Source of the DNA: a bacterium
Lineage (GTDB): Bacteria > Auribacterota > Auribacteria > Auribacterales > Auribacteraceae
Direction: 5' to 3'
NCBI GenBank assembly: GCA_024233545.1
Contig: JACKPL010000003.1
Location: forward strand, 64,584-128,583
DNA: 64,000 nt
Shown here: piece after piece, positions 1 through 64,000 of the stretch
Position numbering within the stretch: the first letter of the stretch is position 1
How the letters are laid out: every line of letters begins with the position of its first letter
The notes under the pieces: model-generated
What the model saw: only the letters and a program-made list of their open reading frames with translations
Databases searched by the model: none
What the model was told of the DNA's origin: nothing
Program-made: the position numbers and the translations under genes

Positions 1-2
1 AA

Positions 3-161
3 AAGATTCATAAAGGGTTTGTCGATAAGATTAAACAAGTTGAAACAGATATTAAAGAGAATAAAAAGGATGTTGATGACAGCCTTATACAATTTCTCAA
101 TGATTGGCTTGTCAAGCATATTAAAGGACAAGATGTTAAATACGGCAAACATATACATTAA
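3..161 (+). CDS. hemerythrin-like metal-binding protein, C-terminal fragment (N-terminus lies upstream of the window)
   Basis: Frame +3 is open from the window edge and reads ..KIKQVETDIKENKKDVDDSLIQFLNDWLVKHIKGQDVKYGKHIH*. This fits the C-terminal WLxxHIxxxDxxY helix of bacteriohemerythrins. The TAA stop at 159-161 is followed by a strong terminator. Track ORF 19..207 is in another frame and looks spurious. Confidence 0.6.
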   Translation, partial: KIHKGFVDKIKQVETDIKENKKDVDDSLIQFLNDWLVKHIKGQDVKYGKHIH

Positions 162-185
162 GCTGTTATTGCTCAAGAGCATTGT

Positions 186-229
186 GCCAAAAAGAAAACC
201 CGCATAAACTATATGCGGGTTTTCTTTTT
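186..229. terminator. bidirectional rho-independent terminator between convergent genes
   Basis: Perfect 13-bp stem GAAAACCCGCATA (194-206) / TATGCGGGTTTTC (212-224) with a 5-nt loop. An A-run lies upstream and a T-run (225-229) downstream. Confidence 0.8.
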
Positions 230-248
230 AAACTCATATAGCAAACGG

Positions 249-953
249 TTATTTGCCTCTCTTCTTAATTTCAAAAGTACCGTCGGATAAATCCGAACCG
301 CTAAGAGCGGGTGTGCCTGATTGTTCCGTTGCGTCGATGCGAATGCGGTATCCGGTCGTTTTGGGATATGCGTTGAGCCCCCCTTTGGTGTAACTGCCGT
401 TATGAATCAACGATGAGTTGACATTGATTGTTTGCTGTCCAAGATAATACTCTGTTCCTTGGTTTACCAGATAAAACCGTACGTTGATCGGTATTGAGGG
501 GTTATCATCGGTTATCGTGTACGTTATAGTCATGCTGGGAGGGGTTAATACTTCTCCGCCGTTTGGATAGGTTACTGTGCATACCGGTGCAGTATTGGAT
601 GAGGATGATGAACTAATCTCAAAATCGAAGTTGGATTGGTCATAACTGCTCAAATCGTTAGCAGGTATGCCTGATTGTTCCGTTACTTCAATCCGTATTC
701 GGTAGCCGGAAACAAGAGGGTACGCGCTGGCGTTAAGTGAGTAGCTTCCGTTATACGATAATGATGCATTAACAGTAACTGTTTCTTCTCCGAGAAAATA
801 TTCCGTTCCTTGCGTGCTGTTCGCCAAATAAAATTTAACAGCGATAGGCGTTGATGGGTCATCGTCATAGAGTGTATAGGTGATGGTGTCCGTGGAAGTG
901 TTTATTACTTCGCCGCCGTTGGGATAGTTCACATAGCAGACCGGAGCGGTGTT
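249..953 (-). repeat. tandem duplication of a ~115-119-aa domain (coding repeat) at the C-terminus of the 865-aa protein
   Basis: Unit 1 is nt 597-953 and unit 2 is nt 249-596. Both begin NTAPVC(Y/T)V(N/T)YPNGGEV, contain ITYT..DD.PS.PI.V.FYL....GTEY.LG, and end GYRIRI..TEQSG.PA. This resembles Kre9/KNH-like Ig-type domains. Confidence 0.8.
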
Positions 954-2846
954 ATATGTTGGAGTTATCGGCTCTTGCGGTGAGAATATATCTTCTCGCA
1001 ACTGGCGGTAAGATCGTTTTACAACACCGTTGTGAGCCCATACTTCATCATCAGCTTCATAATAATGAATGATATTGTACTCAAGATTTTCATAATAATT
1101 GGGAGAAATCGGATCAAAATATGCATAATCAATCGTAGTGAGCATCCGTTCCAGCGCGTTATTCCCGTTGAACCAGAACGATTCTGTCGGCGATGTATTA
1201 AATGTTTCATATACAATATCTACCGGTTTATTCAGCGAACGGGCATAATTTATCTCATCTCGACAGGTATACACTGCGCCGTGATTGGTGACATAATTCA
1301 TAATCTGTGCTTTATCGATGATATTGAGGATTTGTTGAAATCCCGGTCCGGTATAAGCGTCTGCCGGTACATAATCTTCGTGCCAGAAGTTGCCGATTGC
1401 CGCAGAAAAAGGAATGTTTAAACCGGTACTGGCATTATTCTGGTCGATGACTGACTTGAAGAACGCCATTGTCGGAATGTATTCAGCCCATACCCATGGT
1501 TCCATGCCGGGTTCATTGTCTGTATCGATGGCGTGGGGTTCGATGTCGAATTGGATAGAATCGAACCGTTCTTCAACAGCCGCCTGCTGATTGAAAGTAA
1601 ATATTTTGTTTATGTCGTCAACGCCTATTTGGCGGTTATATTCAAACGACCATTCCGGTTCGCCGGTAACAAAATGGACTTCACAGCCTCGGCTGTGTGC
1701 TTCGGCTATAAATGCGCGGAACAACGGTGATTCTGCCCCGTTTATGTCTTGCGGAAGCGCTATAATGATCGATTCAATTTTATTCGAGCCTGCACCTTTC
1801 GGCGCTGAACAAAAAGAGAAAAAGTCGCGTTGGTTTACGGGATTTGTTGCGACGTTATATCCTTCTTTCCATACATAAATACCTCGTTTGCCGGAAAATA
1901 TCTTGGGCATGCCTCCGGTGTAGTTAAGATTTGAAAGGTCGCAGAACGCGCCGAAATCGCCGGCATCGGTCATGGTAAAAATACCGATGCAGATGCTTGC
2001 TCCGTCAACATTCCACAACACGGTAGGAGATAACCGGAACGTCCATGCAACTTCGAGCGCGGCGGGGTTGGCAAGTTGCGTAGCTGTAACAGAAATTACT
2101 TCTAGTTCAGGAATATTCCACGCTATAGGGGTTGTGTAAGGAGTGGTTTTCTGAAATGTGGCATATCCCGTTCCTTCAGGGCCGCTGAATGCTCGAATAC
2201 CGATAATATTGTTGCGCAGAGCGTTGAGAATGTGTAGTTCAGGATAAAAATAAGGTATCTGCAATGGTTGTCCGTCATATATTGCAAGGTGTTGTGTCGT
2301 TACGGTATAAACAGTGCCGGGATTCAATTCGGCAATCGAATGTTGAATCGGTACAATAAGTGTTCCTATTTTGTCTCCTTCAGTGAGCACTTTGTAATAT
2401 GATTTCGGGTTCTGAGCGGGAGGATCACTCGAAAACCGCGCGAATCCGGGTATTTCAAAGCCAGTCGTACTTCCCATTATCTTGTAGGTGAACGTACGCG
2501 GAAGGTTGTCGTCAAACGGCCCCCACAATATGCATCCTTCCGAATAATCAATGATACCGCCGCCGCTAATATGTGTTGGGTTGATTTCGGCAATGAGGAA
2601 TTCTTTTACAAAATAAGATGTAGTAGAACTGTCAGGAGTAACGGTTACGATAATTTCCGGGTTGATTGTTGCATCGTTAAGGATTTGGCGGGTGATGAGC
2701 GAGTCTGCGGATACATTACTGCACATAAATACTGCCAGCAGTAATAACGAAAATAAGAAAAATTTTTTGGTACTTTTTGTTTTTGTCTTCACCTCACAAC
2801 CCTCCGTAATAAATAATGTGAATGATATTATTTTTGTATATAACAA
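249..2846 (-). CDS. secreted 865-aa protein: signal peptide, possible TIM-barrel glycoside-hydrolase-like core, two tandem C-terminal beta-sandwich-type repeats
   Basis: Long ORF with signal-peptide-like KKFFLFSLLLLAVFMCSNVSA. The central region has alternating beta/alpha character (..GCEVHFVTGEPEW.., ..IQFDIEPH..), which only suggests a glycosidase-like barrel. The C-terminus carries two ~115-aa repeats starting NTAPVC.V.YPNGGEV. Confidence 0.7.
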   Translation of the reverse strand: MLYTKIISFTLFITEGCEVKTKTKSTKKFFLFSLLLLAVFMCSNVSADSLITRQILNDATINPEIIVTVTPDSSTTSYFVKEFLIAEINPTHISGGGIIDYSEGCILWGPFDDNLPRTFTYKIMGSTTGFEIPGFARFSSDPPAQNPKSYYKVLTEGDKIGTLIVPIQHSIAELNPGTVYTVTTQHLAIYDGQPLQIPYFYPELHILNALRNNIIGIRAFSGPEGTGYATFQKTTPYTTPIAWNIPELEVISVTATQLANPAALEVAWTFRLSPTVLWNVDGASICIGIFTMTDAGDFGAFCDLSNLNYTGGMPKIFSGKRGIYVWKEGYNVATNPVNQRDFFSFCSAPKGAGSNKIESIIIALPQDINGAESPLFRAFIAEAHSRGCEVHFVTGEPEWSFEYNRQIGVDDINKIFTFNQQAAVEERFDSIQFDIEPHAIDTDNEPGMEPWVWAEYIPTMAFFKSVIDQNNASTGLNIPFSAAIGNFWHEDYVPADAYTGPGFQQILNIIDKAQIMNYVTNHGAVYTCRDEINYARSLNKPVDIVYETFNTSPTESFWFNGNNALERMLTTIDYAYFDPISPNYYENLEYNIIHYYEADDEVWAHNGVVKRSYRQLREDIFSPQEPITPTYNTAPVCYVNYPNGGEVINTSTDTITYTLYDDDPSTPIAVKFYLANSTQGTEYFLGEETVTVNASLSYNGSYSLNASAYPLVSGYRIRIEVTEQSGIPANDLSSYDQSNFDFEISSSSSSNTAPVCTVTYPNGGEVLTPPSMTITYTITDDNPSIPINVRFYLVNQGTEYYLGQQTINVNSSLIHNGSYTKGGLNAYPKTTGYRIRIDATEQSGTPALSGSDLSDGTFEIKKRGK

Positions 2847-2977
2847 AATGAAAATTTTTCGGTGGTGTATTTCATGGTGTTAATTGAAAATAAAGTATAA
2901 GATATTCATGCAGAGACCACAAGAAAAAACGGTTGGATAGTCAGTGATAAATGAAAGTGTATGAGGCGAGCAAATGT

Positions 2978-3655
2978 TTAGCTATGCTTTATTCTGCCTG
3001 CCGCTATGCATAGAGCAGCCGCTATGAGCAGGAGAAAAGTTGCGGGTTCTGGAACGATTATCGCTTCTTCACCGCCAATAATTGAATCGGTGTCTTCGTC
3101 TCCCGGTATGAGAATATGCCCGAAAACGGAACCGTCGTCTGCCGGATAAAGCAATGCCAGCGGATCGGTATCCGGCGACTTAAAACCGCTATTTGAAACG
3201 GTATTCCATGCCTTGCCGGTTTTCTGTCCGATTGCATAAAAGTCTCCCCATGCAGGGGCGCGGTCGGTAACGATGGTAAACGTGTATTCCGTCTTCTTCT
3301 TTTGAGGAGCGAATTCTATGCCGAATAATGTGTCCGGCTGATTTTCCTCTTCACCGAACATACCGAGCTTAATGAAATCGCTCGTGCCTTCCAGTATATT
3401 CTCTTCCGAAAAGGTTGATGAAGTTTCCAGATATACGTATTGGATGGTTTTTTTATTTACCGAAAGATGATAGTTATATATCCACGCATCGCTAATCTCA
3501 TCGTACGATACATCCCACGAAAAAGACGTTTTAGTATTCCATGAAGAGGTTGCGTTAAGTCCGCCGGAAGAAAGGCTTCCTTCATAAACAGGGTAAGCCG
3601 CAAGCCGAGGTACCCATGAAACAAGCAGGGCAAATACAAAAATAACACTGCGCAT
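2978..3655 (-). CDS. PEP-CTERM sorting-domain protein (225 aa)
   Basis: N-terminal signal peptide MRSVIFVFALLVSWVPRLAA. C-terminus reads ..IVPEPATFLLLIAAALCIAAGRIKHS, i.e. PEP motif, hydrophobic helix and basic tail. Confidence 0.85.
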   Translation of the reverse strand: MRSVIFVFALLVSWVPRLAAYPVYEGSLSSGGLNATSSWNTKTSFSWDVSYDEISDAWIYNYHLSVNKKTIQYVYLETSSTFSEENILEGTSDFIKLGMFGEEENQPDTLFGIEFAPQKKKTEYTFTIVTDRAPAWGDFYAIGQKTGKAWNTVSNSGFKSPDTDPLALLYPADDGSVFGHILIPGDEDTDSIIGGEEAIIVPEPATFLLLIAAALCIAAGRIKHS

Positions 3656-3884
3656 ACGATATCGTTTTTATTATGGTTTAAGTTATTGTCTTAGTAATAG
3701 TTATCGTACAATTTGCTCAAAAAATAAGTGTTTTAAAAAAGGTGATGCAAAACTAATGCGGCGGTTCAATAGCATTGTTAGTTCAAAAAGGTAAAATATA
3801 CATTAAGCATCTTGTTTTTTTTTAATGGTTATGGTAGCGTGATAGTGTGCTCTATAAGGCACATAAAAATAAAGGCAAACACAT

Positions 3885-4158
3885 GGCTGTGCTGGATGGG
3901 GAGTTAGCGGTGCCCTGTAACCTGCAATCCGCTCTAGCAGGGTTTAAAGCCGTTCCGAGGCCATTCAATTTTTCGGCGCGGAACCCAATTGGCGATCGAT
4001 GATAGCCGGGCTCTATGCAATAGGGGCTTACGAACCCCGTCAGGGCCGGAAGGCAGCAGCGGTAAGAAAGTTACCCTATGTGCCGTAGAACTACCTGGCA
4101 GGAGTTTGGCAATTGATGGATGTACTGGAAAATGGGGTCAACGTTCGGTCGCACAGCC
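3885..4158 (+). ncRNA. ffs: signal recognition particle RNA, long (Bacillus-type, Alu-domain-containing) form
   Basis: Domain IV motif GTCAGGGCCGGAAGGCAGCAGC plus ..GTGCCGTAGAACTACCTGGCAGG. The 5' region GGGGAGTTAGCGGTGCCCTGTAACCTGCAATCCGCTCTAGCAGGG is nearly identical to my recollection of the B. subtilis scRNA Alu domain. Ends pair as GGCTGTGC (3885-3892) / GCACAGCC (4151-4158). It sits directly upstream of dnaX, as in Bacillus. Confidence 0.9.
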
Positions 4159-4179
4159 ATTAAATAGCATAAAAGAATT

Positions 4180-5949
4180 ATGATGAGTATTACTAGCGAA
4201 ACAGAATTTCTTGCCAGCGCTCGAAAATGGCGGCCTCTAAAATTTGACGATTTGGTCGGGCAGAGCCATGTAACCACAACGCTCAAGAACGCGATAATAA
4301 AAAACCGCATTGCCCATGCGTATCTGTTTACCGGGTCGCGCGGTGTCGGCAAAACCAGTTTAGCGCGCATTTTTTCTATGGCGCTCAATTGCGTCAACGG
4401 CCCCACAATCGAGCCGTGCGGGCAATGTACAATGTGCGAAGAAATTATTTACGGAAACTGTATGGACGTTATCGAAATAGACGGCGCGTCCAATAACAGC
4501 GTGGAAGATGTGCGCGAACTGCGCGACAGCATCATGTTCGTTCCCGCTCATGCGAAGTACAAAATATACATTATCGACGAAGTGCATATGCTTTCTACTT
4601 CGGCATTCAACGCACTGCTTAAGACTCTTGAAGAACCGCCCGCCCATGCAGTATTTATTTTTGCCACGACAGAAGCGCATAAAGTGCCAGCTACCATACT
4701 TTCCCGTTGCCAGCGATATGATTTCCGCCTTATCAGTCAGGCAATCATAACCAGCAGGCTGAAGGAAATAGCGCAAAACGACGGCATCTCTGTGGATGAT
4801 CCTGCACTGCGAACCATTGCGCGTGCAGGAAACGGCAGTATGCGCGATGCGCAATCGATGTTTGACCAAGTAGTTGCATTTTGCGGCGATGTTGTTTCCC
4901 TCGAACAAGTAACGCAGATTTTAGGCGTCTATGACCGGCAAATATTTTTCGAGTTGATCTCCCATGCATTTCATAATAGGGTTGCAGAGGGCATACAGTT
5001 CCTCGATCAGGTGATTCGCGATGGAAAAAATGTTACCTATTTCGTTGAACAATGGCTTGACCACATGCGTTTGCTTCTGTTAGTCCGGCTTCTCGAAGAG
5101 AAAACCGATGTGCTAGAGTGTACGGAGGAAGAAATCATCCGTTTGCGCGCTCAAGCAGAATTATATACACCCGGAGAATTGGAGTTTGCCGTCCAAATGG
5201 TTGCGGAAGCTGGCGTTAAGATGCGTTATGCGCTTTCTCGGCAAGTGGTACTCGAATTATTGTTTATCAAGTTCTGCCGCTTAAAATCGCTCATTTCTGT
5301 CGACCAAGCCCTTCTCAAATTAGAGGAGATGCAGAAAAACGGTTTTCCGGCAGTATCTGTATCCAATCAGCCAGTTGTTATGCAAAAAATTTCGGATGAA
5401 AAGAACAGTTCTTCGCATCAGCCGGTTCAAAAACAGAATGATCCGGTTATGAAACCTGTGCAAACACCGAGTGTTTTGCCGCAACTTCCGATTGAAAAAC
5501 AGCATGCAGTTATCCAGCCGGAACCTGCCGCCGTTGCGCCGGTTTTGGAATTCACACTTGAAAATGTGCGGGCAGTATGGCGTGAATATGGCGAAAATGC
5601 AACGGGAGCGATGGTTGGGCATATACAGAAGTTACAATTAGTAAGCAGTGATGCGAATGCCATCCGTTTTACGGTCGCAGAAAAATTTTATTTGGATTTA
5701 GTGAAACCGAAATTACGCGAACTGGAAGAGCTGTTCAGTAAACGGTTCGGAAGGAAAGTCGCCGTGAAACTTGAGCTTCATAACGGCGAAAATACGGCTG
5801 GCGGCACAACAGTGCATAACGAAACGGAACATCAGAAACCGGATACGGAAAACATTCGGCCGGAGGATGCTGTGCTTCGCCACGAGCGAATAAAAGATAT
5901 AATCGATACATTTAATGCGAAGGTAATAAGCGTGAGGAGGAAAGAATAA
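4180..5949 (+). CDS. dnaX: DNA polymerase III subunit gamma/tau
   Basis: N-terminus reads ARKWRPLKFDDLVGQSHVTTTLKNAI..NRIAHAYLFTGSRGVGKTSLARIF (clamp-loader AAA+ P-loop). It also has the CxxC..C zinc module, DEVHMLS Walker B and SRCQRYDF sensor. Confidence 0.95.
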   Translation: MMSITSETEFLASARKWRPLKFDDLVGQSHVTTTLKNAIIKNRIAHAYLFTGSRGVGKTSLARIFSMALNCVNGPTIEPCGQCTMCEEIIYGNCMDVIEIDGASNNSVEDVRELRDSIMFVPAHAKYKIYIIDEVHMLSTSAFNALLKTLEEPPAHAVFIFATTEAHKVPATILSRCQRYDFRLISQAIITSRLKEIAQNDGISVDDPALRTIARAGNGSMRDAQSMFDQVVAFCGDVVSLEQVTQILGVYDRQIFFELISHAFHNRVAEGIQFLDQVIRDGKNVTYFVEQWLDHMRLLLLVRLLEEKTDVLECTEEEIIRLRAQAELYTPGELEFAVQMVAEAGVKMRYALSRQVVLELLFIKFCRLKSLISVDQALLKLEEMQKNGFPAVSVSNQPVVMQKISDEKNSSSHQPVQKQNDPVMKPVQTPSVLPQLPIEKQHAVIQPEPAAVAPVLEFTLENVRAVWREYGENATGAMVGHIQKLQLVSSDANAIRFTVAEKFYLDLVKPKLRELEELFSKRFGRKVAVKLELHNGENTAGGTTVHNETEHQKPDTENIRPEDAVLRHERIKDIIDTFNAKVISVRRKE

Positions 5950-6267
5950 ATGGGCATGGGGAAAATCCTTAAACAAGCTCAGAAAATGCAGCGTGAAATG
6001 GAACGTGTTCAGGAAGAACTTGCCGCTAAAGAGTTAGAAGTAACTGCCGGCGGAGGGATGGTAACAATAAAAATAACCGGCGAACAAAAAATAACCGGCA
6101 TAAAGATAAAACCCGAAGTTGTCAAATCCGGCGATATCGAGGACATTGAGGATTTAATTGTTGCCGCCGTCAATCAGGCGATCGACGAATCAAAAAAAAT
6201 GATGTCCGATGAAATGGGAAAAATAACCGGAGGATTGAACATACCGGGATTTGGGCTGGGCATATAA
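5950..6267 (+). CDS. ybaB: YbaB/EbfC family nucleoid-associated protein
   Basis: 105 aa, reading ..ILKQAQKMQREMERVQEELAAKELEVTAGGGMVTIKITGEQKI..I.I.PEVV. The start abuts the dnaX stop, in the conserved dnaX-ybaB-recR order. Confidence 0.9.
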   Translation: MGMGKILKQAQKMQREMERVQEELAAKELEVTAGGGMVTIKITGEQKITGIKIKPEVVKSGDIEDIEDLIVAAVNQAIDESKKMMSDEMGKITGGLNIPGFGLGI

Positions 6268-6285
6268 AATGCAGTACGGTAGGGT

Positions 6286-6885
6286 ATGAGCTGTTATCCT
6301 GATGCAATTGAAACACTAATCAGCTGGTTTTCACGATTACCCGGCGTAGGGTATAAAAGTGCAGAACGAATGGTGATGCATCTCCTTGAAATGCGGGAAG
6401 AAGATATTCAGGATTTTGCCGCTTCAATGACTGAAATGAAACGAACTATACGGAGATGTGCGGTAACAAATGCGCTGACAGACCGCGAAGTGAGCGAGTT
6501 TTATACTGATCCTTCGCGTGACTCTTCTCTCTTATGCGTTGTTGAAACGTCTCGTGATATGTTTGCCGTAGAACGGTCGGGAGTATTCAAAGGACGGTAT
6601 CTCGTATTAGGCGGCAAACTCTCTCCATTGAATGGCATAGGTCCTGATGAACTGGCATTTGATAAATTGCTTCGTATGCTTGATAATGGTTCGTATGGAG
6701 AAATTATCGTTGCCACCGGATCGGATGTGGAAGGCGAAGCGACAGCGGTTTATATTCAGAAACTGCTCCACCATAAAAAAATCCGCATAACACGAATTGC
6801 CTATGGAGTTCCGGTAGGAAGCAGTCTCGATTATACTGATGAAATGACCATAATGCGCGCTCTGCAAGGGCGCCGTGAATATTAA
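6286..6885 (+). CDS. recR: recombination protein RecR (zinc-finger cysteines degenerate)
   Basis: HhH motif LISWFSRLPGVGYKSAERMVMHLL, Toprim region LCVVETSRDMFAVERSGVFKGRYLVLGG..SPL.GIGP and the C-terminal GVPVGSSLDYTDE motif. Confidence 0.9.
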   Translation: MSCYPDAIETLISWFSRLPGVGYKSAERMVMHLLEMREEDIQDFAASMTEMKRTIRRCAVTNALTDREVSEFYTDPSRDSSLLCVVETSRDMFAVERSGVFKGRYLVLGGKLSPLNGIGPDELAFDKLLRMLDNGSYGEIIVATGSDVEGEATAVYIQKLLHHKKIRITRIAYGVPVGSSLDYTDEMTIMRALQGRREY

Positions 6886-6914
6886 GGTTTCCAGTTACTG
6901 AATATGCCGACAAA

Positions 6915-8099
6915 TTATATCTTGTATTTTCGTTTCAAAAAGCTTGCAATACTCAATCCAAGCAAGATAAAAGTTGCCGGTTCGGGAATAGGAACGGGAG
7001 ATGAAACGGAACCGGTAATCACGTCATTTCCGCATACAGCTGTACCGAAAATAAAATCGAATTCATTCCAATCGCTCGATTGATTGGCGCCGGACAAAGT
7101 GATTTCCCATCGATATTGAGCATAAGTTTCTTGATAATGTATAAAAATGTCGTCCGGTATATCCCATCCGATTCCATAAATATCAAAATACCAATCATTC
7201 ATATCTTGCCGGTATTGTTGCCAGTCGTTGGATAGTGTGGTTTGGTAAAGGGGAGAACCGCTAGCGTTATATTGAATGTTCCCTAAACCATCCCGCAAGA
7301 ACGGTTTAAAGCCGGTTGTTTCGATGTAGTTTTTATAGTACAAATCTTCATAGTTTGGCTGTTGTGTTACTTGAACATTGATTGATACTTGAACTCCGGT
7401 GTTTGTTGCATATTGCGTAAAGACAGGGATTGTTTTAGGCGCGGACTCATCGTAATTTTCAGCGCCGCCGCCAGCGATTAAAGTTGTGTCGTACGGTTTG
7501 AGCCATGAATTGACAGAATAGAGCCCTACGGCTAAATCATCATAATCATGGTTATAAACTGTTCCAAGCCGTTGGGTTCCCCATGAATTGATGTGCGCTT
7601 CGGTAACGATATATTCTTGGTGGTCCTGAAGGACAATGCTTTTATCCCATGTCCCGTCTTGATTAAGGTCAATAAAAAAATCGGCAGTATGAAGGATTCC
7701 AAGCCCGGCGTCTTCGTTAGTGAAAGTTGTCGGTACGCCGTTTGACTGCCATTCTGCCGGAGGCGTTCCGCCGATCGCACGGAGCAAATCATACGTATAC
7801 CCAAAATTAGTGTAGTAGCTCAGAGGGGTATTTGTCGATTTATGCCCTTGATTAGTGTTTATGCCGATGATCAAATCCTGCTGATCCCATGTAAAATCGA
7901 CACTATAAGTGTCTTGGAATCCAATTTTCGGTTTCCATCCGAAAAGAGTTGCATTACCTTGGCTATCCCAGTGGACTTCCTGTACTTTTGTCGCATCATC
8001 CGGAATAACTATAGGATTTCCCATAAGCGATGAAGTAAAACTTGCGCAAGTTGTTATGCCAATACATATGCACTGCAGTAGCAATAATGTTCGATTCAT
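6915..8099 (-). CDS. PEP-CTERM sorting-domain protein (394 aa)
   Basis: Signal peptide MNRTLLLLQCICIGITTCASF. C-terminus reads ..SSPVPIPEPATFILLGLSIASFLKRKYKI. Confidence 0.85.
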   Translation of the reverse strand: MNRTLLLLQCICIGITTCASFTSSLMGNPIVIPDDATKVQEVHWDSQGNATLFGWKPKIGFQDTYSVDFTWDQQDLIIGINTNQGHKSTNTPLSYYTNFGYTYDLLRAIGGTPPAEWQSNGVPTTFTNEDAGLGILHTADFFIDLNQDGTWDKSIVLQDHQEYIVTEAHINSWGTQRLGTVYNHDYDDLAVGLYSVNSWLKPYDTTLIAGGGAENYDESAPKTIPVFTQYATNTGVQVSINVQVTQQPNYEDLYYKNYIETTGFKPFLRDGLGNIQYNASGSPLYQTTLSNDWQQYRQDMNDWYFDIYGIGWDIPDDIFIHYQETYAQYRWEITLSGANQSSDWNEFDFIFGTAVCGNDVITGSVSSPVPIPEPATFILLGLSIASFLKRKYKI

Positions 8100-8175
8100 T
8101 TTTCATTCCTTAATTATGTACGTGAAAAGTTAAATAAATATATAGCATATAATATGTTGGCAATCAAGATATTTC

Positions 8176-8195
8176 AAAAAAAAAAAAAAAAAAAA
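8176..8195. repeat. homopolymeric A20/T20 tract in a divergent intergenic region
   Basis: 20 consecutive A on the + strand. It lies 77 nt upstream of the minus-strand PEP-CTERM gene start (8099) and 4 nt upstream of a TTGAAC hexamer (8200-8205). Confidence 0.95.
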
Positions 8196-8339
8196 CTGCT
8201 TGAACAGTAAAGAAATAGTATACAAATAGTATGAAGTATGGTACACTGCCCCCCATTTTTACTATAAGTGCTGTATCAGCGAAATACAGCCACTGTGCAA
8301 GCTGAGAATAACATAACAATTTTTATAAGGGACGTTGGT

Positions 8340-9590
8340 ATGGCAGAAAAAAAAGTAATGAACAGATGGTTTGTTTTGATGGGAAGCCTTGGAATTCAGC
8401 TGTGCCTTGGTTCGCTGTATGCGTGGAGCATTTTCGTGACGCCGCTCAAATCGCAGTATGGGTACACGACAACTCAAGCTCAATCAATTTTTTCAATGAA
8501 CCTCATATTTTTTGCACTGTCAATGTTTTTCGCAGGGCGCCTTCAAGATAAGATCGGGCCACGTATTACTGCGTTGACCGGTTCAATTTTGTTTGCGCTC
8601 GGTTATTTTCTAAGCGGTTACAGCAATGGTTCGTATATAGGGCTTTTGTCAACTATGGGTGTTTTGGCAGGGGTTGGCATAGGGTTTTGCTATGTGTCTC
8701 CCATCGCGGCGCTGGTAAAATGGTTCCCTGAAATGCGCGGTTTGATAACCGGCATTGGTGTTGCCGGATACGGTATCGGCGCCCTTATATTTGCGAAAGT
8801 TGTGACCTATTTTATCGATACAAACGGTGTACAAAGCGCTTTCTTGAATTTGGGAATTATCTTTTTTATTGTATGTATACCGGGCGCCTTATTGTTGTGC
8901 AACCCTCCGGCAGGCTGGGCGCCTAAGGGATGGGTTCCTGCACAAAAGAAAAATGTGAGCGGGGCATATGATTTTTCATGGAAAGAAATGCTTGCTGTTC
9001 GTCAGTTCTGGATGTTGTGGGGTATGTTTATTGCCGGTGCCGCGGCAGGGTTGTTAGTGATTAGCAACCTCAAACCGTTTGGCGTTTATTGCGGGCTTTC
9101 TAAAGAAGCGGCAGTGTCTGCGGTTGGCATACTTGCTATTTTCAATGGTGCCGGCAGGATTGTATGGGGATGGGCATATGACAAACTGGGCAGGCCTGTA
9201 TCCATGGCGCTCATGTTCTTTTTACAGGGGCTGATGATGTTTGTGATTCTCAAAATGGGCTCTCATCCTACCTTGCTTGCGGTTGCCGCGTCTTGGGTAG
9301 GGTTTAACTATGGCGGGATTTTTACCCTGTTCCCTTCATCGACAGCCGATTTCTTCGGCACAAAAAATATGGGCATCAACTACGCATTTGTGTTTAGCGC
9401 ATATGGCATTGCAGGGATTCTTGGACCCCTTGTCGGCGGTAAAATATTCGATGTAACCGGCAGTTACCTCTATGCGTTTATACCTGCCGGGGCGATATGT
9501 CTAGGTGCAGGTGTTGTGGCGCTAATAACAAAACATCCCGAAGACAGGTGTCCGAGCAAAAAAACAGCGGTGGCAAGCTGTCATTCATAA
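8340..9590 (+). CDS. MFS transporter, oxalate/formate antiporter (OFA) family-like
   Basis: Sequence reads MAEKKVMNRWFVLMGSLGIQLCLGSLYAWSIFVTPL.., the G..YAWS.F motif typical of OFA-type MFS. About 12 hydrophobic segments. ATG 8340 with AAGGGA upstream is preferred over the track start 8268. Confidence 0.8.
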   Translation: MAEKKVMNRWFVLMGSLGIQLCLGSLYAWSIFVTPLKSQYGYTTTQAQSIFSMNLIFFALSMFFAGRLQDKIGPRITALTGSILFALGYFLSGYSNGSYIGLLSTMGVLAGVGIGFCYVSPIAALVKWFPEMRGLITGIGVAGYGIGALIFAKVVTYFIDTNGVQSAFLNLGIIFFIVCIPGALLLCNPPAGWAPKGWVPAQKKNVSGAYDFSWKEMLAVRQFWMLWGMFIAGAAAGLLVISNLKPFGVYCGLSKEAAVSAVGILAIFNGAGRIVWGWAYDKLGRPVSMALMFFLQGLMMFVILKMGSHPTLLAVAASWVGFNYGGIFTLFPSSTADFFGTKNMGINYAFVFSAYGIAGILGPLVGGKIFDVTGSYLYAFIPAGAICLGAGVVALITKHPEDRCPSKKTAVASCHS

Positions 9591-9645
9591 TGGGTTCCGA
9601 AAAACATTCTCTATCGTATGTTTTGACAAAAGCGGAAGTGTGCAT

Positions 9646-11070
9646 CTAAAAATAACACGCATTGTTAGGAACCGCTATATTCCAGCCAACCCATACCGTT
9701 TTGAATAAAACGTATGCAGATGCTATTATCAGCCCTGCCTTTACTTTTTTTGACGTTAGTGTTCCGATCCTTTGAATGCAGAGTGCGTCGACAACCGTTA
9801 TAAGCGGAATACACGGGAGAATATAGCGGCATTGCGGGTTTTGCCATATCATCATTGCCGCAAGATAAAGCAAGGCGTATACAGACAACAGAATGACCTC
9901 TGGCTTACACCGGAAAAGGTATCCGGTAAACAGCGTGCAATAGAAAAATAAGTGAACCGGTGCCAGTTCTATGATTCTGAGAATGTAAAAGTACCACGGG
10001 TCATAGTAAAAAAAGCGGGCAGTATCACCGTTTCGCGGAATATGAAAAGGATTAAGAAAAGCAAGAATGTGTTGTCGGCAATAAGCTGAATAGAGGCATA
10101 TGCATATCAGGCAGGAAACAACAATCAGCCTGATATATTTTGCACGAATAAATTTGCAGAAACGATTCCGGAATTTCAAGAGAAAAATCAGTCCGGCAAA
10201 TCCCGTTGCGCAAGGGAAAAACCATTTTTTTGCAAGAACCATGATCTTGGCTATTTCTTCGCAGTGTTCTTCCGAGAAGGCGGCGGTTCCGTACACGCTG
10301 GCTATCCTGTATCCCCACGGTAAAAAAATAAGAAATGCAATGAACAGTGCGGAAAAAATATATTTTCTCCGTTGCGGGAACAGAAACAAACCCGCAACAG
10401 GCAAAGCCAGTGCTATGAATGCGGGATATTTTGTGATGCATGCCAGTCCGAGCGCTATACCTGCATGTATCCAGTATCGGGTATCTTCGATGAGCAAGAT
10501 AAAGTAATATGCAAATATGGTTAGTAAACATGCAAGCATTGTATCAATCCATATTTTCTGAGAGCAAATCCAGAAAACCGGTTCGATTGTTAGGATGCAT
10601 GCGGCAATTAAACCTGTTGAAGGCGATCCGCATTTCTTTGCCGTCAAATAGGTATATAAAATGCACAGAAGCCCCCAGAACAAAGACGGGATCACTCCAT
10701 AGCGGTATATAAGATTTGTCGAGGTATACGTTTGCTGATTATAGCTTGCATGAAAGTATGGTTTCATTGCCGGCTGAAACAGTTCCACGATTTTATATGT
10801 CAGCGCGATGGTTGCCGGATAAAGCGGAGGATGTTTAAACAAAGGGTTATCCAGATAGTCAGGCGGATCGAGGGGACCGGTACACTGCGAAAGAAAATTA
10901 TGCGTATTATAAGAAAATAGCCCTTCGCGCATTTGAAGCGCAAGGCTGACATACAACGGTTCATCAAACGTCAGATTATGCGGTGCGTATGATCCCGGGA
11001 CCCTTATGGCAATCGATAGTATCCCAAGAACTGCCAACGAGAGAAGGTGTATAATCTGTTTTTTATTCAT
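9646..11070 (-). CDS. GT-C fold membrane glycosyltransferase (ArnT/PMT family-like)
   Basis: 474 aa and polytopic. The first loop reads ..HNLTFDEPLYVSLALQM, the DE motif position seen in GT39/GT83-type enzymes. It shows the typical ArnT-like hydrophobicity pattern. Confidence 0.65.
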   Translation of the reverse strand: MNKKQIIHLLSLAVLGILSIAIRVPGSYAPHNLTFDEPLYVSLALQMREGLFSYNTHNFLSQCTGPLDPPDYLDNPLFKHPPLYPATIALTYKIVELFQPAMKPYFHASYNQQTYTSTNLIYRYGVIPSLFWGLLCILYTYLTAKKCGSPSTGLIAACILTIEPVFWICSQKIWIDTMLACLLTIFAYYFILLIEDTRYWIHAGIALGLACITKYPAFIALALPVAGLFLFPQRRKYIFSALFIAFLIFLPWGYRIASVYGTAAFSEEHCEEIAKIMVLAKKWFFPCATGFAGLIFLLKFRNRFCKFIRAKYIRLIVVSCLICICLYSAYCRQHILAFLNPFHIPRNGDTARFFYYDPWYFYILRIIELAPVHLFFYCTLFTGYLFRCKPEVILLSVYALLYLAAMMIWQNPQCRYILPCIPLITVVDALCIQRIGTLTSKKVKAGLIIASAYVLFKTVWVGWNIAVPNNACYF

Positions 11071-11435
11071 ATATAGTTCTTTTCATCATATAAACTCAGT
11101 TAGCTTAAGAGCATTGTCTATTTTTTTATGGTATTTTGCAAGTGTTAAAGGCACTGTTTCAAATGGCAAAATAACCGGAATCGTATGGGGGATAAATTTT
11201 ATTTAAAAATACTATTTATTACCGGATTAAAAATAAAATAAATAATAAAATCCAGCAGAAATTCTTTAGTGTTCAAAATGATGAAATAAGAAAAACTTTT
11301 ACGGTTTAACGTAATGATTGAAAAAAAAGCGGCTATTATCTTTCCTTTAGAAAACCTCTAATATTTTGATAACAATTCTCTGTTATTCTCAAAGCATCAT
11401 AAAACAAAAAGCACACTTCATAACTAGGTAACGTA

Positions 11436-14400
11436 ATGCGCAGAAAAAATAAGAAGTATATAACTATCATTGCTTGGCTTTGTGTTGCGGGAATTTTACA
11501 CGATGATTACCAATGTTACGCATTTGCGGCAAAGAAGGAAAACCCTTCAGCAGAAGCAGTCCAAAACAGTTCGATAGGATTAACCCGCGATAAGAAAGAT
11601 AATGCATATTCTGCTGAAAACGGCGTTAAGCCGACGGTATATCTGGTGCAGGATGCGCATTGCGTTCCGGATATTCAGCACACTATTTATTCGATTCTCA
11701 ATGACCTGCATGCCAACCATGGCGTCAGCCATGTTTTTGTCGAAGGCTGTACCGGCATACAGGATTACGCTTATTTGAGGTTGTACCCTTTAAATGATAA
11801 AAAGAAACGGATTCTCAATGAGTTCTTGCAACGAGGCATTATAAGCGGCGTGGAATATTTTTCTGCTCTCGCTTCAATGGAAAATCAGTTAAATATTGTC
11901 GGATTAGAAACGTTGTCGCTGTACAACCGCAATATTTATGCATTGCGCACCTTATCTGATTCAAAAGCGGAACACGAGGTTCTCTTTGAACTGAAAAGTA
12001 CCATGGTAAAATGGTTTGACGAGCATGGCGTGCGAGAGTTAGCCGCCGCGTTACGGCGCATGGAGCTTGTATCTGCCGCAAAACTAGCAGGAGATATCAT
12101 AGTAGAATGCGAACTTGACGGCAGATCGGAAATACTCGATTCTGTTCCCGATTTAACTGCGTATTATCATGCAGTATGGGCTTTGTCGACTTTGGATATT
12201 AACTGCGTTTTAAGTGAACTGACTGCATTGCAGAACGATACCCAATACCTTAAAAAATTCTCTGCGGTGTCTCCAGAGCAAATTCGTTCAAAAATTCGTT
12301 CTTTATTTGCCGATCCGCTGGCATCGCATACTGCGGATACCGATGTGTTGATGATGATTGAAGGCAAAGAGCCGTATTCAAATGCTGAAGAATGGATCAA
12401 ATGTTCGCGTGAAGTAAATCAATCGAATTTATCGGAAATCAATGCTCAGGTTGATAGGGTGATTCAACTCTATTTGGATGCGCTTTGTGATTCTGAAGAG
12501 CATCGGACAGTACTCCGGTTTTATCGTGATACCGCTCGCCTTCAACAGTTGTTGATGCTGGAATTGTCTGCTTCTGAATCAGCGGCGCTTATGGAAGAAT
12601 CGCTTCTTGAGCACATTCGCGCCGGAGCACAAAATTTACCGCCTGTTTTGCGCACAAAAAGCGTTGCGGTTCTTAGCAGTTTAGATGCGGCAGTAGCGAA
12701 TGCTGTAGATTTTTATTCCTGTGCCGCGGTAAGGGATTGTGCGATGATGAACAATTTTTATGCAGAGTACGAACGCTTGCAGGGACCGTGTGTACTCGTG
12801 TTGGGAGGATTCCATTTAGATTATTTTGTACAGCGGTTTCAGGCGGAAAAAATCCCGTTTATTATTCGTAAACCTGAAACGTCAAATATGGCTGATTCGA
12901 TCGAAAAAAAAAGGTATTTTCAGCATTTCATGACTCGTTTTACCGGCAGTGAATTTATTTATAACGAGAATTCGCTTGCTGTTGAGCCGGTTCTCAGCGC
13001 GTCTGGTTCAGGGCATAGCGGGCCGTCGGCGGTATGGTTTAATGAAGTGCTGGCAGGATTAGTTGATGAAATAAAACCGTATCCGTCATTAGCGGCGCAG
13101 TGGATTGCCGCTTTCCGCAATCACATTGATTTTGCGGCTGATAAAATAAAAAATTTAATCGTTCTCGGCACAATAACGGCAATGCTTGGAATGGGAGGCG
13201 TTGCCGAGGCACAGGAAGGAAACGGTACTCAACTGATAAATCCGCCCGGCGTTGTTGTTCAATTAACCCAAGATCAACTCACACAGCACATTCTTGCTTA
13301 TAGCCGGCCGGTTTCGGTGGAGCAAACTCAAATAACCCAAGACATTTTATCCGGCAACAGCGATTTGCAAAACCGCGCCTTTCATGTGCTGGAAGAACGA
13401 GGCACAACCGGATTGTTATCGGACGTCTTCCTTGGAAATGACAACGACGAGTTGCGCCGCACAATTATCAGCCGTTTGATTGCAACGGATAATTACACTG
13501 TTTTGCAAATACTTTTTCAAAATATTACGGAAAAAAATGCACCTGAACACCTACAAAAAATACGCCCGCTGTTTGATGAAATGATGCTGAGCAGTTTTTC
13601 GGCACGCCCTGAACTTCTCCATAATTTTCAGTCGTCACAAGACAGTAACGCGCGCCATGCTATGCATATTCTTCTGGCGTATTATACGCAGGCATCAACA
13701 GGAAGCCTCCGCGATGCTTTAGCAAGTGTATTAGTCAATTCTTTAGATGAACGCGAACTCGTTGCGTTGTACCTTGGGTATACCGATGGGCTTTCACGCG
13801 GGAATCCTGTATGGCAGGTCATGGAGCCTTCTCAAACGACAGCTTTTTTCCGGCACGGAAGTACAACATTAAAAAATCTTGCATATAAGAAACTGCTTGA
13901 ATCGTCTGTTGTGCCGGCGCTTGAAAAGATCATACGGCTTAATACGAAATCGAAGGGGTTGACTAACTTATTATACAGCGATCTTGTTGAGGATGCGCGC
14001 AGTCTTCTTGTATTGCATCAGGAAAAAAACCCTGCTTTTTTATCGGCTGTCGAAGCGGTCTTCCCCGACATTTATCAAAACAGCATCAATGAAATACAGC
14101 GCGATATGGATCGGATACAGCAAACCATATCCTTTAACGCTCCTCACGAATACCCGCCGTTACAACCGGCAGGAACGCTGAGGGTTCTCCGTACTGCAAA
14201 TGCACAGGACGCTTCACTGGCGATGATTTATCTCGATAGAAACGCTTCAATGGGCGATTGGGCAGACGTCGATGCATTTATTCAGTCCGGCGCAGATTCG
14301 CGGCTCAGAGAAAACGCTTTGCGGCAGTATTACGGTTCTTCAGTTTATAAATTAGTGGCGTGTTATGATAAATTCGACGGAATTGATCCTGTGATGCAGG

Positions 14401-17400
14401 ATGCTGTCGTCTCTGTCCTCGAAAAGCTTTTTACGGCAAACAGCCGGCAGTATTTTCCTCTCGCACAGTATAATGAGTATATAAATAGAGGGCTTATACT
14501 TGTTGCGCGTTCTCAAAGTGCGCAAAATAAAGAACCGTCCGCTTGGGAATACTTATTGCGTTCCACAGAGACAGAATATCAGCTCTATCGCGCTTTGCAC
14601 AACACAACATTTGAAGGTATTACATTGACCGAACAGGAAATCAGCGATGTGCAGAACGAATTGCTCGTCCGGTTTTTACGGACAAGTTTACAGCAACGGT
14701 TGCAAGAACTCAGCTTGTCTACAACGCCGGCATGGTTTAACCCTTCGGAAGACAACCTTTTAGAAATACAGGAAGATTTGGAACTGCTTGATGCGCGCCT
14801 GCTTGAAAATCCACAAACCTTGATTGAAAAACATCGCCTTCACGAGGAGTATACACAATGGCAAAATCGCAGTATCGATATACAAAACCGCACGTATTAC
14901 CGGCCTTCCATTGTTCATAAAATGATTGATGTTGCCAAAATTCCTATTTTAACCATTTTAGGTGTCATCATTACGCTTCTGACCGGATTTAGTTTGGTGC
15001 GCAAAAAGATGAAAGCTGAAAAAACGAATGGAGACTCTGATTCTTTTGCTGGAAAAATGCATAGAGCAGTGACGGTGGTTGAACGATTTATTGAGTTTAG
15101 TGAAGAACAAATTACCCCTGCACATGCCGATGAACTGCAGGAAGCAGTTCATACCCTCAACGGTGACATGAAATACCATGTCAGTTTGGCATCAACCGTC
15201 GAACTTCTTGAAAAAATTGAGGTATTCTATGAAAACACTGAACACTCAAAAGAACTTCGTGAACAACTGGCAAGCATTCATCAAACAATACAGAGATTTC
15301 ATAAAAGCAATAAACATAAGCTTATTCTTTTTGAGGATGAATCAAAGCAGAAAAGCACACAGAAAGCAACGTTTAAAACGCTTATTACCCACATGCTTTC
15401 AATGGGCAACGTCAGGAGCCAGCTTATTAGCGAGATGAAAAAAATAATCAATGTTGAGCAATTCGAAAAAGTATATAAATCGCGGCGATTAAAAATCCAG
15501 CTGTATAAAACGATTGCGCTAACGGCGAAATTTATGTTTTTTGGTATTCTCATCGCTACGCCGTTCTCGACAGTAGTAAGCGGGTTCGGATTTATTCTGA
15601 TGGTGCTTTCCCTGCATGCTTTGGATGTTATGATGTTGTATACACTGAGCCGTAATTACGATGAAATTACAAAATGGTTTGCGTTCCATTTATCCCGTGC
15701 GTCGAAATTCGATTCGCGAGTCGAAGCGCAAATCACCGCAAAATCAATTGCCGACGGCGAGGCGGCATTATGGGCAACTGGGCAAAGTGTCATCAATTTT
15801 ACCGGTGCGGTAGCAACGATGGTGTTTCTCAGCCCGTGGTATATACTTCCTTATGCGGTTTATATGATTTTCGGCATTCTTCGGTGGAGAAGCATGATAA
15901 AACAATCCGACGGGTCGACGAGCGATACGTATTACAGCCCGCTGTATGATATCGAGCACAAGGTGCAGAACCCTGCTGTGGCAGTCGCGTTTGGAGCCGT
16001 TGTCGAAACATTTATCGTAACGCAATTGCTGGAAGCGTTAACGAAAACCGGCAGTTCAAAGTTTGTCAGCGGTTTTCGAAAAGCATACCAGCAAGCCCAA
16101 ATAAGCCTGAATTATCTTACGGGGATTATTGACGACAAAAAAACCGTTACCCGTCAAACATGGGAGGACAACGGAAAAACAGTTATAAGGGCGACAACAG
16201 TTTTTAATCGTTTTAACTACAACCTCATTACCTCAAATATTGTCAATGGAGCACAGCACCCTGTAGTGAGCGATGTCACTTTGTCAATTGGGCGAGGAGA
16301 AATGGTGTATATCGATGCTTTGCCCGGGATGGGCAAAAGTACTCTGGGGCGAATGCTGGCTCTCTACCGCACTCCTCTCTCAGGATCGGTTAGCGTTGAA
16401 ACGGCAGGGCGTGATATCCAAGTAACGCCGCAAACCGTATCGCATCATTTATTGCGCCGTTTTTTTAAATATTTGAAATTCAAAGATATTCCTGTTTTAT
16501 CAGCAAAACAAATACTCCTAGAAGCAGAAAAACCGACAGGCGAATTTATTAAAATCGCCTCAAAATTTATACCCGGATTTAAAGAACGATACATGGACAG
16601 AGACCTTGGCAGTTTGGGATTTAATGAAAAGAAACTGTTGATGCTGGTTCTCTATGCCTATATCAATGACCCGAAATTTTTAGTGCTGGATGATATGTTT
16701 AGCGGCCTGCACATTGATACAGCCGAGTTCATTATGGATTTCCTCGCTTACCTTTCCCGTGAACGCGGGATAACAATTGTTGCGATTGACACCGATATTC
16801 CCAAACAAATCCGCAATCAATTTGATACAAGCTATACGTTGAGTGCAGGAAAGCTGATTTCACAGAAGGATCATAATGAGCTGATGTTGCGCCTCGATCG
16901 GGAAATCGAAGTGGAAGAAAAAAATGGTGCACGGAAAACTCTTGTGCAAACGGTTCAATCTTCCGGTGCTGACAAAAGTTCCCCACTACAGAAACCTGCT
17001 GAGAAACAAGTATCTCCTATGGATTTTTTTGACGATGAATCGCCTCTCTTCACTCAAAAAACTGCGGAAGAGGCGCAGGAATTCTCCGAACCGTTCAAAG
17101 TGTCCGCTACGGTTCCAATAGGCAGTTCCAGTGTTCCAGAACCGGATTTTTTCGATGAAGCGCCTCCTGTCTCTCCACAAAAAGAAGCTGTGGCGGAAAG
17201 GAAAAGCCAATCCAGCGTATTGGACGATTATATAAAACTGCTCCACACGACTGCTCGAAAATCTACGACGGTAGAACGGTTTAACCGGAACACCCCGCAT
17301 GATAATTTGCTTACATTCATCTATGCAGTATTAGAGCAAATCAAAGCGTACGTATCACTGAAAGACCCAAATCAGCGAATGCACATGATTCGGGCATATA

Positions 17401-18308
17401 CACAGGGAACACGCGAGCAGAAAATTGCCGCTCAGATTATGCGCCGTACGCGCAAAGGAACAAAAACGCGGTTTGTTAATGAAATTATCAACTATATTTC
17501 TTACTCAGATTTAGCAGATGATTTTACAGTTGATACGTTAACGAATAACGAAGTGAGAGAATTGGTCAAAACAGAGGTGCTTCAACGCAGATTAGCCCAG
17601 CTATTGGCCGATGTTATTATGTATGTCGATGTTTTTGGCGAAGAAGATATTCCTCACCGTATGAAATTGTGGCGGGATTATTCCCTGCCGGATGCTTCAC
17701 CGGAACAAAAAATCGCGGCGTATATCATTTCCAAAATACTTGAACAGCAAGGCAGTGAATACAATATTACGGGAAAATCGTTTAACGACCGCAAACAAGC
17801 GCTTATCCATGCAGTCCACTACATCACCGGTGAGAAAGATTTGCGCGAACAGTACGATGCGGTTATCAGGCATACACCTGTTTCGGAAATTGTTGATTTA
17901 GTGACGTTAGAATTGCATAACCGCCGTACCGAACTCATTACTGAAATACAACAAAAAGCGCCGGTTATTCATGGCGAAAAAAGCTCCTTTAACCGCTCAG
18001 GGCGGTCGTTATATGAACTATGGGGCATCGTTTCACTGCTCAAGGAGTACGGTGTGAACGATGACTTACTGCCTTTGGCATTACATGGCTTTTCTTTCAA
18101 ACAATTGCGCAATGTGCTATTCGGGCTTCGCGATGCCGGAGTACCGATAACCGAACAAACGCTGAGAATGAATCTTTCGCTTGAAGGAATGCCCCCGCAA
18201 AATTCACCGGTTGCTCCTTCCGATGCAGAGCGGTTAGATGAAGAAAAACAGCCGACACCGCCAAAACCGTTCATGCAGTTTCATCATGTATTCGATTGGG
18301 CGGCATGA
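11436..18308 (+). CDS. giant (2,290 aa) multi-pass membrane protein with internal ABC-type nucleotide-binding domain; function unknown
   Basis: Uninterrupted 6.9-kb ORF. Signal/anchor at aa 8-22, TM segments near aa 571-590 and 1166-1187, and a cluster at 1357-1535. HEAT-like helical repeats occupy aa ~640-1160. P-loop ALPGMGKST at nt 16317-16343 and Walker B FLVLDD at nt 16677-16694. The C-terminus has duplicated helical repeats. Confidence 0.85.
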   Translation: MRRKNKKYITIIAWLCVAGILHDDYQCYAFAAKKENPSAEAVQNSSIGLTRDKKDNAYSAENGVKPTVYLVQDAHCVPDIQHTIYSILNDLHANHGVSHVFVEGCTGIQDYAYLRLYPLNDKKKRILNEFLQRGIISGVEYFSALASMENQLNIVGLETLSLYNRNIYALRTLSDSKAEHEVLFELKSTMVKWFDEHGVRELAAALRRMELVSAAKLAGDIIVECELDGRSEILDSVPDLTAYYHAVWALSTLDINCVLSELTALQNDTQYLKKFSAVSPEQIRSKIRSLFADPLASHTADTDVLMMIEGKEPYSNAEEWIKCSREVNQSNLSEINAQVDRVIQLYLDALCDSEEHRTVLRFYRDTARLQQLLMLELSASESAALMEESLLEHIRAGAQNLPPVLRTKSVAVLSSLDAAVANAVDFYSCAAVRDCAMMNNFYAEYERLQGPCVLVLGGFHLDYFVQRFQAEKIPFIIRKPETSNMADSIEKKRYFQHFMTRFTGSEFIYNENSLAVEPVLSASGSGHSGPSAVWFNEVLAGLVDEIKPYPSLAAQWIAAFRNHIDFAADKIKNLIVLGTITAMLGMGGVAEAQEGNGTQLINPPGVVVQLTQDQLTQHILAYSRPVSVEQTQITQDILSGNSDLQNRAFHVLEERGTTGLLSDVFLGNDNDELRRTIISRLIATDNYTVLQILFQNITEKNAPEHLQKIRPLFDEMMLSSFSARPELLHNFQSSQDSNARHAMHILLAYYTQASTGSLRDALASVLVNSLDERELVALYLGYTDGLSRGNPVWQVMEPSQTTAFFRHGSTTLKNLAYKKLLESSVVPALEKIIRLNTKSKGLTNLLYSDLVEDARSLLVLHQEKNPAFLSAVEAVFPDIYQNSINEIQRDMDRIQQTISFNAPHEYPPLQPAGTLRVLRTANAQDASLAMIYLDRNASMGDWADVDAFIQSGADSRLRENALRQYYGSSVYKLVACYDKFDGIDPVMQDAVVSVLEKLFTANSRQYFPLAQYNEYINRGLILVARSQSAQNKEPSAWEYLLRSTETEYQLYRALHNTTFEGITLTEQEISDVQNELLVRFLRTSLQQRLQELSLSTTPAWFNPSEDNLLEIQEDLELLDARLLENPQTLIEKHRLHEEYTQWQNRSIDIQNRTYYRPSIVHKMIDVAKIPILTILGVIITLLTGFSLVRKKMKAEKTNGDSDSFAGKMHRAVTVVERFIEFSEEQITPAHADELQEAVHTLNGDMKYHVSLASTVELLEKIEVFYENTEHSKELREQLASIHQTIQRFHKSNKHKLILFEDESKQKSTQKATFKTLITHMLSMGNVRSQLISEMKKIINVEQFEKVYKSRRLKIQLYKTIALTAKFMFFGILIATPFSTVVSGFGFILMVLSLHALDVMMLYTLSRNYDEITKWFAFHLSRASKFDSRVEAQITAKSIADGEAALWATGQSVINFTGAVATMVFLSPWYILPYAVYMIFGILRWRSMIKQSDGSTSDTYYSPLYDIEHKVQNPAVAVAFGAVVETFIVTQLLEALTKTGSSKFVSGFRKAYQQAQISLNYLTGIIDDKKTVTRQTWEDNGKTVIRATTVFNRFNYNLITSNIVNGAQHPVVSDVTLSIGRGEMVYIDALPGMGKSTLGRMLALYRTPLSGSVSVETAGRDIQVTPQTVSHHLLRRFFKYLKFKDIPVLSAKQILLEAEKPTGEFIKIASKFIPGFKERYMDRDLGSLGFNEKKLLMLVLYAYINDPKFLVLDDMFSGLHIDTAEFIMDFLAYLSRERGITIVAIDTDIPKQIRNQFDTSYTLSAGKLISQKDHNELMLRLDREIEVEEKNGARKTLVQTVQSSGADKSSPLQKPAEKQVSPMDFFDDESPLFTQKTAEEAQEFSEPFKVSATVPIGSSSVPEPDFFDEAPPVSPQKEAVAERKSQSSVLDDYIKLLHTTARKSTTVERFNRNTPHDNLLTFIYAVLEQIKAYVSLKDPNQRMHMIRAYTQGTREQKIAAQIMRRTRKGTKTRFVNEIINYISYSDLADDFTVDTLTNNEVRELVKTEVLQRRLAQLLADVIMYVDVFGEEDIPHRMKLWRDYSLPDASPEQKIAAYIISKILEQQGSEYNITGKSFNDRKQALIHAVHYITGEKDLREQYDAVIRHTPVSEIVDLVTLELHNRRTELITEIQQKAPVIHGEKSSFNRSGRSLYELWGIVSLLKEYGVNDDLLPLALHGFSFKQLRNVLFGLRDAGVPITEQTLRMNLSLEGMPPQNSPVAPSDAERLDEEKQPTPPKPFMQFHHVFDWAA

Positions 18309-18332
18309 CAGTATTCACCTCATTTTTTACAG

Positions 18333-19442
18333 CTAAGGCACTGTGGGGAAAACAACTGCTTCGCTGATACAAAGATTCACTGCTACGCGAGTATTGAGTT
18401 CCCAATTGCACTCAGGCGGCATGTCTGATAAAACCGTTTGTTTGGAAGGCAGGCTGATAGTATAACGAAACGTTGAACCTAAGAATTGTTTTTTTATAAG
18501 CACGCCGATTCCTGCTGTATGTTGCTGTACGGATAGATCGCATGGTTTTAGCATAACTTCCAGTACGGGAATCTGTCTGTATTGCATAGGGCACGGAAGG
18601 GTGCCGATTTCAGTAACAATATGGTTGCCGGAAACGTGTCCTTGTAGAAACGATGCATTTCCTATGAAGGCGGCAATGAACTTGGTTTTCGGATGCCGGT
18701 ATAAGTCCCATGGCGTATCGAATTGTTCAATGATCCCGTTGTTCATCACCAGTACGCGGTCGGCAGTATCAAGCGCTTCGTTTAGGTCGTGAGTTACCCA
18801 GACCGCTGTTGTTTTTGTTTGCTGAATAATGCTTTTCAGTTCTTGAGCAAGGTTGTTGCGCAATTCAGCATCGATATTGCTCAACGGCTCATCCAGCAAA
18901 AGAATTTTCGGATTTGGCGCTAAACTGCGCGCCAGTGCAACTCTCTGCTGTTGCCCGCCGGATAATTCATAGGGGTATCTATTCAGGAAATTTTGAATTC
19001 CAAGCATGTCTGTCAATTCGTGAAGCCTATTGGTTTGGAATTTTTTATCCATTTTTTTTATACCGAACAGAATATTTTTTTTGACGGTTAAATGCGGGAA
19101 CAAAGCATGGTCTTGAAATACCATACCGATTTTTCTCTTTTCAGGAGGGATAAAACTGTTTTTATCGAATAAAACCGAACCATTCACTCTGCACATTCCG
19201 AAGGATGTCCGTTCGAGACCTGATATCAACCGCAAAAGCGTGGTTTTGCCCGAGCCGCTCTGTCCGATAACAACGATGATTTCGCCCTTTTTTATCGCTA
19301 GAGTAACCGGCCCGAATGTGAAAGGCGGTTTATCGCATGCCGGTATCCGGTATGTATGAGCGACATCGTGCAGTTGAACATATGGTTCTGTTGTGCGGTT
19401 AACCATGGTTTCGGATAGTGTGTCTATTGCATTAAGGTTCAT
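18333..19442 (-). CDS. ABC transporter ATP-binding protein, Fe3+/polyamine (FbpC/PotA) type
   Basis: Walker A GQSGSGKTTLLRLISGLE, signature LSGGQQQRVALARSL, Walker B ILLLDEPLSNID and a C-terminal TOBE-like regulatory domain. Confidence 0.9.
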   Translation of the reverse strand: MNLNAIDTLSETMVNRTTEPYVQLHDVAHTYRIPACDKPPFTFGPVTLAIKKGEIIVVIGQSGSGKTTLLRLISGLERTSFGMCRVNGSVLFDKNSFIPPEKRKIGMVFQDHALFPHLTVKKNILFGIKKMDKKFQTNRLHELTDMLGIQNFLNRYPYELSGGQQQRVALARSLAPNPKILLLDEPLSNIDAELRNNLAQELKSIIQQTKTTAVWVTHDLNEALDTADRVLVMNNGIIEQFDTPWDLYRHPKTKFIAAFIGNASFLQGHVSGNHIVTEIGTLPCPMQYRQIPVLEVMLKPCDLSVQQHTAGIGVLIKKQFLGSTFRYTISLPSKQTVLSDMPPECNWELNTRVAVNLCISEAVVFPTVP

Positions 19443-21031
19443 GTCGCCCCTTTGTGTTGGTGGTGCATGATAGAGTATGCTAACGGCAGAGATGCCGCAA
19501 TTAGCAGTAATGCCGGTGCGGCGGCTTGTTCATAAAACCCTTCGCTTGCGGCAAGCCAAACCTTGACGGTCAGAGAATCGAATCCGGCAGGACGAAGCAA
19601 TAGTGATGCAGGGAGTTCACGCATCGAACTTAAAAACACAATGAGCCACGCACTGAAAAGAGCAGGCCTTATCAAGCGCAGGATGATGTATCCAAAGGTT
19701 TTTAATGATGAAAATCCGAGCAGACGAGCTCCTTCCTCCAATCGGCGTGAAACCTGATTTATGCCTGCACTGATCATTTGAAAACCCTGTGAAAAAAAAT
19801 GTGTCATCAATGCAATGACAATGGCGGCAATGCTGAAATTGAGCGTCGGAACAATAAAACGGAAAACCAAAGATACACCGAGTGCAACCAGTATGCCGGG
19901 CAATGCGAAGCCGAACTGTGCAACCCATGCCGAAATCCTTATCATCCGATTGTTTTTTTCACGGACGCTCAAGTAGGCAACCGGCAATGATAGAGCAACA
20001 CATGCAGTTGCGGTAACCGTTGCAATCAATACACTGTTCAGGCCTGATTGAATGAGACTATCCCAAGAGAATGCCCAGATGCTCAGTGTGCTGGCGGCAT
20101 GCGAAGCCGAGTAACTCCAATACATCAATGTTCCTATCGGCAGAACAAGTCCGGCAATGATAATGGCAATTACAAAACAGGCGGCGGGAATTCTGGCATA
20201 TTTGAGATTGATTATCGATTTGGGACGAAGATGGTTCTTTGCCGATACAAATAACCTCCTTCCGGTAAGCGTATCCTGAATATAAAGCAAGAGAAAGGTA
20301 AACAGCATCAAGAAACAACTCAGCGCATTTGCAATGGAATAATTATAACTTCCGTTTATTTCATGGTATATTGCGCTGACGAATGTCGGGTATCGCAATA
20401 AACTTACCACACCAAAGTCTGAAAGCGCGTACAATCCGGTCAATACACTTCCTGCGGTAATCGCAGGTAGCAGAAGCGGCAACGAAACGGATACCATCCG
20501 TTGCCGACGCCCCATGCCCAAACATTGTGCGGCTTCAGTGAATGTCAGGTCTATGTTATGTATTGATGCGCGGATAATAGTGTATACATAGGGATAAGAA
20601 CCGAGGATAAGTATAAATGCCGCACCGCTAAACCCATATATGGCGGGCAGTGTAACCGGTAAACCGAGAAACGAGAAAAGTTTTTCGCCCACTCCTTTGT
20701 TGCCGAAAAAGTTTACATAACACAGCGCGAGTATATAACACGGTATGATCAACGGCGTTACTAAAGCTGGCGCGAAAAATTTTTTCAACGGCAAATCTGT
20801 GCGTTCGACAAGAAATGCCAGCACGCCTCCTAATACCAATGCACCGCAGGTGACAGTCAAAGCAAGTATGACGGAGTTCACCATAAGATAAGGCACATAC
20901 CGCGTTACGGTACGGTACCAAACGGAAAAATCGACATTGGCGGCGCCGTAAATCACACAGATACACGGCAATGCCATGATACAGGCAACAATCAAACTTA
21001 TGCCGTATTTTACCGGCAGTTTTAGCGCCAT
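19439..21031 (-). CDS. iron(III) ABC transporter permease, duplicated two-domain (FbpB-like)
   Basis: 530 aa with ~12 TM and two BPD-type permease halves. One EAA-like loop reads TEAAQCLGMGRRQRMVSVSLPLL and the second EEGARLLGFSSLKTFGYIILRLIRPA. Overlaps the downstream ATPase gene by 4 nt. Confidence 0.85.
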   Translation of the reverse strand: MALKLPVKYGISLIVACIMALPCICVIYGAANVDFSVWYRTVTRYVPYLMVNSVILALTVTCGALVLGGVLAFLVERTDLPLKKFFAPALVTPLIIPCYILALCYVNFFGNKGVGEKLFSFLGLPVTLPAIYGFSGAAFILILGSYPYVYTIIRASIHNIDLTFTEAAQCLGMGRRQRMVSVSLPLLLPAITAGSVLTGLYALSDFGVVSLLRYPTFVSAIYHEINGSYNYSIANALSCFLMLFTFLLLYIQDTLTGRRLFVSAKNHLRPKSIINLKYARIPAACFVIAIIIAGLVLPIGTLMYWSYSASHAASTLSIWAFSWDSLIQSGLNSVLIATVTATACVALSLPVAYLSVREKNNRMIRISAWVAQFGFALPGILVALGVSLVFRFIVPTLNFSIAAIVIALMTHFFSQGFQMISAGINQVSRRLEEGARLLGFSSLKTFGYIILRLIRPALFSAWLIVFLSSMRELPASLLLRPAGFDSLTVKVWLAASEGFYEQAAAPALLLIAASLPLAYSIMHHQHKGAT

Positions 21032-22065
21032 TGAACTTCTTCCAAAAGGGCACGTGTTTTTTCCAGTTCTGCACCAAGCCGGTCTATTTCGATTTCCATG
21101 ATGCGAACCGCTTCTAATGCGGATGTTCCCGGAGCATTGAGTGATTCCAGCACTTCAGGGTGAGTCTCAACTGCGGGAAGCAAAGGGTATTCGAAATTAA
21201 CTTCCGCAAACAATTTTTGAGCATCAGGAGATACAAGAAAATCAATGAATTGTTCGGCATTACGCCGGTTTGCCGCATTTTTAATAATGCCGGCGCCGCA
21301 GACATTAACAATCTCTCCTCGTCCGCCGGGTTGTTGGTCGAGGTATACAATGCCTACATTCCGTAATGACGGGTCGGTTTCATTCTTTTGGAGATGATAG
21401 TAATAGTGGTTGATAAGTCCCATGGCGTATTCTCCGCGTCCCACAGCCTTGCGCACATCAGTGTGGCTGTCTGACAAAAGGGCTATATCATTATTTTTGA
21501 GTTTCAGGAGAATATCTTTGGTTTTTTCATCGCCCAACTTTATACGCAGTGCACTTACCCATGCTACCAGAGATTCGTTACCGCTGTTTACCGCGGCTAT
21601 TTTTCCGGCATATTTTGTATCGGTTAACGCATCCAGTGTTTTCGGTACAGCGGATTCATCGATCAAATCTTTGTTATAGATAATAGCGCGCGATCTGCCT
21701 GAAATACCAATCCATGATCCGTCTTGAGCTTTGAAATAGGAAGGTATTTTTGCTGTCGCTTCGGATGAATACGACGCAAAAGCTCCGTTCGATTGCAGGT
21801 ATTCCAGCGCGCCAGATTCTTTGGCTATAAATACGTCTGCTGATGGAGCAGTCAACTCGTGCAGAATCTGTTGTGCAAGCGCGCCAGATTTTCCCGCTTT
21901 TAAGACTACTTTGACACCGGTTTGCTGTTCGAAAAGCGAAATTACCGGTTCTATAAGCGGTTGTTTTCGCGCAGAAAACACAACAAGTGTATTATCTTCT
22001 GCCGCGCAATACCGTGCACAAGCAAACTGTAAAAGCACAAGAATAAGCAATAACCATTTTTTCAT
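21022..22065 (-). CDS. periplasmic Fe3+-binding protein of ABC transporter (FbpA/AfuA-like)
   Basis: Signal peptide MKKWLLLILVLLQFACARYCAA. The mature part, ..LVVFSARKQPLIEPVISLFEQQTGVKVVLKAGKSG.., is typical of family-1 solute-binding proteins for iron. Overlaps the permease gene. Confidence 0.8.
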   Translation of the reverse strand: MKKWLLLILVLLQFACARYCAAEDNTLVVFSARKQPLIEPVISLFEQQTGVKVVLKAGKSGALAQQILHELTAPSADVFIAKESGALEYLQSNGAFASYSSEATAKIPSYFKAQDGSWIGISGRSRAIIYNKDLIDESAVPKTLDALTDTKYAGKIAAVNSGNESLVAWVSALRIKLGDEKTKDILLKLKNNDIALLSDSHTDVRKAVGRGEYAMGLINHYYYHLQKNETDPSLRNVGIVYLDQQPGGRGEIVNVCGAGIIKNAANRRNAEQFIDFLVSPDAQKLFAEVNFEYPLLPAVETHPEVLESLNAPGTSALEAVRIMEIEIDRLGAELEKTRALLEEVQWR

Positions 22066-22081
22066 AATGAAACTCTCCTTA

Positions 22082-22933
22082 TTAGTTTAATTTGTAGACT
22101 ATGTCCACAGTCATTGTTAACGTTTTAGAATCAATATCTGAGGGGAATGCAGGGAACGGAGATGCTTTTTTCACCGATTGCTGAGCCGATTCATTGAGTA
22201 TTTTATAGGGGCACGGTTCTTTTACCCTCACAAAGTGCAATGCGCCTGAGGGCAATAAAGCAAACTCCAGTTTTACAACTCCTTGCAGACGCATGCGCCG
22301 TGCGGAAGAAGGGTACTTTTGAGCCGATTGTATATACTGTTTGACAGTATCTTCATAACGCATTACCATTTCGCTATGGATATCGGATACCTGTGCTTTC
22401 TGCGTTGACCGATCATCAGGAGTTTCCTGTTTTTCTTGTTTGATAGACGGTACGGCAGGATTCTCTTGTTCTTTTATAAGCGGTTCGGCCGTTTCCTCTA
22501 CAGGCAGTATCGGTTCTTCTTCAGCCGGTTCCATCGGAGCTTCGTTTGCGTCTTGTTTTGGCAGATCGGCAGTTGTTGTATTTTCGAGAACCGGTTCGGC
22601 AGATTCTTCCTTAGGAATATTGTCGGTGTCTTGAATCGGTATCTCTTCGGATTCCACTGGAATTGCAGACAGTTCTTCTGTGTCTACCGGTGTAGGTTCC
22701 GGCAGTTCGATGGGTTTTTCCAGAGGAACAAACTGTGTCTGTTCGGAGACCTGTTCAAGTTTCGGCAAAAGAGGGGGGGATTCAAATTGAATTTCCAATT
22801 CGATGTCCTCTTTTTTTGTTATGTCTTGTATTTCAAAAAAATTAAAGCTTGATAATCCTACAGCGCCTCCATGAATAAACAAGGATAGCCCAAGGCTGAT
22901 ACCTAAACCATAATTTTCCAGAAATTGTTTCAT
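22082..22933 (-). CDS. tonB: energy transducer TonB
   Basis: N-terminal anchor, a long Glu/Pro-rich spacer (EPTPVDTEELSAIPVESEEIP..) and a C-terminal TonB domain ..YPSSARRMRLQGVVKLEFALLPSGAL..V.V.. Confidence 0.85.
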   Translation of the reverse strand: MKQFLENYGLGISLGLSLFIHGGAVGLSSFNFFEIQDITKKEDIELEIQFESPPLLPKLEQVSEQTQFVPLEKPIELPEPTPVDTEELSAIPVESEEIPIQDTDNIPKEESAEPVLENTTTADLPKQDANEAPMEPAEEEPILPVEETAEPLIKEQENPAVPSIKQEKQETPDDRSTQKAQVSDIHSEMVMRYEDTVKQYIQSAQKYPSSARRMRLQGVVKLEFALLPSGALHFVRVKEPCPYKILNESAQQSVKKASPFPAFPSDIDSKTLTMTVDIVYKLN

Positions 22934-23331
22934 TGCACGGCTCCTTTTTGAGCGGCAATAATAAAATTGTTGGAACCGGCTCGTTTAGCCGTATCAATAA
23001 CCTGAACAGCCAATCCGAAATCGATATGTTCATCGGCGTTCAAAATGACTTTCTTGTGCGGCGAAAGGGAGTTCTTAAGCAATCCGAAGAGTTCGCTGAT
23101 ATCTATTTTCGTATCATTAAAATATAATTCGTTATATTGGTTTATATATATTGTCAGTTCTTGTTGTTCCTGCGGTACGGCGCTCTGTGCTTTGGGCAGT
23201 GAAATAGACAAACCGGGGTTTATTATGAAATTTGCCGTAAGCATAAAGAAAATCAGCAGGAGAAATACGATATCAATTAAAGGAGCGATATTCAATTGGC
23301 AACCGGGACGTTTTGTTCTATCAAAGTCCAT
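22930..23331 (-). CDS. exbD: biopolymer transport protein ExbD/TolR
   Basis: 133 aa, reading ..LNIAPLIDIVFLLLIFFMLTANF.., the conserved TM Asp motif, plus a periplasmic domain. Has a 4-nt overlap with tonB. Confidence 0.9.
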   Translation of the reverse strand: MDFDRTKRPGCQLNIAPLIDIVFLLLIFFMLTANFIINPGLSISLPKAQSAVPQEQQELTIYINQYNELYFNDTKIDISELFGLLKNSLSPHKKVILNADEHIDFGLAVQVIDTAKRAGSNNFIIAAQKGAVQ

Positions 23332-24010
23332 GAGTTTCTACCTTATTTTTTTTGTTTTGGATTGAAACGGCAATCGGATTGCTTATCTGTTCTATGCCGG
23401 TTTTCCGGTATTCTTTACACCATTCTAAAACAGTCGATGCCGCTTCCTTCATGTGTGCGGCGGCGGTATCGATTTTCCCTTCGAAATGATGGTAGAAAAT
23501 CATTGCGGGAATTGCCGCGACAAGACTGGCGGCGGTGGTCATCAGCGCTTCCCAAATACCGCCGGCAAGTACAGATGCGTCAACGTTGCCGCTCAGTTCC
23601 TGAATTTTCATAAATGCCTTTATCATTCCTGTGACGGTGCCGAGCAATCCGAGCAGGGGAGATATATGGGCAATTAAACTGAGTGCACGAAGATGTTTTT
23701 CCATGCGCCGCAATTCCTTGGTTCCTTCAAGATGAATAATTTTCTCCTGTGTTTCTTTTGAACGGTTTTTTGCTTCAATACATTTTTTTACGATATGAGC
23801 AACCGGCCCGGCAGAACGTGCCGCAAGGCCGGATGCCGCATCGAAGTCGCCTGATTGTATAGCGCGTTTTATCGCTTCAAAAAAAGGTTCCTTATTGATA
23901 TGTGCCCGTTTGAGATGAAACATCCGTTCTAAAACAATGGCTCCAACCACAATAGAGCACGCAATGATCGGATACATAAAAAAACCGCCGCGCATTACGA
24001 AATCAAGCAT
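23321..24010 (-). CDS. exbB: MotA/TolQ/ExbB proton channel protein
   Basis: ..ISPLLGLLGTVTGMIKAF..LAGGIWEALMTTAASLVAAIPAMIFYHHF is a classic ExbB signature. ATG at 24010 (MLDFVMRGGFFMYPII..) is preferred over the track start 24109. Confidence 0.9.
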   Translation of the reverse strand: MLDFVMRGGFFMYPIIACSIVVGAIVLERMFHLKRAHINKEPFFEAIKRAIQSGDFDAASGLAARSAGPVAHIVKKCIEAKNRSKETQEKIIHLEGTKELRRMEKHLRALSLIAHISPLLGLLGTVTGMIKAFMKIQELSGNVDASVLAGGIWEALMTTAASLVAAIPAMIFYHHFEGKIDTAAAHMKEAASTVLEWCKEYRKTGIEQISNPIAVSIQNKKNKVETHGL

Positions 24011-24158
24011 ATGTGTGTCCTTGTTACTTAATCCATTAGACTGATCCATTCCATTTTGACAGCATTTCAATAATGAGAATAAGCCAGTATAGTTCCTTAG
24101 TTCTTGCACCCTGAGTGGGGTGTATTTCTTTTTCCTTCATACTAACCGAAACCTTTTA

Positions 24159-26258
24159 TCAGAATTTAAACGTACATGACCCCCCGACTACAAAATTTCT
24201 GGCGATGCCATGAAAATTAGTGAGGGGCTCGCGGTAATTTTTATTGAAAATATTTTCAACCGCCGCATGCACTTTAAATCCTTTGATATACGGTATATCG
24301 CAACCGACGCGAACATCCCATAATCCATATCCGGGAGTATGGAGGCTGCTATCGGCTATACGCTCATTGTCGTGAACGAATTCTCCTTCAACTTCGCAGA
24401 ACAAGTTCCATAGTGTATCTTGAGGTACTTGATAACGCACGCCGGTATGGACTTCTGCCGGTGTGATTGAATTGAGGAATACATCGGTGTCTTTGTCAAA
24501 CCCTTCGGTGATTTCCAGTGTTGCGAAGGTTGAAATACCGTTCCATATATCAATTTCGATAAATCCTTCGAGCCCGTATATCTCCGCATCGGAAACATTG
24601 CGTGCTGTTGTGGTGCCGCCGGGAGGGCCGAATGGCCCAAACGGAAAAGTAACGTCTACATCAAGGTCGATGAAATCTTTGGCGTCTATATAGAAGAAAA
24701 CCAGTTCGGCTTGTATCCTGTCGTGGTCGAGGCGTGCTCCTGCTTCCATACTTTTTGCCTTTTCAGGCCTTAAGTCGGGATTGGGAACAAATGTATTAAA
24801 GGCAAAATGGGTGCCGGTTGTGTATAATTCCAGCAAACTGGGCGATCGGAATCCATGTCCGTAATTTGCAAATAGGCTGAATTCGTCAGTAACTTTAAGT
24901 ACCGTAGCGATTTTCGGATTGAACCGGCCTTCTTCATTTTCGTCTTCGCCGGATGCCTGAGAGCGGTATTTATCCCAGCGAACGCCGGGGATAATGCTTA
25001 ACCTGCCGTCAAAAAAAGTAATCTCATTTTGGATATATACACCGAGGCTTTCAAAGTCGCCGGCGGGAAAACTGCCCAGCGGCGCACTGCCGGAACCGCT
25101 GGCAGTGCGGTTGCCTTCTGCGCTGTCTTGATAATATTCTATTCCGTATGTCAGGAGGTTCTCTATACCCGCTAATTCGAAAGCGCTGGTATTTTTAAAT
25201 TCGAGGCCGTAGGTATCAATGTCGCGGTCGTCTTTGATACCTTCCGAGGAGCGGTCATGTTGTATTTCAGTTAATTGGTAATAGAAATTCCCTTTGAAAT
25301 CGGCAAATAACCCGTAACCTTCGGCATGGGATAGTTCCAAGTTTAAAAGGTTGCGGCGTGTTGTCCGGTCGGTAAGAGTATTGGAAGTACTCAACGCGGT
25401 TGAGGGGTTGACGGGAACAATCGATTTTTCGTCATACAACGTGTTGCTGATAGTAAATTTGGTTATATCCGACGGGTTGAAAACAATTTTTGAAAATAAA
25501 TTGTTGCCGGATTGTTCCGAATCGCGCAGGCGGTCGCCGTTGCTTAATTTGATGCTGTCGCCGGTATCCCAATAGGTATATGAAATAAGGTATTCCAGAT
25601 AGTCGGTGATAGTGCCGAAGATTCGTTCGGTCTGGCGGAATTCCTGATTGGCTGAATTGAAAAGAGTCCGCGTCCCGATGCCGAAGGTTTCGTTGTCGAT
25701 AAGCATGTCGCTCGGGTCTTTGGTAATAATATTGATTACCCCGCCGATGGCATCGGAGCCATAGAGCGCTGACGCCGAACCGCGCAGAACCTCAATACGC
25801 TCTATGTCGTCGATATTGAGGAATAACCGTCCTTGATGGCCGCTGAAGAAATTCATGCGTGAATCATCCTGCCGGATTTGAACGCGCCTGCCGCCCAAAC
25901 CGCGAATGGTAGGCGATTGTCCAACTTGACGAGGCCCGGAGTTTATTTGCACACCGGGAATATCTTCCAGAATATCGCCGACATCTTTTGCGCCTTTTGA
26001 GAATATTTCCTCAGAGGTTGCCACGCCGACTGATTGCGGCGAATCAAGCAATGCACGGCGGGTTTTTGTGCCGGCGTACACAACTGTTCCAAGATCGTAC
26101 CGTCCGATGTTTGCAGGCAATGGCGGTGCGGGTGTTTGCTCATTTTTCGATTCGGCATTTTCCGCAAAGAGCGGTTGATAAGAAAATGCCGTCAATGCCA
26201 TTGCTATTAGAGCAACCAACTTCTTGTGAGCGGTGCAGTTAGATGTTACTGTATTCAC
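24159..26258 (-). CDS. TonB-dependent outer-membrane receptor (possible haem/tetrapyrrole or iron-complex receptor)
   Basis: GTG start with GGAGGA 9 nt upstream. Contains a signal peptide, a plug region (..GAKDVGDILEDIPGVQI..), a barrel and a terminal ..GGSCTFKF. An FRSP..H..NPDL region is present. Confidence 0.9.
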   Translation of the reverse strand: MNTVTSNCTAHKKLVALIAMALTAFSYQPLFAENAESKNEQTPAPPLPANIGRYDLGTVVYAGTKTRRALLDSPQSVGVATSEEIFSKGAKDVGDILEDIPGVQINSGPRQVGQSPTIRGLGGRRVQIRQDDSRMNFFSGHQGRLFLNIDDIERIEVLRGSASALYGSDAIGGVINIITKDPSDMLIDNETFGIGTRTLFNSANQEFRQTERIFGTITDYLEYLISYTYWDTGDSIKLSNGDRLRDSEQSGNNLFSKIVFNPSDITKFTISNTLYDEKSIVPVNPSTALSTSNTLTDRTTRRNLLNLELSHAEGYGLFADFKGNFYYQLTEIQHDRSSEGIKDDRDIDTYGLEFKNTSAFELAGIENLLTYGIEYYQDSAEGNRTASGSGSAPLGSFPAGDFESLGVYIQNEITFFDGRLSIIPGVRWDKYRSQASGEDENEEGRFNPKIATVLKVTDEFSLFANYGHGFRSPSLLELYTTGTHFAFNTFVPNPDLRPEKAKSMEAGARLDHDRIQAELVFFYIDAKDFIDLDVDVTFPFGPFGPPGGTTTARNVSDAEIYGLEGFIEIDIWNGISTFATLEITEGFDKDTDVFLNSITPAEVHTGVRYQVPQDTLWNLFCEVEGEFVHDNERIADSSLHTPGYGLWDVRVGCDIPYIKGFKVHAAVENIFNKNYREPLTNFHGIARNFVVGGSCTFKF

Positions 26259-26261
26259 TGA

Positions 26262-26501
26262 CTATAATCCTCCATCACGAACAACGCCGGTTGACCGGTA
26301 GAGCGCGTGTTTTCTGCTGTTGATGCAAACTCCACAAATATGGTCGTTTTGGATGTTAAACCGTTTCTTTTCATTCTTTTCCAACTGAACAACCGTTCCG
26401 TTATGAATTTTTATAATCACTTCGCCGAATGAGATTGTTTCTATCGCACTGATAATTTCATCAAGGATGCAAGGCGCTATTTTTTCTTTGTGTATGCTCA
26501 T
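26262..26501 (-). CDS. DUF2292 (YezD-like) small protein with extra Cys-containing tail
   Basis: 79 aa. ..ISAIETISFGEVIIKIHNGTVVQLEKNEKKRF matches my recollection of the YezD/DUF2292 core. The tail is ..NDHICGVCINSRKH.. Its start overlaps the CobN-like stop by 1 nt. Confidence 0.6.
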   Translation of the reverse strand: MSIHKEKIAPCILDEIISAIETISFGEVIIKIHNGTVVQLEKNEKKRFNIQNDHICGVCINSRKHALYRSTGVVRDGGL

Positions 26502-29500
26502 TATGCGGTTAGCCTCCTGCGGCGTATTCCTAAAATAACTGTTATGATGAATACACAGATTATACCTAACACTATCAATGCGGCGGATAAACTGTCCTTA
26601 ATCATTTCTTTTACTTTTTCAACAGTGACGGTTTCTTCTTTTAATGTCATGCCTTCCTGTTGCTGAGAAGCGGAGGAAAACGTAGTTTCGTTGATTTTCT
26701 CTGTATACTGCTGAGCTAGGGTAGGATCGGCAATGTTTGCGATCATTTGCTGAAGTTTGATATTGTCGCAGACAAACCCACTGCACCCTGCTTGGTATTC
26801 GCTGACAAGAGAAGTATGCAGATTTGCGATAGTTTTAATCATTTCCTCCGATGGTTTCCAGTATCCTTTGCGTACTGTTTCGAGCATAACCGCTGTCATT
26901 TCCTGCAAGGCATAGGGATTAACGTCCTTAAACCGGTCGATAATATTGAGCTCATGAATATCATCGATGTATACGTCATACAGAGTATTCCACAGCGCTT
27001 CATCGACTGCCGATGGTTTCATCACGTTCCATCCGAAAGTATTGCGGAATGTTTCAGCGAATTCTTCTGCGCCCGAGGCGCCTTCTTTGAGCATTTCGTC
27101 GATGAAAACAGGATTGTAAATAGTGGAACGCGCTTCGATCCAAATTGCTTGGGTTACTCCCTGTACCGTTGCGTTATATTTGTTGCGCAGGTCGCTGAAA
27201 TATGATGCAGGGTCATTGCCGGTAACCGAACGTATTGCGGCATTAAGCCCGCCCATAAATTCATAGGTATGGTCGAGCGACAAGGGGCCGGTCATGTTGC
27301 TCGAACGAGGGTGCATGACGGTGTCAGTATGCTGAAGAGCGGCTTCAAACATACCCGGCGCGTAAACGCTCCAGCGGCCTTTAGTGTACATTGCGCCCAT
27401 ATTTTCTATGTATTGTGTAGCGATTTGGCTGTCGTTTTCCCATGCGTCGCCGTCTTCAACCAGCGGCATAATGCCGGTGCCGTATTGCCCGTTGATGCCG
27501 CCGAACACTCGAACGGTAGAAAAGGTGCGGGCTTCTTCGGGAGAAAACCCTTTTTGTTTGAGCACTTTTTCTGCGGCACCGGTTCCTCTGCGCACATAGT
27601 TTGGAAATGATTCCGTTCCCTGTGCTTCTGAGGCAATCCGAATAGCTTTTTCGATCAGGTAAATGCGCGATGCGGCAAGGTCGCGGAATTGCCCTGATGT
27701 TTGGACAAACACGTCGATGCGCGGCCTGCCGAGAGTTTCTGTAGGAATAAGCCTTACATCATATACCCTGCCGCGAGAGTTCCATACCGGTTCAACGCCC
27801 AGCAGATAGAGTATCTGAGCAATATTAACTCCCTCGCCGCGTATAAATTCGCCGCCCCACAGGCTGAATGCCACTTTTTCAGGGTAATTCCCTTTAGAAT
27901 ACAGCGATGATTCAAAAAGTTGCCCGACGAGTTTCTGTGCCGTTTTCCATGCTTCTTTTGTCGGAGTTCGTTCGGCATCGATGGAATAGATATTTTTACC
28001 GGTTGGAATAGCCGACGGGTTGATAATGGCGTCGCCGCCGGATGAAGGAGCAGTATATCCGCCGTTAAGTCCGTTCAACAACGCTTGAAGCTCCATCGCC
28101 GCTGAGCCCTGCAAATCGGCAACATATTGCTTTACCGATCGTAATGCGTCGCGATAGGTGCGGATTGCTTGTGCGCGTTCTGCTTCTTTTCCGCGTATTT
28201 CTGCAATGCGAGCCCGAGCGCCATTGATTGTATTTTTAATAAAACTGGTAGCTTGATCGCTTCTTAAAATTGCGCCGACGGCTTTTGCGTTGCCCGTGCC
28301 GGTTTGCGTTATCGCATCGGCAAGAGCGGTATTCCCGATGTAAGATTCCAAATGTCCGGCAAATGTTTCCAGTGTTTGCGTATCCCATTGGTTCAAAGCA
28401 GTTTTAAGTTTTTCCGGCTGTTGCGTAAGGAAAAGATCGGAAGTGTAGGGTTCTGAAAGTAATTGTGCCGTCAGTTCACGTTCTTTCTGTTGTTTTTCTG
28501 CTTGTATGCGTGCCTCGAAATGTGTGTCTTTAAGAAGTTCAAAAGTATATTCCCGTGCCTGTGTATTCTGCATTGTTTCAAGAAGGCTCATCATATCAGG
28601 CTGGACGAGCAAATCGATCTGCTTTTTCATTGCCGGTATCAATTGAGCAATTTTTTGTGTTTTGTCGCGGGTAACCGGATCGAGTAGCGCGGAACTTTTA
28701 TTGAATTTTGTTTCATTTTGCATTTCAAGTACGGCTTTTTTCTTTTCAGGGTCGGATGCGATGGCGAGAACCAGCGATGCAACGTGTTCTTTCTGAAATG
28801 GTTGTTCTGCTTGTGCTTGCTTCTCGTTGCCTGTCCCGAGCTGAAACATGCTTAACAGCCATTCTTCTTCAGACAATGTTTTGTTTTCTTGTTCCCATTT
28901 TTCAAGGAACGCTGAGTCTGCCGGATCGATCAACGAATCGGGTTGTGCCGTGCCTTGGAGAATTGCATTCAGGTATTCGCGGGCGTGTGTCCCATATAGA
29001 GCGTTAAACTCATGGGCGTTCTCATAGGCCGCATCAGTGGTTTTCCCTGTGAGGATGTCCATGGCGGCCATGCTGTACATAACCGGGTCAAGTGCCATGA
29101 GCAAGGCAGTTTCGTATATATCAGTTTGATCATATGGTGTGCCGAATGTATGGAAGCCTCGTATGACTTTTTCCGCTTCAACGGCATGAATATGATTATG
29201 CAGTTTCATGATCCCTTCTTCAGAAAACCGTAAGTATTGTGATGAGAGAATACCGGACGCTTCGGCAACGGTTTTATTGGCGGAAATGTATTCCAGCAGA
29301 TTTTTTTCAGATTGAAACTGCTGTTCGGCGGCCGGCGCATTAACGACGCTTTGTTGCAATGCTGTTAGCTGAGCATCAGGAATAGTTCGGCTGTATTCTG
29401 TTATTCTCTCAACCCCTTCTTGAGTTAAACGCGTAAAACGGCGGTCAATGAGTGACAAGTCGATATGAACGTCAGTTTTAATTGCCAGATCGAACAGAGA

Positions 29501-31405
29501 TTTTTCATGTTCTTCTTTGAGCATTTTGTCTTCAACATTCAAAAGCGCATGAAGCTTGTCGTGCAGAAGAGAAAAATCACCGTATAGTTCTGTTTTCATA
29601 AACGGCGGCGTGAGATGCGAAATCATGGTTGCATATATTCTTCGTTTTGCCATCATTGCTTCGCCGACATTATTTATCACATAGACATAGTGGTGCGGTA
29701 TGTCGCCGATGAGGTTATCAGCCCAATCATAATGAGAGAGCGCAACTTGTTTGCCGGGAGTAAACTCAAGGCTTCCATGTGTGCCGAAATGGATGATGGC
29801 ATCGGCATTAAAACGGTGCCTGCTCCAGAGATATGACGCTATATAGGTGTGAGTTGCGGCTTTATTTGCTCCATGGAGAAGATTGTATTCGTTTTCGCCA
29901 TATGCCGGCGGCAGAATGGGCAACAGGACAACATTGCCGAATTGAACACGAGGGATAGCAAGGTATTGTGCACCGTTGCGCGTCACATTCAGGTATTTCC
30001 CGGGAGGCGGCCCGTAGGTGTCGATTACCTCATTGAGGCGTTCTGCAGGGATATCGCTGTAAAACCATTGTTTGTATTCATCAACGGTAATGAGTTCAGG
30101 ATTCCCTTCGTTGATAAATTTTTCGATAGTGCCTTGTGCATAAATGCCCAATACCGGCCCTTCTTTGTTTATCCGTGCGGAAAATTCTTCGGCGGTTTGC
30201 GGCAGTTCGCCGGTAGTATAACCGGCATCTTTGAGCGATCGAAGCACGTTGAGCAGTGAATCGGCAACGTTCATGCCTCCGGCAACAAGCGAATTGAGCC
30301 CCGGCGCTTTGATATAATAAATTGCCACTTTTTTTTCTGCGTTGGGTTTGGTTTGCAGTGTCAACCAGTTATGAACCAATGAAACACATTTTTCCAGCCG
30401 GTCGGTAATGGCTTTAAATACATATAATCCGTTTTCATTTTTAAACTGAGCGGTGAGTACCCGCGGGTTCGTGGATCCGTCGAGTTCGGGAACCACGATG
30501 TTTTGCCCCATTTCGCCTCCTATCATTCCGCGCTGGTCAGCCATCCAATCTTCGTAGGGAACGAGAATATTCAGCGGTGCTATCAAAGGAATGTTTTGCT
30601 CTTTGAGCCATGCTACCGCTTCATCTCCTCTGCCGATTGCTAAACGGCCGTGTGGAAAATAGATAACAAGATTTGGATTTATCTCCTTAAGAAAATCAAG
30701 CCGTTTCAAAAAACCGTCTATGGGATATACGTTGATCTCCTTGTTTTCTAGCGCGGAAATCAATGCGTCAATATGTTCGCGGTTTGAGTTGCGCGGACCG
30801 GCGGTGGATGTGATAACCGCGACGCGCGGGGCATTTTCTTTATATAATCCGCTCTGCACATAAAATTGCTGGTATTGTTCATATGATTCAAAATAGTTCT
30901 CGTCACTGATGTGAAAAAAGGTGTCGTCGGGGATTGTGTGCGGTTCGCTAACGGTACTGGTAAACAGTTTTTTCCCATCGAGTGTGCGGCGTGTATAATT
31001 GAGAAGGTTTTTATAATTCTTTAATCCGCCGTACGACAAATAGTTTTTTACCGATTTCAGCTGATTGCCGGTTAAACTGGTTATGTCATTCTCATCGCTT
31101 GTTGCGGCGTGAGAGTAAACCGGCACCCCATTTTTTATGGCATTTTTTATATGTCCGCGCTGTTCTTCCGATAACGTTTTCCCATGAGCAAAAATGTACA
31201 CTGCATCGAACCGTTTCACCGAGTGCAGTTTATCTAAAGGAATACTTGATAACCGTATAAAAGGGTTTGTGTTGGCTTGTAAAAATTTTGCGTATTGGTA
31301 ATCGGCAAAATTCACCAATGCAATCCGTGTTGGGGCGAGGTATTTCTCATAGCCAATCCAACAGGCGAATATAAGAAGGCTAATAAGCAAGATTTTCTTT
31401 TTCAA
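26501..31405 (-). CDS. CobN/Mg-chelatase family protein, HmuS-like, 1,634 aa, membrane-anchored at both ends
   Basis: Hallmark CobN motifs IIHFGTHGSLEFTPGKQ (nt ~29765-29794) and IPTGKNIYSIDAERTPT (nt ~27983-28009). N-terminal TM KKKILLISLLIFACWIGY and C-terminal TM LSAALIVLGIICVFIITVILGIRRRR. Confidence 0.9.
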   Translation of the reverse strand: MKKKILLISLLIFACWIGYEKYLAPTRIALVNFADYQYAKFLQANTNPFIRLSSIPLDKLHSVKRFDAVYIFAHGKTLSEEQRGHIKNAIKNGVPVYSHAATSDENDITSLTGNQLKSVKNYLSYGGLKNYKNLLNYTRRTLDGKKLFTSTVSEPHTIPDDTFFHISDENYFESYEQYQQFYVQSGLYKENAPRVAVITSTAGPRNSNREHIDALISALENKEINVYPIDGFLKRLDFLKEINPNLVIYFPHGRLAIGRGDEAVAWLKEQNIPLIAPLNILVPYEDWMADQRGMIGGEMGQNIVVPELDGSTNPRVLTAQFKNENGLYVFKAITDRLEKCVSLVHNWLTLQTKPNAEKKVAIYYIKAPGLNSLVAGGMNVADSLLNVLRSLKDAGYTTGELPQTAEEFSARINKEGPVLGIYAQGTIEKFINEGNPELITVDEYKQWFYSDIPAERLNEVIDTYGPPPGKYLNVTRNGAQYLAIPRVQFGNVVLLPILPPAYGENEYNLLHGANKAATHTYIASYLWSRHRFNADAIIHFGTHGSLEFTPGKQVALSHYDWADNLIGDIPHHYVYVINNVGEAMMAKRRIYATMISHLTPPFMKTELYGDFSLLHDKLHALLNVEDKMLKEEHEKSLFDLAIKTDVHIDLSLIDRRFTRLTQEGVERITEYSRTIPDAQLTALQQSVVNAPAAEQQFQSEKNLLEYISANKTVAEASGILSSQYLRFSEEGIMKLHNHIHAVEAEKVIRGFHTFGTPYDQTDIYETALLMALDPVMYSMAAMDILTGKTTDAAYENAHEFNALYGTHAREYLNAILQGTAQPDSLIDPADSAFLEKWEQENKTLSEEEWLLSMFQLGTGNEKQAQAEQPFQKEHVASLVLAIASDPEKKKAVLEMQNETKFNKSSALLDPVTRDKTQKIAQLIPAMKKQIDLLVQPDMMSLLETMQNTQAREYTFELLKDTHFEARIQAEKQQKERELTAQLLSEPYTSDLFLTQQPEKLKTALNQWDTQTLETFAGHLESYIGNTALADAITQTGTGNAKAVGAILRSDQATSFIKNTINGARARIAEIRGKEAERAQAIRTYRDALRSVKQYVADLQGSAAMELQALLNGLNGGYTAPSSGGDAIINPSAIPTGKNIYSIDAERTPTKEAWKTAQKLVGQLFESSLYSKGNYPEKVAFSLWGGEFIRGEGVNIAQILYLLGVEPVWNSRGRVYDVRLIPTETLGRPRIDVFVQTSGQFRDLAASRIYLIEKAIRIASEAQGTESFPNYVRRGTGAAEKVLKQKGFSPEEARTFSTVRVFGGINGQYGTGIMPLVEDGDAWENDSQIATQYIENMGAMYTKGRWSVYAPGMFEAALQHTDTVMHPRSSNMTGPLSLDHTYEFMGGLNAAIRSVTGNDPASYFSDLRNKYNATVQGVTQAIWIEARSTIYNPVFIDEMLKEGASGAEEFAETFRNTFGWNVMKPSAVDEALWNTLYDVYIDDIHELNIIDRFKDVNPYALQEMTAVMLETVRKGYWKPSEEMIKTIANLHTSLVSEYQAGCSGFVCDNIKLQQMIANIADPTLAQQYTEKINETTFSSASQQQEGMTLKEETVTVEKVKEMIKDSLSAALIVLGIICVFIITVILGIRRRRLTA

Positions 31406-31427
31406 TGGATTATACTCCTTAGTTGTG

Positions 31428-31760
31428 TTATTCGGGGATATAAATTATTTCACCATTTTCCAGCTGATACGCAGTGCCGACTTTTTTTCCCCTGCCGCGC
31501 CCCGTTCCTTCGGCGGCTTTATATTTCGTGATCTTTTCCCCTCGTTTCATAATAATTTCCATATCATCTTTACCGGGATTTTTTACCATCGTCATTTCAT
31601 CGTGAGTGAAAAGTTCTGTTAAGTTCAAATGTGTAACGAGAGCGACCATCAAAGCGACGGCGAAAACCATGCCTAGATCGAATAGGTTAGCCATACCTGC
31701 TAAGGGATCATTGTCGAATTCGTCTGTCAGTATTAAATGATGTTTGCTGTAGTTTCGCAT
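31428..31760 (-). CDS. DUF2149-like single-pass protein (ExbD/TolR-like topology)
   Basis: 110 aa. ..DNDPLAGMANLFDLGMVFAVALMVALV.. is a single TM with an Asp at its cytoplasmic edge, followed by a small soluble domain. It is encoded directly after a MotA/ExbB-like gene with a 28-nt overlap. Confidence 0.6.
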   Translation of the reverse strand: MRNYSKHHLILTDEFDNDPLAGMANLFDLGMVFAVALMVALVTHLNLTELFTHDEMTMVKNPGKDDMEIIMKRGEKITKYKAAEGTGRGRGKKVGTAYQLENGEIIYIPE

Positions 31761-32359
31761 GTCTTTCCTATTTCGTGTTGAGCAAGTTGCAGGATATAGC
31801 GCAAATGTGAAATATCTTCAACAAACCATCGCTTTTTTATCAAATGGGTAATGAATCCGACTGCGCCGACAAAAATCCCTACGACTGTGGTAGAGAAGGC
31901 TACCTGCATATTAACCGCCATCGATGCGATGTTGCCCACCGCCAATCCGACAAGAGCTGGCCCCATGGGTATCAGTGTTCCCATCAATCCGAGCATAGGG
32001 CCGAGCCGGACAAGCGTTTGGGACGATTCAAGCGATTTTGCGCCGGCTATCTCATAATCATCGATGATTTTATCTGCGTGCGGTGATTGCCAGCGGACAC
32101 GTTTCATGTTTGCCAGCGGCAGAGATAAGTGGTTTTCTGCTGAGAGCTCAGATTCGAAAACAATTGATTGTACCGGTGTATGCCGGAGTGTTTCCAGCAG
32201 GTCGGAAAATTTTTTCCCGTTCGAAAGGCGATGCATATAAATTCCGTAAAATGAACCTGCCATAAATAATGCCCAAATGAAACACCACAATAGCGCAATG
32301 ATGACTGGAATAAGGAGTCCGGAAGAAATCCAAAACAAACTGTTTGTTAATATGCTCAT
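31733..32359 (-). CDS. MotA/TolQ/ExbB-family proton-channel-like protein (second copy, divergent)
   Basis: 208 aa. ..LVRLGPMLGLMGTLIPMGPALVGL..MQVAFSTTVVGIFVGAVGFI resembles the ExbB/TolQ channel helices. Overlaps both neighbours. Confidence 0.7.
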   Translation of the reverse strand: MSILTNSLFWISSGLLIPVIIALLWCFIWALFMAGSFYGIYMHRLSNGKKFSDLLETLRHTPVQSIVFESELSAENHLSLPLANMKRVRWQSPHADKIIDDYEIAGAKSLESSQTLVRLGPMLGLMGTLIPMGPALVGLAVGNIASMAVNMQVAFSTTVVGIFVGAVGFITHLIKKRWFVEDISHLRYILQLAQHEIGKTCETTANII

Positions 32360-33042
32360 TCTGTCCCCTTCGATTGTTTATAGGCTGTTATAAGATATCC
32401 TGTGCCGGCGATTACTCCCATGCCGAACAGTAGTAATACAGTATTGAAAAGGCTTGTCTGCGTGGAAATGTTCACCATAGGCAATCCACTTATTACCATA
32501 GGGGAAAACATTGCAATGAGCATCTGAGCGAAAACGATAAGCGCTTTCAATTCCACTCGCCATTCCCAGCGGGGCAGAAGGTGTTTGAACAACCATGCTC
32601 CACCGAAAAGAAGGATAAACAGCCCGAAAGAGATAAAAAAAGAAATAAACGAATACGAGTATCCTTGGATTAGGTTGAACATCATGGTTTGAGCGCATAA
32701 AATTCCCAAAAGAAAAATTCCGGAAGGAAATAAGCTTAAATACTCTATTCGCCGTGATTTGGCCTGCAGGCATCGGGTGTGTATCAAAGCGAATGCCGTT
32801 GCCATTACGACAATTGCCTCACCTATTTGATAAGCACAGAATCCCGTTATCATTTCGTAATTCATAAACCATTGGTGTAACAGCCTCAGGCGTATCCTTG
32901 CTGAAAGAAACGCAAATGAAAAGTTAAAAATAGAAATCCCTAAACACATCAGAAAATGCCCTCTTGTTGTTTTTGTCAGGGAAATATTTATGAGGGTATG
33001 AATAAGCCCTACAATAATGAGTGCCGTAAATAATAACCACAT
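32356..33042 (-). CDS. polytopic membrane protein, first gene of the operon (DUF2162-like position; unassigned)
   Basis: 228 aa with 6-7 hydrophobic segments. ATG at 33040-33042 and a 4-nt overlap with the next gene. I recognise no motif with confidence. Confidence 0.6.
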   Translation of the reverse strand: MWLLFTALIIVGLIHTLINISLTKTTRGHFLMCLGISIFNFSFAFLSARIRLRLLHQWFMNYEMITGFCAYQIGEAIVVMATAFALIHTRCLQAKSRRIEYLSLFPSGIFLLGILCAQTMMFNLIQGYSYSFISFFISFGLFILLFGGAWLFKHLLPRWEWRVELKALIVFAQMLIAMFSPMVISGLPMVNISTQTSLFNTVLLLFGMGVIAGTGYLITAYKQSKGTE

Positions 33043-33080
33043 GTCCTTGCCTAAAAAGGAAATTTATAAAAAACAAATTA

Positions 33081-33109
33081 GATATATCAAACATTATTGG
33101 TCTAGTCAA
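33081..33109 (-). promoter_or_regulatory. candidate sigma70-type promoter of the 12-gene operon
   Basis: On the minus strand, TTGACT (complement of 33104-33109), a 17-nt spacer, then TATATC (complement of 33081-33086), about 40 nt upstream of ATG 33042. An AT-rich GATAAATATTATTTGAC segment overlapping the -35 resembles a Fur box only weakly (about 10/19). Confidence 0.35.
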
Positions 33110-33178
33110 ATAATATTTATCTATACATAGTTTTTTTGAGAGGATGAATAGCTTTTAAAAAAACCTTTATTCAACTAT

Positions 33179-33213
33179 GCGCGGAATGGCGTGGAAAAGC
33201 GCGGAATACCGTG
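33179..33213. promoter_or_regulatory. GC-rich 15-nt direct repeat (x2, 20-bp phasing) in the divergent control region
   Basis: GCGCGGAATGGCGTG (33179-33193) and GCGCGGAATACCGTG (33199-33213), a 13/15 match. They are followed by inverted repeat GCTTTA-N8-TAAAGC (33213-33232). The repeat stands out in an otherwise AT-rich spacer. Confidence 0.4.
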
Positions 33214-33439
33214 CTTTAGAGATGCGTAAAGCATTGCAAAAAAACAATTTGAAAGTCATATCTATCTTCTGAAAAGCAGGATAGATTATTTGCTTTTAGG
33301 TGGGAACAAGAATTGCGTATCCCTTGATGAATAATCATGAAATAAAAATACATTGTATTGGTCACAGAAACTTTTAAAATTTGATTTTTTTTTCAAAAGA
33401 GAAGAATTTTTATATAAATCCATATTTAAAAGGAGAAAT

Positions 33440-36400
33440 ATGATGAATACAGTAGGTGGTACAAGGGGTGGATATCCGCCTATAGTGAAATCTGTTTATT
33501 GTCTTTCTTTTTTCCTCTTGCTTATCCTTTCAGCTTCCTCCGTTTTCCCCATTGATTTAAGCGTAACAGGAACCACAACTTCAATCGATTCGGTACGTTC
33601 ACAGGTACAAGGTACTAATACTGCGGGAACAAGTTCGGTCAGCGTAGCCAATGGATCGTTATTTACTGTTGGCGCACAGGTGTTTATCATCACGATGCAG
33701 GGCAGTTCCATCGGTGAATATGAGTTCAATACAATAGCCGGCATCTCTTCCAATACGTTGAATTTGCAGAATGTCCTCTCCCACACCTATGGAACAAGCG
33801 CTCAGGTAATCCAAGTAACGGAATACGGAACGGTAACTGTTTCCAACAGCGGTATTCTGACCTGCTCAGATTGGGATGGTTCGACTGGCGGTGTCTTAGT
33901 GATAAAAGCCTCTGGTGTGGTAGTTGATTCAACGAGTTTTATAGATACTTCAGCAAAAGGTTTTCTCTCTACAACAGGCACGGGTGCAGGAACTTCCGCT
34001 ACAAGTAGCAATGGCGCCGGCGGCGGAGCGTACGGCGGCGATGGCGGTGACGGTTACAGCGGGTATGCAGGCGGTACGGGCTATGGATTGATTCATCAGC
34101 CGGCCTGCATGGGGTCTGCCGGCGGACGTAATACGACATACAGCAATAACGGCGGCGACGGCGGTGGAATCGTTTTTATCGAAGCGAGCGGGACAGTGAC
34201 GGTCAACGGTGTTATCCGGAGCAATGGGCAGAATTCTCCAAACAGCCATTCTTATAACGGCGGTGCCGGAGCCGGCGGGTCGATTTTCATTTCTGCCGCT
34301 TCCATAACGGGTACCAATGGGGCGTCATATATGGAAGCATCCGGTGGATCGAATAATTCGACAAGCTATCGCGGCGGCGGTGGCGGCGGCGGGCGTATTG
34401 CCATCCATTGTGCCGCAGGGTCATATTCTTATTCCGGAGAACTCAAAGCATTTGGCGGTAGCGGGTACAACGGTTTTTACGGTGGTGCCGGAACCATTTA
34501 TACAAAAAAAGGCACGGATGAAAATATCGATATCGTCAACATCGATTATAACTGCGATTATACACAATTGGCTCATGATGGCACGGATATTTCAGTCAAT
34601 GTTATGTACGTCGAATGGGCTCGGTTGAATTATGTCAATTTTGAAGGGTGTACCATCCTCGATGTGCGTAACAGTGATTTGACTCTGAACCCTTCTTCAG
34701 ATGCTGAATTCGACACAGTTGTTTTTGCGGTCGACTTGTCAGGAACCCGAACGCTTGCCCTCGCTCAAAATGTGACAGTTAATACGGTTACCGTTGCAGG
34801 ATTGAACGAATCGAACCATGCAAATCTCACGCTTTCGGGCGGAACCAATATTACTGATAAAATCAACTTGAACGGCTATACATCGCTGACAAATAGTACC
34901 GACATGGCGGTTCCGGTAAAAATTTATTTAAGCAATAATGATAATGATATTACGAATAATGCGGGCAACCATTTGCGGTTTGCTAACTTTGAACTCGGAA
35001 ATAATTCCAATTGCACTAATAATGGCACGATAGAAGTATTAAATGACCTGATTTCTGTTCCAAACGGCAGTATCATTCAAGGTTCCGGTTCGTTTTATGA
35101 TAACGACAATAACCTTATTGTATATTCAGGCGGAACATATGTGTCTCAAACAGCTGATGCCGAATACTTTAATAATATAGAATTTCAGTCCGGCGCAACA
35201 GTATATCATCTTGGTAACTCGACGGCGGAGTCGTATAAACTTCATTTTGTATGTAGCGGCAACTTTACTATTCAGGACGGGGTAACCATTGATCTTACCG
35301 GTAAAGGATATCGGTACGCAAGCGGTCCCGGTGCAGGAAACGATGCATTGTATTATTCCGGATGCGTATACAATCATTATTCATACAATTATTATTACAA
35401 TGGCGGCGGCGGCGCGGCTCACGGCGGAAATGGTTCTGATGCCTACCAGCTCAGCGGGAACTATGGAAAAGGCGGAGACCAATATGGTGATATTTCCAAC
35501 CCTGTTAATATCGGTTCAGGCGGTGGAAACGGTAAATATACTTATCTTGGATATGCGTACTATGCCTGCTATTCTGTAACCACATATCAGGGCGGTTACG
35601 GCGGTGGTGCGTTCATTGCTGATATTGCTGGGACATTTACCTTAAACGGAACGATTAAAGTCAACGGGACAAACGGCACTTCCGGTTCAGGTAATGCATC
35701 AGGCGGCGGCGGCGCAGGCGGATCGGTGAATATTTCATGTAATGATTTTATCGGTACGAATGTATCGGCGAGTATTGAAGCCAACGGCGGTAGCCGGTAT
35801 TCCGGACAATACGGCGGCGGTGGTGCCGGCGGACGCATTTCAATAAAAGCCGATTCATCGTATTCTTTTGCCGGTTCTTTATCCTCTTACGGCGGTAACG
35901 GCAAAGGAACGAGCTCTTCTTCAAGCTATACTGTATACGGCGGCGCAGGAACGATCTATGTAAAAAATGGTTCGCAAGATTCATTGACAGTCAAAAATGC
36001 AATTACCCAAACGGACTTTATTACCAGCGATTTAACCACGATTAACGACTCGGAAATTCTCCAAGACGGAACCGTGCTTGATCTTCAAGGTGTTAATGTC
36101 GATATGACGGTTGGGATGTCTGTCAATACGGTGAGCATCATCGATTCCCAAGTAAACGCCGCAACAGCATCTGATATTACCATCAATACGGTTACGGTTT
36201 CTACCCCATCCACCCGCAACAGCACCTTCCATTTAGGAAGTGTTACGGGAAATGTTTCGATTACCACCATGAACGTTACCGGCTACAATGCTTCATACCG
36301 CGGGCAATCTACCGTGCCGGAAAACAGCATACTTATGTATTTGGAACTCAACGGATATACAACAATATATAATTACGGCACTATTGCAACCGCTGTTCTT

Positions 36401-39400
36401 AACAATACCGATAACGACATTTATAACTATTCAAGCGGTTCCATAGGATTTCCCGTTTTGATTATCACAAACGGGAGTACATTTTTCAATGCTGGGATTT
36501 TTGCCGTCGGCGATAACAACCTGACAGTAGAAAGCGGCGGTACATTTCAATCTCAAACCGCCGCCCCCATGACGTTCAATACGGTATGGATTAAAAACGG
36601 CGCGACGGTTACACAATCCGCATCAACGGCATCCAACGAGTATAAAATATATTTTATATGTACAGATTTTACCTTGGAACAAGGCGCAACAATCAACGCA
36701 AGTTTTAAAGGTTATCCGAACACACAAGGACCGGGTAAAGGTATGTCTACCTCGTCATCCAGTTACGGTGCCGCGGGCGGTTCGTATGGCGGTAACGGAA
36801 GCAACGGATATAATGTTGAAGTAGAATGCGAGGGATACGGTTTAATAACTGATCCGGTATATGTCGGTTCGGGCGGCGGCGACAATACCTATAGTTCCCT
36901 TTCCCGCGGCGGATACGGCGGCGGCGCAGTAATTCTTGAAGTAGCAAACACGGCGGTTATCAATGGATATATCTATGTAAACGGAGAACCTGCATCAAGC
37001 GGCGGGACTTCGCGCCATGGCGGCGGCGGTTCAGGCGGTGCAGTTAATATCGAAGCCGCAAATATCTCACTCGGTTCGACAGCACGGTTGGAAGCAAAAG
37101 GCGGTAGCCGCTATTCGTCATATAACGGCGGCGGCGGCGGCGGCGGGCGTATTGCGTTGAAAGCTTCCTCGAGCATGACAATCGATCCGAGTTCGGTTGT
37201 TGAATATTACGGCGGGCAAGGATACAACTCGATTTACGGCGGCGCAGGGACATACTATACGAAACTTGGATCGGTTGAAAAACTCTTTATTCAAGGAACA
37301 AATCAAAATCGCGCTCAGACAATAATAGACGATACTGCCGAACCGATTAACCTTACGTTGCTCTCTTTGAATCAAGCTACCGTCGATCTCCTTTCGCTGA
37401 CTGGATGTACTGAATTGCAGGTAGTCAACACCGACCTTATGTTTCTGCCGACAAACGCTATAACGATTGATACCGTAGCTATTTCCCTCGTTTCGTCTGC
37501 GTTGAATAATAGGCGTTCAACATTCGGCGCTTTGGTTGATATGGCTAATGTTACTGTCCAAGGATACAATGCTTCCCGCCATGCTGAACTTGAACTGGTA
37601 AACGGCGCTGATATTACAGCAAGCCTGCAGACAAACGGATACACAACAGTATACAATAATACTTCGATAAACCTTCCCGCAACATTTACTATGTCGGGGA
37701 CAGACAACGATATATATAATTATTCTTCAGGAATTATCATATTGCCGACATTTGTCGTATCTGCCAACTCCTATGTTCAGGATTTCGGAACGATTACGCC
37801 CGTTGACACTAATCTCACTATCAATAGCGGCGGAATATATGATATCGCAAAAAATGCAACTCTAACATATACCAATGTAATAGTGAGCGGAACCCTGACG
37901 CATACTCAGGATACTGCAAACAACTGCGATATCGACATAATTTGTACAGGCAACCTTACCGTTTCCGGAACGATCGATGCTTCCGGCAGGGGATATGTGC
38001 AGGATGACGGCGCAGGCAAAGGGACAAGCACCTCAAACAGTAGTTACGGCGGCGGCGGCGCAGGGCACGGCGGACGCGGTTCCGAAGCATATAGCGCAAT
38101 AAGCGGCGGTTCTCAATACGGAGTCATAAAACATCCCGTTACTTACGGTTCAGGCGGCGGTTCAAATACCTATTACAATTATCTCGGCGGTTCGGGCGGC
38201 GGGCGAGTCAAGCTTGTTGTTGCGGGGACTGCTACTGTTCAAGGTACTATCAAGACAAATGGAATAAGCGCACCGAATGGCGGTAGTTCGCGTTCGGGCG
38301 GCGGCGGATCGGGCGGAAGTATCTGGATTGATACTTCAGTTTTAACCGGAACCGGTTCTATACAATCCAACGGAGGCGACAACTATTCTTCTTCATCATA
38401 TTATGGCGGCGGCGGCGCGGGCGGGCGGATAGCAATCTATACAAGTTCCAGCAACTCTTTCAATGACAGTCAATATATCGCTTCAGGCGGTAGAGGGTAT
38501 AATAATTTCTACGGAGCCGCCGGAACAATTTATGTCAATAATAACGCAGTTGAAAGTCTCATCGTGAAAAACAGTTCTACTTCTCAAAGAGAATTGACTG
38601 TTATAGAGAATGACAACGAAACCCCGTCTGATCTCGAAATATTTAAAATCCAAAATGCAAATATCCAGATTGATAAACTGGCAACTGTATCGATGATGGA
38701 TGTTGACGATTCCGATGTCAATCTTAACCTTTCTGCGGCATGTAGTATTAACCAACTTGATTTTGTTGTAGGCGTTGCGGTAAGCAATAGAACACTTACC
38801 GTGCCGGCAATGGCTGATATCGTATCGCTTATGTTCGATGGGCATAATTCATCGTACCGCGCTATTGTTACCCTTGCGGACGGTGTCGATATCACAAATT
38901 CAATTACTTTGAACGGTTATACGACACTTCATAATTATACGGTCATAAACCTGCCGTATGGTTTCCATATGAATAATACGGATAACATTATTTATAACTA
39001 TGGCACCGGCCATATTACTTTTGCATCCTTAATCATAAGCGGCACGGCGATTCATAATGATGGGACAATCGTGAGCCAAGATAAAACAATCACAATCAAT
39101 AGCGGCAGTACTTTCTACGTCAACAGCCAGATGCCCTTACCCGACTATGATTTGATTGTGAATTCCGGCGGAACATATTTCTGCCAGACTGCTGTACCGA
39201 TTCAATTCCGTCACGTCACCGTTAATACCGGCGGAATAATGACGCATGATTCGAATACGAATACGCCTGCATATAAATTAGCATTTGACTGTTCAGGAAA
39301 CTTCACGCTCAATACCGGCGGTTTAATAGATGTGAACGGCAAAGGATATACGTATGATCAAGGCCCCGGCAAAGGCACTCAGCCGACAAACAGCTCCTAT

Positions 39401-42400
39401 GGCGGCGGCGGAGCCGGATACGGCGGCGACGGAAGCGATGCCTATAACAACACTGTTTCTGCCGGGCAAGGCGGCAGTGCATTCGGACAACTCAACAATT
39501 CTACCGAACTCGGATCGGGCGGAGGAAGCACCTACAATGGAACCTATGGCAACGGGAGCGCTGGCGGCGGCGCAGTTATACTTGACATCGCCGGAACACT
39601 AACTCTTGACGGTACAATCAGGGCAAATGCGGCTGATGTAACGTCCGGTTCAAGCAGTCGATGCGGCGGCGGAGGAGCTGGCGGTTCGGTGCATATGCAG
39701 GCATCGGTTATTACTGGAACAAATACCTCTGCGATAATCGAGTCAAAAGGCGGAAAACGGTATTCAAGTTACTATGGCGGCGGCGGAGCTGGCGGGCGTA
39801 TTGCGTTGATCTGCACAACCTATTCGTATTCAGGAGATTTTAATGCCGCCGGCGGACAAGGTTATTACAAAAACGGCGGTACTGGAACCGTATATATCGA
39901 AGACAGCGCCGTAAAACATGTTAAAGTTATTGGAAGCTTGCCTTCATCATCTTCAATCCCTGAATATGAGTTAACTCCAATAAAAGATAACGATTCCGTT
40001 CCGTCAATTGTAGCGACGTATGAAATCGATTCGGCAAATGTGGAAATCAACAAACTGCAAACCTGTGAAACAATGACGTTGATTGATGCAGATGTGAATA
40101 TCAATACATCCTCAACATGCACAATCAATACGGCAACGCATACCGTTCATAATAACACCTATAAACATCGGCGAATAACCTGCCAACCGAATACAGTGAT
40201 TAAAGATTTTACCGCTCAGGGAACCGTTACTTCCTATCATGCGGAATTAGAGCTGATAAACGGTTCGTCGATCAAAGACCATCTTGCAACAAACGGGTAT
40301 ACGACCCTGTACAATTATACAACGATAACTCTTCCTTCCGCTCCGAATGATTTTTCTCGCAGTGGAACGGATAACGATATTTACAATTATGAAACAGGGA
40401 ACATAACCCTCCCTACTCTGGTTGTTACGCAATATTCGTATATTCAGGATTTCGGCGTCATCACTCCGGTCGATACCGATCTTACGATCGACAATGGCGG
40501 AACCTATGACATTGCAAAAAATGCCGCCCTTACTTTTACTGATGTCATTGTGAACGGTACGCTCACCCATACGCAAAATACAACATCGGGATATAAAATT
40601 AAGCTTGTTGTCACCAATGGATGTACCGTCGGTGCCACAGGATTGATTGATGCAGTAGGAAAAGGGTATGGTTCCGAACAGGGGCCCGGAGCCGGCGCCA
40701 ACCAGAATGTATCGAACAGTTCATATGCCGGCGGCGGCGGCGCGTATGGCGGTTGGGGCGGAAAATCATATAATAACCTTGCGAATACCAATCCGCCTTA
40801 TGGCTCTCTCACTAATCCGGTTGATTACGGTTCGGGCGGCGGGCGAAACACATATTACAGTTTTCCGGCAGGGTCAGGCGGCGGCATTGTCGATATCACT
40901 GTTGCCGGTTCTTTAACTGTCTCCGGAACGATTCGATGCGACGGTTCAAACAGCGATCAGAAAGGCGGCGGCGGGTCAGGAGGATCCATTAAACTTGTTA
41001 CTAATATTTTGACCGGAACTTCGACGGGAATGATAGCCAGCAACGGCGGAAATAAGTATACCTATGGCGGCGGCGGTTCAGGAGGAAGAATTGCGGTATA
41101 TTGTAATTCAAACAGTTATGCCGGCCAGTTCCAAGCGTCCGGCGGAGACGGCTATAATCATTCCACAAACCGGTATGGCGGAGCAGGAACCGTTTATATT
41201 GATGCAAACGGCTCAAAAACCATACAAGTTAAAAATACCTATAGCGGATATAAGGCGCCAACCATTATTGATAACGATGCCGCTATTCCGGCAACAGTTG
41301 AGAACTATATAATCGAAAATGCCGATCTGACTGTAAAAAAACTTACCGGCTGTACATCAATGTCTGTAAAAGATTCAATAATAGTATTTGACAATATCGG
41401 CGTTGCGAATATTACGAATATGACCGTTCAGGGTTCGAATACATCTTACGGTAAGTCGGTTGTCACTATTCCTGCCAGTATGTCGATTACCAATCAAATG
41501 ATACTGAACGGATATTCACTGTTGAATAATTATGGGCAAATCAATCTTCTGCAGTTAAATAACAATTACAATGATGTCTACAATTATACCGGCGCTGTTG
41601 CGGCGGCGCCAACCTTAGATTTGCACCAGTACTCTAATTTTGCGAATTACGGCGCGTTTTCGATTCAGGACGGAAATCTGGTAATTGGAAATGCAAGCAC
41701 CTATACGGTAACGGATAAAACACAACTTACATTTAACAATGTGACTATTCAGTCTGGAGGCATTTTAACACATCTGCCGAATACCAATCAGGAATTATAT
41801 AAGGTCAATATATATTGTACAGGGAATTTTGATATTCAGTCCGGCGGCAAAATAGATGTAAGTGCGAAAGGCTATTCTGCCAGCGAAGGCCCCGGTGCAG
41901 GCAGTGACATATCGACTTCGAGCTATGGCGGCGGCGGCGCATCGTATGGCGGGTTAGGGTCGCAAGGATATTCAAACGTTGCGGCGGGTGTGTCATACGG
42001 TTCCATAAGTAACCCGACCGACCTTGGTTCAGGCGGCGGCACCAACACTTATCAGAATTATCAAGGCGGCGCGGGCGGCGGCGCGGTGATTCTTGATGTT
42101 GACGGGACATTCACAATCAACGGATATATTTATGCAGACGGTGGAACTCCATCTACTTTGACAACCTACAATGGCGGCGGCGGGTCGGGAGGATCGGTTA
42201 ACATTACAGCTACAACGCTTAATGGTTCCGGATACATCTATGCAAAAGGGGCGTATAACGGAAGTACCGGATATTACGGCGGCGGAGGAGGCGGCGGGCG
42301 TATTGCTATTTCTTGTGCCGCCAATAATCATTCCTATCCCGATCGGTTTCAAGCCTATGGAAATTATGGAAGGTCTACCGGCACCTATTACCGAGGCGGC

Positions 42401-45400
42401 GCCGGAACAGTCTATATTAAGGTAGGCGGCAACGAACAATTACGGATTGTCAACGATTCCAATTATTACCAAGCTCCTACCCCTCTCGAGGTTCCTTTGA
42501 ACATTGATATGCTGTGGCTCGATAGAGCGGTTGTAATTCTTGATAATGAAGGAATGGCATTCGATACTGTTTCGGTATTAAATTCGCAATTGACTATCGA
42601 TACCGTCGGCAATACTTCTATTTCCGATCTGAACATAACTCAAAACACCACGCAGTACAATAGTTACCATACAACATTAGGCGAAAATGTGACAGTGCAG
42701 AATGCAACGACATATAGTACGAGCACCTCATATTATGCATATTTTACACTAGAAGAAGGTGCGGCGGTTGCAAATAACCTTACTATGGGCGGCAACTCAT
42801 ATGTTTATAACCACGGTTCTATCGGAGGCTTAACAAGGACTGCCGGACGGACATACAATTTACTCTATAACTATGATACTTCCACCATAACCGCAGCAAA
42901 CCTTAATCTCAATTCATACGATTATTTTCTTTATGACGGAACTGTAACGGTTGTCGATGCATCTCTTATGGATTTGCAGTCATACAGCACACTGGAATTT
43001 GCTTCAACCAGCCAGCTTGTTATCGATTCGGTGAGGGTTCGAGGCAACGCGCTCATAACCCATACCGCTAATGATAATTCAATAGAATCAATGGTTAATA
43101 TCCTCTGTTCCGGCGATTTCCAAATCGACCAGAACGGTAAGGTAGACGTTACCGCAAAAGGATATGCCGCAGGCAACGGGCCCGGACAAGGAACCGATGC
43201 TGAAACCGGTTTTAGCAACACGGGCGGCGGCGGCGGCGCATACGGCGGAAATGGCGGGCATCCGTACCGGTTTGCCAATGAAGGCGGTGAACGAGGCATT
43301 GCCTATGACAATGATTCTGTTAAAAATCCCCTTAATTTCGGATCAGGCGGCGGCGCAGGGTACCGTACCGCAACACCTTACTATGGAGGCGCTGGCGGCG
43401 GATTGATAAAATTGAACATCGGCGGAGCATTAAAATTAGACCGCAATTCATATATCCTTGCAGATGGCGCCAGTGCCACAACCGGTTCTTCCAGTACGTG
43501 CGGCGGCGGCGGTGCGGGTGGCGGAATCAATATCACGACGGCAACGCTCAGCTTTATCGGTACATCCGGGCAAGCATATATTGAAGCGGACGGTGGAAAC
43601 AGGTATTCGAGCTTCTACGGCGGCGGCGGCGGCGGCGGAAGAATTCATATCGGTTATCAAGCGTTCCCTGCTCCTGCGAGTTTCAGCATTCATGCGACAA
43701 AAGGAACAGGGTACTATACCGATGCGGCAAACGGCCCTGCAAACGGTACCGTCGATATCGCGGCAGACCCTGCCGGTACAATTACCGTTCTTGCTAGCCC
43801 TTCAACACTGCATGCCAACAGCAACGAAGTATCACATATAACAGCCGGCCCAGTGCGCGATTTTGTTGGACAGACAGTTGGCGACGGCACGGAAATTACA
43901 ATTGGCGCTACAAACGGTACAATTCTAAATGCCGCAGATATAAATCTTATTGAGCCGGGAATCCAATTATATACTGTCAGCGGATATGTCTATTTTGATC
44001 TGAAAGCGACTATCGGCACCCAGGCAGGAACCATTACGGTGAGCGCTGATTCCGTAGTCGGTTCAGCGGCAGGCGAGACAATGGTTTCCGTTGTTGTCGG
44101 CAATCCGACAGGAACGATTACCCTTACTCCAACACCTGCGCAAATTACAGCGGACGGATCGACGACGGCAATCATAACCAGCAACGCCTTGCATGATGAG
44201 TTCGGCAATACAATTCCTGCCGGACAATATGTTACGGTAAGCACTAACCGCGGCACAATTACAACTCCAGATGCGACAGGCACTATTGCCGGAAAACAAG
44301 TTGCTGTTCTCGCTGACGGAACGATTTCTTTTGTAATACAGAGCAGTACTAATGCCGGCAATGCGCTCATTTCAGCCGACTCACATCTCGGCGATGCGTA
44401 TGGTGAAGTTACGGTAAGCATGATACCCGGAGAACTGGATAAATTGATTGTGCTTATGCCGGGAGAATCATACAGTAAACCTGCGGGTTCGGGGAAAACC
44501 GGTGTTCCGTCGAACCGAACTGCAGGGTCAAGTTATATCGTAACTATAATGGCAGTCGATGAATACAATAATATTATCACTTCCAATACAGATACAGTAG
44601 AGCTTATCTCCAACCAAGAATTTTCAAATGTGTCTCCTTCTCAGCAAACATTCAACGGTATCAGCGGGCAAATGACTTTTTCTGTTACCGAATACATTGC
44701 CGATAGCGGAGTTATGCTTACCGTCAACAATATTTCAAATAGCGCGTTCAATACAACAAGCAGTGCGTATACTATCGGTAATGCGGTGCCTGCAAAACTG
44801 CAAATTCTGATGCCGGGTGAAACACTCTATTCCGGTTCGCCGACGGGTAAAACAGGCACGGCTGTCCATCAACGCGCCGGCCAGCCGTTTAACATTTATA
44901 TCAATATGGTTGATGCTTTTTTTAATATTGTTCAAGGGAGAAACGATACGGTAACACTTACTTCAAATGGCCCGAATGCTGTTTTGCCGGCAGTACAACT
45001 TGTTAACGGTACAGATTACGTCACCGTAACCGAAAACGATTTGAGCGGCGGTTTGACACGGCAGTTATCCGCATCGGTAACCGACCCGCAGATTAGCGAT
45101 GCCCAAAGCGTATTGTTCGGCGTGTTCAATTCTATTCCGAGTATCGTTTCGGTTGTTCCCAATGAATCTCGTCCGGGAATTACCAAAATTCTCACTGTTT
45201 CAGGTACGGAGTTCAGCAATGGCGCAACCGTCGAGTTTATCGGCGGAGGAATAGATGTGAACGACGTTACTTTTGTAGGCAACAGCGAATTGACGGTAAC
45301 TGTCTATGTTCAGCCTTCAGCGGCGGTTGGATATCGTGACGTTCGCATAATAAATCCCGATATGGCGGATGATGTCGGTTCCGCTATGTTCCGCGTGTGG

Positions 45401-48400
45401 GACAACGAATCGCCAGCCATTGCCAATCTTTCCGTGCCCTCAGGTGCGACAACTGGCGATACGGTCGTTGTTTCTTTTGACGTAAACGAATTGTTGGCGG
45501 CGAATCCTGTGGTTACAATAGACGGAAATACTATTGGCGCTCCAACACAGATCAGCAACGGAGGATTAACCTACACCTATGAATACATGGTGAACGGTTC
45601 TGAAAACACAGGATATGTGGAAGTTATTGTAACAGCGCAGGATTTTGTCGGAAATACCAGTCAGGCAAAAACGCATGTTATTTTCGATTTCAACGATCCG
45701 TCTCTCAGCAACAAAGTAATCGATCCTGTAACAATATCTCCTGACGGGGATTTTGTGAATGATGCGGCAAATATTGCGTTCAACATCGTCGATGAAAGTT
45801 CCTATTTTGATGTCACGGTAACCATCCAGAGCGGATTGACTCCTATCCGTCAACTTTGGGATGGGCAAGTTAACGGCAGGTATTTTACGAGAACATGGGA
45901 TGGCAAAGACGATTTCGGCAGTTCTGTGCCGGACGGCATCTATCTCGTTAAAGTTACCGTTACCGACCCTGCAAATAATTTTGTAGAGGAAAATATCGGA
46001 TCGATTACTGTAGATTATACCGCTGACCAACAGCCGTATATTGTGTTTGTCGAAGAAGTTCAGTTTGCTAACGTCGGCAACGGAGTGTTCAGCCTTCCTA
46101 TCTCCTTGATAAATAATGACTTGATTGACGCACACACGCTTACTGTTCTTGATGTAATCAATACGGATATGTCGGTGGATGTACATTTCACTACAAATCC
46201 CGGTGGTGTAACAATACCTGCAATGCTCGATAACGATGTACTGTTATATGTAGATTCATCAAACCCTGATTATGACCGTGTTGATGTCCAGCTGAAACTG
46301 GTTAACGAAATGGCAGACCAAATAGATTACGCAAATCTGAGAATCTACATGAATCCGGTTCCGAAACCTGATTTAGTGGTTACTGCGCAGGATGTAACAT
46401 TTAATCCCGTCAATCCGGGGGCGGGGGTCAATACGACGGTGTCGGTTACTGTTAGAAACGTAGGCAATGAAACAGCTTCGAACATCGTTGTTGCATTATC
46501 CAGTTTCGGTTCGCCAATCGGTTCCGGAACGATAATTATATCATCGTTGGCAGGCGGTGAAGACATAACGATAAATGATACTATTGTTTTTGCATCTGAA
46601 GGGCTGAAACTAGTGAATATCCAAATTGACCCTTCCGATGCGATAGATGAACTCGACGAATTTAATAACGAAGTAAATAAAATCATCCATGTCGGCATAG
46701 TTCCTTTGGTTTCGGGCGGTATTCGCGTTTTGGCGGACGTTCCTCAGCAGTCTTTAGCAAATAGCGTTATAACTGTTTCGGGAAGAGCTGATTATGCCTT
46801 GCTGATAAATGATGTCCCGAATTATGATTATCCTGTAAAAGGAGCGACAATTTATCTCCAAGTAAAAAATACCGACGGCGATGTTCTGCTCAGCCAAACC
46901 GGTTGGTTTACAACAGTTACCGGCGATTTCGATTTGTCATTCAAACTCCCTCCGGATTTCAGCGCCGGAGAATATGCGCTTGTGAGAATTACCGTTACGG
47001 ATCATACATTTGTTGGGGTGACGCAAGTTGCAACCTACATTTATGAATTGCTAACACCCACTGCGCTGGAACCGGATTCGCCTGATGTAGATAATGACGG
47101 AATTATGAATATCAACGACCCTGATATAGACGGTGACGGTATTCCCAATGAAACCGATCCTGATATAGACGGCGACGGTATTCCCAATGAACATGATATT
47201 GTTGTATATGGGCCTATTGCAGGCGATCCCGACAGGGACGGCGACGGCATCCCAAATTATTATGATGATGATATAGACGGTGACGGCATTCCGAACGGAA
47301 GCGACCCAAGCCCATACGGAAGCGGCGGGTTCGGAGGATACGGGACCGGATATGGCGGCGGTTTTGGAAGCGGTAGCGGTAGCGGATACGGCGGTGGGTT
47401 TTCCGGAAGCGGCGGGTTCGGCGGATTCGGCGGCGGAAACGGTTTTGGCGGCGGCGGAGCAGGGTTCAGTATACCTCAGGGCGGGAAAGTCGTTACCGGT
47501 ACTGGTGAGAGTTCCGGAGGGTATTCCGGCGATCCTATAACAGTCACCCCGTCTCTTTATGATGCCTATGTACATTCAAGAGATATTGCATTCAGCAACG
47601 AAAATCCGCAAGTTGGCGAGGAAATAACAATCAGTACTGTTGTGTGGGCGGAAGGGTATGGATACAAAGATCTCATTCCCGTTTCGTTCTACGAAATATA
47701 CCCGACGTACAGCGAAACGCGCATTGGCTTTGAACACTATATTTCACGGTTGTATGCCGGAGCAAATAAATCTCTCGCGACATCATGGACAAACTTTGCT
47801 GAAGGCGTATACATTATTGAAGTTCGGATGGATCAAACATATACCGATGCATGCAATGAAAATAACGAAGCGTCACGGGCAATTATAGTCGGCGAACTCA
47901 ATCAACTGCTTGATGTAATCATCAATCTGCCGGTTGACGGTATGACGTATCATTGTATGCGGGATGTGATAACGATAAAATTCGAAGTGCTGAACGGATT
48001 TACAAAGCTTGCGCCGCAAGACCTCGATACTCTTGTCCTTAAATTCAGCGATTCCATGGCGTTGGTTTCGGATATTATTGTGGTGCAGGGAGGAATATTG
48101 AAGGCAGGAACGTTTAATCCCTCTAATTATGTATATACAGTATCTATTCAGGCGCCTGTTCCGTTGACCGCACCGATCGGCAATCTTTATCCGGGAACGA
48201 TAGAGGCTATTGCTCAGGTGGTTGATAATGATACGGTTCTTAACGGTTCGGACAGTGTCGGCATCAATCTTACGGCAGGTGCGGTTCCTCCCGGTTCAAT
48301 TGATGTATTTGCAACAAGTTATGCTGTTCAAATTACATGGCCTGAAGAAACAGGTATCACTGAATATAATGTATACCGCAATGATTCGACACTTGCTACG

Positions 48401-48568
48401 GTCGAAGAAACGCAGTTCCAAGGGACATTCACCTTCATTGATTATTATGTGACGATGCTCCAAACCTATGAGTATTTCTGTACTTCTATCGATACCATGA
48501 CTGGCAAAGAAGGAATCATTTCGTCTCCCATTATCAATAAAACGGTTCCGGTAAGGAGGAGACGATAA
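33440..48568 (+). CDS. giant (~5,040 aa) secreted/surface protein: eight glycine-rich beta-helix-like modules plus an Ig-like, IPT, FlgD-Ig-like, CARDB, TSP3-like and Fn3-like tail
   Basis: Uninterrupted 15.1-kb ORF. ATG 33440 is preceded by AGGAG (33431-33435); the track start 33353 is less likely. Signal peptide SVYCLSFFLLLILSASSVFP. Domain motifs are listed under the findings. Confidence 0.9.
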   Translation: MMNTVGGTRGGYPPIVKSVYCLSFFLLLILSASSVFPIDLSVTGTTTSIDSVRSQVQGTNTAGTSSVSVANGSLFTVGAQVFIITMQGSSIGEYEFNTIAGISSNTLNLQNVLSHTYGTSAQVIQVTEYGTVTVSNSGILTCSDWDGSTGGVLVIKASGVVVDSTSFIDTSAKGFLSTTGTGAGTSATSSNGAGGGAYGGDGGDGYSGYAGGTGYGLIHQPACMGSAGGRNTTYSNNGGDGGGIVFIEASGTVTVNGVIRSNGQNSPNSHSYNGGAGAGGSIFISAASITGTNGASYMEASGGSNNSTSYRGGGGGGGRIAIHCAAGSYSYSGELKAFGGSGYNGFYGGAGTIYTKKGTDENIDIVNIDYNCDYTQLAHDGTDISVNVMYVEWARLNYVNFEGCTILDVRNSDLTLNPSSDAEFDTVVFAVDLSGTRTLALAQNVTVNTVTVAGLNESNHANLTLSGGTNITDKINLNGYTSLTNSTDMAVPVKIYLSNNDNDITNNAGNHLRFANFELGNNSNCTNNGTIEVLNDLISVPNGSIIQGSGSFYDNDNNLIVYSGGTYVSQTADAEYFNNIEFQSGATVYHLGNSTAESYKLHFVCSGNFTIQDGVTIDLTGKGYRYASGPGAGNDALYYSGCVYNHYSYNYYYNGGGGAAHGGNGSDAYQLSGNYGKGGDQYGDISNPVNIGSGGGNGKYTYLGYAYYACYSVTTYQGGYGGGAFIADIAGTFTLNGTIKVNGTNGTSGSGNASGGGGAGGSVNISCNDFIGTNVSASIEANGGSRYSGQYGGGGAGGRISIKADSSYSFAGSLSSYGGNGKGTSSSSSYTVYGGAGTIYVKNGSQDSLTVKNAITQTDFITSDLTTINDSEILQDGTVLDLQGVNVDMTVGMSVNTVSIIDSQVNAATASDITINTVTVSTPSTRNSTFHLGSVTGNVSITTMNVTGYNASYRGQSTVPENSILMYLELNGYTTIYNYGTIATAVLNNTDNDIYNYSSGSIGFPVLIITNGSTFFNAGIFAVGDNNLTVESGGTFQSQTAAPMTFNTVWIKNGATVTQSASTASNEYKIYFICTDFTLEQGATINASFKGYPNTQGPGKGMSTSSSSYGAAGGSYGGNGSNGYNVEVECEGYGLITDPVYVGSGGGDNTYSSLSRGGYGGGAVILEVANTAVINGYIYVNGEPASSGGTSRHGGGGSGGAVNIEAANISLGSTARLEAKGGSRYSSYNGGGGGGGRIALKASSSMTIDPSSVVEYYGGQGYNSIYGGAGTYYTKLGSVEKLFIQGTNQNRAQTIIDDTAEPINLTLLSLNQATVDLLSLTGCTELQVVNTDLMFLPTNAITIDTVAISLVSSALNNRRSTFGALVDMANVTVQGYNASRHAELELVNGADITASLQTNGYTTVYNNTSINLPATFTMSGTDNDIYNYSSGIIILPTFVVSANSYVQDFGTITPVDTNLTINSGGIYDIAKNATLTYTNVIVSGTLTHTQDTANNCDIDIICTGNLTVSGTIDASGRGYVQDDGAGKGTSTSNSSYGGGGAGHGGRGSEAYSAISGGSQYGVIKHPVTYGSGGGSNTYYNYLGGSGGGRVKLVVAGTATVQGTIKTNGISAPNGGSSRSGGGGSGGSIWIDTSVLTGTGSIQSNGGDNYSSSSYYGGGGAGGRIAIYTSSSNSFNDSQYIASGGRGYNNFYGAAGTIYVNNNAVESLIVKNSSTSQRELTVIENDNETPSDLEIFKIQNANIQIDKLATVSMMDVDDSDVNLNLSAACSINQLDFVVGVAVSNRTLTVPAMADIVSLMFDGHNSSYRAIVTLADGVDITNSITLNGYTTLHNYTVINLPYGFHMNNTDNIIYNYGTGHITFASLIISGTAIHNDGTIVSQDKTITINSGSTFYVNSQMPLPDYDLIVNSGGTYFCQTAVPIQFRHVTVNTGGIMTHDSNTNTPAYKLAFDCSGNFTLNTGGLIDVNGKGYTYDQGPGKGTQPTNSSYGGGGAGYGGDGSDAYNNTVSAGQGGSAFGQLNNSTELGSGGGSTYNGTYGNGSAGGGAVILDIAGTLTLDGTIRANAADVTSGSSSRCGGGGAGGSVHMQASVITGTNTSAIIESKGGKRYSSYYGGGGAGGRIALICTTYSYSGDFNAAGGQGYYKNGGTGTVYIEDSAVKHVKVIGSLPSSSSIPEYELTPIKDNDSVPSIVATYEIDSANVEINKLQTCETMTLIDADVNINTSSTCTINTATHTVHNNTYKHRRITCQPNTVIKDFTAQGTVTSYHAELELINGSSIKDHLATNGYTTLYNYTTITLPSAPNDFSRSGTDNDIYNYETGNITLPTLVVTQYSYIQDFGVITPVDTDLTIDNGGTYDIAKNAALTFTDVIVNGTLTHTQNTTSGYKIKLVVTNGCTVGATGLIDAVGKGYGSEQGPGAGANQNVSNSSYAGGGGAYGGWGGKSYNNLANTNPPYGSLTNPVDYGSGGGRNTYYSFPAGSGGGIVDITVAGSLTVSGTIRCDGSNSDQKGGGGSGGSIKLVTNILTGTSTGMIASNGGNKYTYGGGGSGGRIAVYCNSNSYAGQFQASGGDGYNHSTNRYGGAGTVYIDANGSKTIQVKNTYSGYKAPTIIDNDAAIPATVENYIIENADLTVKKLTGCTSMSVKDSIIVFDNIGVANITNMTVQGSNTSYGKSVVTIPASMSITNQMILNGYSLLNNYGQINLLQLNNNYNDVYNYTGAVAAAPTLDLHQYSNFANYGAFSIQDGNLVIGNASTYTVTDKTQLTFNNVTIQSGGILTHLPNTNQELYKVNIYCTGNFDIQSGGKIDVSAKGYSASEGPGAGSDISTSSYGGGGASYGGLGSQGYSNVAAGVSYGSISNPTDLGSGGGTNTYQNYQGGAGGGAVILDVDGTFTINGYIYADGGTPSTLTTYNGGGGSGGSVNITATTLNGSGYIYAKGAYNGSTGYYGGGGGGGRIAISCAANNHSYPDRFQAYGNYGRSTGTYYRGGAGTVYIKVGGNEQLRIVNDSNYYQAPTPLEVPLNIDMLWLDRAVVILDNEGMAFDTVSVLNSQLTIDTVGNTSISDLNITQNTTQYNSYHTTLGENVTVQNATTYSTSTSYYAYFTLEEGAAVANNLTMGGNSYVYNHGSIGGLTRTAGRTYNLLYNYDTSTITAANLNLNSYDYFLYDGTVTVVDASLMDLQSYSTLEFASTSQLVIDSVRVRGNALITHTANDNSIESMVNILCSGDFQIDQNGKVDVTAKGYAAGNGPGQGTDAETGFSNTGGGGGAYGGNGGHPYRFANEGGERGIAYDNDSVKNPLNFGSGGGAGYRTATPYYGGAGGGLIKLNIGGALKLDRNSYILADGASATTGSSSTCGGGGAGGGINITTATLSFIGTSGQAYIEADGGNRYSSFYGGGGGGGRIHIGYQAFPAPASFSIHATKGTGYYTDAANGPANGTVDIAADPAGTITVLASPSTLHANSNEVSHITAGPVRDFVGQTVGDGTEITIGATNGTILNAADINLIEPGIQLYTVSGYVYFDLKATIGTQAGTITVSADSVVGSAAGETMVSVVVGNPTGTITLTPTPAQITADGSTTAIITSNALHDEFGNTIPAGQYVTVSTNRGTITTPDATGTIAGKQVAVLADGTISFVIQSSTNAGNALISADSHLGDAYGEVTVSMIPGELDKLIVLMPGESYSKPAGSGKTGVPSNRTAGSSYIVTIMAVDEYNNIITSNTDTVELISNQEFSNVSPSQQTFNGISGQMTFSVTEYIADSGVMLTVNNISNSAFNTTSSAYTIGNAVPAKLQILMPGETLYSGSPTGKTGTAVHQRAGQPFNIYINMVDAFFNIVQGRNDTVTLTSNGPNAVLPAVQLVNGTDYVTVTENDLSGGLTRQLSASVTDPQISDAQSVLFGVFNSIPSIVSVVPNESRPGITKILTVSGTEFSNGATVEFIGGGIDVNDVTFVGNSELTVTVYVQPSAAVGYRDVRIINPDMADDVGSAMFRVWDNESPAIANLSVPSGATTGDTVVVSFDVNELLAANPVVTIDGNTIGAPTQISNGGLTYTYEYMVNGSENTGYVEVIVTAQDFVGNTSQAKTHVIFDFNDPSLSNKVIDPVTISPDGDFVNDAANIAFNIVDESSYFDVTVTIQSGLTPIRQLWDGQVNGRYFTRTWDGKDDFGSSVPDGIYLVKVTVTDPANNFVEENIGSITVDYTADQQPYIVFVEEVQFANVGNGVFSLPISLINNDLIDAHTLTVLDVINTDMSVDVHFTTNPGGVTIPAMLDNDVLLYVDSSNPDYDRVDVQLKLVNEMADQIDYANLRIYMNPVPKPDLVVTAQDVTFNPVNPGAGVNTTVSVTVRNVGNETASNIVVALSSFGSPIGSGTIIISSLAGGEDITINDTIVFASEGLKLVNIQIDPSDAIDELDEFNNEVNKIIHVGIVPLVSGGIRVLADVPQQSLANSVITVSGRADYALLINDVPNYDYPVKGATIYLQVKNTDGDVLLSQTGWFTTVTGDFDLSFKLPPDFSAGEYALVRITVTDHTFVGVTQVATYIYELLTPTALEPDSPDVDNDGIMNINDPDIDGDGIPNETDPDIDGDGIPNEHDIVVYGPIAGDPDRDGDGIPNYYDDDIDGDGIPNGSDPSPYGSGGFGGYGTGYGGGFGSGSGSGYGGGFSGSGGFGGFGGGNGFGGGGAGFSIPQGGKVVTGTGESSGGYSGDPITVTPSLYDAYVHSRDIAFSNENPQVGEEITISTVVWAEGYGYKDLIPVSFYEIYPTYSETRIGFEHYISRLYAGANKSLATSWTNFAEGVYIIEVRMDQTYTDACNENNEASRAIIVGELNQLLDVIINLPVDGMTYHCMRDVITIKFEVLNGFTKLAPQDLDTLVLKFSDSMALVSDIIVVQGGILKAGTFNPSNYVYTVSIQAPVPLTAPIGNLYPGTIEAIAQVVDNDTVLNGSDSVGINLTAGAVPPGSIDVFATSYAVQITWPEETGITEYNVYRNDSTLATVEETQFQGTFTFIDYYVTMLQTYEYFCTSIDTMTGKEGIISSPIINKTVPVRRRR
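33560..43770 (+). repeat. array of eight divergent ~1.2-1.44-kb coding modules inside the giant gene
   Basis: The GGGG(A/G/S)GGRI(A/S/H) motif recurs at nt ~34391, 35831, 37144, 38425, 39793, 41083, 42296 and 43638. Each copy has the same ordered flanking motifs (..C.G.F....G..ID..GKGY...GPG.G; GGGGAGGS(V/I); GGAGT(I/V)Y). Confidence 0.85.
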
Positions 48569-49656
48569 TGAATACATTATACCCCAAATATAAAACACCT
48601 GCACTTATTGAAACATATAAACAAAGGAGCATGAAACAAATGGATGGCAGAGGAGAAAAATATATCCTATTAAACATAGGGCTGTTTGCCATATGTTTTA
48701 TGATGATGTATTCAAATGCACATGCCGCGCCGGTTATGGAAGCAACGTTTGGTTCGAAAGGTGAATCGGGTATTTGGTTTGACCCGAGTTATAATGTGAT
48801 GTCGCCTCTTGCTCAAAAATCAACACCGGGTGTAAACTTTGCCGGTGCCGGCGGCATCAATGCAGAGCTTGCACAGGTGCATGAATTTGATGCGGCGGTT
48901 TCAACAACCGAAACCGGCGGCGCAGGATATTTCCTGACTGAAAGCGCGTTTGGTTCGGTTGTGCCGCTTACTGTTACGCCGACGTATACCGATGTCTCAC
49001 CTGCGCAAACCGGATTAACCTACATTATTCAGCATTATCTTATAGAGAACCTTACTGCGGCATCTGTTAATGATATATGGTTTATGAGTTATCTGAATGC
49101 CGATTTGTTTAGGGCAAACAACCTTGTTCCGGCGCAAAGAGTAGGGTTGCTCAACGATGAAAAAGTTACTGCCTCAACGCTGGCAGGCAGTGCGGCAGAT
49201 AACCTTATCTTTCGACAATATCAAAACGATGGAACCGAAATTTATTTTCATGGGATGCTTTACAGAAACGGTGTTCTGGCAGGCGCTGACAGCTTTTTGG
49301 TTGAGGGGCCGGGCACGCCGAGCGGCGGTGGCGATGCGCTGTATGATGAAATATATTATAATGGCGCTGTCAATTTTAGCAGTGCTCAAACACTTTATGC
49401 GTCCGGAGTGCCTATCGAATACTCAATACAAGCAGAATATGCTCAATCTATCGGATTTGATATCGGGACGCTTTTACCCGGGGAAGTGGTTGAGGTTGCA
49501 ATTGCGCTTTCAACGGAATATGGGTTATTTGTTCAGGATTTTTTCTATAACAGATACCTTGAAACATTTGTAATACCTGAACCATTGTCGGTTTTCATGC
49601 TTTTTAGTGCGGTGATAGGATTATTTGTGAAAAAATCCAAAAAATTACCGAAATAA
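48568..49656 (+). CDS. PEP-CTERM sorting-domain protein (362 aa), translationally coupled to the giant gene
   Basis: ATG 48568-48570 overlaps the giant-gene TAA (48566-48568), with AGGAGG at 48554-48559. Hydrophobic signal segment YILLNIGLFAICFMMMYSNAHA. C-terminus reads ..FVIPEPLSVFMLFSAVIGLFVKKSKKLPK. Alternative internal starts are at 48631 and 48640. Confidence 0.85.
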   Translation: MNTLYPKYKTPALIETYKQRSMKQMDGRGEKYILLNIGLFAICFMMMYSNAHAAPVMEATFGSKGESGIWFDPSYNVMSPLAQKSTPGVNFAGAGGINAELAQVHEFDAAVSTTETGGAGYFLTESAFGSVVPLTVTPTYTDVSPAQTGLTYIIQHYLIENLTAASVNDIWFMSYLNADLFRANNLVPAQRVGLLNDEKVTASTLAGSAADNLIFRQYQNDGTEIYFHGMLYRNGVLAGADSFLVEGPGTPSGGGDALYDEIYYNGAVNFSSAQTLYASGVPIEYSIQAEYAQSIGFDIGTLLPGEVVEVAIALSTEYGLFVQDFFYNRYLETFVIPEPLSVFMLFSAVIGLFVKKSKKLPK

Positions 49657-49720
49657 TAAGTGGCGAAATTCATTATAATGATAGATGGAATATGACGGAA
49701 AGTTAAATAGAGAAAATTCA

Positions 49721-49747
49721 AAGGCATGATACCGGTCTGCCTTTTTT
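49721..49747 (+). terminator. probable rho-independent terminator after the PEP-CTERM gene
   Basis: AAGGCA (49721-49726) pairs with TGCCTT (49738-49743) around an 11-nt loop that has 2 extra internal pairs, followed by a T-run. The stem is moderate. Confidence 0.5.
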
Positions 49748-49814
49748 ATCTTTTATTCGTTTTTTGTGTAATCTGATACTTTTTAACCATGCAAAATCTG
49801 TTTGGTGAGCGCAT

Positions 49815-52800
49815 ATGGATGTAATGAACCGTCGTATAGTTTTGATAATACTGTATATACTCCTGAATGTGCAGGCCAGCTTTGCGGCGCTTACTAACGG
49901 CTCAATCAGCGGTAAGGTTACAGTTGCCGGATATAATGAGGGAGTTGCCGGATTTGCCATTGAGGCAGTTACCGGCAGTGAAGCAGTACTAATATCGGCC
50001 ATAACCAATGCTGACGGTTCATATACTTTGTCTGGTATAACAGCATCTCAGGTGTATGTTCGTGTTCCGGCCCAGTCCGGCTATGAAAAACGGTTCTATA
50101 ATGGTGCATCGACAGTGGCTTTGGCAACCGCTATTTCTCAGAGTTCCGCATCAATTGATATTCAGCTTGAAGAATCAATCGCACAGCCTGATTCCGATTC
50201 TGATGGCATCAAAGACGCCGAAGAAGTAATACTCGGCTTGGATGGATTTCGCACCAATCCTGCCGACAATGATTCGGATAACGATTTCTTATCCGATTCC
50301 GAAGAAGTAACGCTTGGCGCAGACGGATTTTTCACCGACCCGAATCGCGCCGACACCGATAACGATGGTTTTTCGGACAATGCCGACGCAATTCCCGTTC
50401 CGGCATATGTGTTTCTCTCTGTTGCCGATGGGGTACTGGCAAACGAAAGCGCCGCTGTATCGGCAGAGGTTCGCGATTTGTATCATAACCTCATTGTGAA
50501 GGATGGAATCCAATTTACCCTGCATTGTACTGGAGCGGCGGTATTTGCTATGTCTGCCAATACGGGGATTCTAATAAGCGGCGGCGGCACTCAATCCGTT
50601 GTCATGCAGACTATCGGAGGAGTAGCGAGCATTGACGTTTCAAGTGCAGTGATTGAGAATGTGGATATATCAGCAACGGATAACTCTGGATTGAACCTTA
50701 TGGTCTTTTCACGAACCGCGCCGTTTCAGACTGCACAGTTCCCCATATCCGAAATGATGGGGGATATACACGATACCGGCATTCAGTTTATCGATTTTTT
50801 TTCTCAAGGCATACCGATAGGTTTTACGTTTTATCATTTCGGAATTCCGCATTCTACGATAAACATCCATTCAAACGGATTTCTTACTTTCGAGACCTAT
50901 CAAGGCATACCGACAGAACCGTTTTTCGCAGAATTGTATACAAACGACCCTATTCCGAACGTATCTATCCCCAACGATTTTATTGCGCCATATTGGGATG
51001 ACCTCGATATCGAATCACATGGGACGGGAAGCATAAAGTATGTCAACCGCATAACCGCGGCCGGCGAAGTATTCCGTGTGCGCTGGAAAGACCATGCGAT
51101 TTACGATTCGCGCGAGGCGGTTAACTCACTCCTGACATTTAATGTTCAACTCTATAAAGCAAGCGGTTTGATTGAATTTTCCTACGAAACATTGCAGAAC
51201 GGAACGTCACGCATGGCAAATGGAAGCAGTGCAACAATTGGAGCAGAAAACAGCTCAGGTTCGGGAGGATTGGTTTTTTCATATAATACCGCTTCGGTCA
51301 CTGAGGGGCTTACCATACTGTTTTCAACTCATTTCCCTATTGCGTATTTTCTCTCCGCATCGGGCGATTTTGATAATGACGGACTAACTAATCAAGAAGA
51401 GAGAACGCAATCGTTTACCAGCCCGTTGAGCCCCGATACGGATGGCGATACGTTGCCCGATAAATGGGAGTACGATTATGGTTTGAACCCGAACTCCAAC
51501 GCAGGTGAAAATGGTGCAGACGGTGATTTTGATAACGATGGTTTGAGCAACATAGAAGAATTATCATTGCAAACAATCCCCAATGACAATGATTCCGACA
51601 ATGACGGTTTGGCAGATGGCGATGAAGTATACGAATATATGACCTCTCCTTTGCTTACTGATACGGATAACGATACTCTAGCTGACGGTGAAGAAATTAC
51701 CTTCGGTGCAGATGGGTTTCGTACCGATCCATTGCTTGTCGATAGTGACGAAGACGGTGTTTCGGATGCGGTGGATACTATACCGGTTTTTGCGCGGTTA
51801 ATAATAAAAGAACCGTCAGATGTGCTTGTCGGCAACCCCGAACCTGATGCCGTCCGGTTTCAATTATGGTCGATGGAAGGGGATTTGCTTGAACCTGTAA
51901 ATGATTTTATATTTACCGCTCAGGTGTCCGGATCGGCTTTTTTTGTACCAAACCCTCTGAAGGGGACGCTTCTCAGCGGAGCAGGAACAAACACTGTTTC
52001 TATTCAGCTTGAAAATGGGGAAGCGCATGTGCGTGTGAGAGATTTTACTGCGGAGAAAGTCTTTTTTACTGCCGCTGACCCCTTTTCTTCAGGCGTGAGA
52101 ATGCCGATGCAGTCTGCTGGATTTGACGTTATCCCCAATAATTTTATCGATATTGCACAACTGCCGAACCGGCTTGCGTTGGTTGGCGATGATGCGGCAG
52201 TCAACATTACGTTGCCGTCAGGGTTTTTCCTACGCTTTTTTGATTCGCTGTATTCCAGCGCTATACCTATGAAGGCCAGTACAAATGGATATGTGACATT
52301 CGGCAGTTTCGGTTCGGCTCTTTCTAACAAACCCATACCGTTTCATGGTTCGAATGATCCGGATGCATTCATTGCGCCGTTTTGGGATGACTTGATAGTA
52401 TCTGCGGGATCAGTCTATGCCGTATCGATCGGTTCAGCGCCGTCGCGCAGATTTATTATCCAGTGGAATAATGTTGCTTTAGCGGTATCTCCTTCAGTAT
52501 CGTTGACATTCCAAATAATTTTTTATGAACAGGACTCGCTCATCGAGTTTCACTATGGGGCCATGGGAAATTTAGGAACGTCAGCAACAATCGGTATTGA
52601 AAACGAAACAGGAACAGCGGGTGTTTCAATCGGATACAATACATCGGTTTTAGCGTCGTTTACGGGATATGCTCTTTTTGACGGAGATGTTCCTGCGATG
52701 TCGTTCATCAACGGCGATTATGACGGTGACCAGTTAAGCGATATCGATGAACTCGATAATTATGGCACCGATCCGGCAGTAAGGGATTCCGATAATGACG

Positions 52801-53249
52801 GGCTCGGTGACGGCGAAGAAGTATTGACGCATTTGACCGACCCCACTAATTCCGATCCTGATAATGACGGTTTGACCGATATGCAGGAAATATTTGATTA
52901 TTCCAGCGATCCTTTTGATGCAAATAGCGATGACGACCCGTTCAGCGACGGCGAAGAAGCTTTAGCCGGCACCGATCTCAACGATCCTGCCTCATACCTC
53001 CATATAATAGAATTGTATGAAGATGCGGATACCGGCGATGTTGTTATTATATGGAGCAGTGTGAACGGCAAGAAATACGATATCTATTATTCTCCTGATT
53101 TGAACCCCGGCAATTTCCAACTCATGGGCACCAATGTTCAATCATCCTCGGACGAATCGTTATTTGTAGATCAGGGGGATGTTCTTAACAACATTCCGCA
53201 TCCTCATTCTGTACCGGCACGGATGTACCGAATTTCAGTATCGCAGTAG
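49815..53249 (+). CDS. secreted 1,144-aa protein: CarboxypepD_reg-like domain, three TSP3-like Ca-binding repeat blocks, two Ig-like plus NIDO-like units, C-terminal beta-sandwich
   Basis: Signal peptide MDVMNRRIVLIILYILLNVQASFA. SGKVTVAG..ITNADGSYTLSGI is carboxypeptidase-regulatory-like. D.D.DG..D runs are present. NIDO-like motifs are ..IHSNGFLTFE..FIAPYWDDLDI.. and ..ASTNGYVTFG..FIAPFWDDLIV.. Confidence 0.85.
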   Translation: MDVMNRRIVLIILYILLNVQASFAALTNGSISGKVTVAGYNEGVAGFAIEAVTGSEAVLISAITNADGSYTLSGITASQVYVRVPAQSGYEKRFYNGASTVALATAISQSSASIDIQLEESIAQPDSDSDGIKDAEEVILGLDGFRTNPADNDSDNDFLSDSEEVTLGADGFFTDPNRADTDNDGFSDNADAIPVPAYVFLSVADGVLANESAAVSAEVRDLYHNLIVKDGIQFTLHCTGAAVFAMSANTGILISGGGTQSVVMQTIGGVASIDVSSAVIENVDISATDNSGLNLMVFSRTAPFQTAQFPISEMMGDIHDTGIQFIDFFSQGIPIGFTFYHFGIPHSTINIHSNGFLTFETYQGIPTEPFFAELYTNDPIPNVSIPNDFIAPYWDDLDIESHGTGSIKYVNRITAAGEVFRVRWKDHAIYDSREAVNSLLTFNVQLYKASGLIEFSYETLQNGTSRMANGSSATIGAENSSGSGGLVFSYNTASVTEGLTILFSTHFPIAYFLSASGDFDNDGLTNQEERTQSFTSPLSPDTDGDTLPDKWEYDYGLNPNSNAGENGADGDFDNDGLSNIEELSLQTIPNDNDSDNDGLADGDEVYEYMTSPLLTDTDNDTLADGEEITFGADGFRTDPLLVDSDEDGVSDAVDTIPVFARLIIKEPSDVLVGNPEPDAVRFQLWSMEGDLLEPVNDFIFTAQVSGSAFFVPNPLKGTLLSGAGTNTVSIQLENGEAHVRVRDFTAEKVFFTAADPFSSGVRMPMQSAGFDVIPNNFIDIAQLPNRLALVGDDAAVNITLPSGFFLRFFDSLYSSAIPMKASTNGYVTFGSFGSALSNKPIPFHGSNDPDAFIAPFWDDLIVSAGSVYAVSIGSAPSRRFIIQWNNVALAVSPSVSLTFQIIFYEQDSLIEFHYGAMGNLGTSATIGIENETGTAGVSIGYNTSVLASFTGYALFDGDVPAMSFINGDYDGDQLSDIDELDNYGTDPAVRDSDNDGLGDGEEVLTHLTDPTNSDPDNDGLTDMQEIFDYSSDPFDANSDDDPFSDGEEALAGTDLNDPASYLHIIELYEDADTGDVVIIWSSVNGKKYDIYYSPDLNPGNFQLMGTNVQSSSDESLFVDQGDVLNNIPHPHSVPARMYRISVSQ

Positions 53250-53288
53250 AAATTTTATTGTTTATGTGTAGTGCAGGCACTGGCAGAC

Positions 53289-54854
53289 TCATTTTTTGAG
53301 AAAGAAAATCCGAATGTGCTCTTTCCCTTCGTTCAAAGAGATTGAGTGGAGCGTTGACAGAAAATGTTCCGTATCGGTTTCGTTTCCAAAAGAGAGAAAA
53401 TAATCGATAGCATGATCTTTCAACTGTGTTTCCAAACCGGTGTTTTTTTGCGGTATTCCGTAAAAGGCATTGCCAGAGAAGAAACAGAGAGAAAGGGCAG
53501 TGTTATAACGGCTGTCAGCCGCAATAGTCCCTTGAGTAATTGATGCGTCTTTCAGCTGGTTAGCAAGAATAGAAACCTCTTTTCCCGTATTGATTTTATT
53601 TATGAGACGATAGGCAGGGATAATAGTAAACCCGGCTGAAAACATAAGTATAATCAGCCTACGTGAAAGTTTATTTATCTGAACGTGTTGATATAAAACC
53701 GTTAATAAACAGCCGCAAACGATCATGATCAGAAAATATATTCCCCAAAGGTATCGAGAGAGCACTCGCACAAAACAGTATCCGGCAATATAGATGAAAA
53801 TTGTGATGGCGCAATACATGATGAAAGAGTGAGTGAGCGGCCACTGTATTTTTTTTCTCTGAACAAAAATACAGCTTGCGAGAACAAAAATACAGCACCA
53901 TGCAAAAGCGAGCTTCCGAATGGCGACAAGGCAATTTACACAGAAATGACGTGCGAAATACAACAAATCGTGCCAGCTTGCGAACGGGTTCCATGGTGTG
54001 AAAATATGATATGACGGGTCTTCCCATGCGCTTAATGCCGTTGCGTTGGATGGTGCCATGAGCCCTCCATATTTTATCGGAATGCCCGGTGAATCAGGGG
54101 CAAACTCAGCCAGATTGTATGCGCCGGCGGTGCTAACGGTAATGCCGCCGTACTTAGCGCTCAATACAAAAATCCAGCAACCGGATATTATTAAAAACGA
54201 TAAGATTCCTGCAATGAAGTTGCGCGCAATACTTTTTCTATGGGCGATATCATTATTCATGTAAAAAAATAAGATGTTAATCGTCAGAAAATGAACCGCA
54301 AAAAAATAGAAAATATATGCTTTGGAAAAATATCCTAATGCGCCGAGTATACCGCACGCTGTTCCGTATGAAAGTTTTTCGAGATAACGGGCATTGAAAA
54401 GTATTCCCCAGTACCAGCATAAAATTCCCGCCGACAGCATATCGGGAGAAATGACGTAAAGAACTCCATATAATACGAGTGGAATAAGAGAAATGAAAAT
54501 CGCTCTTTTTATTTCATCAGAAATAGTAAAACAGCGCCATAAACTATGTACTCCAATGAATACCACTATTCCCGAAAACAGCAAACATATTTTCATCGCG
54601 ACAATATCATTTAACCCGATAAGGTAAAACGGAATGCTCATCCAAACCAACAGGGGGCTCCAATAGGCGTTAACTGCGTGAGCATAATCGCCTGAGACAT
54701 ACTTTTGGGCGAGAGATATATATGATATGCCGTCAGGGTTAATTTGAAACCGGTAGAAGTACAAAAAAAGCATTCCTGCAGAAAAATATACAAATACTAC
54801 TAGTATCAGGAATTTTTTTTGTGAAGGTACGGGCATTTTCAAAATGCTCGGCAT
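53289..54854 (-). CDS. polytopic membrane protein, GT-C-like glycosyltransferase candidate (521 aa)
   Basis: More than 10 TM segments. The first loop reads ..QINPDGISYISLAQKYVSGDY.. and there is a C-terminal soluble domain. It is the last gene of the glycan cluster. Confidence 0.6.
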   Translation of the reverse strand: MPSILKMPVPSQKKFLILVVFVYFSAGMLFLYFYRFQINPDGISYISLAQKYVSGDYAHAVNAYWSPLLVWMSIPFYLIGLNDIVAMKICLLFSGIVVFIGVHSLWRCFTISDEIKRAIFISLIPLVLYGVLYVISPDMLSAGILCWYWGILFNARYLEKLSYGTACGILGALGYFSKAYIFYFFAVHFLTINILFFYMNNDIAHRKSIARNFIAGILSFLIISGCWIFVLSAKYGGITVSTAGAYNLAEFAPDSPGIPIKYGGLMAPSNATALSAWEDPSYHIFTPWNPFASWHDLLYFARHFCVNCLVAIRKLAFAWCCIFVLASCIFVQRKKIQWPLTHSFIMYCAITIFIYIAGYCFVRVLSRYLWGIYFLIMIVCGCLLTVLYQHVQINKLSRRLIILMFSAGFTIIPAYRLINKINTGKEVSILANQLKDASITQGTIAADSRYNTALSLCFFSGNAFYGIPQKNTGLETQLKDHAIDYFLSFGNETDTEHFLSTLHSISLNEGKEHIRIFFLKK

Positions 54855-54897
54855 TTGTCTATTCCCTATTTACTTTTAATGGGATTGTACTTTCGGT

Positions 54898-56995
54898 TTA
54901 TCGTACCATGTCATACAATTTTTCTGATATGTGCAGTGTCCTGAGCGATATTTTTTTGACGGTGAAGGATACTCCGGGGAAAAAGGAAAAGGTTTTGAAA
55001 TGTAATCGTATCGTTTCGCTCCTTACAACGAGGGGAAATGTCACGTTGTTTTTATATGGCGGCAGTGAAACAGGTTGCGGAAACCGTGAATCATCAATTT
55101 CGGAACGGTGGTCGAAGTATGTCCCGTCAAATATTTCGGGTATTACGAAGAAACGGGGTGTTTTTCCGAAGAAAGGAATTTTTTTCATCGGATTAGTTAT
55201 TGAATAATCAATTTGAACAAGAAGCATGGTATTGCCTTTTGGAATCCATTCTCTAGGGATGTTGAAGATTTCACTGTTTGCATCAGGCTCAAACGATATA
55301 TAATTGTTGGCGGCATTTTCCCATGGAGTATTTTTGCGTTTCCAAAGCATGCCGTGAAACGGTATGGCAAGAAGATCATAGTTTTTAAACAGTTCCTCAT
55401 AAAATTCCCATGTAGTTGTTTGGAGCCATTCTTCATAAGGAAAATACGAACGTTTGATGGTTTCGACGAATTCCGGTTGAACGGTTTTAAAAGTATCAAT
55501 GTATGCCGTTCTCTTTTCAGGACCCAATGCATGAATAATATAATCCTCCGCCGGATTGAAAATACCGTAATGATCGTGTATTAAGCCGGAGTATGTCGAC
55601 CAGAGCGAAACCGGCTCGTTTTTATCGCGCCGATTGGTTTCAATGGAGTCAATGATGCTTTTTGTATATTCAGACCAGTACTGAGATAACCGAAGCGGTG
55701 TGCCTGCTTTGTTTTTTTTAAGCAAAAATATCTTTTCCCGCAATCCGGGAACGTCAATATAGTTTGAGTAACATAATCCGGCTATTACCGCGATGGCGGT
55801 AAAAAACATTATTTTAGGAGATATTATTCGATAGATATAATAGAGAACTCTGTCGCCTGCTTTGAATATCACCATGGATGCAATAAGAACCAGCATGAGC
55901 CTGAAGGGCAAAAGATATTGAGTGGTAAAAATACCAAGACAGCTCAAACTCGATGCAACTCCATACATCAGCATGATTGCAATGGTTATGATTCCGTTTT
56001 TGGGAAACATCGTTCGCGATGCAAATAATTTGAGTACCGCAATGACTGCGATAAGTTCCGAGCAGATACGAAATGTCAGTTTCCGTACGTTCGAGTCTGT
56101 GGAAAGCTGTTCAAAACTCGCGAAAAGTTTGTTAGGCGGAACGCCGAAATACCAGAACTGGTCTTTTCCGACGGTTACGATATTAAATTTTAATGCGCTG
56201 ATAAAAGGGTCAATCCCCTTAATGAACATATACAACAGCAGGGCTATTCCGCTCGAAAGTACCGTAAAAAAAATATAAATATGACACTGCTTATCATAAG
56301 GGCGGTAAAAGAACGGAAATACGATGCCGGTAACAAGAAACGCCGCGCCAAGCGCTAATCCCTGTTCCGTACCGCACAAAAAAAGAGAGCGACAGAAACA
56401 CTCCGGACAGTATTGATTTGAGCATCATAGGGGTTGAAAGAAGCTGTATTCCGATGAAAAAAATCGGCAATATCATTCGGACATTTTTTAAACTGCCGCG
56501 GGGTTCGAACAAGTTGTCATCTAATTTTGTAATAATGCTCAGTAGCATTATTACGCCGAAAAACAAAAATGCTTTATTCCATTTTTTCGTAAAAACGAAA
56601 GAGAAAAACAATAAAGCGGCAAACATCATAACGGTAGCAGTTATATGCCGCGACAATTCGGATGCGTAAATAGTTTTTCCGAACAGCATGTACAGCGGGT
56701 AGAACAAATACGGTATCGATTGGCCGTGAAAATAATGAAAATCTTTTCCCAAAACCTGGCCGTCTGCAATGCGCCTCAAAGGGTTGAATACCTGAAATGC
56801 GCCGTTGGCAAAATCTCCGTCGAAACAGATACTTTCCAGTATGCCGATAGCCAAAAATTTGATTACCATAACAAGAGACATTACTTGCAGGAACCGAGCA
56901 AAAAAAACAGTCATTTTAGTTTTGGGGCTGACATCATTCATGGAGAAATATCTCAGTGTTATGTGTTGCCGTATTTTTGAAAAGCGGTTAAACAA
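54898..56995 (-). pseudogene. polytopic membrane protein (GT-C-like, paralog of 57354..59261) split into two ORFs by a frameshift at a 7-nt homopolymer
   Basis: ORFs 56294..56995 and 54898..56379 overlap by 86 nt in different frames. The switch point is the T7 run (A7 at 56378-56384 on the + strand). With 6 T the reading ..LSLSF-LCGTEQGLALGAAFLVTG.. is continuous through a TM helix. Confidence 0.6.
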
Positions 56996-57353
56996 ATGGC
57001 AATTGGCAAAAAATAATTCTGTTTCACGGATTCATCTTTTTGAAACCATCAATCAAGAAAAGAGCTGTCTCTTCCTGAATAGTTATTGGAATATAGAGCG
57101 AATAGCCGATATGACAAAATCTGAACCCGTGTGGTATATATCGTGAGTAGCTGAATCGCATTGCCGATCAATTAAAACTCCCCACCGACAAAAAATCATG
57201 AAAAAAAGACTTTCCCTGCGTATGGTAAAAGCTTACCAATATGAGATATCACGAAAGGGAAAAATTTACAATAAAATTCGTTATTACACAAGAAATAGTC
57301 CGGTGTTTTTGAGGCAAAAAACAAGGTAACGGCATCATATCTTCACACATAAC

Positions 57354-59261
57354 TTATTCAGAACGCTTTATCCATAGTTCCTGATCGTCTATCTGTTTAT
57401 AGAACCGATAATGATTGTGAATATAGTTAAACACAATCGGATGCCGTTTTTTACTGCTAATCCGGTCGATATGGTTTGCCCAATGATTGCTGGAGTAGAG
57501 GATCATGCGGGTATTGCACTGTTTTAGGTCTGCTACAACCGCTCGTTGAAAATCTTCTGTCGCCGCATACCAGAGCACGGGAAACCGCGATGGCGATGGT
57601 CTGTCGAGAAAATAATACCAGGCCGCCTCTGAAGTCAAGGTATAAAAACTGTCATTCTCTTTCAGGTTTTCCTGCAGAAACGTTATGGTTCTTTTATAAT
57701 TTTCGGGTATAAAGGCAGAATCTGATTGTGCGGCAGGAAAACTGTCGGGCAGGATAATCGGGTATCGGCAGAACATATACGCGCACCAAATAACTCCGTA
57801 TGTAATTATGCTGTACAGCCCGTATAAAATTGCCGTATTCATAGACCGAAACTTTTCGCAAAGAGCCGGAAAAAAATATTTGCTGACAATAACTCCGGAT
57901 AAAAAACACGATAAAGGGAAAGATGCCGCTACGTGCTCTATATCCGAGCGTCCGAGAGCAGTGCGGAAAAAGAAAACTCCCATCAGAGCCAATGAAAATT
58001 CTGCCAAATATTTTTCAAAAAAAGACGCGCATGCATCCTTAAAGTGTCTCCGATGCGCATGAAACTCCCTCAAAAATTGAAGCGCTATCCAGTAGGTGTT
58101 CATTGCAATAATGAGGCAGGGTACATAAAAAAGTATATTGGAAATCGGATAAACAAATCCGTCCATCAGTTCTTTATACTGCGGCAGTTGGATAAAGTTA
58201 AAGAGGAAGAAATCTTTAATGCCGCCTCTAAGCAGAATGAACAGCAGGAAAAAAGCGGTTGATATACCCGCAAGAGCGCTCACAGCTGATACCGTCCGGG
58301 CGGTTCTTTGTTTTATAAGAAACAGAAAAAAAATCGGTGCAGTAATACAAAAACTTGCTGTCAAATAAAATGCTCTGTCAAGGGAATAGATGAATGCGCC
58401 GAACGGCAGGAAACCGAACAGGAAACTGCCTAAGCATAGCACCCATATGTTCTTCCGGAGAGAAGGCATGGCGCATACGATACTGATATACGAGAATGTA
58501 AGTACATCTCGTTGAGGAATAATGAAGAAATGCGGAATATTCAGCAGACGGTTCTTATTACATGCTATGCCGATCACAATTATTGCCGCAAAAGCATACA
58601 GAAAGTTTCTTTTAAATATAATCAACAGCATAATTCCTAAAGCAACAAATGCTAAAATCTGATGGAGTGAAAGAGATGTACGATGCGCTCCTATTGATTT
58701 TCCAAAAAGTTTGAATGCAAGGAGCGGGCGCAGAGGTTCATAATACACGCCGTGGAGGAATATAAAATCTTTATAGGGAACTTTGCCAGCCGCATATGAA
58801 ACGGCAGTGCCCAAACATTCCCCTTCATGAAAGGTATCGGTGTAGCGCATGTTTGCATGGAATGTCGGCGTAATAATCGCAAAAAATACAGAAAGCATAA
58901 TAAGAAGGAATATGCAGAGACAAACTTTTCTGCCGGACGCGTTTTCAGGCAGGCTTTCCTTTAAATGTGTTGAGGCAAAGAGAGAAGGCACTTTTTTATA
59001 AAGAAAAATATACAGCAGTATCAGAAAAAAAATAGGAACGGTAATATAAACAAGAAATCTCAGGACATCATTAGCCGGATTATACCTTATTATGCTGAGT
59101 GTTCCGACAATGCCTAAAGGATTCTTAAACGGCAGAACTATCTTATCCCACGCGAATGTGCCTAAAGCAATTCCGCACAGTAAGGGAATAGATATAAAAA
59201 GTGTTCGGTACCGCATAGTAATGCCGTTCATAAAATTCCATCGGTATGGTTCAATTCTCAT
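57354..59261 (-). CDS. polytopic membrane protein with C-terminal soluble domain (GT-C-like, 635 aa)
   Basis: More than 12 TM segments. The loop motif ..AAGKVPYKDFIFLHGVYYEPLRPLLAFKLFGKSI.. is shared with the neighbouring split gene (..ADGQVLGKDFHYFHGQSIPYLFYPLYMLFGKTI..). The start may be a downstream Met (59231 or 59216). Confidence 0.7.
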   Translation of the reverse strand: MRIEPYRWNFMNGITMRYRTLFISIPLLCGIALGTFAWDKIVLPFKNPLGIVGTLSIIRYNPANDVLRFLVYITVPIFFLILLYIFLYKKVPSLFASTHLKESLPENASGRKVCLCIFLLIMLSVFFAIITPTFHANMRYTDTFHEGECLGTAVSYAAGKVPYKDFIFLHGVYYEPLRPLLAFKLFGKSIGAHRTSLSLHQILAFVALGIMLLIIFKRNFLYAFAAIIVIGIACNKNRLLNIPHFFIIPQRDVLTFSYISIVCAMPSLRKNIWVLCLGSFLFGFLPFGAFIYSLDRAFYLTASFCITAPIFFLFLIKQRTARTVSAVSALAGISTAFFLLFILLRGGIKDFFLFNFIQLPQYKELMDGFVYPISNILFYVPCLIIAMNTYWIALQFLREFHAHRRHFKDACASFFEKYLAEFSLALMGVFFFRTALGRSDIEHVAASFPLSCFLSGVIVSKYFFPALCEKFRSMNTAILYGLYSIITYGVIWCAYMFCRYPIILPDSFPAAQSDSAFIPENYKRTITFLQENLKENDSFYTLTSEAAWYYFLDRPSPSRFPVLWYAATEDFQRAVVADLKQCNTRMILYSSNHWANHIDRISSKKRHPIVFNYIHNHYRFYKQIDDQELWIKRSE

Positions 59262-59275
59262 TGAATATGAGAGAG

Positions 59276-60103
59276 TTATCTGTCAAAAAGCTTTTTAACC
59301 GATTCAACCGCCTGCCGTATGCTTTCGATGTCAAAAGGAGAATTCTGCTCTTTCATTTCGATTGATATCCAGTGCGGGTAATCTACTTTTTTCAGTGCGG
59401 ATGTAAAACGTGGTAAATCTACCCCGCCGTTGCCGACTTGCCCAAGATACGGTTCGCTGACATGAAAATGTTTCATGTACGGAGCGCCTTGCGAGATAAC
59501 GGCTTCGACGTCATCACCGCTGAGTGTCATACAGGCGGTATCGAGATGCAGTCCGAATCCGGGTGAGCCGACCATTTTTACTAGTTCTACCGCATCATGC
59601 CCATTGGTAATAAAATCGCTGTTGTATTCTTTCGGGTTGGGTTCAATGCACAGATAGACGCCGTTTTTCGATGCAATTGAACCGATGCGGGAGAAAAAGC
59701 CGCGGCTGATTTTTTCGACTTCATCTTTAGCGAGGTTGCCGATCAGTCTGTTTTTAGGCGAGCCGAACACAAGAACCTGTGCACCGAGTTTTTTTGCAAG
59801 GTGAATGATCTTTGTTAGATAAGCGATTGTCGCATCGCGCGTGGTTTGGTTCTCGAAAATTGTCAGTTCCGGATGCCCGAAGAGCACTGCTTGAAACGCA
59901 ACAATCTGAAAACCGCGCTGTTCCCAGAACTTTTTATATTCATTCACTTCTCTCTCAGGCACATCTATAGGGTTCTGCCATACTTTTGTAGGGGCAATTT
60001 CTATGCCGGATACGCCGTATTCTTTTAATACACTTGCCACGTTTTTATCTTCGCTGAGCGGCCATGCGATGTTTGAAATTGCGAGCTTTTTCATCTTTGC
60101 CAC
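59276..60103 (-). CDS. sugar phosphate isomerase/epimerase (xylose-isomerase-like TIM barrel)
   Basis: ..KLAISNIAWPLSEDKNVASVLKEYGVSGIEIAPTKVW.., ..GVYLCIEPNPKEY.. and ..HLDTACM.. are typical AP-endonuclease-2/XylA-like TIM-barrel motifs. The likely true start is ATG 60094, giving an ATGA overlap with the upstream gene. Confidence 0.75.
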   Translation of the reverse strand: MAKMKKLAISNIAWPLSEDKNVASVLKEYGVSGIEIAPTKVWQNPIDVPEREVNEYKKFWEQRGFQIVAFQAVLFGHPELTIFENQTTRDATIAYLTKIIHLAKKLGAQVLVFGSPKNRLIGNLAKDEVEKISRGFFSRIGSIASKNGVYLCIEPNPKEYNSDFITNGHDAVELVKMVGSPGFGLHLDTACMTLSGDDVEAVISQGAPYMKHFHVSEPYLGQVGNGGVDLPRFTSALKKVDYPHWISIEMKEQNSPFDIESIRQAVESVKKLFDR

Positions 60104-60855
60104 CCTTCGGACACAACGTATTCGTTCAGTGACGCAAGGATTTGTTCTTTAGAGTAGATATATCCGTTTTTACCTTTATATAATGCAGAATATTTTGTCT
60201 TAAAATCATACGAAGCGGGCGGATATGATGGTTCGTTGGTAAAATCTATGCCGAATGCGTGTGCGGCTACTTCTTTTATGCTTACCGGTTCGGTTGCAAA
60301 ATTTACCAGCGGCAATTTTGCATTCTGTGCAATGGCAATATCTTTCCATAAGTTTTTCAAGTAATAAAACTGATAGACGCTGTGTGCGTGTATCTTGTCA
60401 ATCTGGTTATTGTGCAGAAAATCGTAGACGGCATTTTTTTTCAGCCCGGTTCCGAATAATCCCGGCAGGCGTATTATGAGAGAATCGAATGTAGTGTTCA
60501 CAAATCGTTCCAATATAAAGCGGTTTTTCCCGTACGCATGGTTCTCTGGCGGTATAGGGGTGTCTTCGTCGACGTTGAACGGATGCGGGTATACATCTAT
60601 GGTTGAAATGAGAATACAGCGAGCCGCTTTCGTTTGTTTTAGGCAGTCAATGAGGAGCTGGGTGTTTTTAAGGTCGTTTTCAGGGTTTTGGTTGGCGATC
60701 CATTTTTCGGCGCGTGCTCCACTGCATACAACCAGTTCGTATTCTTTTCCGCGTATAGTTTCGATGTTTTTTGAATTATACAGATCATCAAATGAGTATT
60801 GCGCATTCAAATTGCTTCCGACAAATCCGGTGTATCCGATAAGCGCTGTGGGCAT
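60091..60855 (-). CDS. NAD(P)-binding Rossmann-fold protein, short epimerase/reductase (RmlD-like) family
   Basis: N-terminal MPTALIGYTGFVGSNL (GxxGxxG). Active-site region ..NHAYGKNRFILE.. AAGGAG lies 10 nt upstream of ATG 60855. Confidence 0.7.
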   Translation of the reverse strand: MPTALIGYTGFVGSNLNAQYSFDDLYNSKNIETIRGKEYELVVCSGARAEKWIANQNPENDLKNTQLLIDCLKQTKAARCILISTIDVYPHPFNVDEDTPIPPENHAYGKNRFILERFVNTTFDSLIIRLPGLFGTGLKKNAVYDFLHNNQIDKIHAHSVYQFYYLKNLWKDIAIAQNAKLPLVNFATEPVSIKEVAAHAFGIDFTNEPSYPPASYDFKTKYSALYKGKNGYIYSKEQILASLNEYVVSEGWQR

Positions 60856-60872
60856 ATGCTGTAATCTCCTTA

Positions 60873-61676
60873 TTATGGATTAAACCGTCCGGCGCACGCG
60901 GCAAACAGAGTGCGCAGTACGAGAAAGTTTCCCTTTAACGGGCTGATTTTTGTTGGGATAGGGCCGTCAGATGGGTACTGGCGGGTAACGGGCAGTTCTT
61001 TTACTTTAAACCCTAACCGTGCCGCCCGTATTGCCATGTAGTAATGCAGTTCGTAGTGGGAGAAAATGTCTCTAAACGGCGCGACGTTTTTATCGAGCAG
61101 GAGCTGTTTGCTGTATGCACGGAACCCGTTAGTCGTGTCAGTGTAGCGGAACCGCGAAGCGATTGATATCAGCGGCGCGTGAATAAAAGTAATGCCGAAC
61201 CACCGGCTGAACGGTAAATTGACCGATTTTCCTCCGGGGATAAACCGTGATCCTTGAATGTGGTCGAATCCGTCGTCAAGCGCTTTGACGAAATCGGGAA
61301 TTGCAGACGGGTCGTCTTTGCCGTTGCCGTCAATGGTGATAACGCCGTCATAGCCTTGCTTCATCGCATAGGCAAACGCCATTCTCATCTGCGCGCTTAG
61401 TTTGCCCGGGCCGGTTTTGGTGAGCAGTGTGTGTACGCCGAGCGGTTTGATTATTTCAGGAGCAAGCGATCCGTCGGTGCTTCCGCCATCGGCGATGATG
61501 ACGTCGATTGTTTTTGAAAGTTCCTGCATGTTGCGCAGTTGTTTTTTGATTTTTTCGCCTTCGTTGATTACAAAAATACAGACGCAGTATCTGCTTTGTT
61601 TCGGGCGAAAAGCGTTAACGGCATATGCAGGCACCTGCCAGTCTGCGGTGCCGTGTGCATCGTGTGTGGTACTCAT
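60873..61676 (-). CDS. glycosyltransferase family 2 (soluble, DPM1-like)
   Basis: ..CVCIFVINEGEKIKKQL..IDVIIADGGSTDGS.. and ..VITIDGNGKDDP.. (DxD-type) are GT-A/GT2 motifs. ATGA overlap with the upstream gene. Confidence 0.8.
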   Translation of the reverse strand: MSTTHDAHGTADWQVPAYAVNAFRPKQSRYCVCIFVINEGEKIKKQLRNMQELSKTIDVIIADGGSTDGSLAPEIIKPLGVHTLLTKTGPGKLSAQMRMAFAYAMKQGYDGVITIDGNGKDDPSAIPDFVKALDDGFDHIQGSRFIPGGKSVNLPFSRWFGITFIHAPLISIASRFRYTDTTNGFRAYSKQLLLDKNVAPFRDIFSHYELHYYMAIRAARLGFKVKELPVTRQYPSDGPIPTKISPLKGNFLVLRTLFAACAGRFNP

Positions 61677-62692
61677 AATGGTGTCTCCTTGTTGCCGGTT
61701 GATGAGGACGTTGATCTATCCATGACATTTCTGCGGGTTTCATCGGCGATAAGTACGGAACTGCTTTTTTCTTCCATAACATAATATAATGGGCGTTGTT
61801 TGGATTCTTCCAATATCTGCCCCACGTATTCGCAAATAACGCTGAGAATAAGGAAATGGATGAAAAACAAGCCGGTAATTTGAAACGACATAGTTGTCCA
61901 CCCTTCGACGACATCTTTTTTAAGGATGTTGATGACAATGATATATAAAATGTACACCATGGTAAGGATACTGCCGATTATTCCCAAAAGCCCCACAAAC
62001 CGCAATGGAGCCATTGAATTTGATATAATCATTGCAAGGGCTAACCGCAATGAATCAATGCCGCTCATTTTTTGATGAATGCCTGACCGGTTGATTTGAT
62101 TATAATGATAAAGCACAGGATTAAAGCCGACATTTAAAGCAAGCACTCTAAAATACCGTCCTTTCTGCCTCACGCGGGTGATTCCATTTACCGCCTGCCT
62201 GCTTAATGCCTGAAAAAAAGTGGCGTTTCTTGGAAAATGTATTCCGGAGAATGTACAGAGCTTATAAAAGAACGGTTCGAATATTTTGACGAACGAACTG
62301 CGTTTTGTGCGCCGTTCGGCAATGCCGATAACAACACCGTTGTTTGCCCGAGCAAGATTGACGATCTGCGGAATTTCTGCCGGCGGATCGCTGTTTGGTT
62401 CAACCACGACAACATAGTCGCCGATGGATGTGTCGAGACCGGCGGTAATAGCTATTTCTATTCCGAAGTGGCGTGAAAGGCGAATCAATCGAATGCATTT
62501 AAGCTGTTGCAATAACGGATTGAGCGAAGCGGCGATACTTTCCGTTAAGTGATCGTCTACAAGAATCAGCTCGTAGTTGGCATAATTCGTTTTGAGAATG
62601 TCAATTACTTCCTGTACAAACTCTTTTAAATACAAAGAAGCATTTTTTTCCAGCGGGACAACAACCGAAACAAAACAGTCGCTTATTTTCAT
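61673..62692 (-). CDS. polyprenyl-phosphate glycosyltransferase (GT2 with C-terminal TM helices; GtrB/ArnC/DPM1-type)
   Basis: ..VSVVVPLEKNASLYLKEFVQEVIDIL..YELILVDDH.. is a GT2 catalytic domain. It is followed by two TM helices (..LRFVGLLGIIGSILTMVYILYIIVINIL.. and ..FQITGLFFIHFLILSVICEYVG..). Confidence 0.8.
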   Translation of the reverse strand: MKISDCFVSVVVPLEKNASLYLKEFVQEVIDILKTNYANYELILVDDHLTESIAASLNPLLQQLKCIRLIRLSRHFGIEIAITAGLDTSIGDYVVVVEPNSDPPAEIPQIVNLARANNGVVIGIAERRTKRSSFVKIFEPFFYKLCTFSGIHFPRNATFFQALSRQAVNGITRVRQKGRYFRVLALNVGFNPVLYHYNQINRSGIHQKMSGIDSLRLALAMIISNSMAPLRFVGLLGIIGSILTMVYILYIIVINILKKDVVEGWTTMSFQITGLFFIHFLILSVICEYVGQILEESKQRPLYYVMEEKSSSVLIADETRRNVMDRSTSSSTGNKETPL

Positions 62693-63846
62693 CCTTTATC
62701 ATTTTCTCCTGAAAGCATGATAGTGATTTCGTCGGTTACGTCGTACACATTATCAATTTTTCCCCCCATAAGTGAATGAAAATTTTTCAGCCCTGCATCT
62801 TTGCGGAATAATATGGGGCGGCTGTCATCAACTTCGCTAAGCGGCAGGACCGTTTTAACTTCCCAAAGCGAGTCGACATATGCGCATTCTTTCAATAAGG
62901 GAACATACCGCTGAGCGTCGCGGATCATGTAAGAATAATTCGTTTGTTTGGGGATCGAGTCGAAATATGCATGAGCATCCATATAGTGTTCCGGGTTATC
63001 ATGCCAGTAATGATGCGGGGTATACCGTACATGGCTCAAAGTGTGCAGATTGCGCGGCGGAAAAGGCATAATGGAAAAAAACGGCCCGCACATCACGGTT
63101 ATGCCGATACTTTTGATGCTGTCAGGCACCTCTACCAAAGCCATTTCGGTCAACTCGTGTTTGAGAGGTATTATGGGCAAACCAGCGTTGTGTGGAACAA
63201 AGTTAAGCTGAGAATATGTACAGTTAAAAACATGATGCGACAATACGGAATGTTCGCCGTCGGGTGTTTGAATCGTTGCTTTAAGTGCGCCTGATTGAAG
63301 AGGGTTTACTGTTGTCACTTTTGCGTTAAGTTTCAGCGAAATATTTTTCGCTTCAGCAATCTTATTCAGCATGAGCTTCTTAAGTTTAGCGGAGTCAAAC
63401 GCAAATTCTTCAACAAGAAAAACATCTTCGATTAACTCAGCGTCGAACAATTTTTTCAGCGCGGCAGGAGCAGGGGCAATCGGCGCCTTGATGCGTGACA
63501 TGAAAAGTTGAAACTGAGTAGCCGAAACCTTGGAGAAAGTATGGGGAATCGCATAGAGTTTTGTAAAAGAACGGTCGATGCAGGCATTAAAATCATGGAC
63601 AAATTTCGGAAAATTCTCTTTCGACCTCAATGCGGTCAATATGCTTCGCGGATAATGATAACCTTGATGTACCCGCGCTTGGTTGACATACGATGCGCGT
63701 TGCATGGCGTCGGCTTCTTTTTCACAAATGGTGACCTGCCTGAAATGGCCGCTCAAATATAATCCGATGTACAGCCCAAAAAAACCGCCGCCGATTATGA
63801 GAATATCAGAATGCTTATCCACAGAACTGTTTCCTGTCCGATTCAA
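62689..63846 (-). CDS. FAD-dependent oxidoreductase
   Basis: N-terminal dinucleotide fold ..SDILIIGGGFFGLYIGLYLS..VTICEKE. The track start is TTG; an in-frame GTG at 63822 (VDKHSDILIIGGG) is more plausible. It is the first gene of the cluster. Confidence 0.8.
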   Translation of the reverse strand: MNRTGNSSVDKHSDILIIGGGFFGLYIGLYLSGHFRQVTICEKEADAMQRASYVNQARVHQGYHYPRSILTALRSKENFPKFVHDFNACIDRSFTKLYAIPHTFSKVSATQFQLFMSRIKAPIAPAPAALKKLFDAELIEDVFLVEEFAFDSAKLKKLMLNKIAEAKNISLKLNAKVTTVNPLQSGALKATIQTPDGEHSVLSHHVFNCTYSQLNFVPHNAGLPIIPLKHELTEMALVEVPDSIKSIGITVMCGPFFSIMPFPPRNLHTLSHVRYTPHHYWHDNPEHYMDAHAYFDSIPKQTNYSYMIRDAQRYVPLLKECAYVDSLWEVKTVLPLSEVDDSRPILFRKDAGLKNFHSLMGGKIDNVYDVTDEITIMLSGENDKG

Positions 63847-64000
63847 TAAAGCGCCGTGATTGTTGAAGTGAATATTTTTAAAATGTATTTTGTATCATAA
63901 AAAGTGATTGTTCACAACGAACAATTAGTATTTAGGTTTTAATTCCATACTCCTGCGGTATTCTTGAAATAATTTTTATTGGTGGTGCACGAATACGGTG

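Follow-up and report, generated by a model that had tools for sequence, protein, structure and literature searches.

A lineage-specific giant membrane protein of Candidatus Auribacterota built around a degenerate type I ABC exporter

The locus

The open reading frame (ORF) at 11436..18308 on the plus strand of the analysed stretch of DNA (64,000 nucleotides, hereafter the window) starts with ATG and encodes a protein of 2290 amino acids. An identical protein is found at NCBI as MCP5462226.1, 'hypothetical protein H7A34_03455 [bacterium]', encoded on a contig of 257,727 bp, and a second MAG encodes a partial protein that is 100% identical over residues 1876-2290. Upstream, the gene shares an AT-rich intergenic region with a divergently transcribed PMT_2-type glycosyltransferase gene (9646-11070, minus strand), and the promoters of both genes presumably lie within this region, where a sigma-70 scan gave no plus-strand sites above shuffle expectation. 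Downstream, 24 bp separate the gene from a convergent ABC importer ATPase gene (18333-19442, minus strand), and a simple scan detected no terminator-like site in this gap. The AT-rich upstream region, the short convergent gap lacking a visible terminator and the solitary position of the gene had all been described in the initial annotation and were borne out; in four full-length relatives whose loci were examined the gene is solitary too, and its neighbours are not conserved. The features are as follows, with the basis of each assignment in brackets.

11071..11435, no strand: AT-rich intergenic region, 365 bp (26.8% GC versus 44% for the window)
11436..11525, plus: signal-peptide-like N-terminus, aa 1-30 (translation, family alignment)
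11598..13130, plus: N-domain, aa 55-565 (AF2, Foldseek, motifs)
13155..13211, plus: hydrophobic segment S1, aa 574-592 (Kyte-Doolittle, charges)
13233..14930, plus: middle region of ~570 aa, aa 600-1165 (family alignment)
14940..14996, plus: strong TM helix S2, aa 1169-1187 (Kyte-Doolittle 2.27; conserved in relatives)
15000..15500, plus: juxtamembrane region, aa 1189-1355 (family alignment)
15501..16235, plus: type I ABC exporter TMD with six helices, aa 1356-1600 (hhalign)
16236..16925, plus: ABC NBD with degenerate motifs, aa 1601-1830 (Pfam, NCBIfam, phmmer, alignment)
16941..17207, plus: acidic/Pro/Ser-rich linker, aa 1836-1924 (composition)
17208..18308, plus: all-helical C-terminal domain, aa 1925-2290 (AF2, self-alignment, alignment A5)

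A small collinear family and an intact gene

An exhaustive HMMER search of 1.84 billion representative proteins yielded eight matches at E<=1e-30, five of them full-length (2172-2300 aa), and below these eight followed generic ABC domains at less than 70 bits. A sixth relative, P0011 (1702 aa), is devoid of the middle region. An alignment of seven sequences was collinear through all domains, with identities to P0007 of 61% in the TMD, 50% in the NBD, 38% in the C-terminal domain, 36% in the middle region and 35% in the N-domain. As judged by source names and a GTDB scan, the members belong mostly to Candidatus Auribacterota and otherwise to unclassified bacteria, and each genome carries one to three paralogues. 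Candidatus Auribacterota is an uncultured phylum of the PVC group. Public annotation of the relatives goes no further than 'ATP-binding cassette domain-containing protein'; the full architecture is represented by no Pfam or NCBIfam model and described by no paper in the literature that was searched. The claim that the protein belongs to no described family thus stands with respect to models and papers, but the protein is not unique: the homologue search on the full architecture that had been proposed for metagenomes retrieved, from other MAGs, collinear proteins 2,172-2,300 aa long, which form a small public family with the same architecture. The protein is a giant inner-membrane protein of Candidatus Auribacterota, lineage-specific and of an uncharacterised family.

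The ORF might be thought to consist of ordinary genes joined by frameshift or misassembly, given that the sequence comes from a MAG, that a homopolymer run of nine A (12904-12912) lies inside the part encoding the N-domain, and that several frame changes interrupt L011, a paralogue elsewhere, in an assembly from long reads. The A9 run is present as had been pointed out, but the slippage feared there has left no sign of a frameshift: Y494, H497 and F498, encoded directly after it, are invariant in the family alignment, so the reading frame is preserved at this point. The full-length collinear relatives in other MAGs rule out a frameshift or fusion artefact, the A9 run included; collinear genes with the same domain order occur in six independent assemblies, the C-terminal 415 residues are identical in the second MAG, and codon-position GC is uniform over the entire ORF. 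An artefact is therefore extremely improbable and effectively refuted by the collinear relatives, the invariant residues behind the A9 run and the identical C-terminus. ORF integrity, for which a check had been called for, is upheld by the six relatives that are collinear over the whole length, and on this comparative evidence the gene is real and intact.

The N-terminal half and its topology

The N-terminus, annotated initially as a signal or anchor (aa 8-22), indeed resembles a Sec signal: its basic n-region (MRRKNKK) is followed by 13 residues of hydrophobic core and then by a conserved c-region (H-x-D-Y-x-C-x-A / AxA-type); K6, D24 and A29 are invariant in the family alignment. The N-domain that follows was previously called periplasmic-type. 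A large domain is present, but it is better named TIKI/erythromycin-esterase-like and hydrolase-type on the basis of its AF2 model, Foldseek match and motifs. The AF2 model, built from a 10-sequence alignment (pLDDT 80.9, pTM 0.73), shows an alpha/beta core interrupted by a helical insertion of ~280 aa, and the invariant residues are D73-x-H75, E103, R433 and G457-G458-x-H460, with three family-specific invariant Cys adjoining these motif residues. Pfam and PDB sequence-profile searches with the N-domain gave no match, and Foldseek against the PDB ranked 2rad_B/3b55 (Bcr135) top by probability (0.82, E 0.046, TM about 0.2). For Bcr135, a catalytic set of two His and two Glu and the pair His-85/Glu-113 have been described (PMC6254334), and the N-domain agrees with Bcr135 and RRSP, as described there, both in its motif and in the distance of 28 residues from His to Glu. 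Taken together, the AF2 model, the invariant D/H/E/H residues and the match to Bcr135 as the hit of highest probability point to a probable TIKI/erythromycin-esterase-type hydrolase fold, which we treat as a candidate assignment. The N-domain also heads the Omnitrophica giant proteins P0001-P0003 (2,528-3,594 aa) and two further Auribacterota proteins, L012 and L013 (>3,498 aa and 2,329 aa).

Two large extra regions with TM segments between them had been proposed ahead of the exporter part, and this is supported. With hydrophobic segments called by Kyte-Doolittle, the TM helices placed at aa 571-590 and 1166-1187 were recovered as S1 and S2. S1 is weak here (1.66; 1.7-2.1 in the relatives) and resembles a signal peptide, having a basic n-region followed by AEA|Q. 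The middle region between S1 and S2 contained no Pfam domain in five members and had no PDB match by phmmer. The HEAT-like repeats ascribed to it are unsupported, as no HEAT, ARM or TPR model matched by Pfam at E<=1 in five members and profile self-alignment revealed no internal repeat (probability 0.1). The juxtamembrane region behind S2 ends in a basic stretch ahead of exporter TM1 (KR 36 versus 0 around TM1), and we infer that it is cytoplasmic. Charge sums give N-in/C-in for the exporter part and N-in/C-out for both the N-terminal signal (KR 23 before versus 8 after, summed over seven sequences) and S1 (KR 23 before versus 3 after), which is contradictory for the N-terminal 1,170 residues under simple rules.

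A type I exporter core with a degenerate ATPase

The initial annotation had one very large polypeptide crossing the membrane several times, with a TM block of exporter type and an ABC fold beginning near residue 1350, and our analysis agrees. The TM cluster at aa ~1357-1535 was confirmed as a six-helix block (1356-1535), four helices being called by Kyte-Doolittle (1359-1377, 1380-1398, 1463-1481 and 1514-1532) and two more, near 1444-1462 and 1499-1514, being added by the family alignment. PF00664 itself did not match the giant protein in Pfam. The family TMD was aligned by hhalign with 12 exporters that fit type I by hydropathy and by the position of Walker A, PF00664 being confirmed by Pfam in 3 of the 12; probabilities ranged from 95.3 to 97.6% and E-values from 2e-8 to 1.5e-11, over 217-280 collinear columns. 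These profile comparisons identify the TM block as a genuine exporter domain of ABC type I, homologous to the PF00664 type. In alignment A3, ~44 residues of intracellular loop 2 (ICL2) are absent relative to P0012, P0013, P0161 and P0015.

The ABC fold, placed earlier at aa ~1605-1815, was found at about 1601-1830. Pfam ABC_tran matched residues 1612-1754 with 27.8 bits (cut-off 25), the top NCBIfam match was HlyB-type (1550-1817), and phmmer against the PDB matched ABCB1 and HlyB (E about 4e-9) from within TM6 onwards. Compared with six canonical exporters in a motif table, the NBD retains a Walker A (LPGMGKST) and a Walker B (LVLDD), and G1631, G1633, K1634 and D1752 are invariant, so that the P-loop lysine and the Walker B aspartate are kept. 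The LSGGQ signature is lost (LGFNE), Phe replaces the Q-loop Gln and Thr the H-loop His, and the A-loop aromatic residue and the catalytic glutamate are missing. Asp in place of the Walker B Glu is known from active heterodimeric exporters, and one canonical exporter in the same comparison, P0073, has 'IFDD'. The relatives P0012 and P0013, of the same architecture, retain canonical FSHGEQK, LDEP and IDH. Since nearly all hydrolysis motifs are degenerate, the initial label 'ABC half-transporter' probably overstates present activity.

The linker of 89 residues (16 D/E, 11 P and 13 S) is disordered and poorly conserved (0-32% identity to relatives over 2-76 aligned positions, mostly gapped), its composition being as annotated. 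The C-terminal domain was modelled by AF2 as helices only (pLDDT 74.1) and gave no Foldseek match in the PDB at E<=0.001. The duplication reported for it was recovered, albeit weakly: profile self-alignment paired aa 1957-2050 with 2052-2158 (probability 85%, E 6e-6), and BLAST detected a short motif only. Its last module (about aa 2190-2245) is conserved, and the tail hydrophobic-hydrophobic-(D/E)-x-A-A is invariant in nine sequences (A365/A366 in alignment A5).

Possible roles

The reading we favour, though held at somewhat short of even chances, is that an exporter has been turned from a pump into a membrane scaffold that binds nucleotide. The ancestor would have been an active half-transporter that already had the same architecture (cf. 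the motifs of P0012/P0013), and the sub-clade with the giant protein would have lost the five hydrolysis motifs named above and most of the ICL2 coupling region while retaining the P-loop Lys and the Walker B Asp. The absence of all these elements suggests that the core no longer pumps. It may instead serve as a nucleotide-binding scaffold in the membrane, probably dimeric (a state assumed by analogy with half-transporters), that anchors both the hydrolase-type head and the middle region in the envelope, while the cytoplasmic C-terminal domain with its AA tail might act as a regulatory or turnover handle.

The same parts could also form an active processing-and-export machine following PCAT logic, in which the hydrolase head cleaves or de-esterifies a cargo that the core exports by way of a slow, non-canonical ATPase site. 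The HlyB type I secretion family as top NCBIfam match, the true type I exporter TMD and the canonical motifs of P0012/P0013 are in line with this, and if S1 spans the membrane N-in/C-out as its charges favour, the head domain would lie in the cytoplasm, as the C39 domain of PCATs does. However, five hydrolysis/coupling elements and the ICL2 segment are lost jointly in the sub-clade, a homodimer would have two dead sites, neither this locus nor those of four relatives has a conserved adjoining cargo gene, and the N-terminus has the look of a signal peptide that is cleaved off, in which case the head domain would be outside; we consider active export unlikely. Less likely still is an envelope glycopolymer- or lipid-modifying factor whose head would be an esterase for substituted exopolysaccharide or for polymers or lipids that contain glycerophosphate, and whose exporter-derived core would bind or flip a lipid-linked substrate. 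Glycosyltransferase or polysaccharide genes do lie near the gene here (PMT_2) and in three relatives (PelF/PelG; GT1/GT2; GT2/GT4/Glyphos_transf/Polysacc_synt), but the genomic surroundings are not conserved and genes of this kind are frequent in these genomes, so the proximity may be due to chance; P0010 lacks neighbours of this type. In P0161 and P0015, two distant relatives, a GDPD domain sits behind the NBD and ahead of the C-terminal domain, Ca. Auribacter fodinae has a separate GDPD gene about 1.6 kb upstream, and P0161 adjoins an MsbA-like gene and lpxB; moreover, the TIKI superfamily includes GumN, and Bcr135 was deposited as 'succinoglycan biosynthesis protein'.

Comparison with known systems

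Type I ABC exporters (ABCB1, MsbA, HlyB; PF00664 + PF00005) likewise have a six-helix TMD followed by an NBD in one chain, and the giant protein shares with them TMD profile-profile homology (95-98%) and the N-in/C-in charge pattern. Unlike them, it has ~1,350 extra residues before and 460 after the exporter, and lacks ~44 ICL2 residues and most catalytic motifs. Non-hydrolytic nucleotide sites occur in CFTR (site 1), SUR, TAP1 and the degenerate site of TM287/288, where the P-loop and Walker B Asp are similarly retained and the catalytic Glu, H-loop and/or signature altered; these proteins pair a degenerate with a consensus site, whereas both sites would be degenerate in a giant-protein homodimer. 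PCATs, and HlyB with its C39-like domain, also join an N-terminal hydrolase-type domain to a type I exporter in one polypeptide. In contrast to PCATs, the head here is a TIKI/Ere-like candidate rather than C39, two hydrophobic segments and about 750 residues separate it from the exporter, the ATPase is degenerate and there is no adjoining cargo gene.

With the TIKI/TraB/PrgY/erythromycin esterase/ChaN superfamily (Bcr135, PDB 3B55/2RAD; RRSP), the N-domain shares an acidic-x-His ending the first strand, a Glu 28 residues on that ends the next strand, a second His past a late strand (GGFH) and a helical insertion between both core halves, which is very large in the giant protein. It differs in having Asp, not Glu, as first acidic residue, three invariant Cys, no Pfam or PDB profile match and a TM-score of ~0.2. 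The Omnitrophota giant multi-TM proteins (West-Roberts et al. 2023 preprint, 10.1101/2023.11.21.568195; 2026 preprint, 10.64898/2026.06.07.730766) resemble the present protein through the N-domain of P0001-P0003, which neither paper describes, and they too have puzzling topology predictions, with cytoplasm-type enzyme domains behind a signal peptide (same references). The Auribacterota protein is, however, far smaller, and is built on an ABC exporter core where SecA-DEAD or C39 modules are reported for the Omnitrophota giants.

Gene context and reading frame

The studied gene has 2290 codons and starts at the first ATG after a stop. Its product is identical to the NCBI entry MCP5462226.1 ('MAG: hypothetical protein H7A34_03455 [bacterium]'), which lies on a 257,727-bp contig and shares its C-terminal 415 residues, at 100% identity, with a partial protein of a second MAG. 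The gene and its surroundings comprise the following features:

9646-11070, minus strand: PMT_2/ArnT-like GT-C glycosyltransferase gene, divergent from the studied gene
11436-18308, plus strand: studied gene
11598-13130, plus strand: part encoding the N-domain (aa 55-565), here also called the head
12904-12912: A9 run inside the studied gene
18291-18305, plus strand: part encoding the C-terminal tail, ...VFDWAA

As described in the initial annotation, the gene is preceded by an AT-rich gap of 365 bp (26.8% GC; 44% in the window) and is separated by 24 bp from the convergent ATPase gene of a Fe(III)-type ABC importer cluster, a gap in which a simple scan found no terminator-like site. The upstream gap is common to the studied gene and the glycosyltransferase gene. 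A simple promoter scan gave no plus-strand site upstream of the gene. The A9 run is also present as described and shows no sign of a frameshift: Y494, H497 and F498, directly after the run, are invariant in the family alignment, indicating that the reading frame is kept. Together with the collinearity of the full-length relatives (see below), this excludes a frameshift or fusion artefact for practical purposes; as an explanation of the gene, an artefact is effectively excluded.

Family and distribution

Residues 1100-2290 were searched exhaustively with HMMER against 1.84 billion representative proteins. Eight proteins reached E ≤ 1e-30, and beneath them only generic ABC domains appeared, every one below 70 bits. 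Four of the eight are full-length (2239, 2269, 2291 and 2300 aa) and match at the same position as in the studied protein; the other top proteins were a 2172-aa member, a 1702-aa member (P0011) and an 861-aa fragment (P0013). The family was found through this search only. A word-indexed protein search gave three weak matches for the full studied protein, all via the N-domain, and none for the N-domain alone, while the alignment of the N-domain retrieved one partial protein. Seven sequences align collinearly from end to end (23-39% identity to the studied protein), and all regions except the linker are conserved. Identity to the closest relative (P0007) was 61% in the exporter transmembrane domain (TMD), 50% in the nucleotide-binding domain (NBD), 38% in the C-terminal domain, 36% in the middle region and 35% in the N-domain. 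In the source databases the relatives are named 'ATP-binding cassette domain-containing protein' and assigned to Candidatus Auribacterota and Candidatus Auribacter fodinae. A scan of GTDB (one genome per species) with two N-domain motifs from seven close sequences gave seven loci in four genomes, all Auribacterota, a member of the PVC group, or unclassified, with at most three paralogues per genome. The organism of the window is probably an Auribacterota relative as well. No paper in the searched literature describes the family or its head domain.

More distant relatives differ in layout. P0161 (1054 aa; L014:8001-11165) and P0015 (1533 aa; L015:8001-12602) consist of a short N-terminal part, the same TM block, a canonical NBD and then a glycerophosphodiester phosphodiesterase (GDPD) domain, which sits between the NBD and the C-terminal part; P0161 has the same C-terminal module as the studied protein, ending in AA. 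P0013 was considered as a natural short form and rejected, as it is the C-terminal piece of a broken gene at locus L011 (L011:9863-16363, plus strand). This gene resembles that of P0012, a relative of the same architecture, and has canonical NBD motifs. In a long-read assembly its frame changes at least six times, which points either to a pseudogene or to long-read indel errors. Just upstream of it, on the opposite strand, lies a further weak N-domain match (L011:7063-8325, minus strand).

The exporter-derived core

The Pfam exporter model PF00664 did not match the studied protein or four relatives (P0007-P0010) at E ≤ 1, yet matches to ABCB1 in the PDB start about 60 residues ahead of the NBD, inside TM6. 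A profile of the family TM block was compared by hhalign with a profile of 12 exporters picked by hydropathy and Walker A position (PF00664 was confirmed by Pfam in all three that were scanned, P0030, P0068 and P0073). The local alignment covered 217 columns with a probability of 95.3% (E 2.3e-8) and the global alignment 280 columns with a probability of 97.6% (E 1.5e-11). The match is collinear from TM1 to the connector between TM6 and the NBD in a six-helix layout, and the charges flanking the TMD, summed over seven sequences, alternate as for an N-in/C-in domain (KR 36 vs 0 around TM1). This comparison of profiles shows the TM block to be homologous to type I ABC exporters. Forty-four alignment columns are nevertheless missing in the studied protein and P0007-P0011 and present in P0012, P0013, P0161 and P0015. 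They align with the canonical intracellular loop 2 (ICL2), and the long ICL2 with a coupling helix that marks type I exporters is not found in the studied protein.

The NBD was recognised by ABC_tran (PF00005; aa 1612-1754, 27.8 bits vs a cut-off of 25) and by the NBDs of ABCB1 and HlyB in the PDB (E about 4e-9). Its motifs are as follows.

NBD motifs of the studied protein in an alignment with six canonical exporters
Walker A: LPGMGKST, intact
Walker B: LVLD, then Asp in place of Glu
Signature LSGGQ: LGFNE
Q-loop Gln: Phe; Gln lost family-wide
H-loop His: Thr
D-loop: SGLH
A-loop: without aromatic residue

The catalytic set of ABC proteins (LSGGQ, the Glu following Walker B, the H-loop His and the Q-loop Gln) is thus lacking. 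G1631, G1633, K1634 and D1752 are invariant, and the P-loop Gly/Lys and the Walker B Asp are present in all ten sequences. P0012, P0013, P0161, P0015 and P0017 keep FS(H/T)G(E/Q), LDEP and IDH. The losses within the sub-clade of the studied protein concern the signature, the catalytic base, the H-loop, the A-loop and ICL2; the Q-loop Gln is missing also in members with otherwise canonical motifs. Since the layout of P0012 is the same and its motifs are canonical, we infer that the architecture is older than the motif loss. The invariance of the P-loop lysine and the Walker B Asp further suggests that selection keeps nucleotide binding and has released hydrolysis and the coupling between NBD and TMD. 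A homodimer of such half-transporters would have two defective composite sites. Pairing with a canonical paralogue in a heterodimer, which would bring back one active site, was considered and dropped, because the signature of the studied protein is also degenerate and both composite sites would be impaired. An ABC ATPase of a PADLOC defence system was likewise rejected, as only weak generic NBD matches were obtained (E ≥ 1.9e-4, at most 19 bits).

The head domain

The first 30 residues comprise a basic start, a 13-residue hydrophobic core, a conserved H/N-x-D-Y-x-C-x-A and an AxA-type site, and by classical rules they would form a cleavable Sec signal. The N-domain that follows has homologues at the N-terminal ends of three giant proteins from Candidatus Omnitrophica (P0001-P0003; 2,528-3,594 aa), which are otherwise unrelated and carry iPGM-like, PrmA-like/GT2 or receiver domains. 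It also heads two Auribacterota proteins of more than 3,498 aa (L012:9809-20302, plus strand) and 2,329 aa (L013:9794-16783, plus strand), both encoded in the same genomes as an ABC-type member. These proteins have the motif pattern DAH...EG...GGxH in common, and no Pfam model covers the domain. The head is a module without earlier description, with which several giants of the Omnitrophota and Auribacterota begin.

Fourteen residues are invariant in ten N-domain sequences (D73, H75, Q81, E103, G104, R115, N166, F426, Y427, R433, G457, G458, H460 and Y494). A confident AlphaFold2 model from the ten-sequence alignment (pLDDT 80.9, pTM 0.73) shows a helical insertion of about 280 residues flanked by short strands, with D73/H75, E103 and H460 each at the C-terminal end of a predicted strand. 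No PDB structure matched this model at E ≤ 0.001 in Foldseek; the match with by far the highest probability (0.82), though weak (E 0.046, TM about 0.2), was the Bacillus cereus protein Bcr135 (2rad_B/3b55). Bcr135 and ChaN are members of the TIKI superfamily, in which the catalytic 2His/2Glu set of RRSP is E3900, H3902, E3930 and H4030, and Bcr135 has the pair His-85/Glu-113 (PMC6254334). The spacing from H75 to E103 in the studied protein is 28 residues, the same as in RRSP and Bcr135; an acidic residue stands two positions before H75, and a second His (H460) lies far downstream, as in a TIKI-type set. D73-x-H75, E103 and H460 correspond to such a set and are invariant in the ten sequences. 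Against this, none of the ten N-domains matched the TraB_PrgY_gumN, Erythro_esteras or ChaN-type Pfam models at E ≤ 10, and sequence and profile searches of the PDB were empty. Weighing the motif set, its spacing and the Foldseek match against these empty searches, we regard the N-domain as a probable, very divergent hydrolase domain of the TIKI/erythromycin-esterase type.

Middle region and topology

The hydrophobic segment S1 (aa 574-592) is weak in the studied protein (hydropathy 1.66; 1.7-2.1 in relatives) and again has the look of a signal peptide, in which a basic n-region precedes AEA|Q. In five family members, the middle region beyond it (aa 600-1165) was without any Pfam match at E ≤ 1, and together with the juxtamembrane region it gave no sequence or profile match in the PDB. 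HEAT-like repeats had been proposed here, but no HEAT, ARM or TPR model matched in the five members and profile self-alignment of aa 600-1165 reached a probability of only 0.1; the proposal was rejected as unsupported. The region is missing from P0011. It is followed by S2 (aa 1169-1187), a strong TM helix as judged by hydropathy, and by the juxtamembrane region (aa 1189-1355), whose end, just ahead of the next helix, is very basic.

Given the orientation of the exporter part, the juxtamembrane region, NBD and C-terminal domain are cytoplasmic and S2 is an out-to-in helix, which places the middle region outside, at least towards its end. Charges summed over seven sequences favour N-in/C-out both for the N-terminal signal (KR 23 before, 8 after) and for S1 (KR 23 before, 3 after), and these two orientations cannot both be true. 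Either the signal does not translocate the head, giving a cytoplasmic head and a periplasmic middle region in a layout like that of peptidase-containing ABC transporters (PCATs), or S1 does not span the membrane and head and middle region are both periplasmic. Other head-bearing proteins give no uniform picture: the 2,329-aa paralogue combines a signal and a head with no further hydrophobic segment, P0002 has a TM helix between head and receiver domain, and P0003 has SAM-methyltransferase-type and GT2-type domains after the head with no TM helix in between. The same paradox has been noted for the giant proteins of Omnitrophota (10.1101/2023.11.21.568195; 10.64898/2026.06.07.730766).

Linker, C-terminal domain and Ala-Ala tail

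The NBD is followed by a poorly conserved linker rich in acidic residues, Pro and Ser (aa 1836-1924) and by the C-terminal domain (aa 1925-2290), which AlphaFold2 predicted to be helical throughout, apart from a disordered stretch just ahead of the final residues (pLDDT 74.1). Foldseek retrieved only non-specific helical bundles for this model (best E 0.33), and a profile search of the PDB gave no match. Profile self-alignment pointed to an internal duplication (aa 1957-2050 vs 2052-2158; probability 85%, E 6e-6). The last folded module and the tail also occur in shorter, distant relatives. All nine aligned members, including the GDPD-bearing P0161, end in Ala-Ala, usually after hydrophobic-hydrophobic-(D/E)-x, with LLRAA as the one exception. 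By analogy, this tail resembles an ssrA-like C-terminal degron; a C-terminal Ala-Ala is the key determinant for recognition of the ssrA tag by ClpX and is favoured by Tsp/Prc.

Other features of the window

Beside the studied gene, the window contains the following features:

2978-3655 and 6915-8099, both minus strand: two ORFs with borderline C-terminal PEP-CTERM matches (about 20 bits, just under the cut-off of 20.7)
3887-4156, plus strand: full-length 'Bacteria_large_SRP' RNA just upstream of dnaX (156 bits, E 4e-25)
18333-33042, minus strand: cluster with the Fe(III)-type ABC importer (ATPase, double permease, binding protein), TonB, ExbB, a TonB-dependent receptor, a 1,634-aa CobN/Mg-chelatase-like protein, a second ExbB-like protein and a 228-aa ORF without Pfam match
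33353-48568, plus strand: 5,071-aa ORF with a single Pfam match (CARDB, near the C-terminal third)
48568-49656, plus strand: 362-aa ORF without Pfam match, directly after the 5,071-aa ORF
49815-53249, plus strand: 1,144-aa protein with bacterial TSP3 repeats, NIDO and CarboxypepD_reg

The large type of SRP RNA is better known from Firmicutes-like lineages, and here it occurs in the same window as genes for TonB, ExbB and a TonB-dependent receptor. The N-domain of the studied protein was not found in the 5,071-aa ORF by tblastn.

Functional interpretation

The anatomy of the protein, that is its domain inventory, conservation, exporter homology and pattern of motif loss, is solid, and upon it we place a hypothetical function for a family confined to a little-studied candidate phylum. 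Our best reading is that the exporter core would serve as a nucleotide-binding membrane scaffold, holding the candidate hydrolase head and the middle region at the envelope, with the C-terminal domain and its AA tail as a putative cytoplasmic handle for regulation or turnover. Its chief competitor is a machine for processing and export on the PCAT plan that would be slow but still work. One of the two topologies has this layout; however, PCATs carry an N-terminal C39 cysteine peptidase, whereas the studied protein has no Peptidase_C39 match in Pfam, and the degenerate catalytic and coupling elements speak for the scaffold.

A looser rival is a link to glycopolymer or lipid modification. Glycosyltransferase or polysaccharide genes lie near the studied gene or its relatives in four of five contexts (the window and the loci of four full-length relatives), a separate GDPD gene is found about 1.6 kb upstream of the Ca. 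Auribacter fodinae homologue (L002:7659-8429), and the gene of P0161 adjoins an MsbA-like gene and lpxB. As clues to a role these neighbours are hints only; the gene stands alone with differing neighbours in all five contexts, and a conserved operon partner was sought there and not found. A far bolder proposal, to which we give a very slim chance, is that the protein acts as a membrane dock or dedicated gate for the other head-bearing giants of Auribacterota and Omnitrophota: the shared heads would pair or process one another, the core, locked by bound unhydrolysed ATP, would be a conduit or anchor, and the AA tail would couple the assembly to ssrA-type proteolytic turnover. If so, the protein would represent a new type of envelope machine derived from ABC proteins and would give the first functional access to the giants of both phyla.

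Under the scaffold reading, a conserved family with an exporter placed at residue 1350 of a 2,290-aa chain, behind a hydrolase-type head, with the elements for hydrolysis and coupling gone and the P-loop kept, would be a clear natural re-use of a pump, for which the relatives with intact motifs and the same architecture provide a built-in comparison. The head domain offers a handle on the function and topology of the giants of Omnitrophota and Auribacterota, and the 2,290-aa member is small enough for expression and study; the invariant C-terminal Ala-Ala is a simple lead on regulated turnover. Few membrane machines are understood as well as ABC exporters. The parts of the studied protein are of known kinds, namely a type I ABC exporter and a probable TIKI-type hydrolase. 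What is undescribed is the way they are combined, the size of the additions, the coordinated loss of elements for catalysis and coupling, the head common to giant proteins and the invariant AA end.

Follow-up and report, generated by a model that had tools for sequence, protein, structure and literature searches.

The hmuYRSTUV operon of P. gingivalis and B. thetaiotaomicron, with HmuT, HmuU, and HmuV among its canonical members (PMC11681262, PMC10434189), is a haem-utilisation system whose intact form has been reported as confined to Bacteroidetes (PMC10100974). In published models, HmuS is a periplasmic protein held by two transmembrane (TM) anchors (PMC10100974, PMC12094164), and its dechelatase activity was demonstrated both biochemically and structurally in 2025 (PMC12583661); the wording of the original prediction made for the DNA considered here, that HmuS has been "reported" to strip iron from haem, is outdated. 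HmuS is reported to release the iron as Fe(II), and FeoB has been proposed as the importer (PMC12583661).

Here, five of the six hmu protein families (HmuR, HmuS, HmuT, HmuU, and HmuV) are present in an uncultured host, a MAG that appears to belong to a PVC-group candidate phylum and not to the Bacteroidota. In the window (the whole 64-kb stretch of DNA that was analysed), twelve open reading frames (ORFs) run on the minus strand from 33042 to 18333 (Table 1). The predicted co-orientation holds at every coordinate, all seven predicted overlaps follow from the ORF boundaries (4, 28, 1, 11, 4, 10, and 4 nt), and the predicted domain content is borne out by Pfam for ORF2 to ORF12; apart from the gap upstream of exbB, the other gaps measure 22, 3, and 16 nt. 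Six genes (those for HmuT, HmuU, HmuV, the HmuS-like protein, the DUF2292 protein, and the haem receptor) are a variant of the hmu system, and the remaining six make up a standard set of ExbB, ExbD, and TonB plus a ferric-iron ABC importer of the FbpABC type. We propose, with a probability of roughly 0.7, that these genes are an operon for acquiring haem iron, with a sister-clade version of the Bacteroidota hmu system at its core.

Table 1. Features of the cluster and its flanking region, in window coordinates
Feature	Coordinates	Strand	Size	Basis or remark
hmuT-like polytopic inner-membrane protein	32356..33042	-	228 aa	about 6-7 TM segments; hydropathy; phmmer
hmuU-like MotA/ExbB-family channel protein	31733..32359	-	208 aa	Pfam MotA_ExbB 37.2 bits, cutoff 22.9
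hmuV-like DUF2149 protein	31428..31760	-	110 aa	Pfam DUF2149 113 bits
HmuS-like class-I chelatase homologue, putative haem dechelatase	26501..31405	-	1,634 aa	Pfam CobN-Mg_chel 954 bits
DUF2292 small protein	26262..26501	-	79 aa	Pfam DUF2292 52.5 bits
hmuR-like TonB-dependent haem receptor	24159..26258	-	699 aa	Pfam Plug + TonB_dep_Rec
Largest intergenic gap	24011..24158	-	~148 nt when counted to the RBS-preceded ATG of exbB	GC-rich hairpin 24105-24124
exbB	23321..24109	-	262 aa by longest ORF; 229 aa more likely	Pfam MotA_ExbB 108 bits
exbD	22930..23331	-	133 aa	Pfam ExbD 101 bits; TM segment with Asp (PLIDIVF)
tonB	22082..22933	-	283 aa	Pfam TonB_C 57.5 bits
fbpA-like periplasmic ferric-iron binding protein	21022..22065	-	347 aa	signal peptide; SBP_bac_8/6/1/11
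fbpB-like fused double permease	19439..21031	-	530 aa	2 x BPD_transp_1; about 12 hydrophobic segments
fbpC-like ABC ATPase	18333..19442	-	369 aa	ABC_tran 119 bits
Upstream intergenic region, common to divergent 5071-aa gene	33043..33352	-		promoter and palindrome candidates

A permuted hmu module

The T-U-V block keeps its three families and the internal order of the canonical operon (PMC11681262), whereas the locus as a whole reads TUV-S-(DUF2292)-R instead of Y-R-S-T-U-V, adds a DUF2292 gene, has exbB-exbD-tonB and fbpABC joined downstream, and, as predicted, contains no HmuY haemophore. The polytopic protein and the first proton-motive-force module, which the original prediction treated as an add-on, are HmuT-HmuU-HmuV. 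The arrangement had also been called unknown as a described operon; this stands for the full 12-gene layout, which, in a survey with 35 well-covered homologous loci, turned up in this organism alone, but not for half of it, which is a permuted known operon because HmuT-HmuU-HmuV belong to canonical hmuYRSTUV. The cluster combines known parts in an unusual way and is no new kind of system. Nor is it an assembly artefact, since the gene order from hmuT to exbB/exbD recurs in two further assemblies, a Logan contig and GCA_020440625.1; a 257,727-bp contig also carries all five of the operon or window proteins that were looked up.

What supports the individual assignments? Of the 57 ORFs lying directly before hmuU, in both gene layouts, more than 30 are homologous (phmmer, E<1e-3) to the hmuT-like protein; no Pfam family matches it, even with the threshold relaxed to E<=10, so the suggested DUF2162 assignment is unsupported. 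The neighbouring hmuU-like protein is 42-51% identical to the U gene adjoining hmuS in the surveyed loci and only marginally similar to the operon's own ExbB, and HmuU/V flank HmuS in 33 of the 35 well-covered loci. The hmuV-like protein has a single TM helix that contains an invariant Asp (NLFD..VF; conservation in 52 homologues) and, in an AF2 model (pLDDT 70), a small all-beta domain. That this DUF2149 protein is ExbD-like could not be demonstrated: BLASTP gave no alignment, hhalign a probability of 0.3%, and Foldseek no ExbD/TolR match. The DUF2292 ORF shares 1 nt with the stop codon of hmuS, and only the closest relatives (loci L004/L005 and L006) have such a gene at this place behind hmuS.

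The prediction of a TonB-dependent haem receptor is upheld on several counts. The protein passes the NCBIfam TonB-hemin cutoff (403 bits against 316.85) and does not reach that of TonB-B12 (106 bits against 599.7), its best PDB relatives are ShuA (183 bits), a haem/Hb receptor (179), PhuR, and HasR, and it carries the signature FRSP470...H484...NPDL493.

An HmuS-like protein from a sister clade

With CobN and ChlH/BchH, the large protein shares the superfamily fold (Pfam CobN-Mg_chel) and the HFG(T/A)HG motif. Nevertheless, it was correctly anticipated to be HmuS-like and no cobalt or magnesium chelatase: its score is 1135 bits with HmuS (PDB 9d26) and about threefold lower with ChlH (378) and CobN (318), and it differs from those enzymes in being membrane anchored and predicted to be periplasmic. 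Full-length homology, both motifs, the terminal TM anchors, and a domain-IV insertion are common to it and B. thetaiotaomicron (Bt) HmuS (PDB 9d26/9p4s; PMC12583661), with 51% identity over the catalytic half. The protein contains HFGTHG and LSLDHTYEFMGG, the second being of the LSLDHxxEFMGG type; both catalytic motifs are kept. Counterparts of Bt HmuS H254, H538/E577, S1067, D1208-H1209, and E1212 are retained; H252, H543, E582, D1378, H1379, and E1382 of the window protein are invariant in 18 homologues, and the S1067 counterpart, conserved at >90%, is the sole retained site that is not.

Two published family-defining features of HmuS are missing. In place of Met-79 stands His74, which suggests that bis-His ligation of the site-1 haem is possible, and the domain-IV insertion, twice as long as that of Bt HmuS, is not methionine rich (6 Met in 244 aa versus 21 in 120 aa). 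In the cleft, three residues described as "strictly conserved" are changed (S1014G, Q1198S, and W1202T), and there is an additional segment of ~55 aa (residues 672-725). Hydropathy indicates N- and C-terminal TM anchors in the order KKK-TM ... TM-RRRR, from which a periplasmic body is predicted, in agreement with the published models of HmuS. The protein falls outside the published HmuS clade, in a sister clade that is defined by having TUV before S. We infer that the protein is a dechelatase and that haem is its substrate; the two missing family features and the cleft changes count against our proposal.

One transcript or more

Upstream of hmuT, the intergenic region has a candidate promoter of the sigma-70 type (33090-33061) together with an imperfect, AT-rich palindrome of 30 bp (33089-33118), a possible operator; neither a canonical Fur nor a DtxR box was found upstream of the cluster. 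Terminator-like sites show no excess in the region (18 versus 18.6 expected from shuffled sequence). The seven overlaps and the lack of surplus terminators speak for an operon, which may be read as a single transcript. It may also respond to iron; the missing Fur and DtxR boxes count against our proposal. The gap of ~150 nt predicted before exbB depends on the start codon: it is ~148 nt if exbB begins at the ATG near 24010, the more likely start, which has a ribosome-binding site (AAGGA) in front of it and is the one used in a separate gene call of 229 aa, but 49 nt if the longest ORF, from a GTG at 24109, is used. This gap, which has no Rfam match, might serve for attenuation or processing, or it might contain an internal promoter.

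Could the cluster be two or more transcription units, with hmuTUVS-DUF2292-hmuR followed by exbB-exbD-tonB-fbpABC driven from the gap? We regard this as doubtful, though several observations speak for it. The largest gap, with its GC-rich hairpin, falls exactly on the proposed boundary, the hmu block ends at the receptor in the closest relatives (L004 and L006), and hmu transcripts in P. gingivalis are known to be heterogeneous (PMC11681262). However, the hairpin has no U-tract on the minus strand, and the gap has no promoter-like minus-strand site, a weak argument given that the scan covered only a sigma-70-type consensus.

Proposed fate of the haem iron

ExbB, ExbD, and TonB all exceed their Pfam family cutoffs. 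TonB carries an SxxxH motif (as SLFIH) at its N terminus, and its linker is acidic and rich in Pro. The importer has the three-gene order of FbpABC/HitABC/SfuABC (SBP, fused double permease, ATPase) and differs from these in being embedded in a haem operon instead of standing alone and in reaching no NCBIfam equivalog cutoff, the ATPase having family-level matches only. The predicted Fe3+-binding protein is indeed FbpA-like: every one of its 28 best PDB matches binds ferric iron (top, 7w3w at 139 bits), with which its SGRSR anion-site motif and its Tyr-Tyr region (HYYY) align. By eye, the counterpart of His-9, a ligand in H. influenzae FbpA, is seemingly missing.

In the model that we favour, the HmuR-like receptor would move haem through the outer membrane with energy from the co-encoded ExbB-ExbD-TonB complex. 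The HmuS-like protein, anchored in the inner membrane, would then take the iron out in the periplasm, leaving protoporphyrin IX, via the predicted His/His-carboxylate active site common to Bt HmuS, probably in cooperation with the always-linked HmuT-HmuU-HmuV module, which may couple to the proton-motive force. The freed iron would then be bound by the FbpA-like protein and imported by FbpB/FbpC. This order of events, haem import, periplasmic dechelation, and iron import, was part of the original prediction and fits the gene assignments and the predicted periplasmic HmuS body; it builds on homology and motifs, on topology signals, and on synteny and co-orientation, all of which were observed here. 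A dedicated or direct hand-off from HmuS to FbpA may be a further part of the route.

FbpA-type proteins bind Fe(III). Since HmuS is reported to release Fe(II) (PMC12583661), there is an apparent redox mismatch at the hand-off, which counts against our best explanation. This also favours a reading in which there is no dedicated coupling: ExbBD-TonB and FbpABC would be general-purpose, their adjacency would reflect shared iron-responsive regulation or chance in genome arrangement, and HmuS-released iron would lack a privileged route to FbpA. Fbp, Feo, and ExbBD-TonB are indeed rare neighbours of hmuS (1-2 each of the 35 well-covered loci, and 1 of 35 for Fbp), and the Fbp sets elsewhere (L001, co-directional, and L079/L080) are merely ~28% identical to that of the window, with differing orientation. 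Yet all twelve genes run in one direction with overlaps at their junctions, the window has no second TonB-dependent receptor for the TonB set to serve, and Fbp or FeoAB (the latter in L004, L047, and L077) recur beside hmuS in unrelated lineages. The recurrence of non-orthologous inner-membrane iron importers suggests a functional link and not chance, and we consider the absence of coupling unlikely.

Very improbable is a locus for salvage or chelation of corrinoids or other non-haem metallo-tetrapyrroles, its large protein acting CobN-like on cobalamin precursors or as a dechelatase for other metalloporphyrins: databases label the protein "cobaltochelatase subunit CobN," cobalamin riboswitches occur in some hmu-like operons with divergent HmuY/HmuR (PMC10100974), and the Met-79 and cleft substitutions could mean a different ligand, but no cobalamin riboswitch was found across the 64 kb at the gathering threshold and no riboswitch of any kind in the leader at E<=1, the window has no cob or bch genes and no AAA+ partners (CobS/CobT or ChlI/ChlD), as predicted, the large protein falls far short of every NCBIfam equivalog cutoff for CobN and BchH, and the receptor exceeds the haem subfamily cutoff with its BtuB match confined to the plug domain.

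The cluster is chiefly of value for probing the role of HmuTUV.

Organization of the locus and its host

The 12-gene cluster is best explained as a haem-iron harvesting operon with a predicted capacity for haem dechelation. The original prediction placed 12 ORFs in a row on the minus strand between 33042 and 18333, and the ORF table reproduces these coordinates exactly, together with the seven overlapping junctions that had been claimed (4, 28, 1, 11, 4, 10, and 4 nt); the other junctions are gaps of 22, 3, and 16 nt and one larger gap before exbB. The size of this last gap, put at ~150 nt, depends on the start codon: it holds, at ~148 nt, if exbB begins at an ATG near 24010, which is preceded by AAGGA and is also the start in an independent gene call, and taking the longest ORF (GTG at 24109) shortens it to 49 nt. 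Pfam bears out the predicted domain content for 11 of the 12 ORFs, ORF1 having no family: ORFs 2 to 6 match MotA_ExbB (weakly, above cutoff), DUF2149, CobN-Mg_chel, DUF2292, and Plug plus the TonB-dependent barrel, and ORFs 7 to 12 match MotA_ExbB, ExbD, TonB_C, SBP_bac families, two copies of BPD_transp_1, and ABC_tran.

The gene order from hmuT to exbB/exbD recurs in two other assemblies, and all five of the operon or window proteins that were queried lie on a 257-kb contig of a second metagenome-assembled genome (MAG), which argues that the arrangement is not an assembly artefact. Is the cluster a single transcript? It may possibly form two transcription units with a boundary at the hmuR-exbB gap. 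An 8-bp GC-rich hairpin with a T-tract on the plus strand only lies within the ~148-nt gap and could mark a transcript boundary or a processing site within the cluster, and terminator-like sites show no excess over shuffled sequence across the operon region.

No Fur/DtxR operator consensus was found in the leader upstream of hmuT, the best window-wide matches lying elsewhere. The leader contains a 30-bp AT-rich imperfect palindrome, a possible operator, that overlaps the -35 element of the sole promoter-like site before hmuT. An A/U hairpin near this palindrome gave a subthreshold match to the Rfam "Histone3 stem-loop" (26.6 versus 34 bits), which we set aside as presumably due to chance.

Outside the operon, the genes of the window are unrelated to it: SRP RNA, dnaX, recR, an MFS transporter, glycosyltransferases, and a pair of giant surface-type proteins that bracket the operon and in which Pfam finds no haem-related domains. 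The large form of the SRP RNA and the affinities of DnaX, which among named organisms comes closest to "Ca. Auribacter fodinae" in the PVC group (50% identity versus ~38% for Bacteroidota, as a single marker rather than a phylogenomic placement), suggest a non-Bacteroidota candidate-phylum host. The intact hmuYRSTUV operon has been reported to be confined to Bacteroidota (PMC10100974).

Coordinates of features in the window and of regions flanking hmu genes in related loci (flavodoxin, Feo, and DtxR as found over the set of loci as a whole)
Feature	Location	Strand	Remarks
SRP RNA, large bacterial type	3887-4156	+	Rfam RF01854, 156 bits; directly upstream of dnaX and recR
dnaX	4180-5949
recR	6286-6885
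Giant ORF, 2290 aa	11436-18308	+	24 nt from the convergent fbpC; only a weak ABC_tran P-loop match (aa 1612-1754)
GC-rich hairpin	24105-24124		hmuR-exbB gap
DUF2292 gene	26262-26501	-	79 aa
hmuS-like gene	26501-31405	-	1,634 aa
AT-rich palindrome	33089-33118		hmuT leader
A/U hairpin	33130-33164
Giant ORF, 5071 aa	33353-48568	+	Divergent from hmuT; one CARDB domain is the sole Pfam match
Flavodoxin/Feo/DtxR region	L004, 3460-7615
Flavodoxin/Feo/DtxR region	L006, 1201-8272
Flavodoxin/Feo/DtxR region	L063, 14972-15307
Flavodoxin/Feo/DtxR region	L047, 6-539
Flavodoxin/Feo/DtxR region	L077, 1916-4183

The HmuS-like protein

Based on genetics, biochemistry, and cryo-EM, HmuS converts haem to protoporphyrin IX and Fe(II) (Nath et al. 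2025, PMC12583661). The claim that the large chelatase-family protein of the window is HmuS-like stands: a phmmer search of the PDB scores it at 1135 bits against Bacteroides thetaiotaomicron HmuS (9d26) versus 378 for ChlH and 318 for CobN. It matches Pfam CobN-Mg_chel at 954 bits and does not reach the NCBIfam equivalog cutoffs for CobN (best model, 685 versus 1248) or BchH (577 versus 829).

The features that define the HmuS family have been listed (PMC12583661), and we compared them residue by residue, with conservation taken from an 18-sequence alignment. HFGTHG is present, and H543 (His-538), E582 (Glu-577), and H252 (the His-254 counterpart) are invariant in the 18 homologues, as are the counterparts of Asp-1208, His-1209, and Glu-1212 in the LSLDHxxEFMGG motif, which reads LSLDHTYEFMGG at residues 1375-1386. 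The Ser-1067 counterpart is kept in the window protein and is >90% conserved, not invariant. Relative to the B. thetaiotaomicron enzyme, however, the site-1 ligand Met-79 is replaced by His74, at a position where members of the clade have M, R, H, or I, and among the cleft residues S1067 and S1199 are kept while S1014, Q1198, and W1202 become Gly, Ser, and Thr. The domain-IV insertion also differs, with 244 aa and 6 Met (2.5%; at most 6 per 100 aa) in the window protein versus 120 aa and 21 Met in the reference. None of 21 full-length environmental homologues has an insertion as Met-rich as that of B. thetaiotaomicron (maximum, 11 Met per 100 aa), and from these sequences the Met-rich insertion seems restricted to close relatives of that HmuS. 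The insertion of P0092, an HmuS-like protein from a Planctomycetota MAG, contains 24 His and 1 Met, which indicates that insertion composition differs by lineage (Met-rich, His-rich, or neither), as perhaps does ligand chemistry. The window protein has an extra ~55-aa interdomain segment (residues ~672-725) that is missing in B. thetaiotaomicron HmuS, and most of its close homologues are ~60 aa shorter overall.

Both terminal transmembrane (TM) anchors are present, as hydrophobic segments at residues 5-23 and 1600-1630 with KKK and RRRR flanks, and this KKK-TM ... TM-RRRR charge pattern argues that the HmuS body is periplasmic, consistent with published models (PMC10100974, PMC12094164). In a neighbour-joining tree of the catalytic half, over which the window protein is 51% identical to B. 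thetaiotaomicron HmuS, the homologues form two clades that coincide with gene layout: the reference enzyme falls in the "S then T-U-V" clade and the window protein in the "T-U-V then S" clade. Among the HmuS-like homologues, those with names belong to Omnitrophota, Planctomycetota, Victivallales, and Cytophagia and also to Bacteroidales.

Partner proteins and gene neighbourhoods

The canonical hmu operon encodes HmuY, HmuR (a TonB-dependent receptor), HmuS, HmuT (a hypothetical membrane protein), HmuU (MotA/TolQ/ExbB), and HmuV (DUF2149) (PMC11681262, PMC10434189). ORFs 1 to 3 of the window are T, U, and V in the same internal order, and, among 57 ORFs that directly precede hmuU at loci of both layouts, more than 30 are homologues of ORF1 (phmmer, E < 1e-3); the first of the two proton-motive-force modules of the original prediction therefore belongs to the known hmu system itself and is no addition to it. 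The DUF2162 assignment suggested for ORF1 finds no backing, this ORF having no Pfam match even at E ≤ 10, and a word-indexed homologue search for HmuT returned only the query's own cluster. A role for HmuT as a haem-b electron conduit was considered and rejected, as no His is conserved among 48 homologues. The one TM helix of the DUF2149 protein bears an invariant Asp (NLFD..VF). The supposed likeness of this protein to ExbD was not confirmed by BLASTP (no alignment), by hhalign (0.3% probability with a three-sequence ExbD profile), or by Foldseek with an AF2 single-sequence model of pLDDT 70 (no PDB match at E ≤ 0.001; no ExbD/TolR/MotB match), and given the weakness of the profiles and the model this does not amount to disproof.

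As a whole, the window order is T-U-V-S-DUF2292-R, not Y-R-S-T-U-V; the linked HmuT-HmuU-HmuV block and HmuR are shared, but HmuY is missing. Its predicted absence agrees with the lack of HmuY domains by Pfam in the operon's 12 ORFs and in 18 further large ones (both giants included) and with tblastn of the window, which gave no hits. A DUF2292 gene directly after hmuS is common only to the closest relatives. The window's DUF2292 protein is longer than theirs (48-50 aa), and its extra C-terminal tail (NDHICGVCINSRKHALY...) carries an H-x-C-x-x-C...H pattern that could bind metal.

ORF6 is predicted to be HmuR, a TonB-dependent haem receptor. It scores 403 against the NCBIfam TonB-hemin model (cutoff, 316.85) and 106 against the B12 receptor model (cutoff, 599.7), and its top PDB matches are ShuA, haem/haemoglobin receptor, PhuR, and HasR. 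It carries FRSP...His484...NPDL, which we take to be the classical haem-receptor signature, as in HemR, ShuA, and HmuR. The TonB-ExbB-ExbD set is complete, with MotA_ExbB at 108, ExbD at 101, and TonB_C at 57.5 bits, all above the Pfam cutoff, an SxxxH motif in TonB, and a TM Asp in ExbD. The 28 best PDB matches of the binding protein are all ferric-iron binding proteins (FbpA, HitA, SfuA, YfuA, and FutA); its HYYY aligns with the NNYY/HYY ligand region (Tyr-Tyr), and SGRSR is conserved. With the fused double permease and the ATPase it makes up what is, by homology, a complete Fbp-type importer. None of the three components reaches a curated NCBIfam cutoff (the ferric ATPase model NF008513 gives 222 versus 496), and the best NCBIfam SBP matches of the binding protein are 2-AEP models, far below their cutoffs.

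How often do such partners accompany hmuS? We surveyed three Pfam-annotated contigs and 79 metagenome loci charted by tblastn, and neighbours were counted at the 35 loci with at least 3.5 kb on each side of hmuS. U and V adjoin hmuS at 33/35 and a receptor at 26/35, followed by an HmuY-like gene (five loci), flavodoxin (three), FeoB and ExbD (two each), and TonB and FbpA/B (one each); several loci have no receptor match in the ~9-10 kb surveyed per side. Fbp-type transporters adjoin hmuS in L001, from a Flavobacteriaceae MAG (co-directional), and in L079/L080 (convergent), and these, at ~28% identity to the window's own, point to independent associations. FeoAB adjoins hmuS in L004, L047, and L077, and ExbBD with or without TonB does so in L006 and L077; L006 and L047 contain DtxR-like repressors. 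Relatives of the window locus carry flavodoxin (with DUF3793), FeoA/FeoB, and DtxR-type repressors on the flanks of their hmu genes; the window itself has no FeoAB, flavodoxin, or DtxR. Flavodoxin as reductant and FeoB as Fe(II) importer have been hypothesized for B. thetaiotaomicron HmuS but are unlinked to it there (PMC12583661). The complete 12-gene layout was found only in the window's own organism among the loci surveyed.

Proposed route and the role of HmuTUV

We propose that haem would be imported through the receptor, energized by TonB, and dechelated in the periplasm by the sister-clade HmuS together with HmuTUV; FbpA would then capture the released iron, and FbpBC would import it. 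With the HmuS body predicted to lie in the periplasm, a binding-protein-dependent iron importer is a logical partner. However, the HmuS product is Fe(II), whereas the ligand of FbpA-type proteins is Fe(III), a mismatch at the hand-off. A rival reading is a generic iron-uptake cluster that lacks dedicated coupling. Different relatives have a TonB system, an inner-membrane iron importer (Fbp in the window, FeoAB elsewhere), and flavodoxin next to their hmu genes. The published model had to assign these parts to other genomic locations, and their proximity supports the periplasmic dechelation model. A corrinoid salvage system is effectively excluded: unlike CobN and ChlH/BchH systems, the CobN-family gene here has no AAA+ partner subunits (an absence correctly predicted for the window) and no pathway-gene neighbourhood, and the search for cobalamin genes or a B12 riboswitch found neither within 64 kb (no riboswitch at gathering threshold or E ≤ 1).

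The dechelation operon proposed here also raises a question about HmuTUV. Current models draw it as the stator that energizes the haem receptor, with HmuU and HmuV as its ExbB and ExbD (PMC10100974, PMC12583661). If a conventional ExbB-ExbD-TonB set shares an operon with HmuTUV, is HmuTUV the stator of the haem receptor at all? Their co-occurrence argues that it may not be. Could it instead be a dedicated proton-motive-force module for a periplasmic HmuS-type dechelatase, or for protoporphyrin or haem translocation? The closer association of U and V than of the receptor with HmuS, the receptor-free loci, the lack of detectable ExbD homology in HmuV, and the only marginal similarity of HmuU to the ExbB of its own operon all favour this, but Meslé et al. 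report 981 species with R-T-U-V clusters in which HmuS is not detected (PMC10100974), and in vitro soluble HmuS is active on haem with no HmuTUV present (PMC12583661). For these two reasons we regard service to HmuS or to tetrapyrrole translocation as unlikely, with roughly one chance in four. Cytoplasmic class-I chelatases need AAA+ ATPase partners; if HmuTUV does serve HmuS, it would replace them.

The components and the core hmu system are already known. What is new is how they are combined, the lineage of the host, a permuted gene layout that includes DUF2292, and a divergent HmuS clade without two published hallmarks. The first demonstration of anaerobic haem dechelation of the HmuS type dates only from 2025, and the trait has been regarded as one of Bacteroidota or of the gut; the window locus and its relatives show that environmental lineages outside Bacteroidota have a sister clade of this enzyme. 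This clade loosens the definition of the HmuS family, and its lack of Met-79 and of the Met-rich insertion, together with its other layout, narrows the set of features that are likely to be essential for activity. The presence of ExbBD-TonB and HmuTUV together turns the role of HmuTUV into a concrete, testable question.

Follow-up and report, generated by a model that had tools for sequence, protein, structure and literature searches.

To our knowledge, HmuS is the only biological heme de-chelatase demonstrated to date, and work on it has so far been confined to Bacteroidota of the gut and mouth. The enzyme of B. thetaiotaomicron, a periplasmic protein encoded in the hmu operon, converts heme to protoporphyrin IX (PPIX) in an NADH-dependent, ATP-independent reaction (Nath et al., EMBO J 2025, PMC12583661). 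HmuS proteins are described as approximately 1,450–1,470 aa large, periplasmic and ATP-independent, with N- and C-terminal transmembrane (TM) helices and an enlarged domain IV (PMC12583661, PMC13227078). The two HmuS proteins studied share 47% identity (PMC13227078). ChlH/BchH and CobN (PDB 4ZHJ, 7C6O), the subunits that bind the porphyrin in class I Mg- and Co-chelatases, are soluble, cytoplasmic proteins of 1,200–1,350 aa, which lack both the C-terminal extension and the TM helices and need ATP-driven ChlI/ChlD or CobS/CobT motors.

A gene related to hmuS was found in a 64-kb stretch of DNA, referred to as the window, from an uncultured lineage outside the Bacteroidota. In the original prediction its product was described as an unusually long CobN-family protein with hydrophobic anchors at both ends and no AAA+ partner in the operon. 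All three observations were borne out. As oddities of a CobN protein they do not stand, since length, double anchor and missing AAA+ partner are all described traits of the HmuS family (PMC12583661, PMC13227078). HmuS had been named as a comparison at that time, while it was not stated that the gene lies on the minus strand, as do all features for which coordinates are given below.

Family assignment and membrane topology

The hmuS-like gene (26501..31405) is a single uninterrupted ORF of the CobN superfamily encoding 1,634 aa, with a TTG start codon and an AAGGAG ribosome-binding site 9 nt upstream. The gene product matches the Pfam family CobN-Mg_chel (PF02514, E = 1e-286). Its top match in the PDB is HmuS of B. 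thetaiotaomicron (9D26; E = 0, 1134 bits), compared to 378 bits for ChlH and 318 bits for CobN. The identity to 9D26 is 44.9% across 1,293 aligned residues, which is below the 50% cut-off for HmuS of Nath et al. 2025 but close to the 47% shared by the two HmuS proteins studied. All nine NCBIfam equivalogs for CobN, BchH and ChlH remained below their cut-offs (top score 685 bits versus a cut-off of 1248). The PF02514 fold is shared with ChlH/BchH and CobN, to which the cores of domains III and V align with approximately 30% identity. In a ChlH-rooted tree, B. thetaiotaomicron HmuS is nested within the homologue set containing the 1,634-aa protein. An identity as CobN or ChlH was rejected because of the equivalog scores, the topology and the gene context. 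The best explanation as a whole, and a very likely one, is that the gene product belongs, as a long form, to the HmuS branch within the CobN/ChlH superfamily of class I chelatases. The protein is an uncharacterised variant of the known HmuS system.

Like B. thetaiotaomicron HmuS (9D26/9P4S), the protein has a six-domain CobN-like body with a TM helix at each end. According to Kyte-Doolittle hydropathy (19-residue window), TM-grade segments are present only at residues 5–23 (1.68) and 1600–1630 (maximum 3.22), so that neither of the proposed anchors appeared as non-membrane. The N-terminal anchor (residues 5–23, 31337..31393), preceded by KKK, aligns with the N-terminal TM helix of B. thetaiotaomicron HmuS and was found in 103 of 121 homologues. 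The C-terminal anchor (residues 1606–1627) is followed by an RRRR tail (residues 1628–1631; together 26513..26590), and a C-terminal TM helix is found in 119 of the 121 homologues. The HmuS-specific C-terminal extension includes a cysteine pair, CSGFVC (residues 1541–1546, 26768..26785; 101 of 121 homologues), which is lacking in ChlH, the sequence of which stops upstream of that point. The succession of CSGFVCDN, linker, TM helix and polybasic C-terminus is the same in B. thetaiotaomicron HmuS, which carries RKRRK in place of RRRR. Hydropathy, flanking charges and this collinear C-terminus point to a periplasmic body with a single TM helix per end. Through the two helices, the protein would be held in the inner membrane, its KKK and RRRR termini both lying on the cytoplasmic side, and the six-domain body of roughly 1,580 residues would face the periplasm. 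Judged from its sequence, the protein would share this anchorage and orientation, together with an enlarged domain IV and membership in an hmu operon, with HmuS of P. gingivalis and B. fragilis (PMC13227078), which differ in size (approximately 1,450 aa), in their Met-rich domain IV and in the gene order hmuYRSTUV.

Conserved motifs and the enlarged domain IV

All peptides quoted in the original prediction were recovered in the translation. Both hallmark motifs, previously placed about 590 residues apart, are present with a spacing of 596 aa: IIHFGTHG begins at residue 537 and IPTGKNIYSID (residues 1133–1143, 27977..28009), the start of domain V, at residue 1133. HFGTHG (residues 539–544, 29774..29791) is common to B. 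thetaiotaomicron HmuS, ChlH/BchH and CobN; by alignment, His543 is the equivalent of the catalytically essential His-538. This histidine of the HFG(T/A)HG signature is invariant across all 120 homologues. The HmuS-specific motif LSLDHTYEFMGG (residues 1375–1386, 27248..27283) matches LSLDHxxEFMGG exactly, at a position where the ChlH sequence differs. Asp1378, His1379 and Glu1382 correspond to D1208, H1209 and E1212 of B. thetaiotaomicron HmuS, and the equivalents of these three residues and of E577 are invariant in the homologue alignment. The 1,634-aa protein and B. thetaiotaomicron HmuS have their His/carboxylate dyads in common.

Other features listed as family-defining by the authors of the HmuS structure are altered according to the alignment. 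Of the axial ligands of the head/neck heme, His-254 is retained as His252 (30650..30652) and kept in 96 of 97 long forms, whereas Met-79 is replaced by His74 (31184..31186; alignment to 9D26). In the 97 long forms, the Met-79 column contains Arg in 44, Met in 35 and His in 15. Among the cleft-lining residues S1014, S1067, Q1198, S1199 and W1202, given as strictly conserved by Nath et al. 2025, only S1067 and S1199 are retained; S1014 is changed to G1184, Q1198 to S1368 and W1202 to T1372. The variant states G and S are in the majority among the relatives, including those closest to B. thetaiotaomicron HmuS in length.

The blocks alignable to ChlH are separated by 447 aa, compared to 170 aa in Synechocystis ChlH (the ChlH/BchH and CobN spacer being approximately 170 aa) and 234 aa in B. 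thetaiotaomicron HmuS, a protein of 1,469 aa. The protein is therefore truly longer than canonical CobN/ChlH. The added length would correspond to an enlarged domain IV, consisting of a folded domain of approximately 240 aa and a private insertion of approximately 63 aa. The former (residues 828–1068, 28202..28924) is the Q/E/K-rich region suggested earlier to be a lineage-specific insertion. It is indeed an insertion relative to ordinary CobN/ChlH, in which this spacer sequence is not present; it is not lineage-specific, since it is common to 97 of the 120 closest homologues (233–256 aa) across several phyla. Within domain IV, its position coincides with that of the methionine-rich insertion of B. 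thetaiotaomicron HmuS. The latter is disordered and 120 aa long with 17.5% Met, whereas the segment described here comprises 241 aa with 2.5% Met, is rich in Q/E/K/A/L and is predicted to be folded. In the AF2 model (pLDDT 92.7, pTM 0.78) it is a confidently predicted all-alpha domain with approximately 14 helices. Within it, A920, P924 and M926 are near-invariant.

A Foldseek search of the PDB with the insertion alone gave no match below E = 1, and matches to globins and helical repeats (E of 3 or more, TM below 0.26) were discarded as noise. With the domain IV model, HmuS itself was the only match. When the insertion was compared by phmmer to 1.84 billion representative sequences, 24 matches resulted, of which the classifiable ones are HmuS-like proteins or CobN fragments and five are short (173–347 aa) and have no Pfam match; no architecture other than the CobN/HmuS type was found to carry the insertion in this search. 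The segment that is private to the protein is a different one (residues ~665–727, 29225..29413), which was missed in the original prediction. It shows zero occupancy in the 120 homologues, is likewise lacking in B. thetaiotaomicron HmuS and is predicted to be helical with low confidence (pLDDT 54–68). No internal duplication was detected as its source, the insertion showing no similarity to the segment that follows.

Gene neighbourhood and genome context

The hmuS-like gene is encoded alongside relatives of hmuR, hmuT, hmuU and hmuV, as in B. thetaiotaomicron. Instead of the complete six genes in the order hmuYRSTUV, the cluster reads T-U-V-S-DUF2292-R, and behind it lie an ExbBD-TonB set belonging to the operon and genes for an ABC importer. 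The first gene (32356..33042) encodes an hmuT-like membrane protein of 228 aa without Pfam match. It is followed by genes for an hmuU-like MotA/ExbB-family protein (208 aa, 31733..32359; PF01618, 2.9e-09) and an hmuV-like DUF2149 protein (110 aa, 31428..31760; PF09919, 8.4e-33); in the genome samples, DUF2149 tracks HmuS-like genes. Downstream of the hmuS-like gene, and overlapping its stop by 1 nt, starts a gene for a DUF2292 mini-protein (79 aa, 26262..26501; PF10055, 3.5e-14). The hmuR-like gene (24159..26258) encodes a TonB-dependent heme receptor of 699 aa, which scores 403 bits with the NCBIfam model TIGR01785 TonB-hemin (cut-off 316.85) and only 105–106 bits with the BtuB models (cut-offs 600–836). 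Separate canonical ExbB (23321..24109), ExbD (22930..23331) and TonB (22082..22933) proteins are encoded next (together 22082..24109). The ABC importer (18333..22065) consists of a binding protein (21022..22065), a fused double permease (19439..21031) and an ATPase (18333..19442). Its architecture is FbpABC-like, with iron as a putative substrate, and every NCBIfam match is below its cut-off.

Synteny was compared on contigs encoding homologues; a related-locus search with the 1,634-aa protein as single query returned only one partial Flavobacteriaceae locus. The order T-U-V-S-DUF2292-R recurs in the nearest homologues. A Pfam-less ORF of 186–230 aa occupies the hmuT-like position in four loci (L010, L011, L020 and L021), in two of which (L010 and L020) the DUF2292 gene is found in the same position as well. 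In Fulvivirgaceae, a long-form homologue is located within a canonical R-HmuY-S-T-U-V operon. Flavodoxin genes recur next to long-form clusters. The only Rfam match in the window is an SRP RNA away from the operon, with no cobalamin riboswitch among the results, and the GC profile displays no compositional island around the operon.

The assembly (2.44 Mb, 78.75% complete) was searched for proteins that might complement the cluster. No AAA+ chelatase partner is encoded in the operon, and neither BchI/ChlI (24.7 bits versus a cut-off of 467) nor BchD/ChlD (38 bits versus 500) was found elsewhere in the assembly; CobS gave no match. The sole protein with an Mg_chelatase domain is the universal ComM-like one. 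HmuY (PF14064) was not found either. At 78.75% completeness, such absences are not proof. None of 40 genomes of the same family or phylum contains an orthologue of the hmuS-like gene; it was therefore probably gained by horizontal transfer and might act on another tetrapyrrole.

Proposed function and rival readings

Based on the resemblance to B. thetaiotaomicron HmuS, we infer heme to be the substrate and de-chelation the activity of the 1,634-aa protein. Heme would enter via the adjacent HmuR-type TonB-dependent receptor, energised by the ExbB-ExbD-TonB proteins of the operon. In the central cleft, the dyads His543/Glu582 and Asp1378-His1379/Glu1382 would transfer protons to the porphyrin and set Fe(II) free, with protoporphyrin IX as the remaining product. 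By analogy with the B. thetaiotaomicron enzyme, reducing equivalents would be required, but neither ATP nor an AAA+ motor; an NADH-linked heme metabolism as in P. gingivalis and B. fragilis (PMC13227078) may likewise be assumed by analogy. The released iron would be imported by the co-transcribed ABC importer.

The altered cleft bears on the question of the substrate. The predicted propionate-holding residues deviate from the B. thetaiotaomicron set (G1184, S1368 and T1372), a His stands in place of Met79, the 78.75%-complete genome yielded no HmuY, and the literature mentions HmuS-like paralogues for which other functions are presumed. The protein might accordingly be a BtuS-like or other HmuS paralogue acting on a different metallotetrapyrrole, either in cobalt removal or insertion during corrinoid salvage or on another metalloporphyrin, rather than in iron removal from heme. 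We regard this as improbable. The receptor exceeds the TonB-hemin cut-off and falls below those for BtuB, the window is devoid of a cobalamin riboswitch detectable by Rfam, and the match to LSLDHxxEFMGG is exact; moreover, long-form homologues are seen in canonical hmu operons containing HmuY, and G and S are the majority states even in relatives nearest to B. thetaiotaomicron HmuS in length. A bis-His head/neck site (His74/His252) could bind heme tightly and hmuTUV directly precede the hmuS-like gene, which would also suit a periplasmic chaperone that receives heme from HmuR and hands it on to an HmuTUV transporter in the inner membrane, with de-chelation minor or absent, an idea discussed for P. 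gingivalis HmuS (PMC13227078). Such a role is even less probable: the cleft residues shown or proposed to be necessary for de-chelation are all invariant, the operon ends in an importer of iron-type architecture and not in a heme ABC system, and Arg at the head/neck ligand position in 44 of 97 long forms indicates that this site is not a conserved requirement. The Pfam CobN-Mg_chel match and the incompleteness of the genome (78.75%) would allow for an ordinary CobN/ChlH chelatase subunit with AAA+ partners encoded in the unassembled part. This is scarcely credible and close to refutation, given scores that fall well short of each CobN/BchH equivalog cut-off, a TM anchor at each end, the predicted periplasmic cysteine pair, the HmuS-specific motif and tail, the heme-receptor context and the failure to detect ChlI, ChlD and CobS in the assembly.

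Starting from the preferred assignment as a long-form HmuS, a joint reading of domain IV and HmuU/HmuV can be put forward as a speculation that is rather unlikely to hold in full. The domain IV fold of constant length (approximately 240 aa, with the near-invariant Met926) may be the ancestral structured form of the Met-rich insertion of Bacteroides, serving as a lid to capture heme and deliver it to the head/neck or the cleft site. HmuU and HmuV (MotA/ExbB-like and DUF2149), which occur nearly one-to-one with HmuS-like genes, may form a proton-channel pair that stands in for the AAA+ motor found in class I chelatases, coupling the proton-motive force to the periplasmic enzyme through the membrane helices of HmuS, while the canonical ExbBD-TonB would serve the receptor.

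The locus extends the HmuS family to an uncultured non-Bacteroidota lineage, and its sequence argues for annotation as an HmuS-type de-chelatase instead of a cobaltochelatase CobN. Instead of the disordered Met-rich loop that is regarded as a family hallmark, most environmental relatives carry a structured domain of approximately 240 aa, and the supposed axial Met is variable among them as well. The set of truly essential HmuS features can thereby be narrowed to both His dyads, the terminal anchors and the tail with CSGFVC. The flavodoxin genes beside long-form clusters provide a lead on the electron source of HmuS, and the linkage of HmuU/V to HmuS, tight even where a separate ExbBD-TonB is encoded, provides one on the role of HmuTUV.

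Identity and topology of the HmuS-type protein

The gene is a single unbroken minus-strand ORF of 1,634 codons (window 26501-31405); the same interval read on the plus strand contains stops throughout. The start codon is TTG, with AAGGAG located 9 nt upstream and the stop of the preceding gene just before. The product matches Pfam CobN-Mg_chel (E = 1e-286), and all peptides quoted in the original prediction were found, with IIHFGTHG starting at residue 537 and IPTGKNIYSID at residue 1133. By far the best relative of solved structure is the HmuS heme dechelatase of Bacteroides thetaiotaomicron (PDB 9D26/9P4S; E = 0, 1134 bits), compared to 378 bits for ChlH and 318 bits for CobN. The identity to B. 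thetaiotaomicron HmuS (44.9% over 1,293 aligned positions) is similar to that of the two HmuS proteins examined to date, which share 47% (PMC13227078). In a FastTree phylogeny (779 core columns, rooted with Synechocystis ChlH), B. thetaiotaomicron HmuS is nested within the 121-sequence set that includes the window protein. Assignment as a CobN/BchH equivalog was rejected, all nine NCBIfam models scoring far under their cut-off (best 685 vs 1248).

The HFGTHG motif is kept, with His543 corresponding to the essential His-538 of the B. thetaiotaomicron enzyme and Glu582 to E577. The HmuS-specific LSLDHxxEFMGG is matched exactly; Asp1378, His1379 and Glu1382 are equivalent to D1208, H1209 and E1212. 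Both proteins share a collinear C-terminal extension, in which (S/G)CSGFVCDN is followed by a linker, a transmembrane helix and a polybasic tail, whereas ChlH lacks this extension. The window protein is thus an HmuS-type periplasmic heme de-chelatase, whose function and mechanism we infer from homology and context. The original prediction had correctly described a long, doubly anchored protein without an AAA+ partner, but its reading as an anomalous CobN is superseded by this identity.

The flagged oddities are published traits of the HmuS family. According to Nath et al. (EMBO J 2025, PMC12583661), HmuS has 1,469 residues and a helix anchoring each terminus, and its domain IV contains an insertion absent from CobN and ChlH; in an NADH-dependent, ATP-independent reaction the enzyme releases Fe(II) from heme and leaves protoporphyrin IX. 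Smiga/Olczak and colleagues described HmuS with the same anchors as periplasmic and found its domain IV to be "nearly twice as long" (PMC13227078). In a Kyte-Doolittle scan (19-residue window), only two segments of the window protein reached membrane grade, residues 5-23 (1.68) after KKK and 1600-1630 (maximum 3.22) before RRRR, which bears out the predicted anchor at each end. From the flanking charges (positive-inside rule), the termini are probably both cytoplasmic and the body of approximately 1,580 residues periplasmic. Among the sampled homologues, 119 of 121 have the C-terminal transmembrane segment, and both anchors are present in 101. Neither BchI/ChlI, BchD/ChlD nor CobS was detectable in the genome's own assembly (2.44 Mb, 78.75% complete), where a ComM-like protein was the sole Mg_chelatase-domain match; the absence of an AAA+ partner is therefore genuine and expected for this family.

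Two insertions account for the extra length

The ChlH-alignable blocks are 447 aa apart in the window protein, 234 aa in B. thetaiotaomicron HmuS and approximately 170 aa in ChlH. In a MAFFT alignment with the best 120 database homologues, the extra length was resolved into two components, residues 828-1068 and ~665-727. The Q/E/K-rich residues 828-1068 lie exactly at the site of the methionine-rich insertion of B. thetaiotaomicron HmuS (flanks matching its positions 755 and 898), with a methionine content of 2.5% compared to 21 of 120 residues. Most of the 97 long-form homologues (approximately 1,570 aa) among these 120 carry the insertion at a strikingly constant length of 233-256 aa; the long forms stem from Cytophagia, Bacteroidales, Omnitrophota, Verrucomicrobia, Planctomycetota and Acidobacteria MAGs; the guess of a lineage-specific insertion does not hold for this stretch. 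The 121 proteins also include 8 mid forms (128-195 aa) and 13 short forms (12-71 aa), and the dispersal of the latter over the tree suggests repeated loss. Across the whole set the length of the insertion varies between 12 and 544 aa, the longest (7% Met) belonging to P0045, the sister of B. thetaiotaomicron HmuS in the tree.

Within the insertion, A920, P924 and M926 are 93-97% conserved. Modeled alone with AlphaFold2 (82-row alignment), it forms approximately 14 helices (mean pLDDT 92.7, pTM 0.78), and inside a larger domain IV model it reaches pLDDT 90-98. Foldseek found no relative of the insertion model in the PDB (best E = 1.8), and with the larger model HmuS domain IV was the sole match. 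A phmmer search against 1.84 billion representatives retrieved the insertion, among the matches that could be classified, only inside HmuS-like proteins (~775-1030) or their fragments. Because of its constant length, conserved residues, confident model and presence only in HmuS-like proteins, it is a family-internal domain with a predicted fold rather than a lineage-specific low-complexity spacer.

Residues ~665-727 have a counterpart in none of the 120 homologues aligned. As judged from the alignment, these 63 aa would be the truly private insertion, and they account for the length of 1,634 aa compared to approximately 1,572 aa for long forms. The segment is predicted to be helical with low confidence (pLDDT 54-68), and no duplication was detectable as its source.

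Operon structure and putative partners of HmuS

All genes of the cluster lie on the minus strand. A T-like membrane protein is followed by the MotA/ExbB-like HmuU and the DUF2149 protein HmuV (31428-32359), HmuS, a 79-aa DUF2292 mini-protein with a C-terminal ...HICGVCINSRKH tail (26262-26501; with a 1-nt overlap between the hmuS stop and its start), a TonB-dependent receptor (TonB-hemin model 403 bits, cut-off 317), canonical ExbB, ExbD and TonB (22082-24109) and, at the cluster end, a binding protein, a double permease and an ATPase. No cobalamin riboswitch was found in the window; a bacterial large SRP RNA is located at 3887-4156 on the plus strand (Rfam RF01854, 156 bits). The T-U-V-S-DUF2292-R core is also present at the two nearest homologues inspected, on an ENA metagenome contig and in an Omnitrophota MAG, and the mini-protein thus seems to be an undescribed component that operons of this type have conserved. 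At these two loci, DUF2292 ORFs of 48-50 aa occupy the equivalent slot between hmuS and receptor (L010 14719-14865, L020 14776-14928).

Flavodoxin, proposed in the literature as electron donor of HmuS, is encoded at most three genes upstream of the core at both nearest homologues. Overall, of five long-form hmuS clusters inspected, three have a flavodoxin gene inside or a short way upstream (L010 7175-7615, L020 7835-8272, L021 2893-3411). In a Fulvivirgaceae genome, a long-form HmuS is encoded within a canonical R-HmuY-S-T-U-V operon, linking the long form with genuine hmu systems. An Acidobacteria contig (L012) encodes a long-form HmuS-like protein (2412-7202, 1,596 aa) and, downstream of a TonB-dependent receptor, a second CobN-like protein (12502-16569, 1,355 aa); hmuU/V are not visible in the available part.

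DUF2149 is uncommon, and its occurrence follows that of HmuS-like genes. It was found in 2 of 41 genomes of the phylum sample, each time adjoining a CobN-like gene, and in 7 of 301 Bacteroidota genomes, in six of them within approximately 2 kb of an HmuS-like gene. CobN-family matches occurred in 77 genomes of the Bacteroidota sample, most with only BchH-like copies of approximately 1,280 aa; aside from the seven DUF2149 genomes, none of the BchH-like-only genomes had DUF2149. The one exception to this otherwise tight linkage is genome G052 of the Bacteroidota sample (DUF2149 gene at C35, 9720-9983), where an HmuS-like gene was undetected and the best CobN-family matches are BchH-like (30-32% identity). 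The operon contains two proton-channel modules, ExbB-ExbD-TonB past the receptor and the divergent HmuU/V pair ahead of hmuS. Since DUF2149 tracks HmuS and a separate, complete ExbBD-TonB is present, the data are in line with HmuU/V acting for HmuS and not for the receptor. We put this forward as a hypothesis, since soluble B. thetaiotaomicron HmuS is active in vitro without HmuU/V (PMC12583661).

Origin and differences from the characterised enzyme

No orthologue was present in 40 genomes from this family or phylum, and the GC content around the operon is uniform, which suggests a horizontal acquisition that is old or compositionally matched. Another contig (C2) of the same genome encodes a half-size CobN-like protein (L003 343-783, 925-2946) that shares 42% identity with the window protein over residues 1144-1572 of the latter. 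HmuY was not found in this 78.75% complete genome.

Met-79 of B. thetaiotaomicron HmuS, which serves as axial ligand to the head/neck heme, is replaced by His74, whereas His-254 is retained. Since the Met-79 column varies over the long forms (Arg 44, Met 35, His 15), the head/neck heme site is no conserved requirement. Of the five cleft residues reported to be strictly conserved in HmuS, three are changed (G1184, S1368, T1372). What is new here is confined to the long form of domain IV as an uncharacterised variant, the private 63-aa insertion, some ligand and cleft substitutions, the gene order and the occurrence in an unusual host lineage.

Follow-up and report, generated by a model that had tools for sequence, protein, structure and literature searches.

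HmuT, HmuU and HmuV homologues head a heme-iron operon and include a candidate motor partner for its HmuS-type protein

Organization of the operon

The window that we analyzed, a 64-kb stretch of DNA from an uncultured diderm bacterium outside of the Bacteroidota, contains a tightly packed operon of 12 genes on the minus strand. Listed from its head, this region has the following features:

33043..33352, no strand: AT-rich intergenic region of 310 nt between hmuT and a divergent 5071-aa ORF; presumed promoter region
32356..33042, minus strand: hmuT-like ORF, 228 aa; polytopic inner-membrane protein as judged by hydropathy
31733..32359, minus strand: hmuU-like ORF, 208 aa; MotA/TolQ/ExbB-family channel subunit
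31428..31760, minus strand: hmuV-like ORF, 110 aa; DUF2149 protein with one membrane helix containing Asp28
26501..31405, minus strand: hmuS-like gene, 1634 aa; CobN-family, extracytoplasmic, membrane-anchored; probable heme dechelatase
26262..26501, minus strand: small DUF2292 gene, 79 aa (PF10055, E=3.5e-14); its start overlaps the hmuS stop
24159..26258, minus strand: TonB-dependent outer-membrane receptor, HmuR-like, heme/hemoglobin type, with plug and beta-barrel domains
23321..24109, minus strand: canonical exbB (PF01618, E=3.1e-31, near full length)
22930..23331, minus strand: canonical exbD (PF02472, E=6.2e-29), membrane Asp in 'APLIDIV'
22082..22933, minus strand: canonical tonB (TonB_C, E=1.9e-15)
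18333..22065, minus strand: ABC importer of three genes (matches to SBP_bac_8/6/1/11, to BPD_transp_1 twice and to ABC_tran), namely a substrate-binding protein (21022-22065), a fused double permease (19439-21031) and an ATPase (18333-19442)

The three genes that open the operon overlap one another, hmuT and hmuU by 4 nt and hmuU and hmuV by 28 nt, and hmuS follows the end of hmuV after a spacing of 22 nt. For hmuT the 228-aa start is preferred over a 197-aa gene call because its homologues begin at the same Met-Trp. An apparent 'empty gap' of 242 nt between hmuS and the receptor gene was rejected, as the 79-aa DUF2292 gene is located there, and because this gene fills the gap the operon is contiguous. 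A consensus scan for promoters and terminators gave a single weak sigma-70-like match in this region (33090-33061) and performed no better than on shuffled sequence.

The receptor scores 403 bits against TIGR01785 TonB-hemin (cut-off 316.85). The TonB protein has an SxxxH motif ('SLFIH') in its N-terminal helix and an acidic, proline-containing linker. A preliminary description of this DNA had reported the three overlapping head genes, a canonical ExbB-ExbD-TonB set in the same operon and the lack of an AAA+ ATPase, and all of this agrees with our results. Specifically, the ORFs of 228, 208 and 110 aa lie where that description had placed them, all three genes of the canonical set are present at 22082-24109, and no AAA+ partner of the ChlI, ChlD, CobS or CobT type is encoded in the 64-kb window, where the sole AAA+ protein is DnaX. 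The ABC importer is probably the route taken by released iron, a substrate suggested by its genetic context. Pfam and NCBIfam scans of the operon genes gave no match to an HmuY hemophore family. A corrinoid-related (BtuS-like) locus was also considered and rejected, since the receptor is of the heme type and no cobalamin riboswitch was found in the window.

The CobN-like neighbor is a probable HmuS-type heme dechelatase

The large protein encoded directly downstream of hmuV matches PF02514 with E=1e-286, and its best solved relative is the HmuS heme dechelatase (9d26) at 1135 bits, with ChlH scoring 378 bits. Equivalents of the HmuS residues H254, H538, E577, D1208, H1209 and E1212 are conserved, whereas three 'HmuS-specific' positions of the Bacteroidota enzyme are changed (M79H, Q1198S and W1202T). 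Homology thus indicates that this 'CobN-like' protein is a probable heme dechelatase of the HmuS type. It is anchored at the N-terminus, and its C-terminal membrane helix has an RRRR tail; all of the CobN-like partners that we examined similarly have a signal peptide or anchor, a C-terminal helix and a basic tail, indicating that these proteins are extracytoplasmic and beyond the reach of ATP. A search of the HmuS anchors for a docking signature, in the form of a conserved polar motif like the SxxxH of TonB, found none.

In 2025 HmuS was shown to be the anaerobic heme dechelatase through which Bacteroidota of the gut and mouth can subsist on iron from heme. Conversion of heme to protoporphyrin IX and Fe(II), and induction by iron limitation, are known only for the Bacteroidota homologues (PMC12583661, PMC10434189), in which hmuSTUV are co-induced when iron is limiting (PMC10434189). 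The activity of HmuS requires no ATP and shows enrichment in the membrane fraction. The purified protein yields protoporphyrin IX without TUV and then stalls after 1-2 turnovers, and the authors of that work count 'the need for additional cofactors' among the possible limits (PMC12583661).

HmuU has the predicted fold of ExbB/TolQ and HmuV a conserved membrane Asp

HmuU matches PF01618 MotA_ExbB with E=2.9e-9 and 37.2 bits (gathering cut-off 22.9), and a sequence search of the PDB with HmuU alone returned nothing meaningful. Its AF2 model is confident (pLDDT 91.8), and the best Foldseek matches are TolQ (8vlw) and ExbB (7ajq/5sv0), along with 9ddo, at prob 1.0 and TM 0.55-0.65 over alignments that span ~205-220 columns. 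The modeled three-helix topology with long cytoplasmic helices follows the pattern of the solved ExbB and TolQ structures, so the predicted fold of HmuU is that of ExbB/TolQ, as the preliminary description had proposed. The motifs GLMGTLIPMGPAL and AFSTT are invariant among 42 homologues, as are the putative ion-path residues T128 and T157/T158 of TM2 and TM3, and the two motifs align with LGLLGT and MTT of the ExbB encoded in the same operon.

HmuV matches PF09919 DUF2149 with E=8.4e-33 and 113 bits over the whole profile (1-92), and is 55-66% identical to its Bacteroidota homologues. It has a short cytoplasmic N-terminus followed by a single helix (21-44), in which a conserved Asp is located toward the cytoplasmic side, an ExbD-type arrangement. 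This residue, D28 in 'ANLFDLG', is an Asp in 366 of the 368 DUF2149 sequences that cover the helix, and it shares one alignment column with the membrane Asp of the operon's ExbD, so the conservation that had been expected of it is observed. In the monomer model (pLDDT 54) the helix is the sole confident part, and a fold search with this low-confidence model, in which ~65 aa are periplasmic, returned noise (actin fragments). The extreme C-terminus, G-x-AY-x-L-x-x-G-x-I-I-Y-I-P-E, is highly conserved and is kept irrespective of the partner. The earlier label of 'ExbD-like' stands for HmuV as regards topology, Asp motif and gene order. It does not extend to homology, which would be an overstatement that the statistics do not establish: PF02472 (ExbD/TolR) is not matched even at E<=10, where DUF2149 alone matches, the HmuV profile has no meaningful match among PDB sequences, and hhalign against the operon's ExbD pairs the two Asp residues yet gives a non-significant E=0.13 over 16 columns.

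Searches of Pfam, NCBIfam, PDB and PADLOC returned no match for HmuT, whether a single sequence or a profile of 10 members was used as the query. Positions conserved among its homologues are M1-W2, S21, L22, N51, E75, P106, R162 and A177. The homologue lies just 5' of the MotA-like gene where the order is T-U-V-S and between S and U in certain loci of Bacteroidota (L034, L072), and it is missing from several S-U-V loci (L091, L095, L096).

The U-V pair tracks CobN-like genes more tightly than receptor genes

We analyzed synteny in 79 related loci with enough flanking sequence, a set that was sampled by similarity rank and is dominated by Bacteroidota. The U gene directly precedes V in 78 of these loci, and a CobN-like gene is adjacent to the pair in 75/79, in two different gene orders, in line with the co-occurrence anticipated by the preliminary description. 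A TonB-dependent receptor is present within 9 kb of U-V in fewer loci (61/79), and 15 loci have S with no receptor inside that distance. The association of the U-V pair is therefore tighter with CobN-like genes than with the receptor. For example, a single archaeal-looking contig (L091) has CobN-MotA-DUF2149 in a setting of archaeal-type genes and lacks both a receptor and TonB, L095 retains an S-U-V core with no receptor, and in L096 the order is S-R-U-V. Canonical exbB-exbD-tonB genes occur in one cluster with T-U-V-S in the window as well as in L017, L027 and L093, and the S-DUF2292-R arrangement recurs in the latter two. L093 also encodes FeoB and a possible polytopic-HmuU fusion, the latter suggesting that T and U associate physically.

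Several loci depart from this pattern. L094 reads R-S-TonB-U-V, the place of HmuT being taken by a TonB with 'SLVVH' and a TonB_C domain, and L016, L061 and L074 have T-U-V with no adjacent CobN. An actinobacterial (monoderm) clade has the MotA+DUF2149 pair without CobN, next to a ~590-aa anchored secreted protein, an ECF-S-like protein and molybdate-uptake genes; a 194-aa polytopic neighbor in Actinobacteria has no BLAST similarity to HmuT. When the archaeal-clade DUF2149 was used to seed a metagenome scan, most of the loci recovered came from gut Bacteroidota (39-52% identity). These were useful for statistics, and no further archaeal locus was among the results. In the survey of Mesle et al. 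many genomes had no detected HmuS beside TUV at a 30% identity threshold, and many published hmu-like operons are without HmuY (PMC10100974).

Relationship to known systems

The module that opens this operon is not of a new kind, as it is the HmuT-HmuU-HmuV of the hmu heme system (PMC11681262, PMC10100974). The hmuYRSTUV operons of Bacteroidota (P. gingivalis PG1554-1556; B. thetaiotaomicron BT_0491-0493) have the same polytopic, MotA/TolQ/ExbB and DUF2149 families, and the HmuTUV genes likewise lie beside a CobN homologue of the HmuS type and a receptor for heme (PMC11681262, PMC10434189). However, the order here is T-U-V-S-DUF2292-R as opposed to Y-R-S-T-U-V, the operon adds its own exbB-exbD-tonB genes and ABC importer, HmuY is not detected, and the host is not a member of the Bacteroidota.

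Comparison with ExbB-ExbD-TonB shows that HmuU shares its predicted fold and its Thr motifs in TM2 and TM3 with ExbB, and that HmuV, like ExbD, has an Asp toward the cytoplasmic side of its one helix and is encoded by a gene adjacent to and overlapping hmuU. In contrast to ExbD, HmuV has no PF02472 match and a shorter periplasmic part, the TUV module has no TonB-like gene except in L094, and the pair also occurs where an outer membrane is absent. TolQ (8vlw) is the best structural match of HmuU, but the gene context includes none of TolA, TolB and Pal, and DUF2149 takes the place of TolR. MotAB/PomAB stators and ZorAB, which are Asp-dependent 5:2 ion-driven motors, belong to the same superfamily as HmuU, although as structural matches they are weak (Foldseek ranks 46-50) and HmuUV have no peptidoglycan-binding domain. 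A Zorya-like defence system was rejected as PADLOC gave no match. The class I chelatases (ChlH-ChlI-ChlD and CobN-CobS-CobT) have a homologous large subunit (PF02514), and a separate energy-supplying partner would be a second common feature if HmuS requires energy. Unlike these enzymes, HmuS is extracytoplasmic and membrane-anchored and functions in the dechelation direction without ATP (PMC12583661), and the conserved neighbor in our operon is the MotA/DUF2149 pair, with an AAA+ partner gene absent from the 64-kb window.

What the HmuUV pair may power

HmuU and HmuV most likely form an ion-driven membrane motor of the ExbBD/TolQR type, in which the Asp of HmuV looks essential, and the gene neighborhoods suggest HmuS, and not the heme receptor of the outer membrane, as the protein that this ion-channel pair serves. 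We give roughly an even chance to the reading in which HmuT-HmuU-HmuV head an operon for harvesting heme iron and the HmuUV motor has HmuS, and not the receptor, as its partner. The receptor would then admit heme, powered through TonB by the canonical ExbB-ExbD-TonB set, and HmuS would take Fe(II) off the heme in the periplasm. HmuUV, together with HmuT where it is present, would assemble in a 5:2 ratio, conduct ions and contact HmuS physically, feeding energy of the membrane potential into a step that may require it, such as repeated substrate loading, porphyrin distortion or product release, and the iron would be taken up by the ABC importer. In the cytoplasmic CobN/ChlH chelatases it is the AAA+ partners that supply this energy, and proton flow may replace that AAA+ motor for dechelation. 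Besides the synteny and the channel residues, this reading is favored by the anchored, extracytoplasmic location of HmuS, the absence of AAA+ chelatase genes from the window, the canonical set coexisting with T-U-V-S, the co-induction of hmuSTUV (PMC10434189) and the stalling of purified HmuS (PMC12583661). Counted against HmuS as the partner are the TonB that precedes U-V in L094, the CobN-less loci L016, L061 and L074 and actinobacterial clade, the lack of an SxxxH-like motif in the HmuS anchors, the non-significant HmuV-ExbD comparison, and product formation by purified HmuS without TUV (PMC12583661). The dedication of the pair to the CobN-like protein that was originally proposed is partly supported: it fits the 75 CobN-adjacent loci and those without a receptor, but does not fit L094 or the Actinobacteria.

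Published models draw a different arrangement, in which HmuU and HmuV act as a specialised ExbB/ExbD pair and energise the receptor HmuR by way of a TonB protein (PMC10100974, PMC12583661). The ExbB/TolQ fold predicted for HmuU, the ExbD-like Asp and gene position of HmuV, the genuine TonB in L094 and the receptor found nearby in 61/79 loci all favor such a role. Cross-talk between TolQR and ExbBD is established in E. coli and also counts for it. However, if HmuUV serve HmuR then the operon's canonical set would be redundant or for other receptors, and the complete TonB systems found beside HmuTUV in four lineages, together with the receptor-free and archaeal-looking S-U-V triads, argue against HmuU and HmuV being the receptor's ExbB and ExbD. 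The 15 receptor-free loci with S, the tighter linkage of the pair to S than to R, its presence in a monoderm clade, and the ~65-aa periplasmic part and missing ExbD Pfam match of HmuV point in the same direction, so we regard energization of the receptor as unlikely.

Slightly less likely again is the proposal that HmuT-U-V form or energise an inner-membrane transporter that moves heme, protoporphyrin IX or Fe(II) between periplasm and cytoplasm downstream of HmuS (PMC12094164, PMC13227078). The polytopic HmuT with its conserved charged E75 and R162 and the possible fusion in L093 are congruent with this, and the pair being linked to S and independent of R is also in keeping with a transporter, but the absence of HmuT from L091, L095 and L096 leaves a conserved core with no obvious permease, and the operon already has an ABC importer, as L093 has FeoB. 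Furthermore, we know of no MotA/ExbB-family complex that functions as a solute transporter. We also considered a general role for the pair as a membrane-anchored scaffold or regulator, which would act on extracytoplasmic proteins in assembly, gating or signaling and transduce no energy to HmuS catalysis. The unrelated partners of the actinobacterial pair (the ~590-aa anchored secreted protein and the ECF-S-like protein), and an HmuV C-terminal motif conserved regardless of partner, could be explained in this way. However, the membrane Asp and the Thr channel motifs are almost absolutely conserved, which is the signature of an ion-conducting stator as opposed to a passive scaffold and makes a scaffold very improbable.

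Returning to HmuS as the partner, a broader reading, to which we tentatively assign somewhat less than an even chance, is that an ExbBD/TolQR-type motor took over the AAA+ role and powers extracytoplasmic metal removal in a triad conserved from an archaeon to Bacteroidota, with MotA/DUF2149 being a general 'power take-off' for membrane-anchored extracytoplasmic enzymes. As part of this, Actinobacteria would use the pair with a different partner beside their molybdate-uptake genes.

These results bear on the role of HmuT, HmuU and HmuV and on how a periplasmic relative of the ATP-driven chelatases sustains turnover. The known outputs of 5:2 ion motors are rotation, gliding, outer-membrane transport, envelope integrity and phage defence, and if HmuUV do power HmuS then enzyme catalysis would join them. 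The motor would then also be a target for limiting the use of heme iron by pathogens such as Porphyromonas gingivalis.

An hmu STUV module outside the Bacteroidota

The window carries a 12-gene operon on the minus strand, running from 33042 down to 18333, in which the genes are tightly packed or overlapping.

Genes of the window operon, in order of transcription
32356-33042 (-), HmuT, 228-aa polytopic protein
31733-32359 (-), HmuU, 208-aa MotA/TolQ/ExbB-family protein (PF01618, E=2.9e-9)
31428-31760 (-), HmuV, 110-aa DUF2149 protein (PF09919, E=8.4e-33)
26501-31405 (-), HmuS-type, 1634-aa CobN-family protein (PF02514, E=1e-286)
26262-26501 (-), 79-aa DUF2292 protein (PF10055)
24159-26258 (-), heme-type TonB-dependent receptor (TIGR01785, 403 bits, above cut-off)
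23321-24109 (-), canonical ExbB
22930-23331 (-), canonical ExbD, membrane Asp present
22082-22933 (-), canonical TonB, SxxxH motif 'SLFIH' and TonB_C domain
21022-22065 (-), ABC substrate-binding protein
19439-21031 (-), fused double permease
18333-19442 (-), ABC ATPase

Overlaps of 4 nt (T/U) and 28 nt (U/V) join the first three genes, and 22 nt lie between the end of the DUF2149 gene and the CobN-like gene. The preliminary description of three overlapping genes plus a canonical ExbB-ExbD-TonB set in one operon stands as written, since the gene calls match and the canonical set is complete, including the TonB SxxxH motif and the ExbD Asp. It had overlooked the DUF2292 gene, which fills the seemingly empty stretch from hmuS to the receptor gene and whose start overlaps the hmuS stop. 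As the order hmuS-DUF2292-receptor recurs in two related loci, L027 and L093, this gene may be a conserved accessory of non-Bacteroidota hmu-like operons. The reported lack of an AAA+ chelatase partner is borne out in that no ChlI/ChlD/CobS/CobT-type AAA+ gene is present in the 64-kb window. No cobalamin riboswitch was found in the window. Proteins identical to those of the operon are present in public data.

The hmu operon of P. gingivalis and B. thetaiotaomicron has the order hmuY-R-S-T-U-V; in it, hmuS encodes a CobN homologue, hmuT a hypothetical membrane protein, and hmuU and hmuV proteins of the MotA/TolQ/ExbB and DUF2149 families, respectively (PMC11681262, PMC10434189). The window module is thus of the hmu STUV kind and comes from an uncultured bacterium outside the Bacteroidota; it differs from the Bacteroidota operon in its gene order, its own TonB system, the DUF2292 gene and the ABC importer. 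In 2025 HmuS, for which a cryo-EM structure is available, was shown to be a periplasmic, membrane-anchored heme dechelatase whose products are protoporphyrin IX and Fe(II) (PMC12583661). The window CobN-like protein scores 1135 bits against the HmuS structure 9d26 versus 378 bits against ChlH, and it retains the equivalents of H254, H538, E577, D1208, H1209 and E1212. It departs at three residues that have been called HmuS-specific, M79 (His), Q1198 (Ser) and W1202 (Thr), the latter two being cleft residues. Met79 is a heme-site-1 ligand in B. thetaiotaomicron HmuS; its replacement by His at residue ~75 (31405-31180, minus strand), with His254 kept, would make this site bis-His in place of Met/His.

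All CobN-like partners that we examined begin with a signal or anchor sequence, carry a membrane helix and a basic tail at the C-terminus, and are therefore extracytoplasmic. No conserved polar motif was found in the HmuS membrane anchors, which speaks against HmuS as the partner of HmuU/V. The HmuS homologues of loci L001-L080 keep a short G-x-x-[LM]-[EK]-[KE] motif (e.g. 'EGMTLKEE'; window 26501-26700, minus strand) some 25-35 residues ahead of the C-terminal helix, which is otherwise unconserved; the motif could be a juxtamembrane contact site.

Several other features were observed in the window. Divergent from hmuT is a giant 5071-aa ORF (33353-48568, plus strand) to which public gene calls on this contig assign a CARDB domain and whose first 1000 residues have no Pfam match; next come a 362-aa ORF and a 1144-aa protein that contains TSP3, NIDO and CarboxypepD_reg domains. 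A 2290-aa ORF of unusual architecture (11436-18308, plus strand) has an ABC ATPase near residues 1612-1754 as its sole recognisable domain, and a bacterial large signal recognition particle RNA lies at 3887-4156 on the plus strand (RF01854, 156 bits). This RNA hints at a host other than a typical proteobacterium or Bacteroidota member. Upstream of hmuT, the histone 3' stem-loop model matches below its threshold (33125-33170, minus strand; 26.6 bits, gathering score 34); the match is probably to a hairpin that arose by chance in this AT-rich stretch.

HmuU and HmuV as stator-like proteins

The proposal that the 208-aa protein is ExbB-like is upheld at the structural level. Its AlphaFold2 model (pLDDT 91.8, pTM 0.81, from a 42-sequence alignment) best matches full-length TolQ/ExbB chains (8vlw, 7ajq, 5sv0, 9ddo; prob 1.0, TM 0.55-0.65), with PomA and ZorA ranking far behind. 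The invariant HmuU motifs GLMGTLIPMGPAL and AFSTT line up with LGLLGT and MTT in the ExbB that the same operon encodes.

The evidence for HmuV is weaker. Its topology, Asp position and gene order match an ExbD/TolR-type subunit as had been suggested, but sequence tests of family membership failed: HmuV gave no match to the ExbD Pfam model or in a PDB sequence search, and hhalign against ExbD returned E=0.13. Helix 21-44 is the sole confident part of a poor monomer model. Asp28 of this helix (motif N-L-F-D) shares an alignment column with the ExbD Asp and, as anticipated, is conserved, being Asp in 366/368 DUF2149 family members that cover the helix.

Linkage across related loci

We mapped the operon's proteins onto 80 genome and 80 metagenome loci, plus targeted contigs for divergent DUF2149 proteins. 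Counts come from the 79 loci whose flanks were long enough on either side; sampling followed similarity rank, and Bacteroidota dominate the set. The MotA-like gene directly precedes the DUF2149 gene in 78/79 loci, and the predicted co-occurrence with CobN-like genes is seen as direct adjacency in 75/79. A receptor lies within 9 kb in 61 of the 79 loci, and 15 have the CobN-like gene without a nearby receptor. Of the two gene orders, S-(T)-U-V accounts for 66 loci, for the most part Bacteroidota, and the window's (T)-U-V-S type for nine (Planctomycetota, Omnitrophota, Latescibacterota, Ignavibacteria, Opitutales and others). Canonical exbB-exbD-tonB genes cluster with T-U-V-S in the window, L017 (Sedimentisphaerales), L027 and L093. 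L093 also encodes a 430-aa ORF (3162-4454) composed of a ~200-aa polytopic domain and a full HmuU (40% identical to window HmuU, E=3e-35), possibly an HmuT-HmuU fusion, with a sequencing or assembly artefact also conceivable for this single observation.

Divergent lineages retain S, U and V, as S-U-V without a receptor (L095), as S-R-U-V (L096) or as a CobN-like-MotA-DUF2149 triad at 4213-9387 of L091, where the 1378-aa CobN-like protein has a signal peptide and C-terminal anchor. HmuT, receptor and TonB are all absent from L091, a single 18.6-kb metagenome contig assigned to archaea only from its neighbouring genes, which are of archaeal type (PheS, PRK04172; RNase HII, TIGR00729; PAC2; MJ0043 family). 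Another contig labelled 'Thermoprotei archaeon' (L081, 1-3119) has T-U-V, then a short remnant of a CobN-like gene and part of a TonB-dependent receptor gene; the locus looks degraded, and the presence of a receptor shows the contig to be bacterial and mis-binned.

Possible roles of HmuT, HmuU and HmuV

HmuU and HmuV thus pair an ExbB/TolQ fold with a single-helix Asp protein in near-absolute linkage, and the pair shows very strong linkage to a membrane-anchored, extracytoplasmic enzyme of the HmuS type, whether or not a receptor is present. AAA+ ATPases energise the cytoplasmic relatives (ChlH-ChlI-ChlD, CobN-CobS-CobT), and we infer that extracting iron from heme needs energy or a strong pull. 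We give about even odds to HmuU/V being a 5:2-type ion-driven motor whose output reaches HmuS, directly or via HmuT. Such output would keep the cycle of iron removal from heme running. The receptor has a TonB system of its own in this operon, and the released iron likely passes to the ABC importer. Proton flow in place of an AAA+ ATPase, as originally put forward, is unproven. Against an output to HmuS, the purified enzyme yields protoporphyrin IX without TUV, though over 1-2 turnovers only, and HmuS activity peaks in the membrane fraction (PMC12583661).

HmuU/V could instead energise TonB, which we consider unlikely. Published drawings show them as the receptor's ExbB/ExbD (PMC10100974, PMC12583661), and one context agrees: L094, ordered R-S-TonB-U-V, has a genuine 267-aa TonB (7566-8369; 'SLVVH', proline-rich linker, TonB_C) directly before U-V in the usual HmuT position, supporting action with TonB. 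Further observations speak against HmuS as the partner rather than for TonB. A few Bacteroidales loci (L016, L061, L074) have T-U-V without an adjacent CobN gene, and Mesle et al. did not detect HmuS beside TUV in many genomes at a 30% identity threshold (PMC10100974). Neither CobN nor a receptor lies near a divergent MotA+DUF2149 clade in actinobacterial/Coriobacteriia assemblies (L086, 6535-11126; L088, 1792-4476; L089, 6540-11121). Near the pair are encoded a secreted protein of ~590 aa anchored at its C-terminus, an ECF-S-like polytopic protein of 194 aa, an anchored protein of 150 aa and a CW_binding_2/Fn3 protein, and genes for a molybdate ABC transporter and for molybdenum cofactor lie alongside; the arrangement appears to be a stator-like system of monoderm bacteria that has yet to be characterised. 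A transporter role for HmuT/U/V seems a little less probable still than TonB energisation, and a passive HmuU/V scaffold is very improbable.

A targeted literature search found no proposal of membrane-potential-driven dechelation, and a 2026 paper says of HmuT/U/V only that they 'may affect this activity' (PMC13227078). Taken with the triads that lack a receptor or look archaeal, the window architecture gives the question of what HmuT/U/V do the form of a specific, testable hypothesis.
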